A stretch of 64,000 nucleotides of DNA from assembly GCF_031769215.1 (NCBI RefSeq), contig NW_026782179.1, positions 2,108,001-2,172,000 on the forward strand, read 5' to 3'. Below the pieces are notes generated by a model. It searched no databases and had not been told where the DNA came from. It worked only from the letters and a program-made list of their open reading frames with translations. A program made the translations under genes and the position numbers. Within the stretch, counting starts at the first letter, position 1. Each line of letters starts with the position of its first letter. This document shows positions 1 through 64,000 of the stretch, piece after piece. The stretch is from Ylistrum balloti (Eukaryota).

Positions 1-755
1 GTACTTGGCTTTTGAGTATTGAATAAAACAGGACATTGCACTCATTTTTTAGTGTTAGGCAATTTAGCAGAAAATACTGCATAGATATGTGGACCTAAGC
101 TGAAAATCACATTTAATCTGTGTATTTTTTATTAAGGATTTTGCATATTGAAAATTCGGCCTGAGATGATTTTCACAACTTGGGAAATTATGGAATCTAT
201 CCATTAGTCCATCAGTAATCTTACACATGAATTAATTGCAGTTGTGCCCCTTGATCAATGACTTAACAACACAACCCCTACCTTTCGATGTTCTGCTGCT
301 ACAATAGTAGTTTTGTACTTGTTTAAAATTCATCCCCTATAGAATAATTGTTGACTTCTTTAGGTTTAATACCTGACAAATATCACAACTATTCCACATA
401 TATTTTCCTGATAAAACTGGTTTAACCAGTATTGTGCCAAATCAGACACTAAACATATACTGTATGTTGCTACTTGGGTTATTGCAAGTTAAGTAAACAT
501 GTTTCCAACTTGCTTATTTCTGATCACAAAATCTGTTATATGATACAGGCGTACATTTTATTTAAAGGAATAGACAGATTTTTAATTCTGATTTATCATT
601 GGTAAATAATTGACAGCAAAACAGAAGGCAAGAACATTAAGTAAGTGTTAGTTTTATTCATTTTCAAGTAAGTAAATTTGTATCTCAACTCACAAGATTC
701 TAGAGATTATGATAACCTGTTTTAAACATTATATTTTTCCTTGTTTGTTTTCCAG

Positions 756-869
756 GTAAACAGTGTACCAACAGTCCTTGGAATAAAGAATGGAAAAGTC
801 CTTGATAAATTCATCGGACTTCAAGAAGATGATAAATTAAACTCCTTTATTGAAAAATTAATCCACTGA
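756..869 (+). CDS. TXN2: Terminal coding exon of mitochondrial thioredoxin (thioredoxin-2); upstream exons lie outside the window
   Basis: Acceptor ttgtttgttttccag|GTA at 755/756. Translates VNSVPTVLGIKNGKVLDKFIGLQEDDKLNSFIEKLIH*, matching the TXN2 C-terminus as I recall it ([37 protein letters not shown]). Absent from the ORF track. Confidence 0.9.
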   Translation, partial: VNSVPTVLGIKNGKVLDKFIGLQEDDKLNSFIEKLIH

Positions 870-2382
870 AGGAAGAGGTTTGAGAGAAAACATGATAAAG
901 AGACCTGACTCGACTCTGATATCAATAGAAAATTGAAAAAAAAAAATACTGAATGAACTTTCAATCTTTTTTTGTTTAAGATTAAAATGGTACAAAGTAG
1001 AACTTTTAGATTAGACCATTCAAATGATAAGGTGAAAAAGTACCGTTTCTCTTTATTTGATGTTTCTGTGACAGAATGTTTACTTGTGTTGTGAAGAAAT
1101 CTTTTCCAAGTATTGATTTTTTCTTTTTCGGAGATGTTTTCACTTTTGGAATAACAGATTTTGTAATTTTTTCTTTATCGTAGATCTGTCCATATACAGG
1201 CTACATTACTTTTCAGATGTCTGGTGATGATGGATTTTGATTAGATTTGTTGATTCAAGTTTAAATCACTGTTGGTTATGTAATTATTGTGTCACTCTAA
1301 TTAAGATTACATTCATATATAGTATTAAAGACTACATAATATATTATGTGAAATATATTATGTAACAAAGAGGTTTGAGGGAAAAATAATATAATAATTC
1401 ATAAGACATGTACTACATGTATAAAAAATGTATGCAAATAATTTCTAAATTTAGAATTAATTTCTACTTATGATGCAATTTTATTTGATTTGAAAGATTT
1501 TTAAACTTTGATAGCTGTTCAACAATTTCACTAAATTGAAGTTATTTTTTTGGATAAATAAATATATGATATAAGAACATATAAAAATGATGAATTAATG
1601 CTGCAGTGATATTCATTATTTTATCAAAATATTATTACACTAATATTTCAATACCAAAGCAAACATATTGTGCATTTACTGCATGATCATAAGTAAAAAA
1701 ATATTTTAAACTATCCTACATTTGTAAAATGAAAATCTGAATCAGAAGTCTAATATGCAGCCAAAGTGTTATGATCTTATGAAAAAAAGCATTGCACTAC
1801 CACATTGTATTAAATTCAGAGCTGTGTCTCAAAATGCTTTGACAGTGAAACAGGTTTTGAATTTTTTTTTTATTATTATTATTTTTTTTTTTTGTATTTT
1901 GCATTGTATGGATGGGAGACATGTGTAAACTATCTAAAAGACAATCAAAAAGACTTAGATGCCTGTAAGTTGTCAACTTGAAATTGAAAGATGTTTACAT
2001 ATATATGTTACATAAGTGTGTAAGAGCTCAGTGTATGCAAAAAGGCTTGTCAATGCTGAAGGGTTTTAATATAAGTCCCAGAATTACTTTAACATTTTTT
2101 ACCAGTGAGATATATTAGTTAGAAAGTGCTGAGATAACAGAAGAACTGTAATAAATGTCATAGGATGTCTGATTTTCCAGCTGTCAGATTTTGTGTACTG
2201 ATCACATTGTTAATGTAGTAAAAGTCCTCAACTGTAGCAAACCAAGTTTGAAATGTCATTTACACTCACACCACAATATGTTTTATGATCAAGTTCATTA
2301 GGGCCAATCTGCTTTTCCTTTCCTTGTAATAAAATAAACTTATTGTGTGCAAGTGTTATGATTTGATGTTAGAAATGTAGTG

Positions 2383-2575
2383 CACAAGTCCCTGTGATGA
2401 AGATATGACACCTGTCTTTCATGATTTTTGTTAACCCAGCACACAAGTCCCTGTGATGAAGAGGTGACACCTGTCTTCCATGATTTCTGTTAACCCAGCA
2501 CACAAATCCCTGTGATGAAGAGATGACAGCTGCCTTCCATGATTTCTGTTAACTCGGCACACAAGTCCCTGTGAT
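2383..2575. repeat. 59-bp tandem repeat, about 3.3 copies
   Basis: cacaagtccctgtgatgaaga recurs at 2383, 2442, 2501 (cacaaatccc variant) and 2560. Confidence 0.9.
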
Positions 2576-3515
2576 ATAGAGTAGTAGAAGCAATGTCTAG
2601 TCCAGCTTTAATAAAATATTTACTGATAGTGACAAAGAAGCAAGGGTATCTTATAGTATTCATTGTAGAAATGGATAGCTGTAAGTTTGCTCCTTGAAAC
2701 TTCATGCAAAAAACAAAAAATTGTAGTTCAGTTATTTTAATTTTGGTGAAAACTTTCCTTGTCTCTAAAAAGTCTTTATTTAACATAATTTTTGTATAGA
2801 AATTTTCCTTTTCCCCATTTTTAATAAAAATGGTTTTGATATTGTTAGTGAATGGAAAATGATTTTTAGCAAACACTTGCTGTGCCTACCAAGTTTAAAT
2901 GAAACATGTCAGACTTACATTGAAATATGTCAGGCATACATATTCAGTCTTGTGCTTAAGCAATGATGGGAATTTGATTCTTGGCGCAGGATTAAAACAC
3001 ATAAAAAATGAACAAGAATTGTTCAAATAATGTTTAAATAAACAAATTTTTAAAATACATACAAGTAGTTAATGTTATGTTTTTGGCTCATCACAATCTC
3101 TGAGTTGTCAAAGTGTCGGAAGATATCATCTTCAAATTACCTTAATTAATGTTAAAGAATTAAATCCTCAAACAAACAAATTCAAAATCAAACAGTGAAA
3201 TGTGCCAGTCAGCTTCACATTTGATCTAATTTGTTTTCATAAAATCCTATGACATTTATTTTGAAAGTATAATGACAAGGAATTCAAATATTCTGTTTTC
3301 CTTTTTTTTAATCTTACAAAATTGGACAATTTGAAAATACAGAATATGAATTTGGAAGATTCTGATTAAATTTGGTACGTCAAAATGCAGTGTATAACCT
3401 CACACTGGGGTGGCATTGCAGGGCCATGCAGGAGAGGGAACAACTGAATTATTTAGAAAAGGAGTAATTTTGATATGATTTCATTTGAGACTCGTATGTT
3501 AGGGGTTCTGGTTTG

Positions 3516-4507
3516 GATTTATTAGGTTATCAGACCCAAAGGGTCAGGATGACCTGTAGCCATCATGTTTCATCCATCATCTTGCACCATGCGTTACATG
3601 TAAACTTTCCATTCAAACAACTTCTTGATAACCAAAAGGCCCAGGGTACTAATATTGGACCTGTAGCATGCTTGGATGAAGAGCTACAAAGTTTGTCCAA
3701 ATGATTGACCTTGACTCACTTTTAAGGTAACAGGGTACAAACTTATGAATGCTCAGGATGGTGAAGTGGGGAATTTGTAATGCATTTGCCTTTCACCAAG
3801 GGGTCTGGGGTTAGATACCTGGAACAGACGTGAAAAGCTATGTGGTCATCTGTCTGACCATATGGGTCTTCCCCAGGTACCACAGTTTCTTCCCACTGCA
3901 AGACCTCTTGCACTTTTTCATCCGGGCCGACAAGAGTGATTAATATCAGCTAAAACAGCTTGTTTTGCAGTTGTGAAATAAATTTATATATATTAAATGT
4001 GTCAAAATCTTTAAGCAACATCTTATCAATAACCAAAAGGCCCAAGGTGCTGATATTGAACCTATAGCATGCTGGCAGCAAAGGCTACAGAGTTATTTCA
4101 GTGAATGACCTTAATCATTGTTCAAGGTCACAGGTGTTGAAATCCTTCAACATCTTTCTTCTAACTAACCAAACAGTCAAAGGTGATGATATGGGGCTTT
4201 AAAATACTTGTTATGTAGGAATACCTGGATCTTGTTCCAACATTTCCTGAAGGATGTTTGGGTGAAAGGGAATCAATTTTGTATGGTGAGTGGATTTCGG
4301 CCCCTTGGAGTGGGAGGGGTGCGTGGAAATAGAGAAATTCTTTAAAATCAATCCTCTGTTGAAACAATACATCTCCCACCCTTCGGAAAGAGGGAATGGG
4401 TCTTATAGGGGAATTAGATGCAAGTGTTTTAAATAAGTTTCCTTTAGTTTAGATAAATCAATTTCAGCAAACCAGATAAGCGATACAGGGCCAATGTAAT
4501 TCTTGTT
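3516..4507 (+). mobile_element. Non-autonomous Helentron/HINE-like element with internal repeat units
   Basis: 5' hairpin gacccaaagggtc near 3530. The internal unit ataaccaaaaggccc...gacctt...aaggtcacagg is present twice (about 3628 and 4029). The 3' end cagataagcgatacagggccaatgtaattcttgtt resembles the bivalve HINE-type terminus (CAGGTGAGCGA...GGCC...CTTGTT). Confidence 0.6.
3757..3985 (+). mobile_element. tRNA-derived SINE with V/Nin-like core, nested in the HINE-like element
   Basis: tRNA-like head gcatttgcctttcaccaagg...ggggttagatacc (degenerate B-box). Central gggtcttccccaggtaccacagtttcttcccac resembles the SINE core GGGTTTTCTCCGGGTACTCCGGTTTCCTCCCAC. Tail ends gaaataaa then AT-rich. 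Confidence 0.55.
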
Positions 4508-4646
4508 ATCATAAAAACTGAATAATGCTATCCAGCCGTCCATCCTAGTCACTCAAGTCTACAGCATATCTCATAAACTAGTGTATACATTGCCCATTTC
4601 ATGTAGAACTGGTGCCGATCTTATAGTACTTCCACACTGAAATTTA

Positions 4647-5290
4647 CTGCTGAAAGCACCCAACAAGGCATTTCGAAGCATGTAGCAATGATATTGGGGA
4701 AAAACTGAAAGCACCCAGTAAGGACTTTGGAGCATGTAGCAATGATACTGGGAGAAGGTGAAAGCACCCAGCAAGGACTTCGGAGCATGTAGCTATGATA
4801 CTAGGAGAAGGTGAAAGCACCCAGCAAGGACTTCGGATCATGTAGCAATGATACAGGGAGAAGGTGAAAGCACCCAGCAAGGACTTCGGATCATGTAGCA
4901 AGGATACAGGGAGAAGGTGAAAGCACCCAGCAAGGACTTCGGATCATGTAGCAATGATACAGGGAGAAGGTGAAAGCACCCAGCAAGGACTTCGGAGCAT
5001 GTAGCAATGATACTGGAAGTAGGTGAATGCACCCAGCAAGGACTTCGGAGCATGTAGCTATGATACAGGGAGAAGGTGAAAGCACCCAGCTAGGACTTCG
5101 GAGCATGTAGCAATGGTACTGGAAGAAGGTGAAAGCACCCAACAAGGACTTCGGAGCATGTAGCAATGGTACTGGAAGAAGGTGAAAGCACCCAGCAAGG
5201 ACTTCGGAGCATGTAGCAATGGTACTGAGAGAAGTTGAAAGCACCCAGAAACGCCTTTGGAACATGTAACAATGATATTGGGAGAAGGGG
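4647..5290. repeat. 53-bp minisatellite, about 12 copies
   Basis: Unit gaaagcacccagcaaggacttcggagcatgtagcaatgatacagggagaaggt; period 53 (e.g. 4760 to 4813). Confidence 0.95.
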
Positions 5291-8200
5291 GCTTGTGTAA
5301 CAATATGCAATTGCTAATGTATACTACACAAGTCCCCTCTACCAGAAGCATCTGGTCACAATATACTGACAAACTATTGGTTCATGAGACCCTTACAACT
5401 CTGGAATATCGTGGCAAAGGAACAGAATCCAACGCCTGCCTCAAAGAGGCAAACGCTCATCTCAAGTCAAAAGTGAGGTAGTATATTCAAGAATTAGAGG
5501 AAATACCAGATCCCAAATTTAGCTGCCCCTTATCATCATGAAATGGGGGAAAGTTGGTATAGTTCTTATATCCTCCCTATGGAACTATTTCAGTAGGATT
5601 CTGTGTTGTATAACTGATAGGTAATATCTAGTATACTTTGGCATGGCTGCTAATCTATTCTGGAGTTAATTTCTGGTTCACGTTTGTTGTAGAAGAAGAA
5701 CATTCAATTTTTGTTTTTCTTTTGTTATTAACGTACTTTTTCTATTGTCGATTGGTGAAAAAATGTTAAATTGCCGTACTACCAATAATGAATTTTAAAG
5801 TTATCCTGTTCGTCGGAAATTATGGTGAAATACAGCGGGGCTAAGACAACTTCATGACGATGATGGTCATATGACAAGCGACTGACCAATCGTCATATGC
5901 AAAATCAATTGTCTGGTCTGGGTTAGGTTACTGCACAAAAATAAAAGCTTTACGTTATTCAGTTTGAAAGAAAATCTATATGCTCCGAAATCAAAATATT
6001 CTTAATATAGCTGTTCAAAGTGAAATCAATGTTAGATAGGGATTATATGTATCACGTGGTCCTGCCAAGGTCAAACATAGGTCAGTGTTTTATTACACAC
6101 CAAAATAAGAGGTACATATCTTGCATGACCTAAAGGTGGTATAAACACTTCATTTATTGGATTTCTTCTGGAAGATGAAGTGAATCTGGTAATCGTTCGT
6201 TCAGACATTTATCTTGATGTGGAGTTTGGTGAAGCGACACTCTAGAATGAGATAGTGTTTATACAATCCGTTATACAAACACAAATGGTTGGACGGTCAG
6301 TATTCTGATATCGATTCCACTGACCATGGTCGCTTTACAACAACACTGGTTGTTATCTGTATGGATACAGAGAGAATTTGAAACGGATTAAATAATTAGT
6401 ATTCAAGTTTCTACAACGATCACGTGGCGAGATGGGAGAGTGTTGAGTTAAGACGTCTGGTTTAGTTCAATCGGATACAAGTGATGTTCCCGCGCAGGCC
6501 GTAGACTGTTCTGGTTCTAAAGCAAAATATCTTTGTATGCTTTGCATGTAACTGTACTATGTCAGAGAGAAAAGAATGTCCAAGACTAAATTAATCCAAA
6601 TATGATAAGACAAAGTGTTTCAGATATTTAGATTCAACTATTTGGTCAAAGCACCACGGTCCCCCGTTCATCATGTCTTTGAATCTTGGACCTATTTAAC
6701 CATTACGCAATTAGTTAAGGAAGAAACCCCAAACCATGTGACTTTTATTGTTTTACTGTCCGGCAGAATAGGGGTCAGTTTGTGGCACGAAGTAGCCAGG
6801 TGATTAGGCTATAACAACTGACCACTGTCCAGCTTCTGCTACCGGACGTATTTTGTATTTACTCTTGCCAAATTGATCGCATGTCACAGGTGTATGCATG
6901 CGGATGACGGCTGTGACAGGAATTGGGCGAAAACTAATTATCATGGTAGAACATAAAATAGATGTATAGATTTTTTTTATTACAGACTAGAAAGTAAACT
7001 TTATTCAATTATCATAGATTGGACTACACAAACAATTGTTCATTTTAATATAAAGAAGCAAAGATAACACAGATGAACTACTACACGGACTTGCGTGGAT
7101 ACCTGGACAACTAGGCACAGGAAGACGTATTCTGGAAGCTTTTGAAATCAAGGTACGAGTGCTTTTTGATCTTTAAAAATAATTAAAATGTTTTCATCTT
7201 ATCACTCAATTACATGTGAAATTTGATGTAAGCATGGATCGATGTATCGTGCGTGTACAGGCAAAAATCACGTATGAAAGTGCAAATACAACGTAGAAAA
7301 AAAATCAACAAATAAGTGATGCGTGAATTCCATGATAGAGGGATGTTTAGAGGTGGGATCGCAATGATGTAATCGATAACATGTCGGTGCGAGCGATTAC
7401 CATTTAGTGAAAGAACAGGCTTCCGTGAAGAAACAGTCATATTTCGATAGAATAATAATAATAAAAATGATGAAATATCTTATTTAAGTTTCACAAAGTA
7501 ATTCATATATAAAACATCTTTTTTTATGTAATATATATGAGAGAATTAATATCCGGCCAAGGATTGATCTACGAGGCATTATTAGATATAAGAACCAGCA
7601 TAACATACAATATATAGTTTCTTTCAACAACATCAATTTAAACTGAATAACAAGAAGAGAAATTTCTAAAATAACTCCTAGTTATGTATACTGATAATAT
7701 CCTATAAAATGCTTTCCGCATCAATATTCTTATGAGACTTAAAATGATCAAAATATGTACAAGTATCAGTTAGAAATAATTATATAAGATGTATTTTATA
7801 TCTTAGTGTCAGCCGTATTCATACAAAATGCTACAATTTATTCAAGTGTAAAAATAGATGGTACATTAAATCTAAATCAAATCAACACTCCAAGGTTTCT
7901 CATCTTCAACCACAATATGACCTTTTAGTGTAGATTTTGGGTGCATTTAGCATAACTCTGGTGAACATGTGTATGTGTATATATTCTCCATATATAAAGT
8001 GTCTTAAAGTGTCTTAGTCATCCAAGAAACCGAGTGTGTGAATGTAAGATTAATCCAATTGCATTTAATTATCGGCCTTTATCCTCAACGGACCGTGAGT
8101 ACATGTGATATCATTTAACAGAATGTTTATCAACACACGATACCATGTGGAGAATTAAGGAATAGTTGCTGATAATTTGTTCTCTTTAAAAGTAAATTGA

Positions 8201-8339
8201 CAAAGGAGGCATAATTCGAAGTTTGAATTAGTTACATAATAATTGTAAACATTTGAATATAGTTGGCTTTACCTAATATATATATATATATGATGATGTA
8301 TATATATATAAGTAACGATACCTTTCTCTGTGTACCTAT

Positions 8340-8712
8340 TATGGTAGCGATGATGATGATAATAATGATGGATGACGATGATAAAACAGATGGATGTTGA
8401 TGATGATAAAACAGATGGATGATGATGATAATAATAATGATGGATGATGATGATGATAAAACAGATGGATGATGATGATGATGATAAAACAGATGGATGA
8501 TAATGATAATAAAACAGATGGATGGTGATGATGATGATAAAACAGATGGATGATGATGATAATAATAATGATGGATGATGATGATGATAAAACAGATGGA
8601 TGATGATGATGATGATAAAACAGATGGATGATAATGATGATAAAACAGATGGATGGTGATGATGATGATAAAACAGATGGATGATGATAATGATAATAAT
8701 GATGGATGATGA
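8340..8712. repeat. Compound (GAT)n microsatellite with aaaacagatg cassettes and an approximately 131-bp higher-order period
   Basis: Directly visible; the gatgatgataataataatg block recurs at about 8421 and 8552. The array runs into the assembly gap. Confidence 0.9.
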
Positions 8713-8848
8713 NNNNNNNNNNNNNNNNNNNNNNNNNNNNNNNNNNNNNNNNNNNNNNNNNNNNNNNNNNNNNNNNNNNNNNNNNNNNNNNNNNNNNNNN
8801 NNNNNNNNNNNNNNNNNNNNNNNNNNNNNNNNNNNNNNNNNNNNNNNN
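8713..8848. other. Assembly gap (136 N)
   Basis: Run of N. Confidence 1.
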
Positions 8849-9367
8849 TCGAGGGATTTCCTATCAAATAATTGAATGTATGATTATCAATATATAATTA
8901 TTAATATAACTTTTGTGTTTGCAATCATTTTGTCTATGTATATTCCAGGAATTTCCTGCCACCAGTTATCACGGTTTTCCTATGTATGAACTATCTTGTC
9001 CAGTAAACAGGTGTAACTGGAAGGCTTGTCCTATTTTAAATACCCTTTTCTTTATTGGATATTCCTGTTCGATACACGAAAAGAAATAAGGAAATAGAAT
9101 CTTAAAAGGTTTGTAGTTTGACTTCTGATATACTTTTCGTGACCACGGGGTCAAGGTTCATTTCTGTAACAAACTGTTTCTCAGTTTAACTCTATTGTTT
9201 CTAATTCTAATTTTGTATTGAAAGGTACAATCCACTTGCAAGACTTTTGTACAATCTTAATTTAAACTTGACATTAAGCATTTGCAACACTCATTGCCTT
9301 TTACACTATACAACCATGACATGACACTGATTATTATCAACTTGTTTTTTTTTCATATTAAAGAAAA

Positions 9368-10354
9368 ATGACATCTGACGGCAACCTGACGACACCTGAG
9401 GAAGCAGACGACGGTTACCCTCCTCTCCTTATAGTTTTCATTGTGTTGCAGCAACTTGTTTTCAGCCTTTCCTGTGTTGGCAATGGTATCGTCATATATA
9501 TCTTTATTCGTCACCTCCGTCTCAAATCCTTAACCAACCGTTTTGTCGTGGGACTTGCCGCCGCCGATTTCTTCACGGGACTTTCGGTCGGATCTCAGAT
9601 ATTTTATTTCTTATTTCCAAACCTGAACACTTACAGGGTGGCATGCTTCATCAGGTACCAAATGGTTGCATTTATGACGATGACATCACAGTTGACAGTG
9701 TCATTTACTACATTCGACAGATACATGGCGATTTGTCATCCCCATAGTTACAGTAAAGTGGTAACCAACATTACGGCGAATGTCCTGGTTACGACGCCAT
9801 GGATTTATGCTCTCATTATAACGACGTCATCCTACATTGGACTTGAGCCACGGACAAGCGATTCCTTAAACTGTCTCTATCATCTCATATTCGAACATGG
9901 CGTCTATTTAGCATCGGCATTGACTATCGTCTTTTTTAGTATCGCATCTTTCGTCATGTACATGTGCATTTTACGCATTGCATGGAAATACTACAACAGA
10001 ATACGTCCTTCCATCTCCTCCAGTTCCAATCCCAAAACACGTCAGAAGTCCACGGAGCGGGACGTCCGAAGTGCAAAGGTTATGGGAATCGTAACGACGG
10101 GGTTTACGGTTTGTTGGGCACCATTCACGGCCTATCAGTTCCGATATGGATTGGGGTTTGTTGACCTGACCATGGACGATATCAGTGCTTCCAATTGGCT
10201 TGTATTTCTTGGGATGACCAATAGCCTTGTAAATCCGGTGATATACGCTTGGCAGAGGAAGGATTTCAACAGAGCTTGCAGGAAGCTCTGTGGTCGAAAC
10301 ATTGACGGGAGCAATTCTACGGCCGGCTTCACTTCACATGTCTCAACAACGTAA
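9368..10354 (+). CDS. Intronless rhodopsin-family (class A) GPCR, orphan, 328 aa
   Basis: Seven hydrophobic segments with GN (TM1), LAAAD (TM2), C3.25 and DRY (TM3), W (TM4), CWAP (TM6) and NPVIY (TM7). An acceptor ttttcatattaaag just before the ATG and a donor AAG|GTACGA at 7152/7153 suggest a 5'UTR intron. Confidence 0.95.
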   Translation: MTSDGNLTTPEEADDGYPPLLIVFIVLQQLVFSLSCVGNGIVIYIFIRHLRLKSLTNRFVVGLAAADFFTGLSVGSQIFYFLFPNLNTYRVACFIRYQMVAFMTMTSQLTVSFTTFDRYMAICHPHSYSKVVTNITANVLVTTPWIYALIITTSSYIGLEPRTSDSLNCLYHLIFEHGVYLASALTIVFFSIASFVMYMCILRIAWKYYNRIRPSISSSSNPKTRQKSTERDVRSAKVMGIVTTGFTVCWAPFTAYQFRYGLGFVDLTMDDISASNWLVFLGMTNSLVNPVIYAWQRKDFNRACRKLCGRNIDGSNSTAGFTSHVSTT

Positions 10355-11326
10355 ACGTTTTCATGAAAAAAACATGGCAATGGAATTTTATATACCTCAT
10401 AACTGATTATACAGTGATTTTATCTGTTAAGTATTACAATAAAGTAGCTATGAACAGATGTCTGTCAGTATCGAAGGTATTGGGGTTTTGATAAAAAAAA
10501 TATTTTGATATTAATATCATAAAAAAGAAAATAGTAAAATGCTCACATAATGTCCGTTTATCCAGTTCCTATCTGTGAAAAGGCATATGACCCAACAGAG
10601 CATCATCAATGTTGTTAAAATCAATTATACCCTTACTGTCATTACCTTATCCGTTCATACATATCTCCATGATGCCGTTGGATGCACCCCTGGAACATTG
10701 CAAAATGGAAGGCACAAGCGAAGTAATTTTATTGGTTCCAGGAGAAATAAACTGACCAATTAAAGGCTGATACGCTTCTTTTGAAGATTACAAGTGAGCA
10801 ACACGCAACTTCAAAGCTGTTACAATATGTGTTATGCGACCTCGAAATTCGTTTGATGTACATCAAAGGATCAAACTAATGTCGTTGTCTTGTTCACAAG
10901 GTGTCGCACACGAAACCTTCAGTTTTGCCATGACATTTTCCACAGATGCAGAGAGTGAAAGTGATTGCAACCCCTGAAGTATCGCGGATACTCTTCCTAC
11001 TATATCTAGTGAAAAGAAATGTATTGCTTTCATGCCAATGAAAATTAGCTCAGTTCTGCGAATTTCGGCCTCCTTATTCATGAATCTTATACATTTCTTC
11101 AAGAATTGTAACTACCAGTGTAAATAATCTTCCTAGAAATATGCAATGTTGATACTTATTTTTTCAAATGGCAGTTCCATCAATGACCAAAATATATCCT
11201 AGCCTACTAAGTGTTGAAAGACATTAATGATGGACCCCTTTGGCGCGCCATTCACACCAGATACATTCCTATAACGTTTATTCATTATTCCTTTGTATCT
11301 GGTTGTTGAAAAATGATGCTCGCTTA

Positions 11327-11830
11327 TTTTTTTAGCTCACCAAGGCTGAAGGACAAGTGAACTAATGCCATACCGCGGCGTCCGTGCGTTCGTCAATATT
11401 TTTCATAAAAATCTCGACTGCTACTGCCTCAATTTGGTCTGAAGCATTCGTGGGTAAAGCGGATCGATTTTGAATAAACGGTGGCTCTCTGGCTTCCGCG
11501 GTCAGGAGGGAAGGGCTAAACTTTATACAACATTTCTTCTTCTGTTAGAATGCCTAGAGTCTATCAAAATTTAGTCTGAATTATTCTTAGGTGGTGGAGA
11601 ATCAATTTGGTATAAATGGTGGGTCTCGTCCCCCGAGCGGAAGGCACATTTGAGAAACCGAGGAAATTCTTTAAATCCCTACTAAATTACAGGACTTTGT
11701 CCAAATAAGATATGAAATATTTTTGCATACATTTTCTATAAATGAACGGTCAGACTCCCTAGGGCAAAGGAGTCAACTCGATGTAATAGAGAAAAAGCAA
11801 AGCTGGAAACTGTGCCTTTCCAAATTTGAT
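11327..11830 (+). mobile_element. HINE/Helentron-like non-autonomous element (degenerate; 3' boundary uncertain)
   Basis: Starts tttttttagctcaccaaggctgaaggacaagtgaactaatgccata...cgtccgtgcgttcgtc, the same 5' signature as the copy at 44765. Confidence 0.6.
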
Positions 11831-12544
11831 GAAGGCTAATTTTGATCTGAAGTATCAATTGATTGGAACTATTTAATACGGAGAAAACAAAGGATTTAGT
11901 GTCTGAAATCTGGTTTCTATCTCGGTGCTATATAAATTGAAATACATTGTCACAAATATTTCTGCTGACAGAAAACAACAGCCCACTTTATACACGCTAT
12001 TTTTCAAAGGGCGCTATGGAGACAACATGCAGTTGAATAATGAATAATTGAAAGTTCCAAATAGAAGACTAGTTTGATCCTTTGATATACATTAGTCGAA
12101 TCTCGAGGTCGAATAACAGTATGTTATACTGACTTTGAAGTTGGGTGTTGCGCCTTTGTAAACTTCAAATGAGATTTTCAGTCTAAGATTGATAAGATTT
12201 TTCCTGAATCCCCCACTAAACTAATAGAATTACTTGTTACTTTTTTTTTACCATGAAATGTTCCAGGGATATAGAGAGTGATACTGATCTTAACCCCATT
12301 TAAAATAATTCACTGAAATATTTCATTTCTTTTTTTTTTTTTATTTTTGAAGGTAAACAAGCCATACTGTGGCAATGATGTTTGCTATGTGTAATTTATA
12401 CGCATTTCAAAATATTGTGTTAAAAAAATCAATTTTCATTTTATTTCAAGCTCTGAAATACGTTGTTGCATTCTGAAGCCATTCCTTCCACCATTATTCA
12501 GCAGACTTGCTGAAGTTTCATCGTATTTATATTGTCAATTGTAA

Positions 12545-13775
12545 TATAAATGCCCTACTATCTACGAATGTCCTGCTATTAGGCAAAACTATTTAGTCAA
12601 CGCTAATATGATTGTCTCACTATCTAGTAAACGCTACTATGAATCCCCGTCTATGTAGTCATCACTAATATGAACGCCCTACTGTCTAGTAAACGCTGCT
12701 ATGAATCCCCGTCTGTCTAGTCACCACTGATATAATGCCCTACTATCTAGTAAACGCTACTATGAATCCCCGTCTATCTAGTCAAAACTAATATAATGTC
12801 TTGCTCTCTAGCAAACGCTACTATGAATACTCGTCTATCTAGTCACCACTAATATAATGCCTTTCTCGTAAACGCTACTATGAATACCCGTCTATCTAGT
12901 CAAAACTAATATAATGCCTTACTCTCTAGTAAACGCTACTATGAATCCCCGTCTATCTAGTCACCACTGATATGAACGCCCTACTCTCTAGTAAACGCTA
13001 CTATGAATCCCCGTCTTTCTAGTCACCACTAATATGAACGCCCTACTATCTAGCAAACGCTACTATAAATCCTCGTCTATCTAGTCACCACTAATATAAA
13101 CGCCTTATTATCTAGTACACGCTACTATGAATCCCCGTCTTTCTAGTCACCACTAATATGAACGCCTTATTATCTAGTACACGCTACTATGAATCCCCGT
13201 CTATCTAGTCACCACTGATATTAACGCCCTACTATCTAGTAAACGCTACTATGAATCCCCGTCTATCTAGTCACCACTAATATGAACGCCCTACTCTCTA
13301 GTAAACGCTACTATGAATCCCCGTCTATCTAGTCACCACTAATATGAATCCCCTACTATCTAGTAAACGCTACTATAAATCCCCGTCTTTCTAGTCACCA
13401 CTAATATGAACGCCCTACTCTCTAGTAAACGCTACTATGAATCCCCGTCTTTCTAGTCACCACTAATATGAACGCCCTACTATCTAGTAAACGCTACTAT
13501 GAATCCCCGTCTTTCTAGTCACCACTAATATAATGCCTTACTCTCTAGCAAACGCTACTATTAATCCCTGTCTATCTAGTCACCACTAATATAATACCTT
13601 ACTCTCTAGCAAACGCTACTATGAATCCCCGTCTATCTAGTCACCACTAATATGAACGCCCTAGTATCTAGTAAACGCTACTATAAATCCCCGTCTATCT
13701 AGTCACCACTAATATGAACGCCTTACACTCTTGTAAACTCTACTATGAATTCCTACTATCTTGTCACCAGTAATT
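12545..13775. repeat. 62-bp minisatellite made of two related ~31-bp halves, about 20 copies
   Basis: ctagtcacca recurs at 13081, 13143 and 13205; unit tctagtcaccactaatatgaacgccctactatctagtaaacgctactatgaatccccgtcta. Confidence 0.95.
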
Positions 13776-14291
13776 CGCACATCACTGTTCTTAATGTTCA
13801 TAACCCTTACTCAAATGGGTCTAAACCAATAAGTGTTAATCATTAATATTATTAGTTTTCCTTTTCTTAACACAACGGTTCTACGTGTATTGCACTAGGG
13901 AGGAAATAGAATATGTGCCGACAGTCAGTGTGTCAGTTTGTCTGCTCATGTGTATATAGATTTAGGCTGGTTATCTATGACAGATTTGTAGTTATACATG
14001 TGCGATCCAATGCCACGCACTATGAACCTTACCTGACTTACAAAACTTGTAATGGGCGGGTGCAGACTTGCTGTTAAAACTAACATATTTAGGAAACCTA
14101 TGCAATACCCGTAGTGATGTTATAAATAGCTACGGGCACTTGGACTTGAGTCAAAACTCCTCCTATCTTATGCTATTGATACAAACATAATACAAAACGC
14201 AAGGGAATCACTGACTACATCGGGCCATCTGGATAATCTCCTATACGACATGCGAGTACCAGGGATTTAGGATTAACACCTCAAACGTGTC

Positions 14292-14334
14292 ATGATGGCC
14301 TCCAACACCCGGATACCAAAGAGGGCTAGATCTG
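14292..14334 (+). CDS. Coding exon 1 of the DUF3715 gene (MMASNTRIPKRARS-G|)
   Basis: ATG ATG at 14292; donor TG|GTAAGT at 14334/14335; phase 1 joins AA at 18201 to give Glu; RIPKR resembles the TASOR QIPRK motif. A GGGCGG GC box lies upstream at about 14054. Confidence 0.75.
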
Positions 14335-17300
14335 GTAAGTATGGACGAGATATTGATGACCTCTGTACAGGCTGAGTTTGAGATTGATGTGGTTGTAAGT
14401 GTTGTCAACCGATCGGAACCCTACTACACCATGTTCATTTCGATGACAACACACAGAGACACCAAAATGAGACGTCTGAATTCGTCTGCTTTTGATTGTC
14501 AGAACCTGAACTGGGTTGATGTCGGCAGAGAAAACTGTATATATATATATATGAAAATGGAAGCATTTAAAAGGAAGGAAAAACAACATTATTTCAATTC
14601 AGTTCAGGACATACGTCAAATTGAAGGAGGAAGCAAAAAGAGGAATTCCCAAATCACGCTATGGAGTGCTATGGAATGTGTTGACTCGATTTTGGCAGAG
14701 TACTGTTAAACTGCGCAGTTATCGGAATGCAAATATGTCGACCAAAAATAGATATACATATGAATTTTACAGTTAATGTCACCGACAAACTAGGTTTAAA
14801 AAGTATCACACATATGTATGTGTAATTGACGTTTAAATCAAACATATAACAAAAACAGTTAACTGTTTGTTTGTTTTTATTCAACTTACACAGTTAATGT
14901 TTAAACAGAATACCTTAAGACATGGTGTATCATTACATGCATAACCTCAAGCTAACGCAGGATGTTATATTTTAGGATTTATATGTTGGGTCAAAATAAT
15001 TGTAAAATGAAAACTGAAAATGAAAAATTAAATCAGAGATCAGTAATTGTACAGTTAATGTTAGAACAATTGTTTATGTGTCCGTGTAAAATTATGATAC
15101 CCTGAATCAAGGTAGTATACATCTAGAAGTAAGCATTATTTCCACAATGTAGAATTTTTAGTGGATTAGCGCTACAACGCTTCGATGTTAGAATTGTTAA
15201 TTCAGTGCGGCGTAGTTACAAAACTGAACTGTATTTATTTTTGCTCAGTGTAGTGCTATGAATTAGCATCCGCCAGTCTCGAAAGACTAAGGTAGTTGCC
15301 CATTAAACTAGCCTGTGCCGGTGCAGTTTTGTGCTGCATGATCTGCTGCAGGTGTTCACATCTGACTTTTCTCTTCTGCTCGGTATGTCTACATATGTTG
15401 CGGTAGGGGACTTCTGCTTTTAAGTCTGCTGGTTCAGTTGAGCATTTCAAATGGTCTCTCTAGCATATTATTTGCTTTTAGTGTCTTGTTAATTCGGTGC
15501 AACTATAGGTCAGTGGCATTAAAGTCTCTGCAGAACCTGCGGAAGTCAATGTCGTTAAGTCTGTGCGGTACTAGAGTGTTGATGGTGTTATATTAATTAA
15601 GTGTAGTAACACGGACTTCAAATAGATGCCTTTATCAAAGTATGTGGTAGTAGTGCAGGTTTGTAAGTTGTGTAATCATTGCCAACTGACATACCATTCC
15701 ATATTTGAATATGAAACGTTTGCAAGTCATATTTTACTACAGAAAGTTAAACGATTAATTATTTTTGAAAAGTTGTTGCTCGATAAATAAATGTTTTATT
15801 TCATTGTGGACCCGCTAGGAAGCTGCTTGTGTTATCATGATATTATACATATACTGTATCTAATAGATATCGAACTTCGCTCACCAGAAAGTACCATGTA
15901 TATCAGTCGAGATAATTCAGTCGGTAAATTAACAGACGGGACTATACATGTTTACACTGATAAGGGTGATAATGTGTGATAAGATTTCTTATCTCAGGAC
16001 AGGCTGGTTTGTGTTCAGTTATAGTATCTTCAGTTATCTAGACATTAAACAAAGGCGTCGATGTAATCTAGCAACAATAATACAACCATGATTATATACA
16101 TACATATATACATAACCAGTTACATTTTGTACTGTTTGTATAATCGTGTTTTTTATTAGGATCGGTCATAAAAATTCATTTTAAAGAACCTTCTGTATAG
16201 AGGGTAAAATTCCACACATCTGCTTCTAAAGTTTTTTAATGATAACTGAAATCAGTTATTGTATCCAATCTTGTAAGATGGCCCTGGTTAAAATGAGTAA
16301 GACAGCACTTGTGACAGGTTATTCTGTGTGTGTTAATACACGGGTTTCAATCGCATTTTTCGAAAATATCATATTTGAATTACTTTATTAGTAACCAATG
16401 AAATCATATCGAGCATGTTCTGTACAGGTAGAAGTCACACTACATACATAAATTGTATATAAAGACGACTCGCTATCCGTTTATGCAATCACATGCGGTA
16501 AAAACTTAAGTATATATAGTTAATGTATATACATTTCTGTAAACCGAACATATATATACATGTTCAAATATATAAGTCTTGTCAGTACGTCAATTTTGCA
16601 TATTGATACGTTAAATAGTAACGCTTGCTGTCATACAAGCCAAAATAACAGAGAAGACATATTTTAAAGGGTTAGGATAAAGTAGTTCAGTTACAAAAGC
16701 GGAAATAACATAGAGAAGACACATTCACAGCTGAAATAGCATAGAGTAGTCGTATTTAGAAACAGCTGAAATAACATAGAGTTGTCACATTTACAAACAG
16801 CTGAAATAACATAGAGTTGTCACATTTACAAACAGCTGAAATAACATAGAGTTGTCACATTTACAAACAGCTGAAATAACAGCCATACTTACAAACAGCT
16901 GAAATAACGTAGAGTTGTCACATTTACAAACAGCTGAAATAACAGTCATATTTACAAACAGCTGAAATAACATATTCACATTTACAAACAGCTGAAATAA
17001 CATAGGGTTGTCACATTTACAAACAGCTGAAATAACATAGAGTTGTCACATTTACAAACAGCTGAAATAACATATTCACATTTACAAACAGCTGAAATAA
17101 CATAGAGTTGTCACATTTACAAACAGCTGAAATAACAGTCACATTTACAAACAGCTGAAATTACATAACATATTCACATTTACAAACAGCTGAAATAACA
17201 GTCACATTTACAAACAGCTGAAATAACGTAGTCACATTTACAAACAGCTGAAATAACATAGAGTGAAATAACAGTCACATTAACAAACAGCTGAAATAAC

Positions 17301-20300
17301 ATAGAGTTGTCACATCTACAAACAGCTGAAATAACATAACGTAGTCACATTTACAAACAGCTGAAATTACATAACATATTCACATTTACAAACAGCTGAA
17401 ATAGCATAACAGTCACATTTACAAACAGCTGAAATAACGTAGTCACATTTACAAACAGCTGAAATAACAGTCACATTTACAAACAGCTGAAATAACATAG
17501 AGTTGTCACATCTACAAACAGCTGAAATAACATAACGTAGTCACATTTACAAACAGCTGAAATAACGTAGTCACATTTACAAACAGCTGAAATAACATGG
17601 AGTTGTCACATCTACAAACAGCTGAAATAACATAACATAGTCACATTTACAAACAGCTTAATTAACATAAAGTAGTCACATCCACAAATGGCTGAAATAA
17701 CTGGATATATATCATATATCATTGAACATATTACATCGTTTGTGTTAACACTGACTACAATTCAAAGCTTGCCAAATTAACAATGACACTAAAAAGGTTA
17801 TGGGTTGTGTTTGTCTATACATATGTTTATTGGAGAATCAATGAGACGATAACATACAAAACAGACAGGTGGATTTGCATAATGACAAAAGCAAATTTAG
17901 TACACACAGACGTCTTATTTGATTAAGAAGTTTGTATTGTCTGAAAGCAGTCGTGAATAAGAGCAATGGCATTATAGGAATTAATTGATGTAGATTTCTT
18001 GTAATTATTAATGTGAAAGTGAAAATATTCGAGAAGAAATATTCTGATAAGTTATCAGATCGAATCTATGCCATCTTCCCCGGTGTACCTTGATAAAATC
18101 CTTGTTTTGTGTGATTGTCTAATGTTCAGTTAGGGTGTCATGCTATGGCAGCAATGTTTCGGGTGATTTCTTTTTTTCTAATTTTGCTATTGTATTTTAG
18201 AACTTATGGAATTTATTCGACTTGATTCTCCTGATGCCAAAGAGATATTGAGAGAGTCTCAGCGAACGAATCTAATTGAGAAAAACACAGAGAGGATATT
18301 CCGTACGATCTCTATGTGTTTAGTCCGGAACACCAACCTGGTCAGGAGATACGAGAGAAGAAGGAAGAGTCTCAGAGACCAGGTAAACAATCAGTAATAT
18401 ATCCTTCCTTCCTACTCTTTTCTTCCATGGCAAAGGCATTGTAAATTTGTAGAGTTTTAGGACTTCGGTGGCATATGTTCTGTCAATTAAATATATAATT
18501 AATTTTCCAGGGTAGAAAACCAAAGGAATTGGAAGATAGACTTCTATTTGCTGAAGAATCTTGGCCAGAGATTCAGAAGGTGTGCAGATTGGGACCAAAT
18601 TGTGAAAAGACACGAAATGTTCTAGGCGACAGTCAGTTCGGTCTTCACCTCAACAGAAACTATGACATCCTTTTGAGGTACACGGCGTGTACGAAAGCTG
18701 AAGGGATCAGGTTCTTACTGGTCTTTAAGGTAAGAATGTACTTCTTTGTTGTTGACATTGACATTATTACGTATAATTCCGTGTACCTACTTTTGGATAT
18801 TTTTGTGCGTGCTCTTTGAATAAAAATGAATTCATTTGATCTAACAATATGCTGGAAACTTTTGCCAATATTATTTGTTTTCTTGTAAAGGCTATGTTCG
18901 GAAAAGTGAAATCTGTCACACCAAATCTAACTGATCAGTATCAGCGCAGCATCGAACCAACTCCAAACTACGATACACACATCTCCGTCATTAAACCAGA
19001 CGCCGATATGGGAATATGTGATGCACAAGACCACAACTTAGTAAGTACTGTTTAATATAAACAAAAATATATACAACTAATAGAAATTAAAGGTAAAGTG
19101 AAGTTAGTATGTTTAAGACTGTGTTACATTAACATTCGCCTCTAGATTACATTTTATGCTCATAAACAACCTAGGTATTTCTGTGATGAGTTGATATATT
19201 AATGTAACTTAATCAAAGTGTAATATGTATTCTCCAGAAATAAAACGGAGTGACGTATCTGTTATTTGCTACAGATTATGCTAGAAACCAAAGTATATAT
19301 GTCCCAGCATTGCAAGCATATTATCAACTAATCGCTTAGTTCCTTTAAGATGAGAAGAAACACCTTAGTAGTGAACTTCGCTAAACTGAACGCCATATGA
19401 TAATATTCAAAATCGGGTTAATACTGCAAATATATTAGAAAACTATTACTCTGTCATAGCCTTGTTATTAGAGAAAAGAAAATCATGAAATCAGATTTTT
19501 CGGGTTTTTTATTTGTAGGCGTACCTGTATGAATATGACGAGGAGACGACACTGCCAAGCATGTCGCCATCGCAAATACTGCCTTTTGCTGTAATTAGCC
19601 TTCAACGAACAGAAGAGAAAATCATTGGTCCTCTGCGGACACCGTGGTCAAAGTTGAGGAAAAAAAGACAGTTGTCTTCTTTCAATCATACTTTTAAACA
19701 ACAATTGAGCGAGGAAGCACACACTACACCTATTTCAAACATAGGCGTTTCCCTAAATACTGATTTGTCATCAACTGCACCGAAGGGAAAAGTTGCCGAC
19801 ATTTCAGTAGACAACATTAACGCCTGTTCCAAACGAGAAATAACAAATTCAAACTCGTTGGATAACGTTAGTACATTGGCATCTAACAAAAACGCCAAAC
19901 GGAAATCACCAAAATCATCCCGTGGGTCTACACAGCGATCAGTCATGAAAGTATCTGGGGATCGGCCCAAATCAGTAGAGCAAGAAAAGACGGATAAAGG
20001 TCCATTATATGCAGATGTGGATTGTGCGCAACAGGATGAATCAGATTTACAATACACGGAATATTTCTGTGATCCACCCCTTGAACAGAAGTCCTCGGAT
20101 GACACAAATATGTATCTGGAAATTGAAAATTCGTCTCCCACCCAGCATGCTTCTCCCCCTCCTACAGAACCTTCATCAGATAAGTCGCTTATTATTCATC
20201 GATTAAAAGAATTAGAACAAGAGATTCAGACGAAACAAAGAAAACTTCACGAGCTCAGACAAAGTCGACATTTATCGGCGAGGTCTAGAGATTCTATAAC

Positions 20301-23300
20301 ATCAGATGAGGACCTATCAGTAGAGGATTTCGTTACCGAGCAAATCGCAATGGCATCAAAAATGATGGAGCTAAGTGAGGAGAGTGAACAGCCATTAGAC
20401 CTTAGCAAAGCTAGCACTATTCAATTTGATAATAAATTTAAAGATGAGAGTGTATCGACAACTGACAGGAATGTCTCTATTTTTACTCTAGATGAAAGAC
20501 TACAACAAAATGCACATATTGATGGAAACCATGAAAACGAAGAAATGTTGAACATACAGTCAAATAACGACTGTTCAGGAATTACGTTAGCGGGCAATAT
20601 AAACAAATTGCATCTGAAAATTAACGTCGATTCAGATCAGAATAATTGTGGTGAACTGAATCATGACATCCCTACACCAACACTGGACGAGCCGCAAGAC
20701 ATGTGTTGGATAGATACTGCTCAAACGGTCGTAGTTTCAGCAGGTCCTCTGAATAAATGTCGAAACAACTGGGATACCAGGGGATCTACTGTAGGAAAAG
20801 AAACTGATACAGAAGTAAGGAGGGAAATAAAACGTAATGATTCAGTTGATAGCACAAGCAGGTCTCAAACAGATGTAAGCATGCCATCTTCTTCAAAGAA
20901 GTGCTCAGATTTCTATGAAAATTATATAAAGAAAAAGAAGCGAACTATGGCCGATCATTTCAAACCAAAAGAAATATCAAATGTATCGGCAGGTGCTCTC
21001 CAACATTCAGACCAATGTAATATGATTGTGATGGGACTTGGAGATACTGAAAATTCGCATTGGCACCATACGTCAGCTGTCAAACCAAATGTGTCAGAAA
21101 CGGTTGATCAACAACCAATGGAGGAAAATGAGCAATCAACCAACAATGTTTCTCCACAGGCGGAGCTTTGTTATTATAACAACAACTGTAAGGTTCTTAA
21201 CTGGAGAGATCCAATACTTAATAAAGTTGCAACATTGGAGAGTGAATCCACGAATAGTAACAAGTTTGTACCTCAAGCAAATGGTGAAGACACAACACAG
21301 TCAAGCAAGGTAGATATTGAATGTATTGCAGAAGAATGCTATGAAGATGGTCATAAAAAACATGAAGACATACCTGATCATGCAGGCCCAATACAATATG
21401 AGTCAGATAAGGTAAAATGCTCGAAAATACAACGTGATTCTGACATTGAAGATAAGCATTCTGTTCTGGCTTCTCCGGTATGTGATAATAACACATCTCC
21501 GTCGTGTGACGAAACATCTGAGAATGTTTTGAATGAGATGCAAGTCGACCCAGAATCGAACAATTGTCAGTCAAATGCTAGGCACAATGTAGATAAAACT
21601 TTATCTACAGATGTTAAAAAAGCCTTGCAGGACCTCGGAGATGCAATCAAGGAGATTCAGAAAAAAGTCATAGAAACTGACGATAGCAAGAGTTCATCGA
21701 TCATCAGCTCTCCGATTGAGGTGGAAGTGGAGATGGACACATCATTGAACACAATGTTTATTCAAGAAAATCAAGGTCAGCAAGCAATTTCTACAATTGT
21801 AACCGATCGCTTAGTTCGTCAAAACAGAGATAACGCTACCACAAAAGTACCTACAGTGATAGAAGTCAGTTGTGTGAACATGCAGAAGGATGTCTCGGAA
21901 AACGGAGCAATGGATACAGATTTAAGAAATGAATGCACTTCAATGTTAGACGTCAATGACGCAGTCATAACGCCTATGAAAAGTGTTGATAGCAATACCA
22001 AGTCTGAAAACCTTGAAGATAATCGGCCCATACAGTTTGAACTTAAGGCAAAAGACAAGGTTGAGGACTTAAATTGCGATGATTTCACACCGAAAAACCA
22101 AGGTTTCTCGTCTTTTTTGCAAGATGCAGGTTGTCAATCTGGTTTTGAAGCACTCTCTAAGGTCATTTTTCGTGATGGTGAAGCTATCAGAGGTAAAAAT
22201 CAGCAGAAAGCAGATAATCCTCCAATTGTAGTGAAAACGGAAGCTCCAGATTCGTATTTTGACGAGAAATCAATGCAAATGGATAGCATAGAGGATGACT
22301 CAGTGCGGAAAGTATATATCACAAATGCTTCTCGGGAAAAGGAAAGAACCGCACATACAATATCAAACGAATTCATCTTAAGTCAAGAAATTGAAAAGAC
22401 ATTAAGTGAAATAAAAAATGATACAAACATTTCACACCAATTATATTCACCTGAAAATAGCAGTTTTCAGGAAAAAGAGGCCAAAACTATCAAACTTGAA
22501 AATATTCAATTATCACCATCTCATCGACCACGCAGCAGTGGCAGGAGCAGAAGTCGGAGCAAAAGTACAACTGTTTCGATAGCTTCTGATTTACAGAGGA
22601 AATCACATTACCGGCCACGCGAAGTGTCCCCAATTCGGGATCCTTCATTTGTCCCATTCCATGAAAAAGGTAAAATCCTCAAAAAATATTTCAAAAACAA
22701 ACGAAAACGATTTGGATTGAAATGGGTTGGTAGAAAGCGATCACCAAGCGGCTTTAGGGTCCGCGCTGTTCACAAAGCTAAACTAACATTATACAAAAAC
22801 TTTGTCTCACAAGGACCATCAGTGAAAAAACGGACGGATACAAGACGAGTCGTAAAAGTAGAAAAGAGAGATTCTGATGCCAATGATCGAAACTCATGGA
22901 AATCAAAATATTCCCATAAAAAAGCTTTTTTCAGGAATTCCAGCAAAGACGTTGCTGAATCTAAGTTCCAAGAAAGAGGACTGCGTTCTTGCACAAACAG
23001 ACAGACGGTAAGACCCTGGCATAGAACTGGAACAATTCCGGACAATTTGATCATAGATAGGCATGGTATGATCATTTCCACGACGTCGCAAAGCAATCGG
23101 TCCGAGTCACGATTTCGTAATAACTCAAGGTTTGGCAGAAGAGTGTGCGATGAATCGGTCTTAAACAAACATCAAAGTACCAGAAGGAGTTTCCTGGAGC
23201 ACAGTGAAAGTACAAATCGTAGTGATCTTCCAAGTTCTGAAGCTACGTTATCAAAAGCAATGACCTCTCTGCTCAAAAGGGTCTTATTTGATGGACCAAG

Positions 23301-24051
23301 AAATGACGGAAGTACTGAAGACAAAATGGCAGATATGATATTCGAAATGATGAAAAGGGTTACTAGAAAAGATAATGAACAATCATCAACGCTTGGCATT
23401 GATCATATAAGCCGCGAGGAGACACGAGGATTTGAGGAATTGCCTGTAGACTATTATCCAGAACTCTCGTCGGCTGTTCGATCTGATCGGTCGAGAGATC
23501 GATCGAGGAGCAAAGAAAGCTACTCGGGCAATTGGGAACGCAGAGAGGTATATATTGACAGTAAGTCGTCGATCAGCTGTGATAGCCGGGGCTATACTGA
23601 CCATAGACGTAGTTATATGCAAACAAGTGATGAACGGAAGAATCACGAAGAACGGTATTACAACAGGACTGAAAATTGGTACGATAGGACCGACAGAAAT
23701 GAGAATCCACGTTTCGGGGACAGGTTCGATGACCGCGGATGGGATAGGGGTCGTGAAAGATGGGATAACACAACGGATAACTTCAATACATTCAGCCGAA
23801 GTAATTTAAGTGAAAGTCATGACAAGCGACCATTTCAAAGGGATGACGGAAGATACTCGTCTAGATCATTTAACTTAAATGCATCTCATTTAAGGACGGG
23901 AAAGGATTTTTCATCTGGAAAAGGTTTCCGCAATTCAGATTTTCACAACCAATCCTATAGTAGAAAGTTTGAAAAATATGCATCTGAAAGAAAGTATCAT
24001 CATAGAAACCGGAACAGAAAGAGTAGCAGAAATGCTAAAGAAATGCTTTGA
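14292..24051 (+). CDS. TASOR/TEX15-family DUF3715 pseudo-PARP protein, about 1708 aa; join(14292..14334,18201..18382,18511..18729,18891..19040,19519..24051)
   Basis: All four introns are GT..AG with matching phases (1,0,0,0). Spliced N-terminus MMASNTRIPKRARSELMEFIRLDSPDAKEILRESQ...MCLVRNTNLVRRYERRRKSLRDQGRKPKELEDRLLF...VLGDSQFGLHLNRNYDIL...FLLVFKAMFGKVKSV...IEPTPNYDTHIS...AYLYEY...PSQILPFAVISL. This aligns collinearly with the TASOR DUF3715 as I recall it (FQIPRK...ACLVHNELLEKEFTEKRRELKFDGRLDKEL...ILGSPSMGVYLSRYADLL...VVIFKIMKGKIKS...LDPTPKHECHVS...YYFYEY...PRHVCPYAVVSF). Confidence 0.88.
16690..17700. repeat. Minisatellite in intron 1 of the DUF3715 gene: constant core cacatttacaaacagctgaaataac plus short variable linkers (35-bp main unit)
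   Basis: Roughly 27-30 core copies; linkers include atagagttgt, agt, atatt and gtagt. Confidence 0.95.
18201..19040 (+). CDS. Exons 2-4 encoding the DUF3715 pseudo-PARP core (18201-18382, 18511-18729, 18891-19040)
   Basis: Acceptors tattttag, ttttccag and cttgtaaag; donors CAG|GTAAAC, AAG|GTAAGA and TTA|GTAAGT; exon lengths 182/219/150 keep the frame. Confidence 0.9.
19519..24051 (+). CDS. Giant (4533-nt) terminal coding exon of the DUF3715 gene: domain end plus about 1480 aa of low-complexity tail
   Basis: Acceptor ttttttatttgtag|GCG in phase 0, in frame with ORF 19561..24051; uninterrupted to TGA at 24049-24051. Confidence 0.9.
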   Translation, partial: AYLYEYDEETTLPSMSPSQILPFAVISLQRTEEKIIGPLRTPWSKLRKKRQLSSFNHTFKQQLSEEAHTTPISNIGVSLNTDLSSTAPKGKVADISVDNINACSKREITNSNSLDNVSTLASNKNAKRKSPKSSRGSTQRSVMKVSGDRPKSVEQEKTDKGPLYADVDCAQQDESDLQYTEYFCDPPLEQKSSDDTNMYLEIENSSPTQHASPPPTEPSSDKSLIIHRLKELEQEIQTKQRKLHELRQSRHLSARSRDSITSDEDLSVEDFVTEQIAMASKMMELSEESEQPLDLSKASTIQFDNKFKDESVSTTDRNVSIFTLDERLQQNAHIDGNHENEEMLNIQSNNDCSGITLAGNINKLHLKINVDSDQNNCGELNHDIPTPTLDEPQDMCWIDTAQTVVVSAGPLNKCRNNWDTRGSTVGKETDTEVRREIKRNDSVDSTSRSQTDVSMPSSSKKCSDFYENYIKKKKRTMADHFKPKEISNVSAGALQHSDQCNMIVMGLGDTENSHWHHTSAVKPNVSETVDQQPMEENEQSTNNVSPQAELCYYNNNCKVLNWRDPILNKVATLESESTNSNKFVPQANGEDTTQSSKVDIECIAEECYEDGHKKHEDIPDHAGPIQYESDKVKCSKIQRDSDIEDKHSVLASPVCDNNTSPSCDETSENVLNEMQVDPESNNCQSNARHNVDKTLSTDVKKALQDLGDAIKEIQKKVIETDDSKSSSIISSPIEVEVEMDTSLNTMFIQENQGQQAISTIVTDRLVRQNRDNATTKVPTVIEVSCVNMQKDVSENGAMDTDLRNECTSMLDVNDAVITPMKSVDSNTKSENLEDNRPIQFELKAKDKVEDLNCDDFTPKNQGFSSFLQDAGCQSGFEALSKVIFRDGEAIRGKNQQKADNPPIVVKTEAPDSYFDEKSMQMDSIEDDSVRKVYITNASREKERTAHTISNEFILSQEIEKTLSEIKNDTNISHQLYSPENSSFQEKEAKTIKLENIQLSPSHRPRSSGRSRSRSKSTTVSIASDLQRKSHYRPREVSPIRDPSFVPFHEKGKILKKYFKNKRKRFGLKWVGRKRSPSGFRVRAVHKAKLTLYKNFVSQGPSVKKRTDTRRVVKVEKRDSDANDRNSWKSKYSHKKAFFRNSSKDVAESKFQERGLRSCTNRQTVRPWHRTGTIPDNLIIDRHGMIISTTSQSNRSESRFRNNSRFGRRVCDESVLNKHQSTRRSFLEHSESTNRSDLPSSEATLSKAMTSLLKRVLFDGPRNDGSTEDKMADMIFEMMKRVTRKDNEQSSTLGIDHISREETRGFEELPVDYYPELSSAVRSDRSRDRSRSKESYSGNWERREVYIDSKSSISCDSRGYTDHRRSYMQTSDERKNHEERYYNRTENWYDRTDRNENPRFGDRFDDRGWDRGRERWDNTTDNFNTFSRSNLSESHDKRPFQRDDGRYSSRSFNLNASHLRTGKDFSSGKGFRNSDFHNQSYSRKFEKYASERKYHHRNRNRKSSRNAKEML

Positions 24052-25840
24052 GATCCACTAACGAGAGTATTCGCAGTACACTGATATATTTTTCGTTCAT
24101 TGTTTTAGAAAGGCATTATTTTATTGATACTATCTCTATTTATAGAACAGGTAAGGCAGTGTAAAAGTAGTTAATTAAATGAAGAAGAGTAATAATGTGA
24201 TGGGTAGACGAAAGGTAGGCGAAGTGCAAACAAACTTTTCATAACATCACCGCCAGTGTATAAGGTACTTGATACTCTAATCGGAAACTTACGCATTCAA
24301 AGCAGCTATGGCTGACTGTAGGCTTTCACGTTCTGGGTCTTGACATGATCATTCCAAAAACTAATGATAATTATTTGCAACAAATATTACATAAATGTGA
24401 TATGGCACTCTTTCAATTAACCGTACTTTCATATGAATTTTCCAGATTCAAGATTGGTGTGGACTTTTTGTCGATATTATCATTTCTTAAAGCCGTATTT
24501 TGGTGGGTTTATGGTATACAAAATGAAGATTAAGATACAATTTATTACAAATAGGTGTTCATTTGATTTACTGATGGTCCTTGTACAACGTCCTCTCGTA
24601 TTTTGGCGTGGACAATCCTCGGAAAACAAGCTAGGCTTCAAAATACATATGTCTAATGAAAAGGACGGCATATCTTTCAATGATGAGAGTTATATGTAAT
24701 ACCAACGGTGCTCAAGCGATCCTGTTCGAGCGGTCCCAGGTGGTCTCCTTTCTAAGCAATCCCTGGAGATAACAAGTTCGAAGCAAAAGTGAAAATTCCC
24801 CCCCCCCCCCCCATAATTTTTGACATTGTGACAAAGAATGTCCCAGAAATGCTTTGCGCTAATGACGAATAGCAATATGGCGGAATGACATATCAAAAAT
24901 CCACTCGGGACCTCTCCATCAATTAGGATCTTGATCAGCAAATCTGCTGAGATTGTCCTTAAGAATAAGGAAAACTAAAAGCTATGAGCTAGTTGGGAAC
25001 ACAATAAATAGAGTACATTCATCAAAAAGATGAATACTTGCTTAACTTTCGGTTTCATTAATATTAACAAATATTTGGCCATGTTTGTTTACCAATAGAT
25101 CCGACGGTATGTCCATCATAAAAAGTCATTCTTGATTGTAGTCCCATGCCTAGCATAACTTATGAAATAGATTATGAGTGATGCTACGCTCGATGCTCCT
25201 ATTCATCTTAAACATCATTCATTATTATATTTAAACTTCACATGGCAGAGATAATCGTTCAGTAGACGAATTAACAATAGGTACTTGATATGCCTCTGTA
25301 TATTAAACGATATCATCTCGGACTACATTTACATTGTGAACCAGGTAACAAAATACCTCATCAGCATGACAAGGACGTTATGTATATATATTTATAATGT
25401 AGTAGTCATGTCTATAAGCTTCTGGCATTCACGCTTAGTTGGGACGCTATACCTCAGTCGTGTTAGCGTTGGCCTACGTAACCTGCGCGACACAGAGTGC
25501 ATGGTTCGACGCTCCTTATCCTTGGTGTTTATGTTCCTCGGGAAGCTAAAAAACGGACCGGACAGTGCTGCACGTAGATACATCCTTAACCACAATTGCT
25601 CTGACTGGCATACGACGGGCCTCCCGCATATTGTTCAGTGATGTAACCAGCCACCAGATAATGTAAGAAAGTTCCATCTCCATATAACCATGGCTGTTCA
25701 TAGGGCGATAACCCCACTAAACAAAGCTTTCATATAGAAATCTACCAGTTATACAGAATTAAAGAATTCTAAAAACTCTTCACAGGACAACGTGTTCATT
25801 TCATTCGTGTTTGATATGGTTAGACATGGTATTAAAAAGA

Positions 25841-25988
25841 GAAGACATGGTCAGTTTCTCTAAATATAAACTGTATTTTGACGAGGGTGTAGAAAGACAA
25901 AAGTAGCGAACCTCTGGTGAGCCACTTTTGTCTTTCTGTCTCGAGCCAAAATACAGTTTACATTTTAAAGACATTGACCATGTTTTCC
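25841..25988. repeat. Approximately 150-bp imperfect palindrome (fold-back element or hairpin RNA)
   Basis: Arm pairs: catggtca/tgaccatg, aaactgtattttg/caaaatacagttt (13/13), cgag/ctcg, agaaagacaaaagt/acttttgtctttct (14/14); central loop about 19 nt. Confidence 0.85.
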
Positions 25989-27599
25989 ATTTATCCTGCA
26001 ATATTGATTGAAAATCAGGCTATAGAAACTCGACGGCTTTGTTGTTTAATCTGTGTTTGTCTGAATTGACGTACACTGAATCTTACCTGATGACGGACGC
26101 CAAAATAATTGCTCCGCGCGGAAACATGGTTCGAAACTCCATCGGATATCACGGCGATTTTATGAATTTTCATAAATCAACTTGTTCATTACAACATGTA
26201 TAATTGCTTATTTCAATAACTATACATTTCTAAACGTAATATTTAATTAAATACAGAGATTAATTCTATCGAATCACCGCACGTGCTAAAATACAACTGT
26301 TTTCCGTCACTGCATAATACAGCTAAATATATATGTGACAGATGTATTCCGACAACTTCGGTGCCAGTCCCGGGGTCAATATCTATATGATGTATTAAGC
26401 AAGAGTTGCGACATCTGAAATGTGAAATTTAAACCTCGTAGCAACATCCATGACTAGACGGACAAACAATCACAGTTAGACGAGTTCAAAGTTCTTTATG
26501 ATAAATTGATCAAGTAATACACAATATCATCGGAGAGATAACAAAACAAATAATTCGTATCTAGTTTCAGCAAAGTTAACATTGATATAACGTGCATGTT
26601 TCTGTAGATATATTATAAGGTCATCAAGATGATACCAACCTGAAAGCAAAACGGTGGAACGAAGGCAGAGGAAAATTAAAACTCGACATTACTGAAGGAT
26701 AAACGCTTCCATCAACCTGCTTCTCTTCAAACTCTGTATCATTTCCGTCGGCAGTTTTAGCCATCCATAAAATATCGGCACAATATGAACCTAACTTACC
26801 TCGACAACTCGCCTATCACACTTCTATCGCCCTGTCGGGTACTAGGGTGATGTAATAGTTTAACTTCATCATTGACAGATACCCAGGTATTAATATTGGT
26901 TTTTTATCATTTATAAAACTGGACATTTTCTGGCGACTATTTATGATTTACCTAATTTGTTGACGCCTGCGGTCAACGGTCAAAACATTAATTCATTAAT
27001 TCAACTTCATTTTCCTGGAAGCCTTGGAACTTATTAGATACAACAAATAGTCCAATATAGTTTTATGTGAACGTTCTTATACTCCGACGCGCACACGAAT
27101 TTAACGTAAAACATTTTATTATTATCTACCAGAGTTACTTCCCTTCGTTTACTCTATCATCAGTTTTGCGATAAATGTGTCAGACGATGGTGGCAAAGAA
27201 TGATTTCACTAATTAAAGTTTGAATTTTTCACTGACGCAGTTTCATATCTAAGACACAAATCTTCAAATAATTTAATAAGAAGTAAATTAGATCCAGATT
27301 TCCCATGATCAATGCAGTATATCGTGGGAATTGTTGAAAAGCGACACAAACTAATTCGACATTTGTCTATACATTCTTAACTTTTAAGTATTTCTGATGA
27401 ATTTCTGTCAAGATCAAGATGAAAAATATTTTCATGGCGTTTATCAATAATTAAAACATAAGTTTACCTTAAACAAATGTTTACAAGAGGCTGATATCCA
27501 AGGTCGAGGTTATCATGTATATAGGGATAACTTTTATACCTCACCTGACTTACTCACATTTATTTTCGCTTAGAAAACTTATGCTTGTGGTACTGTAAG

Positions 27600-28020
27600 G
27601 TCCTATCGCCGAGGTCTGACACGGAATATCATGCAGAAAAGTCATATGGTATCATCAATAGGGGTGATATGATCTTCGGGAATGAAATGTCGAAGTATTC
27701 TTGTGTCATGGAAATCATGAAGCTAAATGCCTACACCACACGACAGGACAGGGTAAACAACAGCTTTCCTTCCTCAGATTTACACAGTGTCATACGCGGA
27801 CTGGTGGATGGGTTCATCTCCACTTCCAGGAAAGGAAGACCATCTCTGCTGCCCTTAGATGATTGCCTTGCAAAGAGGCATCTGCTTGGTACCCTACCCT
27901 CACGGCCATGAAGTCATGTCTGCTACACCAAATGCAAAAGTGGACTGCAGGATAAGGCCAGCCAAACAAAACGTGTTTGTATAGAATGTAGAAAATATCT
28001 CTGTTGTCTATCATCACCAG
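27600..28020 (+). mobile_element. Degenerate piggyBac-like transposase C-terminal remnant
   Basis: One frame with an internal stop reads KLNAY...RKGRPSLLPLDDCLAKRHLLGTLPSRP*SHVCYTKCKSG...TKRVCIECRKYLC. This resembles the piggyBac GRP...RL..RH.P..IP...C..C...T...C..C...LC cysteine-rich domain. Confidence 0.5.
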
Positions 28021-28964
28021 TAAAGTATCTCTAGAAACAGGAACACTTTGTATTCTTGGCAGTACTAAACTGTTTGAGGATTGACCTGTCACCACGGATT
28101 ACCAATTTTCTTCAATGAAACCATAATGAATAACAAAAACACATAAGAAAAGAAAAAACTTCACTGCATTAATATATATTCAAAGAAAGCTACATGTCGC
28201 ACTTGAAAACACAAAACTTGAAAACAGGAAAGAAAAACAAAAACAAAGACTGGACTGTATATGCTGGTGCAGGCGTTTAACACTAAAGCCACTGTGTTGT
28301 TTATTGTCTTTTCTATTTTCTATTATTTTCTTTTTTGGTGGGGGTGGGGGGTGGGGGGGGGGGAGTCACATTTCGTTTTCATATAGCTTTTTCGTAAAAA
28401 TGTATCTTAGTGTTGTGGATGGGGTTGTCCTTCTTAAAGTTGGACAGAGTTGCTAAGATTGCGGCAAATAACTGACATCGAAAATTTGCCGTCAGTACAT
28501 TCTACCTCCGACTATGAAAGCAGTTCAGATCGATTTATAAATACATAGCTCTGTCTATAAAGGTACACTTTCCATTTTTGTTAGGTTGATTGCGTGTCTC
28601 TGTTACGAATGTAGCTCTTGTTGTCGGTACAAAACGAAAGTTTCCAACTTTTATTTCAACATTTGATATTGTTGGCTTACAAGTAACAATATGATATGCG
28701 GAGCATAGGCGAAAGGAAACTAAAAGGAAAAAATGAAAAAAAAATTTCAACGGTTATGATAAACATCAAACGGATTTTATTACATAAATGCTGCGGCGCG
28801 TTTGTGCCTTTCGCATGGATATTGATGTTATGTCATAAGTTCCCCGATGCAGAAAATTGTACACGAACTTAAAAGGATAATGAGAAAATGGGAAATGTCG
28901 GGACAAAATGCCTACTACACAGTGTGCTTCGTCACTGCCATCTTGAAATTGCCCCTCCGAACCT

Positions 28965-29400
28965 GTGTATACTGATTATCAGGTTGATGAAATGTGTTTA
29001 TTTCACCGCGTGTCAGGAGCATTAATGTCGATTCTGCTTAGCAAATATTCACCAGACGGTAGAATTATTGACGAAATTATTACAAAATTAAGATTAGGCA
29101 AAACAAAATTGAAATCGAACTTTAATATTATGATAATACACATATCACCAAACTGTGAGTTCTGTAATAATGTGGAAACAATCGATCATATTTTCTTCTG
29201 TCTCCAACATTTAACAGCTAGAGCAGAGCTATAAAATGAATTTAATAGTAATAAAATCGCTGCTATTTCCACCAATCACATTTTCATGGCGGTCCTCACT
29301 AAATATACAGGGCATTGTCTGCAAAATAATAATTCGGTATTTGAAAACTACAGATTTCTTAAACAAAATACAACATCAGACACAATACTGAACATTGAAT
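28965..29400 (+). mobile_element. 3' remnant of a non-LTR retrotransposon ORF2 (C-terminal zinc-knuckle region; Nimb/I/Ingi-like)
   Basis: IITKLRLGKTKL...SPNCEFCNNVETIDHIFFC...R..L, then after disruption VCKIIIRYLKTTDFLNKI, a typical LINE ORF2 ending. Confidence 0.7.
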
Positions 29401-31260
29401 TGCAAAGGAAATAGTGTAGGATTTGGAGAGTCGGGCCCACACCTAGGTCACTGGACGCAGTAGAGCTGTTGGGAAGGGCAATGGGGATAAACAGTTCTCG
29501 TTAATTTTTACACAGAACTATTTATTCAACTCTGGTTATTGGGTCAAACACTACACCAATACCTGGAATCACGAAATCTAGAATTTCACATAATTATACT
29601 CAACACACAGCCATACAACACAGCATACAATCCAACTAAACACTATACAAAACTCGACCCCGCCCCACCACCACCCCTACCCTATCTCACATCCTATATA
29701 AATAGTATTTCGATATATATATCCACGCAATATTTTTTTATTAAGAGAAATCGAAATCTATTTACACAGTAAGTATGTGTTGTATATAATCTTAGCACTA
29801 CTATGCACTGTGGTGTTATACAAGTTGACTTGTCTAGTTTCCTCTTGAAGACAGTAATTACGTGTGACCTGTATGTTGCCCGAAGGTGTGAGTTCCCCAC
29901 ATCGACATCGGACCCCTCCACGCCACAAGGCAGTGTTCAGTCCATGTGTTGTTTCACGGGGCAGGGGGTCCGCTTAGGGAGTCGGCTTCCTTTGTAGTGT
30001 ACTTGCTGGCCAGTGTGTGTAGGATGGAGTGACCACGATGGAGATACAGCACAAGATAATGTCCATATCTTACTAAATCATACGCTTACATGTTTTAAAC
30101 AGGTTACAATTTATATGAACTTTAATCACATCGACATTTTTTTCAATTATGGGGGGAAAAGTCAATGAATACAAATAATCTTTGCTTTGTCAAATTTTCT
30201 GAACTGTTTGTATAACAACCTGGATGAATACTATGCCATATGTCCCTGATTTAATTAGTTATAGTGATTAATATAAGCTGACAACTTCATTCGCAGTTGT
30301 TGTAAATTAAATAAAGTTTATATTTTACATTCAATTAGTTATGAACGGCCTACTGTTTATTATCTACATACCGGCATGTAGGTTGAGTAACCAAGATTTT
30401 AATAGTTTGTAAACCCTGATTTCAGAAATTAAACTGCATAATTTTGTTGCTGAAATCACTCGTTGTCACTATAAGAAATGTGTTAATTGTTCATAAGAGT
30501 ATGTGACTTTATGAAGCGCCGTTTTACTATAGTAACCAATAAATGATTAAACAGTACCTAATATGTACCTGCCATTGGAAGCAGTAGTATGTTGGTAAAA
30601 GAGTTATATAAAATAATATGATTCATTCATTAACTTATTCATATCTATTATTTATGATACTAGTATAATTACGATTACCTATTAAATATACATGCACGTG
30701 ATCCTTATTATGGAAAATGATTACTTAATTCAGTTATAACTGTATAATCTAGTTATGATTTTCAGTGTCTCCTTGGTTATAATATCACGGGATATATTTC
30801 GATACACAAAGTGTTTATTTCCGTAATAGTTTAATGAGGGTTTTGCAGGAAAAGTGGTAGATAACAATATTTCTGCAGAGTAAAGTTTATAACTGAAGAA
30901 GTCGTCCAATATTAGGACTAAATTTATAAACATGTATATTTTTTCCTGTTAATTGTGCAGTTGCTTTGAATAACATATGATGGGCCTGCAGCATGTTGTG
31001 CAAAGACGAAGAAATGAGCATGGTCATTTTACAGCAAAAAATACCCAAATGTTGCCTTTAGTCTCTTTTCATCAACGACAATCACGGTTCTATTCAGTAT
31101 CATTGGTTTACAAGCACAACTTACGTAAAATTACTTTGATGGACTTATACAGTTAACGTAGAATTTGATGATTTGAAGGAGCAACTTATTTTTTTAAAAA
31201 AGTATCAGATTCTGAAGGTTAAGCATTTCATATATTTCTAATTTTGATGAGGCCTTTAGC

Positions 31261-31457
31261 AACCTGTAATTTGCCGAACTTTGTATGCCGAACTCCTGCT
31301 AGAAGTGATTTGATTGGTCCGTCAATATTTCCCGCACTCCGTCAACACCCAAGCTCTGCTTGGCCTATCTGACAGGACGAATACCGTTCAGTAAACAAAT
31401 GTTGAAACCTGAACTCGGCAAAGTGAACAGTTGACTGAGAGGAACACTATTTTGACG
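31261..31457 (+). other. Candidate non-coding 5'UTR exon of the second giant-exon gene
   Basis: CpG-richer patch ending at donor ACG|GTAAAT (31457/31458). An in-frame stop lies just upstream, so it would be non-coding when joined to the acceptor at 34830/34831. Confidence 0.35.
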
Positions 31458-33529
31458 GTAAATATCAATAAAATACATTTGATATTTTGTCAATATTTTT
31501 GTTTAATACTAGGATAAATATAGAAGGGGACATGGCCACTTGTTTTCGCTGGAGCAGGAAAAAATAACCTGATTTGTTTGTCAACAACACCACTTTGATC
31601 TTCGAAATAGATTTTGAAGAATTTCGTCACAGTGATAAGTCTTTACATTCCTATGGATCGATATAACAAATCATGAATGAAGTCAAAGATAATGTTCTAT
31701 TTAGTATGAATGAATACTGATTATGATAGTGTTGTTGGTCGCGATTTGGTAAAGTTGTTTTTCATCAAGTCGGCATGCAGCTGCAGACGTGGGCTGAGGT
31801 ATACTATTTCTCTGAAAGCATAATTGAAGGTGTAGGTTAAGCAAATGTTAATGTCTTTTCTATGAAGTGCATGCAATTTTGTCGAATTGTGTTGTGTTAT
31901 TCCAATGAATGACATTTTGATTTACATTTTCAAAGTGGAACAATTACATTAACAAGGTAATTAAATTTAGACTTCTCATAATGGACATGAAAAATCACAA
32001 GATGGAGATCGATTTTTTTGTAAAATTTCATTGAAGACCGTAGCATTACCGAAATTGGGATTGAGTTTAAAACTGAGAAAGGGGATATCCAAACATGTTA
32101 AAGAAGTTGGGAAAAAACATGGGTAATAACTCTCAATGATATCAATTCACAAAAATCCAGAGGAAAAAACTGCTTCAAATTCTTTGTGTATAAAAGTATA
32201 TCAAGGTTTAAATAGATTAGTTGAAAAAAAACAAGAAGTTATCACAGGAAAAAGATAAAAGTGTTGTAAAAGACTAAAGTTACTCTGCCAGAAATCATCA
32301 AATTAAAATGGTTTCAGGAAAACAGCTTTATCATGCTTATTATGTCAATAAGATGTCACAAGGAATAAATTATAATGTTTGACTTTTAAAAAAAAAAATG
32401 AAGAAAAAATGATAATACAACGATTGTCAAGTTTATTATTTTAATAATCATTCTTGTAAACATGGATTGAAGATACCCCTGCAAGTCTGATTTCATATGC
32501 ACCATAGTATCACACAGTCAAAAAACAGTTTTACACTTGTTTGGTCATTGATCAAGGTTGAACATCAAGGTTTCACTTGACTATTTTTTAGATAAAAAAT
32601 ATGTACACAAGATATCTAAAGAACCTCTGAATAGTTTTATTTTATATTCATATATTGTTATGCCATCAAGTTTACCTAAGTAGATTTTGATAGTCATTAG
32701 TCAAGGTTGAAAATCAATGTCACTCTTGACCACTTATTAAATAAAATGCTTGTGGTCAAGATGTCTTTTGAACCCCTGAATAGATTCAGTTTATATTCAT
32801 ACCTCAACATTGTGCCACAAATATCACCATATACTACTTTAGAAATGAAAAAACTTGTTTATAAGTTGTGAATCCCAGTAGCATTAAGAGGGCTACTTGG
32901 ATAAAAGTGGTAAAATGGAATTCTTTGAAAAAGAAAAGGACTGGAACTGCTGAAAAGTGTTAAAAAGACTTAATTGGTAATAAAAAGAACAGGGTATGGT
33001 TGATATATAACAATATTTTGTTAACCCAATTCAGCCCCATTCCCAATACAAAAAAATAATACCCAATTTTTACCTAAAATCCCCAATTTGAAAATGTGAA
33101 AATAAATATTTGTATTAATGAGTGTTAAAGACAGTGATTTGAGTTGTGTAAAGGGCATGTCTGCGCATGTCAGACCTACATAGAAAGTATCCTGTTTTTT
33201 TCCCCCGTAATTTAATTTTCATCATATGTCTAAAGTTACTACATCAGTGAAGCATGAGCGCTTAGGACTAGGAAGCCAACAGTAAAGCATTTAAGTGATC
33301 AAACAACATGTTTAAACAACACAAAATATGTCAGTTCATACACTGGGTGATCTTGTAGCTTTAAGTAAGGCATAACAAGGTGTTAAATTGGCCCAAGTTG
33401 AACTAAAAGTTCTTCTGAATTTCCTCTTTATATATACCAAGGATGGTCTGCTGTATTATGCCTTTGCCACATGGCTAATTCTGATGACTTAAGATTATGA
33501 TATATGACAAAGTTTGTGTAAAAAAATTA

Positions 33530-34500
33530 CACTGACCCTTATTCAAGTTCACTAGGGTCAAATTAGTTGAATCCTTATTCTGAATTATTAAAAGGCACCG
33601 AAGTAAGATATTTGGCTGAAATGTTTTTAGTACAAGTCTTGACAATGTTTTTGAAAAGAAATGACCTTGACCTATATTCAAGGCCATAGTAATTGAATTT
33701 GTTAGCACTTTAAAAAACTTATTTTGATTAACCAAAAAGCACAGAGGCGTTGTATTTGGCTGGTAGGTTCTAAGAATTACTCCCCACAAATACTTTGAAA
33801 GGTCATTGACCTATATTTTGACCTTTGACCCCTTCAAAGGAAAGTTTGTTTGGATTCTATCTTTTAAACATCTAGTCATGGAAACTTGATGCTTAGGACA
33901 TGGGTTAACCTTGGTAAGACAACTTGTTATGTATAAAAAGTAGGCTACTCTGACCTAGTTATATTTGACTTTCAACCTATAGCTACAGCAAAACAGAATT
34001 GTCCAGGCTCTATCTCTTACATCACTTGTCACTTGAACTTCATATCTCTTACATCACTTATCACTTGAACTTCATATTTGAAATACAGGTTCGTGATAGT
34101 GAATAGCTCTTGTGTATGAAAAGTAGATCACCCTGTCCCACATTTCAACCTTCGACATACTTAAAAAGTTTCTCCTGACTCCTGTCTCCTACACAACTCT
34201 TCAATGGAATTTCATACTTGGGGTATGGGTGTATTCTGGTGAGACAGTTTGTCATGTATCAAAAGTAGGTTACTTCGGACTACATTTCGACCTTTGACCT
34301 AAAGGAAAGAAAAATTTTGACCTGACTTTATCTCCTATAATACTTGTTACTGGAACTTCATACTTGGATTATGGGTTTGCTTCAGTGAGAAGTAAGTTAC
34401 TGTGACCAACTGTTTTCTTTCGACTTGCATCAAAGGAAATGTTTGTCATGATTTTATCTCCTACACTGCTAATCTTGAATGTCATACTTTTGGTTTGGTT
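33530..34500 (+). mobile_element. Decayed array of HINE-type internal units (gacct...tttgacc...gaacttcatac...atggg...aaaagtagg), with a 32-bp tandem duplication at 34013-34076
   Basis: Related units recur at about 40370-40470 and 43690-43860. Confidence 0.5.
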
Positions 34501-34850
34501 TTACCTGTGTAGGTCAGTGTGTCTGAAGGAGAGTATACTTTGCCAAAATGTCTTGTTTTGATTTGTTTTATTATGAATGAACTAAATGTCAAAGATGTGA
34601 TTTGCTTTGGTATCAATTTTCTGAAGTTTGTGTAGATAATGGTGCTTAATGCATTTCTCCTCTCCTCCTTCAGTTTTGGCGATGAAGAAGTAAAGTATCT
34701 GAATCTAAAAGAAATCCATAGAGAAAATGTTAAAAATTTTCAGGGTTTTTTCTTGTCTGTGATGTTTAGTTTGAAAGCTTCAAATATAGTACACATTGAT
34801 ATGAGAATTATTTTTGCTTTCTGCTTTCAGGATTGTCCCCCACTGGAACC

Positions 34851-37800
34851 ATGACTCATCCACCTAAGAAGAAGCTTTCATTGTCAGAAAGGTTTGGGAC
34901 CATTGGACCTTTAGCTGACTATCGCAATAAGGCTCAGAAAAATTCAGAAATGGTCAGCAAGCTACAGCTGCAAATTACAGAGGTAGTGAGGAAACGCTCG
35001 GAGGGGTATGACAGAGAGTCACAAGCAAAAATGATAAGTAAGGAAATTTCTGATGTGCAACAAAGGTTTGATGATGCTCCTGTTGCCTGTCAAAAGTTCA
35101 CACCATTTAAAGTTGAACTTAGAGTAAACATTGATAAAAAGCATGCTGAGCCCCAAAAGGGCAGTAAGATGAATGAAAAGGCATATTACAATGAAAATTT
35201 GGATACTCCCTTTAAAAGTCAACCGAATAAGACAAGTCCAAGCAAGGGGAATGAGAGTATAGCCAGCCATGTCTCTGTATTGGAACACCATACTCAAAAT
35301 GATTCAGTGTCAAATGGCACTGCAGCAATTATGGCTGTCACAGAAAATGAATCTAAGATGAAGATCAATTTGCAGAAATCCTTAATCCCATGTACAAAGA
35401 CTGAAAAAGATGTGAATATCCAGCCTTTACCTGAATTAAACCAGGACGCTTTATCATCTGAAACACATCAACCTTGTGACGTGAAAGTAAACTCAAATAA
35501 CGCTTGGCTTCAAGGAAATTCTACACACCATTCACCACAAAACGCAGCTGTCAATCTGATATCAGTTGAGGAACAGCAAAAACAGAACCAAAATAGAACC
35601 CAGTGCATCAGAAAGACTCCTCAGTTAGGGAAAGACTGCTGTGATGTAGGAAACTATACAGAACCCAAAAATATGACAAAAGAACCATTTAACAAAGCAA
35701 TCAGTGCAAAACCCATGCTTAGCTTCAATAATGGATATGGTGGAATGAACATGGCAAATCCAAATTCAATGAGAATTCCTCAGTCAGGGAAAGAGAGCTG
35801 TAATGAAGGGAACTATACTGAACCCAAAAATATGGCAAAAGAACCATTTAACAAAGCAATCGGTGCAAAACCCATGCCTAGTTTCAATAATGGGTATGTT
35901 GGAATGAACATTGCAAGTCCAAATTCAATGAGAAGGCAAGGTTCCAATACCAGTCCAAATTACAGCAAGGGGAAATATGCAAAGAAGACAAGTCCAATTT
36001 TCAAGCATGGAAAAGGTTCTAGTACATGTCCAAACTTTAACAAGGGAAAAGATTCTAATTACAAATCAATTAAAAAATACAATAAGGGTGAAAAATCAAA
36101 GACAAGTCCAAATTTTAACCAGGGGAAAGGTTTCAAGGCAGGTCCAAACTTTGACAAGGGGAAAGGATCAAAGACAAGTCCAAATCTTAACCAGGGAAAA
36201 GGTTTCAAGGCAGGTCCAAACTTTAACAAGGGGAAAGGATCAAAGACAAGTCCAAATTTTAACCAGGGGAAAGGTTTCAACTCAGGTCCAAACTTTGACA
36301 AGGGGAAAGGATCAAAGACCAGTCCAAATTTCAACAAAGGAAAAGGTTATAATTCAACTGCATCATTCAACAATGACAAAAGTAACAATACTAGTCCAAT
36401 TTTCAACAGTGAAAAAAGGTCTAATACAAGTCCAAAATTTGACCAAGGGTTATTCTTGCAAAGCAGGCAAAATGTCCGTGAAAGACAAGACTGTAAAACA
36501 AGTCTATTTTACAGCTGGAAACCAGATTCTCAGACTGCTCCAAACTTCATTAAGGGACAAGACTTCAAGACCAGTCCTAACTACAGCCATATCCACAGTA
36601 TTGAGACCAATACAAATGTGAGTATATGTTCTGAGTCAAGTCCTAATCTGAACAAAGGACAAGGATTTCAGACTAGTTTAAACTTTGATAAGAAAACAGG
36701 ATTCCAAACTAGCCCAAATTTCAAACAGAATACTTTAAATTCAATTGGATGCAACACTTTCGGACTAAGTAATCAACTGCCTGGTGGGACTAATTTTCGG
36801 CAATATTATGGAGCAAATACTTTCTCCAGTGATGACCCTTGCACAGTTTATGACACTCGGGATAAATTCTACAATTATCAGAGAGGAAACCAGTTTTCAA
36901 AAGGTCAACAACAAAGAGACAATTTCCACAACGAACCTGGATTTGGAGGACAGCCAATTAATCAGCAAAGTTCATTTTCATCTATTCCTGCAAATCAAAG
37001 TATTGTCAACAAGGCAAGACCAAGTAATCAGGACAAAATTTCACAACCTTTTGTCCACTCTCCAAGTAAACAGTTTGACATAACAGGTGGTTTTGGGAAA
37101 AGACATGCATCTCCTGTTGCTTCCAATCAGTACATGGCACCGACAAAGAAAAGGATGTTGACCACTGATCCTTTGTATAAAGATGTTCCTTCTGTTCAAA
37201 ACAGACTTCCATATGTGCAAGATAAGTTACCCAACACACCTATACAGGAAAATCCTTGCGGTGCTGTCTCCCATGGTAAAGTATATAATGGAAATGGCAA
37301 TTTCCCTTATGGATATTACCCTGGTCATGTTGCAAATACTTCATTTCAAACACCAGTAATGAGTAATTATGGACTGGCTCTCCATGGCCCTTTCACACCA
37401 AAGACTCGAAATGCATCATCCCAGAATTGTTCATTAACCCTTGATAGTACTGATAGCAAATGTTACCATTTGAATGACCCTCAGGATTTGTCTCGAACAA
37501 AGCAGTACCTTTTCAACAAGATGTTTGATAAAAGTGATGCAGGAGATGGTACGAAAATCACTGAGGATACTGGAATTCCTGGAATGAATATGAAGCCTAC
37601 TGGCGATGTTGTTAAACCTACTGGATTTTATAAGGAAATACTAAAGGAAAGTAGAGAAACAAGTCAAAATGAGAAGGAAGAAACTGAGCTTGTTTCCACT
37701 CTGCTAACACAATGCCAGGCAATGGCTCAAAAGGATGATGACAAACAAGCATTGCATACAATTTTTAACATTATCCACCAAGAAATGGGACATCAATCTT

Positions 37801-39341
37801 TTTTACCTCCCTCTGAGAAGAATAAGATTTCAAGCACTGCTCATGTACCATCCCAAACAAGAAGCACTTCTGAGGTATCTTGGGGCAGTGATGAACCTAA
37901 ATTTAGTCCTGCCTCTTCAAGTCCAGATGCTGCTTCTAGACAGAATGGAAATAATCGGTTTGAGGGAAGAACACTTCTCAAAGGAGGAGTAAAGCCACGT
38001 CATATACCCAAAACTTTGATTAACAAACAAGATGATGATCCACCAAAGGATCCCAGATCTGTAAAGGATCTTAAAACAAAATCGGCATTAGCAAGAAAAA
38101 TGAAGGATCTGCCTTTGCCTCCATTTTTCATTGAATTTGTTGCAACCAAGAAATATGACAAGAAAAAAAGTATTGAAACCAAAGTAAATGAAATGTCGAG
38201 ACAAAATACTGAGAGTGTAAGTGAAGTCAATTTGGCAAATCCATCCACTGGCTTTGAAACCAAAGATACTAAAATTGGGATGGGAAACATTGACGGCTTG
38301 AATCCAGGATCAAATACAAGTGTACAGTATCAGCAAACAGCAAATGAGAAGCCAATTGTAGAAACCAAAACAGATGACTGTGGTCTTGATCCTGTGGAAA
38401 TGGGAAAATCTGATTCGATATCACCCATCTTACCACGTATTACTGTCAGACTAGAGAAAGATGGGATTGTAACTGATAACAATTTGAACACGGAACAGAG
38501 TGATAATATTTGTTCTCGAGACCCTCGATTGAGAGCCACAAGCATTTCAAAGAAAAGAGAGGATAAAGCAATAGTTGATTTACCAGTGCTTAAGTATGAG
38601 GAATACACAGTTGAAAAACGTAAATCTTCAGATACTGTTTGTAAGAAGGTTGTTAAAGATTCTGAGCCAATACAATTTCAGGATTACAAAGGATGTACTG
38701 GGATGAAAGGAAACAAAGATTGCCTTCAGTCTCAACATAAAAACAGCCCACTTTCTTGTGGAGGTACTAATGGAAGGGAGACAAACATTGCCAGAAGTGC
38801 TTTTGAGAGAAATTTGCATCACTCAGATTCCAAGAATCCGAAAGAAGAGTTCTCTAGAAAGTTAACTACACAGCAACATAGGTATTCCATGACTGGCAAC
38901 TCTCCTCCAAAAAGATACAGTCGATTTTCCAGTGAGCGTTCGTTGAGTAGATCTAGAAGTAGTTCTAGGAGCAGAGATGAAGAATGGACAGGAAAGGAAG
39001 TCTCTGTTAGAAGGACAAACAGAATTGACTACTCTTGTGCAAATATTTACTTGTCACATTCCTATAAAAGGGACACTGTTGTGTACAACTGTGACAAACA
39101 ATGTGAGAGTTATGAAAACCAATTCCTAGAGAGGAATGAGCATGACAGGTGGAACAGAGAGAGACATTCTATGTCACCTGGTACTTGCAGGTATTTGAAA
39201 AGGAGAGATTTAGAGAGGAAGAGCTCTCCTCCATCTTCTGGGAATAGAAATGTATCCAGAAATAGGTACCAAGGTAGAAGGAATCGGAACTATTCTGAAG
39301 GCAGTGATTATCCAGAATTGTGCTTTTCTCCCTTGCGATAA
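34851..39341 (+). CDS. Orphan single-coding-exon protein, 1496 aa, largely disordered, probably nuclear and RNA-related
   Basis: Uninterrupted 4.5-kb ORF in AT-rich DNA. Acceptor ttttgctttctgctttcag|GA at 34830/34831, then accATG at 34851. N-terminal PPKKKLSLSERF and C-terminal RSLSRSRSSSRSRDEE. Confidence 0.85.
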   Translation: MTHPPKKKLSLSERFGTIGPLADYRNKAQKNSEMVSKLQLQITEVVRKRSEGYDRESQAKMISKEISDVQQRFDDAPVACQKFTPFKVELRVNIDKKHAEPQKGSKMNEKAYYNENLDTPFKSQPNKTSPSKGNESIASHVSVLEHHTQNDSVSNGTAAIMAVTENESKMKINLQKSLIPCTKTEKDVNIQPLPELNQDALSSETHQPCDVKVNSNNAWLQGNSTHHSPQNAAVNLISVEEQQKQNQNRTQCIRKTPQLGKDCCDVGNYTEPKNMTKEPFNKAISAKPMLSFNNGYGGMNMANPNSMRIPQSGKESCNEGNYTEPKNMAKEPFNKAIGAKPMPSFNNGYVGMNIASPNSMRRQGSNTSPNYSKGKYAKKTSPIFKHGKGSSTCPNFNKGKDSNYKSIKKYNKGEKSKTSPNFNQGKGFKAGPNFDKGKGSKTSPNLNQGKGFKAGPNFNKGKGSKTSPNFNQGKGFNSGPNFDKGKGSKTSPNFNKGKGYNSTASFNNDKSNNTSPIFNSEKRSNTSPKFDQGLFLQSRQNVRERQDCKTSLFYSWKPDSQTAPNFIKGQDFKTSPNYSHIHSIETNTNVSICSESSPNLNKGQGFQTSLNFDKKTGFQTSPNFKQNTLNSIGCNTFGLSNQLPGGTNFRQYYGANTFSSDDPCTVYDTRDKFYNYQRGNQFSKGQQQRDNFHNEPGFGGQPINQQSSFSSIPANQSIVNKARPSNQDKISQPFVHSPSKQFDITGGFGKRHASPVASNQYMAPTKKRMLTTDPLYKDVPSVQNRLPYVQDKLPNTPIQENPCGAVSHGKVYNGNGNFPYGYYPGHVANTSFQTPVMSNYGLALHGPFTPKTRNASSQNCSLTLDSTDSKCYHLNDPQDLSRTKQYLFNKMFDKSDAGDGTKITEDTGIPGMNMKPTGDVVKPTGFYKEILKESRETSQNEKEETELVSTLLTQCQAMAQKDDDKQALHTIFNIIHQEMGHQSFLPPSEKNKISSTAHVPSQTRSTSEVSWGSDEPKFSPASSSPDAASRQNGNNRFEGRTLLKGGVKPRHIPKTLINKQDDDPPKDPRSVKDLKTKSALARKMKDLPLPPFFIEFVATKKYDKKKSIETKVNEMSRQNTESVSEVNLANPSTGFETKDTKIGMGNIDGLNPGSNTSVQYQQTANEKPIVETKTDDCGLDPVEMGKSDSISPILPRITVRLEKDGIVTDNNLNTEQSDNICSRDPRLRATSISKKREDKAIVDLPVLKYEEYTVEKRKSSDTVCKKVVKDSEPIQFQDYKGCTGMKGNKDCLQSQHKNSPLSCGGTNGRETNIARSAFERNLHHSDSKNPKEEFSRKLTTQQHRYSMTGNSPPKRYSRFSSERSLSRSRSSSRSRDEEWTGKEVSVRRTNRIDYSCANIYLSHSYKRDTVVYNCDKQCESYENQFLERNEHDRWNRERHSMSPGTCRYLKRRDLERKSSPPSSGNRNVSRNRYQGRRNRNYSEGSDYPELCFSPLR
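35619..35935 (+). repeat. Coding tandem duplication of 159 bp (53 aa)
   Basis: PQLGKDCCDVGNYTEPKNMTKEPFNKAISAKPM... starts at 35619; PQSGKESCNEGNYTEPKNMAKEPFNKAIGAKPM... starts at 35778. Confidence 0.95.
35938..36725 (+). repeat. Coding 36-bp (12-aa) repeat T/A-S/G-P-N-F-N/D-K/Q-G-K-G-x-K, with a 72-bp higher-order core
   Basis: aagacaagtcca at 36099, 36171 and 36243, and aagaccagtcca at 36315; degenerate copies flank both sides. Confidence 0.95.
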
Positions 39342-40499
39342 ACCCAAGGAGAGCAGTGTAGAATTGATAGTACATGTCCGAAGCAAGACTGTCACATTCA
39401 TGTATTTTGTGTATGAGAGTGTCATAACAGACAGACTGCTGCATTTGTTTTCCTGAATGGAGAGATTATCCAGAACCTTGATAACTTTTTTTGCACTGAA
39501 CTCCTACCCTTTTTTTGTGAATACAAGCAGTTTGGTCCATCTGAGATATCTTTGCTTTTTACTGAATATTTGAGATTAAGAACATTTTTTTCTGAAAGAT
39601 TAATATTTCAATCAATGTCATATGACTTGGTACCTTTCTCATACTTGCTGTGGCATATTGAACAAATGATAAAACATTGTATGATAAATAGAGGGTAATA
39701 TAAAACAGTAATTTGGATGAAAACTTTCTGATATTGAATATTCCAACATCTTGTTAAGCATCCCATAATGATTCCAATTTCAAATATAAAGGACTACAGC
39801 CTGTTTGTTGTATAGTGTTACCATTTAATTTAGTTTTTGTATAAGGTCAGATTAAATAATTTTCACAGCTCTACTGTATCTGATCATGATCATAATTTTT
39901 ATGGTCTTCAGACAGAAAACAACAAAATATCCAAATATTATTTGATGTTTTCACGAAAAAATATCTTATCCAGTGAGAAAGCAACAATTTTGCTTTCAGT
40001 ATTTATTCATTCAAATTTGAGCTTTTGTTATTGTTATTTCTTGAAAAGTATTGGATGGACTTTTAGGAATTTCATGTGTAGATCCCCATTGGTCCTTAGT
40101 TGTGTCCAATTGATTTACAACTGATCAGGAAACTAAATGACTGACAGGTGACCATCTTTGATTTTGATTAAAAAGTATGTTAGTGCTATTACTGAGGAGC
40201 ACTGGATAGAACTTTATCAGAATTTGTATGTACCCCAGTATTTTCCCAAATTGGATATGTGGCATTTAAGAATTATTAAAAACAGGAGTGGGTGGAACTT
40301 AGTTCTATTTTGTTTTGATCTGTCTTTCCACAAACTTGTCCAGGATCTGTCTCCTTTTCTACTTGTCATTTGAACTACTTACTTGGGGTATGGGATCACC
40401 TTGGCATTGTTTCATGTATCAGGTCATAGGCCACTGACCTACATTTCAACCTTTGAAATACATCAAAAAGCCAAAGTTTGTTTGGCATATAATATCGCA

Positions 40500-41022
40500 T
40501 TCATAAGGGTACTGTAATTTTCCCAATTGTCTTGTATTGGTTTAATAGTAGCTGTATTGTACATTTCATTTCCTCTCAAAACTGTATTATATCATCAGAT
40601 GGGATATTTTCAGCATTTTCATATGTAGGTTATCATCTGTCCCTAGTTGTGCCCATTCAATTTTGAGTTTGATCAGTGAATCAAAATGGCTGATAGGCAA
40701 CCATCTTGGATTTTGACAGGTGTAGTTTGTTATAGCTATTTCTTGAGGGGCACTTGCAAGATCATTTTTCAAACTTTCTGTATAAGTTCCCCATATTCCC
40801 AGGTGCCCATTTAATTTTTTTATGCTCAAGAAAACAAAGTGATCAGTCACAGTTTTTTTATTTTGGTATTTGAAGTTTCTTATTGCTATTTCTCTGAAAA
40901 ATATTTGCTAGGTGGTTCTTAGATTACATATGTAGATAAAATATCAGTCTTCAATATAAATATATATTCAAATCACTGAACAATCCTGGTGAGCAATGCA
41001 GGCCCAATGGGGATCTTGTTCA
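40500..41022 (+). mobile_element. HINE-like element remnant (3' end); inverted relative to related units at 50560-50990
   Basis: Ends ctggtgagcaatgcaggcccaatggggatcttgtt. Internal ccctagttgtgcccatt is the reverse complement of aatgggcacaactaggg at about 50777. Confidence 0.55.
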
Positions 41023-42589
41023 CAATATATTAGTGGTGTATCATGTTTGATATCTCTGATGTTTTTCAGCTATTTTAATTTGAATATTTATTGATTATTA
41101 TATAGTGTGCATGTGTTGTCATTTTGTAATTTTATAATGATCCAAAATTACAGTGATGCTAAAAAATTCTCAAAAATCAAAAAAATGCTTCATATATTAT
41201 AGATAGTTTATAAGTTATAAAAACTTGGTAGTATTGATGAATGTACTTATGGATATATTGATGATTGTATTGTTTTTTTTTAAGAAAATTTGATTGTTGT
41301 TAACTGCTGAAGTTGCCACCTGATGTTTTTTATTTGAAATTCCTTTGTGACTTACCTGTTAGGATTTTGCAGGAGATTCTTTATCATATGTGACCAAAAA
41401 AATTCAAAACTGCAACAGTTTTCTTTTCTCATATGTATACACTTGTTCAAGAATTCTTGTGACCATTGCAGACAAGACATCCTGTATCATTCTTAGGTTA
41501 CTGTAAATCATTTTTATTTTGCATAGGATTTATTTTTACGTTGATACGCGTCAATTACGGTTTCAAGTCACTCACAATATTTGTACAAAACAAGTCTGGA
41601 CAGCATTCATTTTATTTTGGTTACTGATATGGGAGTCTCACAGAGTTCTTGTCTCTAATAGCTCATCATTTGTGAATTTAAAGTAGTTTCTAGATAGCTT
41701 CATGAAATAATTGATCATAAATATGTCTGAAGGGATCAGTCTGCAAAATAAAGAAATCGCAAAATCTAAGTGATTAACAGTAATCCAGGGTTTATTTCCA
41801 TGGTCTTTGTTGTACATTCAAAGTATAATAGGAGAGTCTAGAAACATTTCTTTATTATATTTTTGTTATCTTTGTTTATAGATATGTAAGTTCTCTGATA
41901 AACAACAGGATAGCCATGTATTTATGTATGGTACATACATCTGTATATACTGAAATACCATCTAAATGACTGTTGCAGGGAGTTAATGCCAAAGCAAACA
42001 TAGATTTGTATCGGATTCCATTACCAAGTTTTTACTTCAGACATCTGTCAAAGCTGATATATAATGTTATGTTCAGATCAAACAAGAAGATTGAAATGCA
42101 TAAAGAGTATTTTTCTGAATGTTTTGATATTTGAAATTTTCTAAGTTAAAAACCAATGTCAACCCTGCTTGTGTGCTTAATACATACAGCCATTACCAGT
42201 CATTTCACATAGTTGCTCAGATTGTTTTAGAAAGCAACATGAAAATAAATCAGAAAAAAATATTTTTCTATTTTAAGAAATGAGAAGACATTGAATTTAA
42301 ACTTGTGATGTGAGTGTGTTCTGCCAAATACTGTACAGAGAACAATATTTTAAGAGAAACTTTTTAACATTTTAATATTTTATCATGAGAAGTCTTGTAT
42401 TTTTTTTCAAACAGTTATGTATATGGTATTCAAATTGTTGAACATTGTGTTGGAATAAAACATGAATACATGGTTGATGAATATATTCTAACATTAAGGT
42501 TAGGTTTAGTAATCAGATGATATCAGAGGTAGTTAATTTCATTCCAATCACGTTAACTGTTCTAATGTCAGATATATTAATGTAGAGAA

Positions 42590-42815
42590 TATTTTTATGC
42601 TGTTGCTGCTTCGTCCGTCCATTTGTCTCTCCGTCATAATTTTGTCCTGAGCATAACAAAAACATTTTATTAAGGCATCAACATAAAACTTCCTATGTAG
42701 ATAGATCTCAACAAGAAGTGCTGTGCACAAGAACTGTCTCTCTCTTTTGCATAATTTAGGAGTTACTGCCATTCTCACACATAAATTTTGTCCCAATCAG
42801 GGAGCATAACCTTCT
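42590..42815 (+). mobile_element. Short non-autonomous element (tttttatgc ... cgtccgtcc ... ggagcata type)
   Basis: 5' T-run with atgc, a CGTC microsatellite, an internal aattttgtcc duplicate and a 3' gggagcataac. Confidence 0.4.
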
Positions 42816-43467
42816 GACAGCCCTGTCATTGCTGTTTGCTTAAAAATTGGTGTATTTATATAAACTATGGATATACTCCCCCTAGTCATCTGTTCAAGGT
42901 TTTTCTTTTCTAACTGTCTGAAACAAGTTCACAAGATTGTGGTATTACTCTCCTGTGGTTAATGCTGAGAGTATAAATTCATACTTATAAAATATTTGAA
43001 GAGATATGATTCTTAAAGGTATCGTATTTATTTGAAGATGTGTAATTCAAAGGGCTAAGTACGTTCATGAGGTTTCATTTGTCATGCGATAGTCTGAAAC
43101 ATTGAATACAATTTGGCTGGACCTGACAACATTTTGTGTAAGTATTGAGGAATCAGTTTTGTTGTTATTGATATATTCACTATGTAGTGATACAAAAAAT
43201 CATGGTAATGGTTGCTGGTTTATATTTTGAACACAAGTTAGTGCCTAGTTAAACATCATGAGAGAGTGGTATGAATATACAAGTTTTTGTGGCTTTTGAT
43301 AGTTTTGAAGAGATGACAGATACAATTGTTTATGTAAAGTATTGTAAGCAAGTTCAAAATGTGATTGTTCATTTCTTGAAATTCTTTAGTACAAATGACT
43401 ACTTTTAATTCTACTAATGTTGATTAAACATTTGTTAACATCAGATTGGCTTTTGGAAATCTTTTAA

Positions 43468-43565
43468 TGGTTCAAGCTACTTGACATAATTGGGACATAC
43501 ATTTCCTTTGTTTCATTGGTTCAAGCTACTTGACATAATTGGGACATACATTTCCTTTGTTTCAT
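43468..43565. repeat. Perfect 49-bp tandem duplication
   Basis: tggttcaagctacttgacataattgggacatacatttcctttgtttcat at 43468 and 43517. Confidence 0.95.
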
Positions 43566-44764
43566 ACTATAATTCATAAAATATTGATTTGATAAAACTG
43601 ATTGATACCATTAAGATATACTCTCATTTGAAAAAGTTGTACTTTGCATTCTCAGACATTATCTAGTTTAAAAGATGGAACTGTCTGAGACAGTCTATGT
43701 GTTGTGTAGCAAAGGAGGTCATCGTAACCTACATTTTGACCTTTGACCTACCTTGAAGAAAATGTCTGTCAAGGTCCCATCTCTGACACTTCTTGTCTCT
43801 GGAAATTCATACTTAGGGTATGGGTTCACTTCAGTGAGGCAGAGTGTCTGTGGGAGGTGATGGTTTGATTAATTTTGGTGCACATGATGTACATGGTCTA
43901 TTTTTAACCCGCTATTATTCAATGTGCAAATCGCTTAAGTCTTTCAGTATTTCCTTAACAGCTCTTGTTATTGCCATTTCTGGAGAAGTACTGGATTGAT
44001 TTTTAGACATCAAAGATATGCCTTATAAGATACACCTTGAACTATGAAACATACTTTGACACAAATATTCTTTTATTCCCTCACTAAAATTACCCAAATA
44101 CAATAATATCCCCACTTCATTGAGTGCTTAACAACAGGTTGTTAATTATTTCCTTCAGTTCATGGAAATATTGGTACAATATGATATCAGTATCGTGAAT
44201 TGGATGGATTAAAATCTTATATCATGACTTAAAACTCTTAAATATTACCTTACATTGGCAAACTTGTATTTATTTCCTGTCTGACAAATCAACACCATCC
44301 TCCAGATGAGCTATAAACTAACTGAATCAGATGTCCAGTTAAGCCTGTACTCTTTATGATGGTTGTTTTGATGCACTGTAAAATCTTATGAACATTTTAT
44401 GACTACCCTTAGAAATAACCAGAATAAATAGACCTTTTAATGAAGTACAAGTAGGAGAGAGTTTATTTTTCATATAATTCATGTGAACTTTGATAAAAAG
44501 GTCAAGTTATGATTGAATTAAGGGTCAATGGCCCCCATGTATTCAGTTTTGTGGAATCAAGTCTACATTCTTTTGTCACTCCATATGAATTATCTTGACA
44601 ATATGGAACTCAAATCAAGATGAAACCATTAACAAATTTCACCACTTGACATGACAGACCAAAATCCAATACAGCTGTACCTATTCTATCCAAAACAACA
44701 ACTTCTGCAGTCTATGTTTAAGATCATTGGATTTAAAGCTTTTTTTTTCAGCCAAAATATCTCA

Positions 44765-45270
44765 TTTTTAGCTCACCTGGCCCAAAGGGCCAAATGAGCT
44801 TATGCCATAGCGCGTCGTCCGTCTGTTTGTCCGTCGTCCATCAACTTTTCATTTAAACAACTTCTTCAGAAATACCGAAAGGCATAGAGTTATCATATTT
44901 GGCTGGAAAGTTCCTTCGATGAAGCCAAACAAAGTTTGCAAAAAGAAATGACCTGGACCCATATTCAAGGTCACAGAGGTCAAATGTGTAAGAACCTTTA
45001 AACGACTTCTTCCAAAATACCAGAAGGCCTAGAATCATTATATTTGGCTAGAAGGTTCCTTTGATGAAGCCCAACAAAGTTTGCAAAATAAATTACCTTT
45101 ACTCATATTCAAGGTCACAGAGGTCAAATGTGTTAAAACCTTTAAATGACTTCTTCCAAAATACTGGAAGGCCTAGAATCATTATATTTGGCCAGTATGT
45201 TCCTTTTATGAAGTCCAAGAAAGTAAAAGAAATGACCTTGACCCATTGTCAAGGTCACAGGGGTCAACTG
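44765..45270 (+). mobile_element. HINE/Helentron-like element carrying three ~144-bp tandem units
   Basis: 5' ttttagctcacctggcccaaagggccaaatgagc (hairpin), a GTCC microsatellite, then units aaac(a/g)acttcttc...caaggtcacagaggtcaa starting at about 44857, 45001 and 45144. Confidence 0.7.
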
Positions 45271-47287
45271 AAGAAATTTATATAGATAAATCTCAGCAAA
45301 CAAAGAACAATACAAAGGAAGCCTGGTTTCTCTACTTATAATATCATTTATTTCATATGAAATGTTTATGAAATAGATTTGCTGTAAGTAAGTCAACAAT
45401 ACAAAACATGTTAAAATTCGTTGGTCTCTGTCAACAACCAATGAATACAAGATTCTGAAAAATATACAAAAAAATAAGAGACTCTGGAATGAATTCAGAA
45501 GTAAGTTCAGTAAAGCATAACAATGATACAAGTTCATTTTGTCCAGAAATGTACATCAAATGGTTTGTAATTACCACTGTTACTGTGGATTATATACAAA
45601 TTCTCTCACCAAGATATACATGTCCAAAATTAATTTTGTTGATTCATCAGCAAGGACCAATTTTTAAACATCTGCTGTACAGATCCTTTTGAATCAGTAT
45701 TGTGTATGTAAGTAAACTAGACAATCTGTCAACCAATCACATGCTTACCTCATTCCTTGGTGTACATGTAATATGTATTAATAGAATACAAAAGTTTGAA
45801 TGCAACTGATTGAAGATCACTATTAAAACTGACTTTTTGGTCAAACTTCAAATACTGACATTTTTATTGTATAGTTTAACATCATTATTAACAAGGCAAT
45901 TAAACAATACTAGAACAATGTTCATCCAATCAACATCAGGACGGTTCAATCAGCATACTTTGTATTGATAACATGTAATATTGATAAAGGAAGATACATT
46001 TTCCATTTCCCCCAACCCTAGTAGTACCTAACAATTTAGTTAATTTATTCCTTTCAGGGTTTTTCCCCCAAAAGATGTTTTGATGTTGAGCTACAACTAC
46101 CCATGCCATGTAAGAATAGTTACAGTGTATACTATTTTGTTTATGTCTACAAAGGAGAGCTACAATAACAGGCACATTATACGTATGTCTGGGGGACATA
46201 TCTATACATACTGGTACTCATCCAAAATCAGTACAGCATCAAAAATAAAGGTCATTATCATTCATTCAATACATTTATAGAACAATGTAATGTCAGGAAA
46301 TGATTACAACATGATTCAATTAAAAAGAGAGACACTAAAATATCAAAATATTACATCAACTATTCTCCAAACCAAAGATGTTGGTCTTCATCAGAGCCTG
46401 GAAGTATTAAAAAAGTCTTATTTTATCCTTTCAAACAAAAAGTTTGTCTTTTATCTGTAACTTAAAACAACTTTTACTAAGTTTCACCGACTAAATTTGA
46501 AATGGGCAAAAAAAAAATTAATGCAACTAATGCAAGGTGACAAAAACCAAAACAATAACGAGCATGCCACCTAGGGACTCCCACAAGATATTGGCACTGC
46601 TACCATTTACCTCCTATATGGATTTTTTAAGGATGTTACCCTTTTGTATTATGGAAAAGAAATCAAAAGTACATGGTATAAAATCACGTTTTAACAGATT
46701 TAATACAAAATCAATAACGCCCAAAAGTTTAAGGTTAGTACTTCCACAGACATTTTGATATGCAACATGCGTCAGAAGGTAAAAGAAGAGTAATTATTTT
46801 GTAGGCATGAGGAAAAAATCCTGACAAACAAAAGAACTTTTGTAAAACTTCTACAATCAAAGGGCGAGGAAAAAAAAAGCGTGGGATGTCGAATAAGATA
46901 CTGTAACTTGTTAATAACCAGCCATATACTTAATTCTAGCTAAGTATCTTGAGCCATGACAAAACGATATTAAGTAAAACCTCAGGAAGATTTGACAGAC
47001 AGTACATCTACAGCCTGCCTGGTCCTTCAAATTTTAACGGACGGAATGCTAAATTAATTAAGACTTGTACTAACTAAAGTGAATGCATATCTGATAGGAG
47101 GTCTACAAGCATTTTTAGCAAGTGATTAGCCATCCACTTGGTATGTCTGATCTAGAAAATAAACTGTGAGTACGAAATAAAATCTAACAATGTCAAGTTT
47201 ATCTACAAAATAAATACATGTATCTACACAGAATTCTGGCTTCAATAACACTGAAGTACAAAACAAATTGATTCCAAAAACCTGCTA

Positions 47288-50200
47288 TCAGTCCACTTTC
47301 ACAAACACCTTTGATCTGGAAAATATCTTTTTTGCCTCGTCTACTTCTGCAAGTTTTTTCTCAATTTCTTGTTTTTGTGAACGTATTCTAAAAGTGTCCA
47401 TTCTTAAAGGCAATGCCGACATTTCACGCACTAGTTCTTCTTCCTCTGCAAATTAATGAAATAAACTTAGTGTTGATGACTCTTTGTCAAGTTCACAAAA
47501 ATCGTTATCTCTTACTGTACTGGTTTATATATATATATATTTTTTTTTTCAGATTTCTTAACTAGACAATTTAACAGGTACCTCTACTCAGTAGGACCTA
47601 ATCCAAATTTATGGAGCAAATATTTCTCTTTAACATCTGAAACATCATGTCTCATTGGTCACTATGACAATAAATCCAATTTTATAAAAGAAAATATCAA
47701 ATGACCTACTTTTTATCAGCAGATTCAGTGTTGTACGCCTCTCAGTCTCTGGTAACTGTCTATGACCAGGGGGCATTTCTGGGTCTGGTATGTTAGCTAT
47801 ACGATCCTCCTCCTCTTTTTTCCATTGTGTTTTGCGTGATTGAAGGCTGAAGTAGTAAATTACCAGTTATCAGATTTTAAAAAAGCCCACATATTTGAGG
47901 ATGACTCATTGACTACTGGAAACAACGAAAAAAATTTGGACAGAATGAAAAGTTGCCATAGTTAATATTATAAAAGGATAGGATAAAACTCACAAAGTTT
48001 AATTTACAGTGACTTTTTCTAATTATAACTCGAATAAATATTTTTTTTTAAACAAAACATACTATTTAGGAACCTCTCCAAATTTGTGATTCTGTGTAAA
48101 TTGTTCATCTCTGCTCTTCTTAAGGTCGTCTAATGCTGTGAGGCTTGGACTCCTCACTATAGGAACCCTTTTGGCATTCATACCATTAATTTTTATGAAG
48201 TCAAAGTTATTCCTTGTCATCTTGACCTGAGAGAATAAGATGATGGTTAAGTATGTAAAATTCCCAAAATATTTACCATGCAGTTATGATTCAATCTTTG
48301 TAATACAGAAAACTAATGTATACCAAGGTAGCTATATGCCTGCATACTTATGTCATTACAATGGCACTTTTAAACAAAAGCATGATTTTTAATGCTTTGT
48401 TGTAGTCTATGGATATTGATTAAAAATTGTTTAGTGCAAACTCTGCCATCATCTGTCAATATTTACAAAGCAAATGCTAATGTGTACAATGTCGTACTAT
48501 CAGGGCTCTCGATCTGTCAGATTTTGGGCTGAATATCCCAATGCAAAATAGTATCTTTTTTTCCCAATTTAGACCCCAAGTTTTCCCAATTCTAAGGAAA
48601 ACACCATTATTTTCCCAATTCTAAGGGCCCCGGGCCCCAGTCCTAAAATGGGGTGTGAGAGCCCTGACTATACATATAAACCTACATCAACAGCTGAATT
48701 AGCACGAGGAACTGTCAGTTTTTCATCAGGTACATTAACTTCTGGAGTGCTAGGACGAGATGGAAACTTAACCGATGGGCCTGACCGAGAATGAGCTCTG
48801 GTGAAACAAGCAGAGTGTGGTCTAGGTGCATCTGGTTCACGCTGAAACAAGCAAACGTCATGTGTTATTATTGATAGAATGAATTTTTATTATTTCACCG
48901 GTCACACAGGCTGTTTGCTGTACAAATCAACCAGTGATACATTTAGGGAGTCTCCACTCTACACTTGTCACACACACACAAACAAAAACTGGATTTTGGC
49001 AAAGAAAATTATACTACATTATTTTTATATTCTAATATCAATGTTTAATTGAACCAAAGATAGGGACACTTCCACCATTTAGTGACTCACTAGGTCTCAC
49101 AGTATGTGTCATTACATTGTTAAATACAAAAAGTTTGCAAAGGCTTATATAGATGAGGTGTTCCTCCCAATCTCAGATGCCAACTTTTTTATTTTCTATA
49201 ATATTAGTTGTGGGGGCATAACTTGTGTAACAGTTTTTACAATGGGGATCAAATGCAAGCAATGACCTTTGAAATCTGTCAATGACCACCAAAATCTATT
49301 CAGGTGTAGAAGTCCTATGATGTGAATATGAGGTTCATTTCATCTCTTTTACACAAGCTTTCCATTTCAAAAGTCAATAGTAACCTTTCACTTTGACTGG
49401 TGACCTCTAATATCAAAACGGGTGTGATATCATATTGTGAATATACACTAAATCTGGTGTTAGGGATGGATTGATACAGTAATTTATGTAGGAATTTTTA
49501 CTAGTGAGTCAAGAGCACCAATTCAAAACTTTTGATGAGATATAGCTATTAGGTTCTCAAAATCTGAGCGAATCTCACAGGAAAATCAAAACCAATGACT
49601 CCAATACTTGAGTTCCAAAAATCACTAGGATGGACACAAAGACAAAGTCATTACTTTATATCCATCCTTTATTAATGGGAAGTGTAATGAGAAAGTATAA
49701 AGGGAATTTGAAAATGCAAAGTGCGAGTTTGTAATTATTTTGTATCGGCAAATAACTTAGCATCACTTTCCTAAAGCATACCTAAGTAAATCATATCAAT
49801 TCCCTGATATCTAGAATCAGATCAATTATGGTAGACACAAAGTATTTATCCTGTAGTAAATTCTTCAAACAGACCAGTTAAATTATCTAAACAATTTGTT
49901 TGTAAAAAGGTTCTTATCTTAGGCTTACATACCTCAATGTCACCCTTCACACGGGACTGAATATCACGATATTTATCAGACTTCCACAATGCCTTTACTG
50001 GTTTGTTGCTTTCTGCTTCTCGTTCCTTACTTTTTCTTTGTATTTGTCTCATTCGCCGTACATTGTCCATATAATGATTTTTTGATTTTGTATCTGTAAC
50101 AAATGATTAATAAAAAGCTTGAATCGAAAATACATGTATATAGATAAGTATATTTTTGTGTGCTTTTTCTTCTACCCGGTAGGGGCATGTTATACAGTGA

Positions 50201-51906
50201 TCATGATGGAGGACCCAAATCACATCAATTTCCCAAATCTCATTATTCAATAACTTCAGAGTACATAAACATACCTATGCAAAATATTTGTGTATACCTT
50301 ATAATACATGGTAAAAACCAAAGAACAGTATCCGTTTACATATAATCATTGTTTTAAAAACAGATCTCAAAAGGATCTTGTTGCCCCTGTTGTGTGATCT
50401 TTATTCGTTATTTACAAGTTAGAACTTTTCCCTTGTTTTCTCTTCTTTCCTCTATTTTTGCTCTTAATGAAATTTAATTTTTTGTTTTTCTAACCAGAGC
50501 TTATATATGAAATTTCAAAAAGGTCAGTCAAGTACTTATTAAGAAACAGCGATAGCAATCTTTCACTCAAAATCCAAGAGAGTTACTTCAGGAATTTTAT
50601 TTTCTGATCAGTCCCAAAATTGGATGGGCAAAACAAGGGACCAAGGAAGCCTACATAGGAAATTTGAGAAAGAGCAATCCAGCACATTTCAAGAAAAAGC
50701 GATATCAAACTTTTATTGTCAAAAATCAGATAGCCGTCTCTGGGCCATTTTGTTTTTCTAATCAGTCCTAACATAAAATGGGCACAACTAGGGCCCATGG
50801 GTAACCTACACAGGGAAGATCAAATCATCAATAATTCTCAAGAAATAGTGATAACAAACTGTCATTGTCAAATTCCAAATAGCTGATTGCCAATCAATCT
50901 GTTTTTCTAAGCAGTCCCAAAATCAAATGGGCACAACTAGAGACAAAGGGGAACTGACTTTTGAAATATGAGAAAGATCCATCCAGTACTTATAAAAGGA
51001 TCTGTGTGTACAACTTCTTTTTTGGCCAAAGAAAGTAAACCTATAACTAGCCAAGGTTTTCTTCTCAGCCTTTCACACTATACATCAAAACAAATTTAAG
51101 ACCTTTTTATGGATGTTGTCTCAGATGTACTTTTTGACTTATAAACTTTGTGGCAGACAACTTTGACTAACATGACCAGTGCTCGAATCGTAAAAGTGAT
51201 TTAAACACTTGTTAGATTTTGGTTCTCATTCCAAAATTCAAATTAGAAAAGCTCTCCAACTACCAAGATAATCAGAATCCGACAAAAAAATGCTACCTTT
51301 GTAATATTGAAGAGATTTGAATATCATTATAAAGAGCAACACCACAATAACACTGTAAATATTTGCTATTCTTAGGGGGTGTTTGAGCAAAGGTTCTGAT
51401 GTTAATCAATATCTGCTGATGTCATTTGACCAACTGCCAATAACTAAACAAGTGTATGTGATTATAATATAGTTGAAAATGTACATAACATGTTCCTTCT
51501 AAGCTTAAACAACAATAACTGAAATTGTTGAGAAGTATTCAGATTAAAACAACGAAAAAACTTGTTTTGTGTTCAAGCAATGGTAAGGTGAATATTTCAA
51601 AATGATTAATAAAAACCTGAGTACACTCATCAAAGTAATTGTTCTGTCTCTTTAAATTGTAAATCATCTTGTTTGATGTAGTTGTGAAACGACGAGGTTT
51701 CGAAATGTGCTGGGAATGAAAAGTTTTGGCATTCAGAATCTCTATGTTTTATCTTCTGTGTCCAGTGGTGATTGACTTGTCTAGGTCTGGACATAATGGT
51801 GAAAGTAGTGATAATATAATCAATTCCATTCCAAACCTGCTCCATATTTCTTTGTTGAACCGTATCCCTGTCCATTAACAAGCATCATTCCGCCTCCACC
51901 ATGCAT
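47288..51906 (-). CDS. ENKD1: Enkurin domain-containing protein 1, about 281 aa; complement(join(47288..47445,47710..47846,48063..48226,48686..48841,49933..50093,51837..51906))
   Basis: Phase-consistent GT-AG exons give ...KNHYMDNVRRMRQIQ...KPVKALWKSDKY..IQSRVK...FTRAHSRSGP...DFIKIN...GEVPKYL...W...PDPEMPPGH...LP...KIFSRSKVFVKVD*, matching human ENKD1 motifs as recalled. The first coding exon is the least certain. Confidence 0.92.
48501..48666. mobile_element. 166-bp MITE with perfect 10-bp TIRs and an apparent 5-bp TSD
   Basis: CAGGGCTCTC...GAGAGCCCTG flanked by ACTAT at 48496-48500 and 48667-48671; internal ttcccaatt repeats. Confidence 0.85.
50560..50990 (-). mobile_element. Decayed repeat units of the same family as 40500-41022, in opposite orientation
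   Basis: The gtcccaaaat...gatgggca..act/aatgggcacaactag unit is repeated three times. Confidence 0.5.
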
Positions 51907-52281
51907 GATGACGCCTTCTGTCAGTTCTTAATTTATAAATAAATGTTTAAGTCTTCTCTGATCATATCACTCTGTCAATCTGTCTGAAATAAATATTACC
52001 AAAAACAATAAGCGTGAAAGAATTTAAGAAATCCTTATTGTGATGTATGCTATGTTTATTTGTCCATGAAGAAATCTATTTGTTTACATATCAGTCATCT
52101 CGAGTCGGACTGGAGATCACGACTCAAGTCCTAACACATTAACTACATGTGATCATATTTGTTTCTGAAACTTACTGTGAAGAAGCCACTTAGGTTGAAA
52201 TAAAAAATAATATTGCAATGCAAAGGCTACATGTACGATACGCGCATGTCTTAGTCACAACGAATAGGAATAATAACAAAC

Positions 52282-52667
52282 CGATGTTTTCAGTTCCAAG
52301 CGCAACGTCTGCCGTCCTCCATGTTGAATTCTACTTGGTAGTCACGTGATAAGCTAAGTTTTTTCCAAAATTCAATCAAAACACCAATATAAGGCAATAT
52401 TTTGGTGATTTTTAAAGTATTAGAATGTATGCCATCCATGATGTCATTGCAAAGCAGTAATATATTGTTTTTAATTCAATTCTCGCGGAAACGGGAGGAA
52501 GTGTCGTCATGGATACGCAAACATCCGCTATCATGGACGACAGCGAGAAAACTAGTTGGGAAATTTAGCAATCATGTAGCGATGAATGGAATGGCTATTT
52601 TTCTTTAACAGCCACTAATGTTTGAGCTGATCAATTTATTCTGACTTACGTTTACTAACCCAGCATA
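52282..52667. promoter_or_regulatory. Putative bidirectional promoter of ENKD1 and the C2orf81-like gene
   Basis: CpG-enriched. Minus-strand first exon with aacATGG at 52322 and donor TCG|GTTTGT at 52282/52281; GTCACGTGAT E-box at 52341-52350; plus-strand ATG at 52668. Confidence 0.65.
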
Positions 52668-55600
52668 ATGTCGAGAGCAGCCGTTTCAAAATCGAGGGCC
52701 GACAAGGGTGCAAAGCCCGGACCACCTGCACACACACCTGTGGTAGCCCATGAAATCGTGCCTGGAAAATTTAATGATCAAGACTGGTACGTTCATTTAG
52801 AGTGGATATATATACATACACAATATACTGACTATTTATTGTCACTGTTTTCGTTGGATGACGTATAGGAAGGTTTAACGATCCCTCTCTCTTTTTAAGA
52901 ATAAGACGTATTCTAATTTGTATTTGAAAGGACAAAAATCACATTCATACCTGTGGCTGTACACCAAGTCCGGTGGAGATAATGGGTAACTCCGAAATGT
53001 TTATGATAGGTTCCATATACAGTGTATCATTTGCATAGTCTTTCGTTACCAAACACAGGCGAATGAAGGTGTAATTTTTAAACGCTTATTTCAAGCTTAG
53101 AGGTTACTTTATAACAACGTCCCTTTTATTCACCAAGGTAACAAGAGTTTTGTCAAAGTTGCCATACATCCTCTCAACGGAAAGGATGCTCATGAATTGA
53201 CTTGTACGTTGCGTAATGACAAATAACATTTCAGAAACATAGCACCTGTCTGCTACTTAAATCACAGTAGTCTGACATTCTATCAATTATGACGTGTAAT
53301 AATCCACATAGGAATTCCATGTATTCTAATATTTTTATGATTGTATTCAGAAATTTAAAAAAAAAAAAAGATTATATATTATTTATACAGAATGTCAGAA
53401 ATTTAGGAGATGCCCTTTAGTACTTAAAAAAGGAATTTCCTCATACGGTGTGTCTATTTTTTCCTATCCCTTTTATATGAACATCTGAAATACCAACCAG
53501 ATTCCTTCAACTCATTGAAATAGGTCAAGATGAGATAGATCAGATAGTAGAATAATTTCAATGAAAAACCTTAATGTTAATTTTCCCAAACCCCATCAAT
53601 CTGATACATTATTGCCAAAAATCAAGTAACTGCTTTTACAGGCAATATTTAGATATGGCTATGAGTGTTTATAAAGAAGATCATGTTTTGTTTTTTTGTT
53701 TTTTGCAGGACATTTATGGTGGAAAAAGATGGTTCTGAGGAATTTGTAGAGGATATAATTGATGAACTTGTGGATAATACTTTAGATGTTATATATGATA
53801 ATTATGTTGGTCAACAGTTACTTCCTTTCACAGTCACTATGGCCAAGGATGCAATTTTACAAATAATAGAAGTAAGAATTCAATTTGCATGGGTCAAAGT
53901 TACAGAGAAAAAAAGGCAGAATTTAAATTAATGCAAGCTAAGATGACTGTTAGTATGACTGTTGTGTTGTGATTGCAAAAATTTCTTATTCAAAGACATG
54001 TTTTAGTCAACCTTCAAGTATTTCCCTTAGAGAGAATGAATCCAGATTTTGTGACTTTTATAAGTTTCATTTTGATACATCACAGTGATAATCTATAGCT
54101 AACATGTTGGCAACTTCTGATTAAAAAGTGTAACAATGGTTAATTAGTATATGAACGTTGAAATACAATCCATCTCAATTCTGATATCATTTCTGCTAGT
54201 TTTAGTGGATGTAACATGTCTCAGAAGGTACAGAAATGTTGATTTTTTTACAGTGGCAATTTTTATCACGAGACGAAGGTGAGCAAGATGTAGAAACAGA
54301 TCAAGGATGGATGGAAGATGAAGGTAATTTTGTACTTCAGCATGTAAATACTGTAACATACAAAGGTAAAACACTCTATATGAGGGCTTATTTTACCACA
54401 TTATTTTTTAATTTTGATATTAGAAATAAGGCAAAATTGTTTTTTGATGTCCCCTTTCTCTATATAAGGAATTTTGAATTCATTGTTTTTTTTATGTTTG
54501 GATAACTTATTCTAGAAACATAGATTGAACTTCTTTTATTTCTGATGGACAATTCTTCAAATTTTGCTATGAATTTTATGATTATGAAGAAATTGTGTCC
54601 TTTTGGTTATAAAATCAATTTGTTTTATAGAGCCTGATCCTGCTGTAACAGATTGTTGGGCACAGGGTTCTGTACCTAAAGCACTTGTTCCTGAAAAACC
54701 AATGACACCTGTTGAAGAAACAATTGAAGAAAATGTGGAAGAAGAGGCTGCAGCAGAGTATGTATATTTCATGTCTTCACAAGAACGAATATAATTCCTG
54801 CTGCGCATTAATGTTATTACATTAAATTTAAGTTAACAAAGTTAATTGATATTGATAAAAATGTATTTGTGTTTTCAATTCAGAACTTTTTTCACTTTTT
54901 AATTGGACTTTTAATATTATTTGTGAAATATTTTCATGTCAATTACAATACAACATAGATTCTTCATGTAATGACATACACTTCAAGATGAAAAAGGTGA
55001 AAGAAAAGGATTCAAGTCAATTGATTTTATACACACAGAGAAGTAGAAGAGGCACAGGTGGAAGAAGAAGAACCTCCAGAGCTGGCTGATAAAGTGTCTG
55101 ATACAGAGGAGGGGCCAAATCAAGAGGAAGTCCAAAAAACCAAAGAAGAAGAAAAGGTTTGCTTCACCATATCATAACTGGTACAAAATTTAGAGCATTT
55201 GTACAAATAGTTGGTAATTTACTTCTCATTATGACAAAGCAGGGGATAGCTACACAAATACATGTTTACAAATTCACTTTGGAACTCTGCCAAATGAATA
55301 TTGTTTATATTAACTTGCATCCATTTGAATATTTATTTAGAAGAAGAAGAGGACAAAATATAAGCCATACACAGGGCGAGTAAAGGCAGGGAAAGGCTTA
55401 AACCAGATGACTGAGTCTTTGGAGCAAACAGAAATGGCTATGATGTATGAGGAGTATGTGAAATCACAGGAGTATGAAGCTGCAGAGAAGGCCAGTGGAC
55501 TTCTCAACATGCCAGTCTCATGCCACTCCATACTTAAGGTAAATCTGATTATCCTATCTGAATAAAAATGTATATACGACACATATGTTACCAGATTATA

Positions 55601-58600
55601 GTAACAAGTAAGTTACCACATTATAGTAACAAATAAGTTAACACATTATAGTAACAAGTAAGTTACCACAGTATAGTAACAAGTAAGTTACCACAATAGA
55701 GTAGCAAGTAAATTATCACATTATAGTAACAAGTTTACTATCATATTATAGTAACAAGTAAGTTACCACAATATAGTAACAAGTAAGTTACCACAATAGA
55801 GTAGCAAGTAAATTATCACATTATAGTAACAAGTTTACTATCATATTATAGTAACAAGTAAGTTACCACATTATAGTTACACGTAAACTACCACAATATA
55901 GTAACAAGTAAACTTCCAGACTGTAGTAACAAGTCAATTACCAAACTGTAGTAACAAGTAAAATACAAAATTGTTGTAATTAGTCAACTACTAACTTATG
56001 ATAACCTGAATAAAGTAAATGAGCAGAGTTAGTGTTAATGTTTAGGGTACATATATATCTTTATTTGTTTTTTTAAGGTATTTTTAAAATAATATTCTTT
56101 CATTTCCAGGTCCAAGCTGGTCGGCCACCAGGAAACAAAGATGTCATGTATGATGATATGGGCAATGTTCTGGCGGTGATCAAACTAAATCCTGAAAAAC
56201 TACCATCTCACAGGTATAACTTGTCATAATATAGACATCTCACAGGTATAACTTGTCATAATATAGACATCTCACAGGTATAACTTGTCATAATATAGAT
56301 ATCACACAGGTATAACTTGTCATAATATAGATATCACACAGGTATAACTTGTCATAATATAGACATCTCATAGGTATAACTTGTCATAATATAGACATCT
56401 CACAGGTATAACTTGTCATAATATAGACATCTCATAGGTATAACTTGTCATAATATAGATATCACAAAGGTATAACTTGTCATAATATGGATATCACACA
56501 GGTATAACTTGTCATAATATAGACATCTCACAGGTATAACTTGTCATAATATAGACATCTCACAGGTATAACTTGTCATAATATAGACATCTCACAGGTA
56601 TAACTTGTCATAATATAGACATCTCACAGGTATAACTTGTCATAATATAGATATCACACAGGTATAACTTGTCATAATATAGACATCACACAGGTATAAC
56701 TTGTCATAATATAGACATCTCACAGGTATAACTTGTCATAATATAGATATCACACAGGTATAACTTGTCATAATATAGATATCTCACAGGTATAACTTGT
56801 CATAATATAGACATCTCACAGGTATAACTTGTCATAATATAGACATCTCACAGGTATAACTTGTCATAATATAGACATCTCACAGGAATAACTTGTCATA
56901 ACATGACATCTCACAGGGATGACTTGTCATAACATGACATCTCATGGGTATAACTACATAGATTTAAAAACAGTCATTACATGTTATGTGGACTTATAAG
57001 TAACTCGCATGGCATGCTGTCTCATGGTCATTAATTCTGTGAAGAGTCATGTTAATTTTTTGTACTCACTGTATTTCTCCCTGTCCTTTTGTCTGCCTGC
57101 AAACACCTAATTACAAAGTAAATGCCTTTTGTTAAAATTTTGTGTCCAAAGTGTAAGTTTTCTTGCATTTAATATAGGAAAATGATACTTTTGTTTGTAT
57201 TTTGATCGACTCTGATGTATTTGTATGCTGATCAGTTGTTTTGTGTTCTTTAGAGTGAAGGTGAAATACCAAGTGGTAGATCCTGCTGTGGAGGCTGCCC
57301 AGGCTAGACTAGAGGCCATGAGGCATGGTCGGTACATGAGTAGAGCAATCCAGCGTAGACTTAAACGCAACAAAGTCGAGGAAATCAGGCCAGATGAAGG
57401 TAACTGTACAAGATGTGCTGGCGAGTGCCATATTTTAAAGAGGAGGATCTTGAATGAGCTTCCATTTCATGGGGTATTTATGAAAATTTTAAAATGGTTT
57501 CAATTTAGTGAGCTGTAGCGAACTAGATGGAAACCAATTGAGAAAATTCATAAATATTATATGATTATATAGCTCATTTGATATTCTTTTTATCATATGA
57601 CACTGTAGACACCATTACCAGCAAAAATCCAGAATGACCAATCCCAAAATTTAGTCCTGCATGCTTTTGTCGCTATTCAGTCAGGATGGTATTAAACGTA
57701 TTGTTTGTATTGACGTCACAATCAAAGTTGTTCAGGCCTGTCAGAATGTCACAGTGTTGTTACACATCAAAGTTAATGTGATGGTGTTATACAATGATAT
57801 AACACAGTAGTCGTATGATAAAAAAATGAAGACAAAACACAACATGATAGTATTATACATAACAGTATTTGGATAATATATCAAAAACCTCACTGTACAG
57901 ATGAGAAATTTTTCCATTTTTATAATATGTACACTAATTATTTTTCTTAAATCGCATGATAACTTTGAAACATTTTGTATCCAGTTTCACATGTCATTAG
58001 AAAATATATTTCTCAGAAAATTATTCAGTACTTGAAATATTATTTTAGATGTCATACAGAATGAACAATTTTGACTTATCATTCATTATAATTTGTGACA
58101 TTCTGATTGGACTGGACTTTGATTGTGACATCATAATAGAATCAGCTGTATGACATCATGATGTCTAGTGAGAAGCCAGGACACAATTTTTAGATTGGTT
58201 ATCAACCTGTTTTAGAATATTTACCAAATGTAGAATTCTAAAGCAGGAATCTAGGGGTCTTTTATTGATTCACTTGTTTTGTCTTTTTTTCTGCCATGAA
58301 AACCATCTTGGTGTAGGAAAAAGTCTTCAGGTGTGGACATACCAAGAATTGCTAGCAATTGAAATGTGTCAAAATCCCATCAAAGGAAATTATGGTGCTG
58401 TCTCTATACTCCCAACCTGCCACAGGCTAAACTACCATTCTGGTTCTTCTGCTAGTCAAGCAGTTCCCTTCGCATCAATAAGGGACAGCATTCCAGCAAG
58501 GCCTTGTGCAGAACTGGAAGATGAAGAACAGAAGGAATGTCTAATACACACACATAACAATTCAAATACTACACACACTCAAAATAGTTGTGATTTACAA

Positions 58601-61600
58601 ACATATAACAATGCTGCCGAAAAAGATCACACAGGTATCATTGGGGGTGAAAATCACAGTATTCATGATCTTGTATCTATGATCATAGAACTTAAAGCTG
58701 ATGTCAAAAAACTACATTCAAAGTTAGATGAAATGAGAAACTTACCAAAAGAAAAACTACAAACGGTGGACTGTGGTACACAAACTGGCCAATCAAAATG
58801 CTGTGGGAAAGGTGAAACAGAACACAGTGAGAAGCTTTACAGGGAATATGGCGAGAAAGGACAAATAGAATGTAGTGAGAAAGGTTATACAGAATCTGAT
58901 GTGAACAGCCAAACAGAACTTGGTGAGAAACTTGTTATGACTTATGCTGAAGTTGTGTCACAGCGTTCAGTTACAGTGAGACAAAAACAGCAAAAGTAGC
59001 CTTCCATTTAAATCATCAGGGAACTATACCGCATCTTCAGTTCCACCATCAGTGGTGAGAAAGAGAATCATTTCATCGTCGCCCACACAATTGAACATGG
59101 AGAGTCCCTGTGAGGATATTGGAGTGGAAGGTAGAAGTAGCCCATATTGTACACTACTTGTTGGATCCTCTATTCTCAGATTGGTAGAGAGAAAGAAACT
59201 TCAGTTTAATATGGATGTCAGGACATACCGTGGTGCTAAGATTAACACTGTCAGGGAGAGATTGCTAACAATGACACTGTCGAACTATCGGCGTTTGATC
59301 ATTCATGTAGGTGGAGATGACATCTCTAGTGGTCGTAGTGAACAGGACATACAGAGCGACTTTACTCATCTAACATCTTCCATTCATTCTACAAGCCCAG
59401 ACATACAGATAGTATACGTGGCAATCACCCCACGGACAGACTGTGATGTTATTCCCACAAACAGAAATCTCCAGGAAATGTGCAATAAACAACACTTGGA
59501 TTTCATTCCAAGCTACAGAGTATTTGTTGACAATGATAACTTTCAGAGAAATGGACTCTACAGTAGAGATGGTATTCATCTCACTAAATATGGAACGGCA
59601 TTGTTTCTGAAAAACATTGATCGATCCTTATCTCACAGTATACTGAGAAGAAATCCTTCTGAGTCTTCAAATCATGAAAATGTATCTTAATTTCTCACAG
59701 ACTTTGGGTAGAAATCAAAGCGAATGTGTCAATGTTTTTACATGTATTAAAGACAATCAGAACCAGATTTCCTAAATCATTGTTTATGTTTTAATGAAGC
59801 ATTTGGGAAACTGAATTCAGTTTATTCTTGCAAAGTTAAACATATTTCATGTCAAAGATGAATTAAGACACCAGCAAAGACCATAAAGAGACCTAGCCAT
59901 AGAACATTGGTCAGTAAAACAGTATGATGCTTTTATACAACATGATTCATGTAAATCAGATTTCTTACAATGAAGAGAGACAGAGAAAGCTATGTATACA
60001 CCCAATGTTCCAGGTACACCTAATATTCCAGATATTGTTTATTTGTTTCTATGACTATGGCCAAGGGTCACTTTGATTTTAAAATACAATGTATTAACAT
60101 GTTAGTAACAGATACTGGGTATGAGGGTGGAAGTGACACAGTTGGTCCTAACTTGGTTAGGAGATAAGATATTGAGAAAGAGGAAATGTCAGGTATTAAG
60201 GACATGTAGACAAATCAAAGTTTATAAGAATCAGCATGGTTTAGAGATGGAGAAAATCAGGGTTGTTGAAGCATGGTTTAGAGATAAATCAAATCAAAGG
60301 TAGTGAAATTTCACATTTTTAGAAGATATGAGGAAAATGAGTGGTGAGATACAGAATGGTTAGGAGATAAAGACAAAGACATAGTGGTGAGATACAGAAT
60401 GGTTAGGAGATAAAGACAAAGACAGAGTGGTGAGATACAGAATGGTTAGGAGATAAAGACAAAGACAGAGTGGTGAGATACAGAATGGTTAGGAGATAAA
60501 GACAAAGACATAGTGGTGAGATACAGAATGGTTAGGAGATAAAGACAAAGACAGAGTGGTGAGATACAGAATGGTTAGGAGATAAAGTCAAAGACAGAAT
60601 GGTGAGATACAGCATGGTTAGGAGATAAAGACAAAGACATAGTGGTGAGATACAGAATGGTTAGGAGATAAAGACAAAGACAGAGTGGTGAGATACAGAA
60701 TGGTTAGGAGATAAAGACAAAGACAGAGTGGTGAGATACAGAATGGTTAGGAGATAAAGACAAAGACAGAGTGGTGAGATACAGAATGGTTAGGAGATAA
60801 AGACAAAGACAGAGTGGTGAGATACAGAATGGTTAGGAGATAAAGACAAAGACAGAGTGGTAAGATTAGCATTGTTAAGGCTGATTATAATGAATTGTGA
60901 TCACAAGGAAATAATAAGACACTACTGTATTGATGGGAAGTAACACAAAACCCTGAGAAACAAGGAAGGATAGCTTGTGTAATGCAACAGAGGATAAAAC
61001 ATTGTGGTCTTTAATGCATGGATGGATGCCTCTGTGATAGGGCACAGGATTCCGTGCCAAATGCTCTTTGCTTCAAGGAAACCAATGGACAAAGCTAGAA
61101 TCAGGATAAGAAATCGGGATCAATGTCACATTGTACCCATTAAATAATATTTTATTGAAATGACACCATGAAAATGGTGAACATGTTGGCCTCATTCATA
61201 TAGGAACCATTCTTTTGAATTACCTTGGTGTGTTGTTGTGAATAGTTGGAGTAATCCTGGAAGGCTTGGTTCATTTAATTCTCATTTGGTAATGGTGTCA
61301 TAAAAGTGTTACATGATAAGCTAATGTCACCTTTGGTGACCATTTGACTTATCAAGAATATTAACCAACTGATTACCGTAATATTGTGATTTTATAAGGT
61401 ACACGTATAAGGTCAACAAATTCCAATGTATTTTACTTCATGATTGAATATAATGAACATCTTGTCAGTATTTAGAGAAATTCAATTTTAGATAATGCTA
61501 CCAGTTTATAAGATGCATCAAATGGCATATAACAAATTCCTTTATATTCTGGATTTATACATCTGTTACTGATCCTCTGATAATAGTTTCTACATTCAAG

Positions 61601-62981
61601 TAGTGAAGTATTAACAACATAGTACACAAATACATTGTAACTAAAGCTAGTGTACTATATAAACATCATTTAATATTAATCCTTCATGGCTTCCAAGTAA
61701 CTGTATATACATCAAATTACTCTAAAGTTATTTTATTTTGTAATTTACAGAGAGTAGCCAGGTTATACATATATAACAGTGTACATGATGTACACCTAGC
61801 CATTGTCACTATCAGATAAAGGCTTGTTGTTTAACATACAGTATTTTGTTTTCCAGATTTAGAAAATGGCTTTCAGAAAGATATGAAAACACCACTGCCT
61901 CCTCCACTGGTAAGTCTGCCCCCTCCTATGATATTGATGCAGTCTGTCATTTCACCTTCAAATACTGAGACTCTTTGCAAAATCAGAATATTATTGAATT
62001 TGACCTATACATTAATAACTTATGGAAAATATATTCCATAAAAAAACACAAAAAAGTTTGTTTTTCCTTTTAATAGACTCAGTATAAATCATAGTTATAA
62101 GTACAGGAATAGGTCTAGTCTGGAGATGCTAAAAATAGAAATTTCCAAGTCATTATCAGTTTTAGGTTCTGTTGAAAGGTCACAATTTTTTTCATACTAG
62201 GTATCAATATAATATTAACTTCAATGTTTGTCAGTGTTTGTAGCCACATTAGTAAGAGTTGGTAAGACTGGTTACAAAATAAAACAGCTCTAGTTTACAG
62301 TTATGTTCTCACTAATAAACAAATGTTTATTTAACATTGAAGACGGAAACCATGGAGATATCCCCTGGAGTTACAGTACGTGAGGGCGGCAGAGTAAGGA
62401 GAGGGCCAGCACGAGTGAGTTCATTCATTATTCTTTTCCTGTGTTAATTAGCCTTCATTGTTGGAACATGTGTTAAAGGAATCTTATGATGCCTGTGACT
62501 GCTAAAGTTAAAAAGATAATTGAATGTTCATTTGATGACAATGAATACCATCAAAATGTGAAGTTATAGATATTTAGTAGAAAACAACATTGCCAGTGTT
62601 ATGTTGTATTCCAATATATCGTTCAATAATCTTTTTTAGGTTGGTGATGTACAAGTATTGAGTTAGTCATAATCCATTTGTTATGAATCTATAAAGAATG
62701 ACAACAACAGAAGAGGGAAATTTCTAGATTCCTGTGGAAAGTAATGAACATCACACTGAAGTAATTTCTTGTTTCTTGTTTTTCAGTATGTACGAAAGGT
62801 TGATAAATTCACAGAGAGCCAACAATCCTTACGGCCAGTGGCTACCCGAACCACTGCTCCTTCTCTGGAGGTGGCTGACCTGTTAGATCGACAAACACCA
62901 ATTCTTCGTGTGATGCGGGACTCGCCACCACTCCCACCCATTGTACCACACCCACCAGCACAATCAAGAATCCCAACGTAG
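52668..62981 (+). CDS. C2orf81: C2orf81-like (DUF4639) protein, about 454 aa; join(52668..52786,53709..53871,54254..54323,54631..54757,55039..55156,55341..55538,56110..56213,57254..57399,61857..61909,62343..62414,62787..62981)
   Basis: Eleven phase-consistent exons totalling 1365 nt. IVPGKFNDQDW...EEFVEDIIDEL...QQLLPFTV..AKDAILQIIEWQFLSRDEGE...W.EDEEP....TDCWAQGSVP matches the C2orf81 N-terminal domain as recalled. Confidence 0.88.
55585..55975. repeat. 25-bp minisatellite (ttaccacattatagtaacaagtaag) with a 100-bp higher-order duplication
   Basis: The block ccacaatagagtagcaagtaaattatcac... recurs exactly at 55691 and 55791. Confidence 0.9.
56204..56950 (+). repeat. 32-bp minisatellite, about 23 copies, whose unit spans the exon-7/intron-7 junction of the C2orf81-like gene
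   Basis: Unit catctcacagGTATAActtgtcataatataga; the first copy supplies the real exon end at 56213 and the next GT is at 56246. Confidence 0.95.
58317..59690 (+). mobile_element. LINE ORF1-like coiled-coil plus SGNH esterase ORF (CR1/L2-type), with one frameshift near 58980-58997 and no ORF2
   Basis: Heptads IHDLVSMIIELKADVKKLHSKLDEM; SGNH blocks LLVGSSI, YRGA, IIHVGGDD and RDGIHL. The second frame is open from 58980, overlapping the end of the first. Confidence 0.75.
60341..60862. repeat. 43-bp minisatellite, about 12 copies
   Basis: gtggtgagatacagaatggttaggagataaagacaaagacaga; period 43 (60384 to 60427). Confidence 0.95.
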
Positions 62982-64000
62982 TGTGCAGCCTTAAAACATC
63001 AACATAGAAATACAGAACTGATCATACAAAATAATTAAATGGAATGGCATGTAAGAAAATGTTATCATAGCTTTGTGTAGCAGCAGTATCATAGTCGATG
63101 GTGATTTTCAGAGACTTTGTTATTGCTAGATATATCTATCAGACATTTTCTCTTATAACTTCCAAAAATCTGGTGATCAGTCATTTAGATAAAAGTATAT
63201 ATAAGTAATGATATGAAATTGTATGGAAAAATGTACATATTTGTAAATAAAATACTTGTAAGATAAAGCTGTTGTCATGCAGTTAATTATACGGCTCATT
63301 ATACTGTACATTGTATTTTATATATAAAGTCCAGTACACTTACATAATTATGTTCAGAATGTTAACTACATTGTATTCTTGCAGATGTGCTATATTTACA
63401 TAGCAGATAATTCTTTACAACTATTAATAGTTTATATTACCTCTCTGTGATATTTTAATACCTTATCAAGTTGAATGTGCTGATATTAGCTGCAAGTGTC
63501 ATGTTATTTTATGTTTTGATAATGTCAGAAGTTTTTTTTTTTATTTATAAGGGCCTATTCGGCTTTGTTTCTTTTAGAAGTTCTAATGTGAACCAAAGTA
63601 AGGCCTTTCTCTCTCAGAAAATCATTTCTACTTCCTGATTTATCATTCTAAACTTTCAAATTAAATGGACATATATTACATATTGATTTTTCTTTTCTTT
63701 TTTTTGGCTAATAAAGATTGAAGTAATTAATGTAGGCTATAATTCATGCAAATTTTACATGTTCTGCGAAATATTCTCAACTGATGCAACGGTTTGTTTA
63801 GATAATAAAACATGTGAGAAAATATCCAGTATCTTATTTATTTTTTGCTAGACACTGGGCCAAGTATTCCTAGTGTTTTATACCAGATTACAGAGGCAAT
63901 CCCTCCAGGTCACCATTGATGTATGTAGGTTTGTAATGACTTGACAGACACATCAGATATACGTTACCTAAACTGTACAGTAATATTACTATTGAAAAAA

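Follow-up and report, generated by a model that had tools for sequence, protein, structure and literature searches.

The window analysed here (the whole stretch of 64,000 nucleotides, positions 2,108,001 to 2,172,000 of contig NW_026782179.1 from Ylistrum balloti) carries on its + strand a five-exon gene, in which four small exons are read from the sequence as splicing onto one giant exon at 19519–24051. An exhaustive junction search returned for every junction a single GT-AG solution that reproduces the protein with matching phases. The spliced product is identical to the NCBI ‘uncharacterized protein LOC132551652’ of Ylistrum balloti (P0001, 1707 aa), and the RefSeq model of LOC132551652 has the same exons. 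The parts of the gene, in window coordinates, are the following:

14059–14128, + strand: probable part of the 5' UTR, ahead of the start codon, matched by bases 1–70 of contig L001 at 84% identity
14292/14295–14334, + strand: coding exon 1, ending in phase 1 with the donor G/gtaagt
14335–18200, + strand: intron 1 (3.9 kb), with a 35-bp minisatellite at 16677–17701
18201–18382, + strand: exon 2 (aa 14–74), pseudo-PARP N-terminal helices and strands, colinear with L001 291–475
18511–18729, + strand: exon 3 (aa 75–147), DUF3715 core, holding A88 (PARP His position) and H120 (PARP Tyr position)
18891–19040, + strand: exon 4 (aa 148–197), further DUF3715, holding H177, which is invariant in the family
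19519–24051, + strand: exon 5, the giant exon (aa 198–1707 and stop), whose first 30 codons complete the pseudo-PARP, including Y203 (TASOR Y305)
18201–19608, + strand: coding span of the pseudo-PARP (RDTS/DUF3715) domain (aa about 15–227), interrupted by 3 introns and supported by Pfam, AF2 and Foldseek

A sequence-only reading of the locus had already joined four small exons with consistent phases to the large ORF, and had remarked that the ORF list starts this ORF at an internal Met. Both points hold, the mechanical list beginning the large ORF at Met 19561, 14 codons into exon 5. The same reading called the gene hidden, a description that has to be dropped because the product equals NCBI LOC132551652; UniProt moreover names the bivalve relatives ‘TASOR pseudo-PARP domain-containing protein’. 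Exon 1 offers two adjacent in-frame ATGs (14292 and 14295), of which the NCBI model takes 14295. Logan contig L001 from a related scallop (SRR19746227, 5857 nt) contains one uninterrupted ORF (P0003) and is taken as a transcript because it has no introns; against the Ylistrum balloti genomic DNA all five exons are colinear with it, and the alignment breaks coincide with the proposed junctions. The reading frame is intact over 5.1 kb, and a rough dN/dS relative to the related scallop comes to 0.03 in the domain and 0.32 in the tail, with dS near saturation. At the level of sequence, LOC132551652 is an intact protein-coding gene under purifying selection, neither a chance ORF nor a pseudogene.

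The identity of the N-terminal domain becomes clear once the exons are joined. Against Pfam DUF3715 (PF12509), the spliced protein reaches 55.8 bits over aa 71–219, covering profile positions 2–150, relative to a gathering cut-off of 28.5 bits, and the Pecten orthologue scores 58.1 bits; exons searched singly give 13.5 and 19.9 bits, both sub-threshold. With phmmer, the spliced N-terminus matches the TASOR pseudo-PARP structure 6TL1 at E 1.5e-15. The AF2 model of the domain (aa about 15–227) has a pLDDT of 91 and a pTM of 0.87, and its best Foldseek match is again 6TL1 (E 1.2e-18, TM 0.76/0.86, rmsd 2.6 Å, 23% identity), followed by PARP10 and tankyrase, so that 6TL1 outranks all active PARPs. 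TASOR also ranks first in the search of AFDB Swiss-Prot structures. The DUF3715 assignment and the PARP fold, both proposed from the letters of the DNA, are thus borne out by profile and structure comparison. In sequence searches the domain reaches about E 5e-20 against vertebrate TEX15 vs. about E 7e-11 against vertebrate TASOR, and it is far more constrained than the remainder of the protein, with 74–88% invariant residues vs. 8–50% in the tail.

Residue A88 aligns with TASOR L184 at the PARP His position and H120 with TASOR Y217 at the PARP Tyr position, and the domain is named a pseudo-PARP because the NAD-binding His and Tyr are lost. Judged by profile match and predicted model, it is a PARP fold of the DUF3715/RDTS type, and a pseudo-PARP by its His and Tyr positions. 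An active PARP/ARTD enzyme was considered and rejected, with Ala88 and His120 standing at the His and Tyr positions of the His-Tyr-[Glu/Ile/Leu] triad and the nearest structure being that of TASOR, whose pseudo-PARP is NAD-incompetent (PMC7532188). The change from Tyr to His at residue 120 is shared by the whole clade; it is weakly informative because other lineages carry the same change. Residue Y203 corresponds to TASOR Y305 in the beta8-beta9 loop, a site occupied by Y or F in 10 of the 11 members of the clade; Y305 is needed by TASOR for silencing (PMC7532188, PMC10578480).

Beyond the domain, the remaining ~1480 residues look mostly disordered, with a few conserved helical motifs and with basic clusters. 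Residues 231–400 are Ser/Lys/Asp-rich and poorly conserved, and the AF2 model of aa 1215–1490 reaches a pLDDT of 52 and a pTM of 0.16. The segments of the tail that stand out are these:

20185–20268, + strand: heptad-like helical block (aa 420–447), conserved and present in ark clam and mussel orthologues
20392–20406, + strand: PLDLS motif (aa 489–493), conserved only in scallops and P0004, and which we take to resemble a CtBP-binding PxDLS motif
22612–22806, + strand: basic block (aa 1229–1293), conserved and predicted to form two isolated helices
23236–23379, + strand: C-terminal two-helix motif (aa 1437–1484), with key positions invariant in scallop, mussel, oyster and pearl oyster orthologues
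23428–24048, + strand: low-complexity C-terminus (aa 1501–1707; R 16%, S 15%, D 10%, Y 6%)

Within the giant exon there is no Pfam match at E up to 10, and SPOC, TASOR alpha/beta, PIN and TEX15 are all absent. The library detects PIN_TASOR, TASOR alpha/beta, SPOC and TEX15 in control proteins: TASOR alpha/beta and PIN are found in shark TASOR and a nemertean protein, and turtle TEX15 scores 310 bits. Profiles iterated from the tails of TASOR, TEX15 and a second molluscan DUF3715 clade (c3) recruit zero members of the LOC132551652 clade, while those from the shark TASOR and nemertean TASOR-like tails recruit 36–40 relatives and the TEX15-tail profile 36 proteins. The architecture had been described beforehand as non-TASOR, lacking SPOC and the other TASOR C-terminal domains and pairing an N-terminal domain with a giant exon, and this description agrees with what the searches and the extent of exon 5 (aa 198–1707) show. 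The look-alikes of the C-terminus in the Atlas are SR-type nuclear proteins (SRRM2, SON, NKAP) at a weak score of 0.77, which lies under a meaningful level and probably reflects composition.

To place the gene among its relatives, trees and intron positions can be read together. LOC132551652 belongs to a bivalve-only clade (support 100/99), lies outside the TASOR-like clade (98/98) and is not within the TEX15 clade (92/89). AU tests reject none of the candidate sister groups of this clade (TASOR-like p 0.45, TEX15 p 0.18, c3 p 0.13). Orthologues occur in at least 10 bivalve genera, the orthologous group spanning autobranch bivalves. A giant ORF downstream of the gene, considered as a paralogue, proved to be unrelated. 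The scallops Mizuhopecten and Argopecten have a separate canonical DUF3715-SPOC (TASOR-like) gene, and Mytilus edulis has both the TASOR-like DUF3715-SPOC and the SPOC-less type. Two introns have the same position and phase in all four lineages (the LOC132551652 clade, TASOR-like, TEX15 and c3), and the intron that follows exon 1 has its position and phase in common with TASOR-like, TEX15 and c3 genes. By these sequence comparisons the LOC132551652 orthogroup is distinct from TASOR-like, from vertebrate TEX15 and from the second molluscan DUF3715 clade. The label ‘TASOR/TEX15-type’ given to the gene earlier holds for the domain family alone, as the protein falls in its own bivalve clade outside TASOR-like and TEX15 and has no TEX15 domain.

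The likeness to each known system is partial. With TASOR and TASOR-like proteins, the core of HUSH, LOC132551652 has in common the N-terminal fold, the degenerate active site, the beta8-beta9 Tyr and two intron positions of identical phase. TASOR-like proteins are defined by DUF3715 followed by SPOC-DomI (Schöpp et al., 2023; PMC10578480) and also have alpha/beta and PIN modules, whereas LOC132551652 is without SPOC, DomI, alpha/beta and PIN; the TASOR-like gene has many small exons, and its intron following the ‘FK’ strand lies three codons away from the one in LOC132551652. TEX15 has an N-terminal DUF3715 and then a very long, mostly unstructured giant-exon region, as in LOC132551652, shares the same three domain intron positions, likewise has no mid-domain intron, and scores above vertebrate TASOR in pairwise domain comparison. 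Unlike LOC132551652, it has one or two TEX15 domains (PF15326) and a length of 2500–3200 aa vs. 1707 aa, and turtle TEX15 has an extra intron between domain and giant exon.

The c3 proteins (Aplysia, Solemya, Mytilus P0014, Dreissena; 2400–4500 aa) resemble LOC132551652 in having DUF3715 alone by Pfam and a giant exon bounded upstream by the same phase-0 intron, immediately ahead of the YxYEY strand, and they occur in the same species as the LOC132551652 clade (Mytilus edulis has both). They nevertheless form a separate clade (100/99) with unrelated tails, keep the PARP-position Tyr in 8/9 members and have an extra mid-domain intron, neither of which is seen in LOC132551652. DUF3715 is also the sole recognisable domain of the cnidarian ‘truncated Tex15 homologs’ (bioRxiv 10.64898/2026.09.07.749791). 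More remotely, inactive PARPs such as ZAP/PARP13 and the plant RCD1/SRO proteins have a PARP fold with the NAD-binding residues lost, as here; SRO proteins and ZAP are among the fold matches, yet far more distant (TM about 0.55–0.6, 12–15% identity) and in different domain contexts.

The joint reading we favour, and consider somewhat better than an even bet, is that of a five-exon pseudo-PARP gene of a distinct bivalve orthogroup whose protein acts as a nuclear scaffold in repression. In mammals the DUF3715 domain of TASOR can stand in for that of TEX15 and vice versa, and RNA-directed transposon silencing requires it (PMC7532188, PMC10578480). Because of this, together with the conservation of the loop residue that TASOR needs, LOC132551652 would most likely be a scaffold in co-transcriptional or chromatin repression, with the pseudo-PARP domain as effector module and the tail motifs recruiting partners. 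A silencing role for transposons in particular would be carried over by analogy from the mammalian homologues; it cannot be read from the partner-binding parts, because the tail is without the modules by which TASOR connects to MPP8 and Periphilin and without those that define TEX15.

A more specific proposal makes the gene the bivalve counterpart of TEX15, whether as co-orthologue or functional analogue, i.e., a germline factor working with nuclear PIWI in piRNA-directed transcriptional silencing, in which the vertebrate TEX15 domains were lost or never gained. The better domain scores against TEX15 than against TASOR, the want, as in TEX15, of a mid-domain intron (present in TASOR-like and c3 genes), the phase-0 intron that TEX15 likewise has behind the ‘FK’ strand and the layout of N-terminal domain plus giant exon all point this way, as does the name ‘Testis expressed sequence 15’ that submitters gave the Mactra orthologue, and the AU test does not reject a grouping of the clade with TEX15. 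On a weak backbone that test equally fails to reject TASOR-like and c3 sisterhood, however, the ‘FK’ intron occurs in c3 too, intron loss can be parallel, and the TEX15 domain is absent by Pfam and by iterated profiles. Schöpp et al. (2023) hold TEX15 to be vertebrate-specific (PMC10578480), and our literature search found no paper pairing TEX15 with bivalves. We regard this counterpart as rather unlikely, and assign a similarly low probability to a dead PARP fold used outside transposon silencing, be it the binding of RNA to control viruses or RNA decay, as for ZAP/PARP13, an RNA-processing scaffold or meiotic DNA repair. Here one may point to the weak ssRNA binding of the TASOR domain, which its authors liken to ZAP (PMC7532188), to the SR-protein-like tail with its R/S/D/Y-rich end, and to an amphioxus DUF3715 protein annotated with DNA repair. 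The Atlas score is too low to bear on this, though, the critical Tyr is kept as Y203, and the tested functions of DUF3715 all lie in silencing, where distant domains can replace one another.

It seems very improbable that LOC132551652 is the scallop TASOR orthologue and HUSH core. TASOR is the best solved-structure match, but the same searches that find SPOC, alpha/beta and PIN in shark, nemertean and acorn-worm proteins find none of them here, the TASOR-like clade excludes the gene, and separate DUF3715-SPOC genes exist in Mizuhopecten, Argopecten and Mytilus edulis. That the gene is a pseudogene or an artefact of annotation, or encodes an active ADP-ribosyltransferase, is scarcely credible at all: long low-complexity ORFs are occasionally spurious and the fold is that of PARP enzymes, but the 5.1-kb frame and the breadth of bivalve orthologues, a dN/dS below 1 throughout, the intron-free contig of the relative, and Ala and His at the PARP His and Tyr positions speak against each of these.

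Since the gene is already in RefSeq, and since Schöpp et al. (2023; PMC10578480) had described DUF3715 proteins throughout Metazoa, among them invertebrate proteins that lack SPOC-DomI, the result is a modest addition to a known family. What is new here is the bivalve-wide orthogroup apart from TASOR-like and TEX15, the comparison of intron positions and the set of motifs conserved in the tail. The DUF3715/RDTS domain is essential to both RNA-directed transposon-silencing systems of mammals, and a short, well-folding, strongly constrained invertebrate version on a different tail offers a natural comparison; set beside the TASOR-like and c3 paralogues that these animals also possess, it can help to separate the domain's own function from that of its partners. 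The protein is also a candidate factor for the little-known nuclear control of transposons in bivalves. It is conceivable, if decidedly speculative, that bivalves keep three ancient DUF3715 lineages (TASOR-like, c3 and the LOC132551652 clade), of which the SPOC-less LOC132551652 clade could be the invertebrate TEX15 counterpart linking PIWI/piRNA recognition of nascent transposon RNA to silencing by chromatin or DNA methylation. If so, pseudo-PARP silencers of the HUSH type and of the piRNA type would have diverged before the vertebrates arose, and bivalves would provide an invertebrate system for studying both.

The focal gene resolves into five exons. We tried all GT-AG combinations that reproduce its product, P0001, and also read the DNA directly, and this exhaustive search returned one GT-AG solution for every junction.

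Exons of the focal gene, from the GT-AG junction search
14295-14334, plus strand, exon 1, which ends in phase 1
18201-18382, plus strand, exon 2
18511-18729, plus strand, exon 3
18891-19040, plus strand, exon 4
19519-24051, plus strand, exon 5, the giant exon of 1510 residues

The sequence-only reading had joined four small exons to the giant ORF and was correct in every detail; its start, an in-frame ATG at 14292, lies directly upstream of the exon 1 start at 14295. Its remark that the ORF list begins the long ORF at an internal Met is also borne out, with that Met at 19561, 14 codons within exon 5. The description of the gene as “hidden” does not stand, as RefSeq carries exactly the same model with PF12509 precomputed, and the 1707-aa P0001 (NCBI “uncharacterized protein LOC132551652 [Ylistrum balloti]”) has 100% identity to the giant-exon translation. 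Intron 1 contains a minisatellite (16677-17701) with a 35-bp unit repeated about 31 times at 81% matches, which accounts for the short repetitive minus-strand ORFs in the ORF list.

Logan data from another scallop include a contig, L001 (run SRR19746227, 5857 nt), that encodes the 1758-aa orthologue P0003 in one uninterrupted ORF. It is colinear with the window, with alignment breaks at 18199-18383, 18507-18730, 18888-19036 and from 19519 onward, and its lack of introns suggests that L001 is a spliced transcript. Its first 70 bases match 14059-14128, which is likely 5' UTR. Comparison of three scallops gives 74-88% invariant residues in aa 1-250; in the tail, taken in bins of 50 residues, the share is 8-50%. 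By the Nei-Gojobori method, the domain and the tail have dN/dS values of about 0.03 (dN 0.08) and 0.32, respectively, relative to L001, ratios that are rough because dS is near saturation. A further contig, L002 (JGI metagenome 3300005037, 8770 nt), is animal (bivalve) DNA despite its “metagenome” source and contains, for a focal-gene homologue (P0004), exons 3 and 4 plus the giant exon, with much shorter introns.

The exons taken singly give only sub-threshold Pfam matches to DUF3715 (13.5 and 19.9 bits), while the spliced protein, for which the sequence-only reading had proposed this profile search, scores 55.8 bits vs. a cut-off of 28.5 and covers the whole profile. The sole match among PDB sequences in a phmmer search is the TASOR pseudo-PARP 6TL1 (E 1.5e-15). 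The N-terminus is confidently predicted to adopt a PARP fold, with AlphaFold2 giving a pLDDT of 91 and a pTM of 0.87 for aa 1-240 from a 56-sequence alignment. Foldseek ranks 6TL1 first (E 1.2e-18, TM 0.76/0.86, rmsd 2.6 Å), with PARP10, tankyrases, PARP1 and ZAP next, and the top three AFDB Swiss-Prot entries are mouse, human and frog TASOR. Taking residue roles from Douse et al. 2020 (PMC7532188) and mapping them through the HMMER alignment, we find Ala88 at the PARP His position (TASOR L184), His120 at the PARP Tyr position (TASOR Y217), and Y203 as the counterpart of TASOR Y305, a loop residue at which mutation abolishes silencing by HUSH (PMC7532188). His120 is fixed in the bivalve-only clade that holds the focal protein (clade A, below), and it is not diagnostic of that clade because His is also present at this position in TASOR-like proteins from scallop, sea urchin and limpet, among others.

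HUSH can assemble and localise without the TASOR pseudo-PARP, and the domain is required to deposit H3K9me3 and to repress LINE-1 (PMC7532188); human or zebrafish TEX15 domains can take its place (PMC10578480). By analogy, the scallop protein may use the same pseudo-PARP module to serve nuclear repression, and its disordered tail would make lineage-specific partner contacts.

With the N-terminal 240 aa as query, a word-indexed search returned scallops only, so that an exhaustive HMMER search was needed to recover relatives, of which it found 256. Their tails form three main clusters, namely TASOR/TASOR-like (43), vertebrate TEX15 (33) and a second molluscan DUF3715 clade, c3 (13). The proposed DUF3715 phylogeny, a maximum likelihood tree of 56 domains, sets the focal protein in a separate bivalve-only clade (100/99), outside the TASOR-like (98/98) and TEX15 (92/89) clades, with c3 supported at 100/99. 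Clade A includes scallops, Tegillarca, Saccostrea, Pinctada, Mytilus, Sinanodonta, Mactra and Mercenaria, and its internal branching tracks bivalve relationships. Its Mactra member is named “Testis expressed sequence 15”, and the RefSeq name of the Mytilus orthologue, “myosin-2 heavy chain-like”, looks like a low-complexity misnomer.

As to which lineage stands closest to clade A, AU tests reject none of the groupings with TEX15 (p 0.18), TASOR-like (p 0.45) or c3 (p 0.13). A canonical TASOR-like gene exists separately in scallops (P0093 in Mizuhopecten, 2690 aa, DUF3715 plus SPOC; a separate “protein TASOR-like” in Argopecten), and therefore the focal gene is not the scallop TASOR orthologue. 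All three lineages (clade A, c3 and TASOR-like) are present in Mytilus edulis, where the clade A gene and its c3 paralogue lie about 14 Mb apart on one chromosome (OY782964.1; L005, L006). Exact intron positions were derived for the clade A genes of scallop and Mytilus, the Mytilus c3 gene, the TASOR-like gene of Mizuhopecten (the structure used for this lineage, rather than a vertebrate TASOR gene), and turtle TEX15 (isoform X1), five genes in all. Two introns are common to all five with identical phase, one in phase 1 near the N-terminus and one in phase 0 that precedes the YxYEY strand by one residue, which supports common descent of the four DUF3715 lineages. After the “FK” strand, clade A, c3 and TEX15 have a phase-0 intron at the same position, whereas in the TASOR-like gene it is displaced by three codons; of the five genes, just c3 and the TASOR-like gene have a phase-1 intron in mid-domain. 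The giant exon starts directly at the YxYEY intron in both c3 and clade A, while turtle TEX15 has one further intron between the two. This pattern leans slightly toward TEX15 and c3 and is not decisive.

The occurrence of DUF3715 across Metazoa, invertebrate TASOR-like proteins and other DUF3715 architectures were described by Schöpp et al. 2023 (PMC10578480), and DUF3715-only proteins in cnidarians by a 2026 preprint (bioRxiv 10.64898/2026.09.07.749791); no paper among those searched pairs TEX15 with bivalves. The present analysis adds modestly to this by delimiting a bivalve-wide, SPOC-less orthogroup beside two further lineages, comparing introns and describing the tail motifs.

Pfam returns nothing for the giant exon of 1510 residues, even with E allowed up to 10. 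The library does detect domains in control proteins: PIN_TASOR and TASOR alpha/beta in shark TASOR and a nemertean protein, SPOC in an acorn-worm protein and, at 310 bits, the TEX15 domain in turtle TEX15. Iterated profiles from the tails of TASOR, TASOR-like, TEX15, c3 and amphioxus proteins recruit no clade A member. The tail is rich in Ser/Asp/Lys/Glu, with basic clusters and an R/S/D/Y-rich end, and contains four conserved elements.

Conserved elements in the tail of P0001
aa 420-447, helical block common to ark clam and mussel orthologues
aa 489-493, PLDLS motif, restricted to scallops and P0004
aa 1229-1293, basic block
aa 1437-1484, two-helix motif, nearly invariant in scallop, mussel, oyster and pearl oyster

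The narrow distribution of PLDLS rules it out as a family-wide corepressor motif, and a simple pattern search of the tail gives no SUMO-interaction-type motif. Structure prediction gives no support for a folded domain in the conserved part of the C-terminus: for aa 1215-1490 AlphaFold2 yields isolated helices only (pLDDT 52, pTM 0.16), a weak negative because the alignment is shallow (7 rows). ESM Atlas look-alikes of the tail are SR-type nuclear proteins at a score of 0.77, below the meaningful level.

Four further ORFs were considered in the window.

9368-10354, plus strand, intronless 328-aa ORF matching rhodopsin-family 7TM receptors (Pfam 7tm_1, E 3.7e-35)
34833-39341, plus strand, ORF of 1502 codons, 10.8 kb downstream of the focal gene
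58265-58999, plus strand, 244-aa ORF with no match, adjoining the next
59052-59690, plus strand, 212-aa ORF matching GDSL-like lipase (E 1.4e-9) and OSK domain (E 3.2e-7)

The ORF of 1502 codons is ruled out as a paralogue of the focal gene: its best BLASTP match to P0001 has an E of 0.04 and falls in low-complexity sequence, it has no Pfam domain above threshold, and the 64-kb window contains no second set of DUF3715 exons. It contains a repeated “GKG.K..PNFN”-type unit. The 212-aa ORF could be a retrotransposon SGNH-esterase ORF or a host gene.
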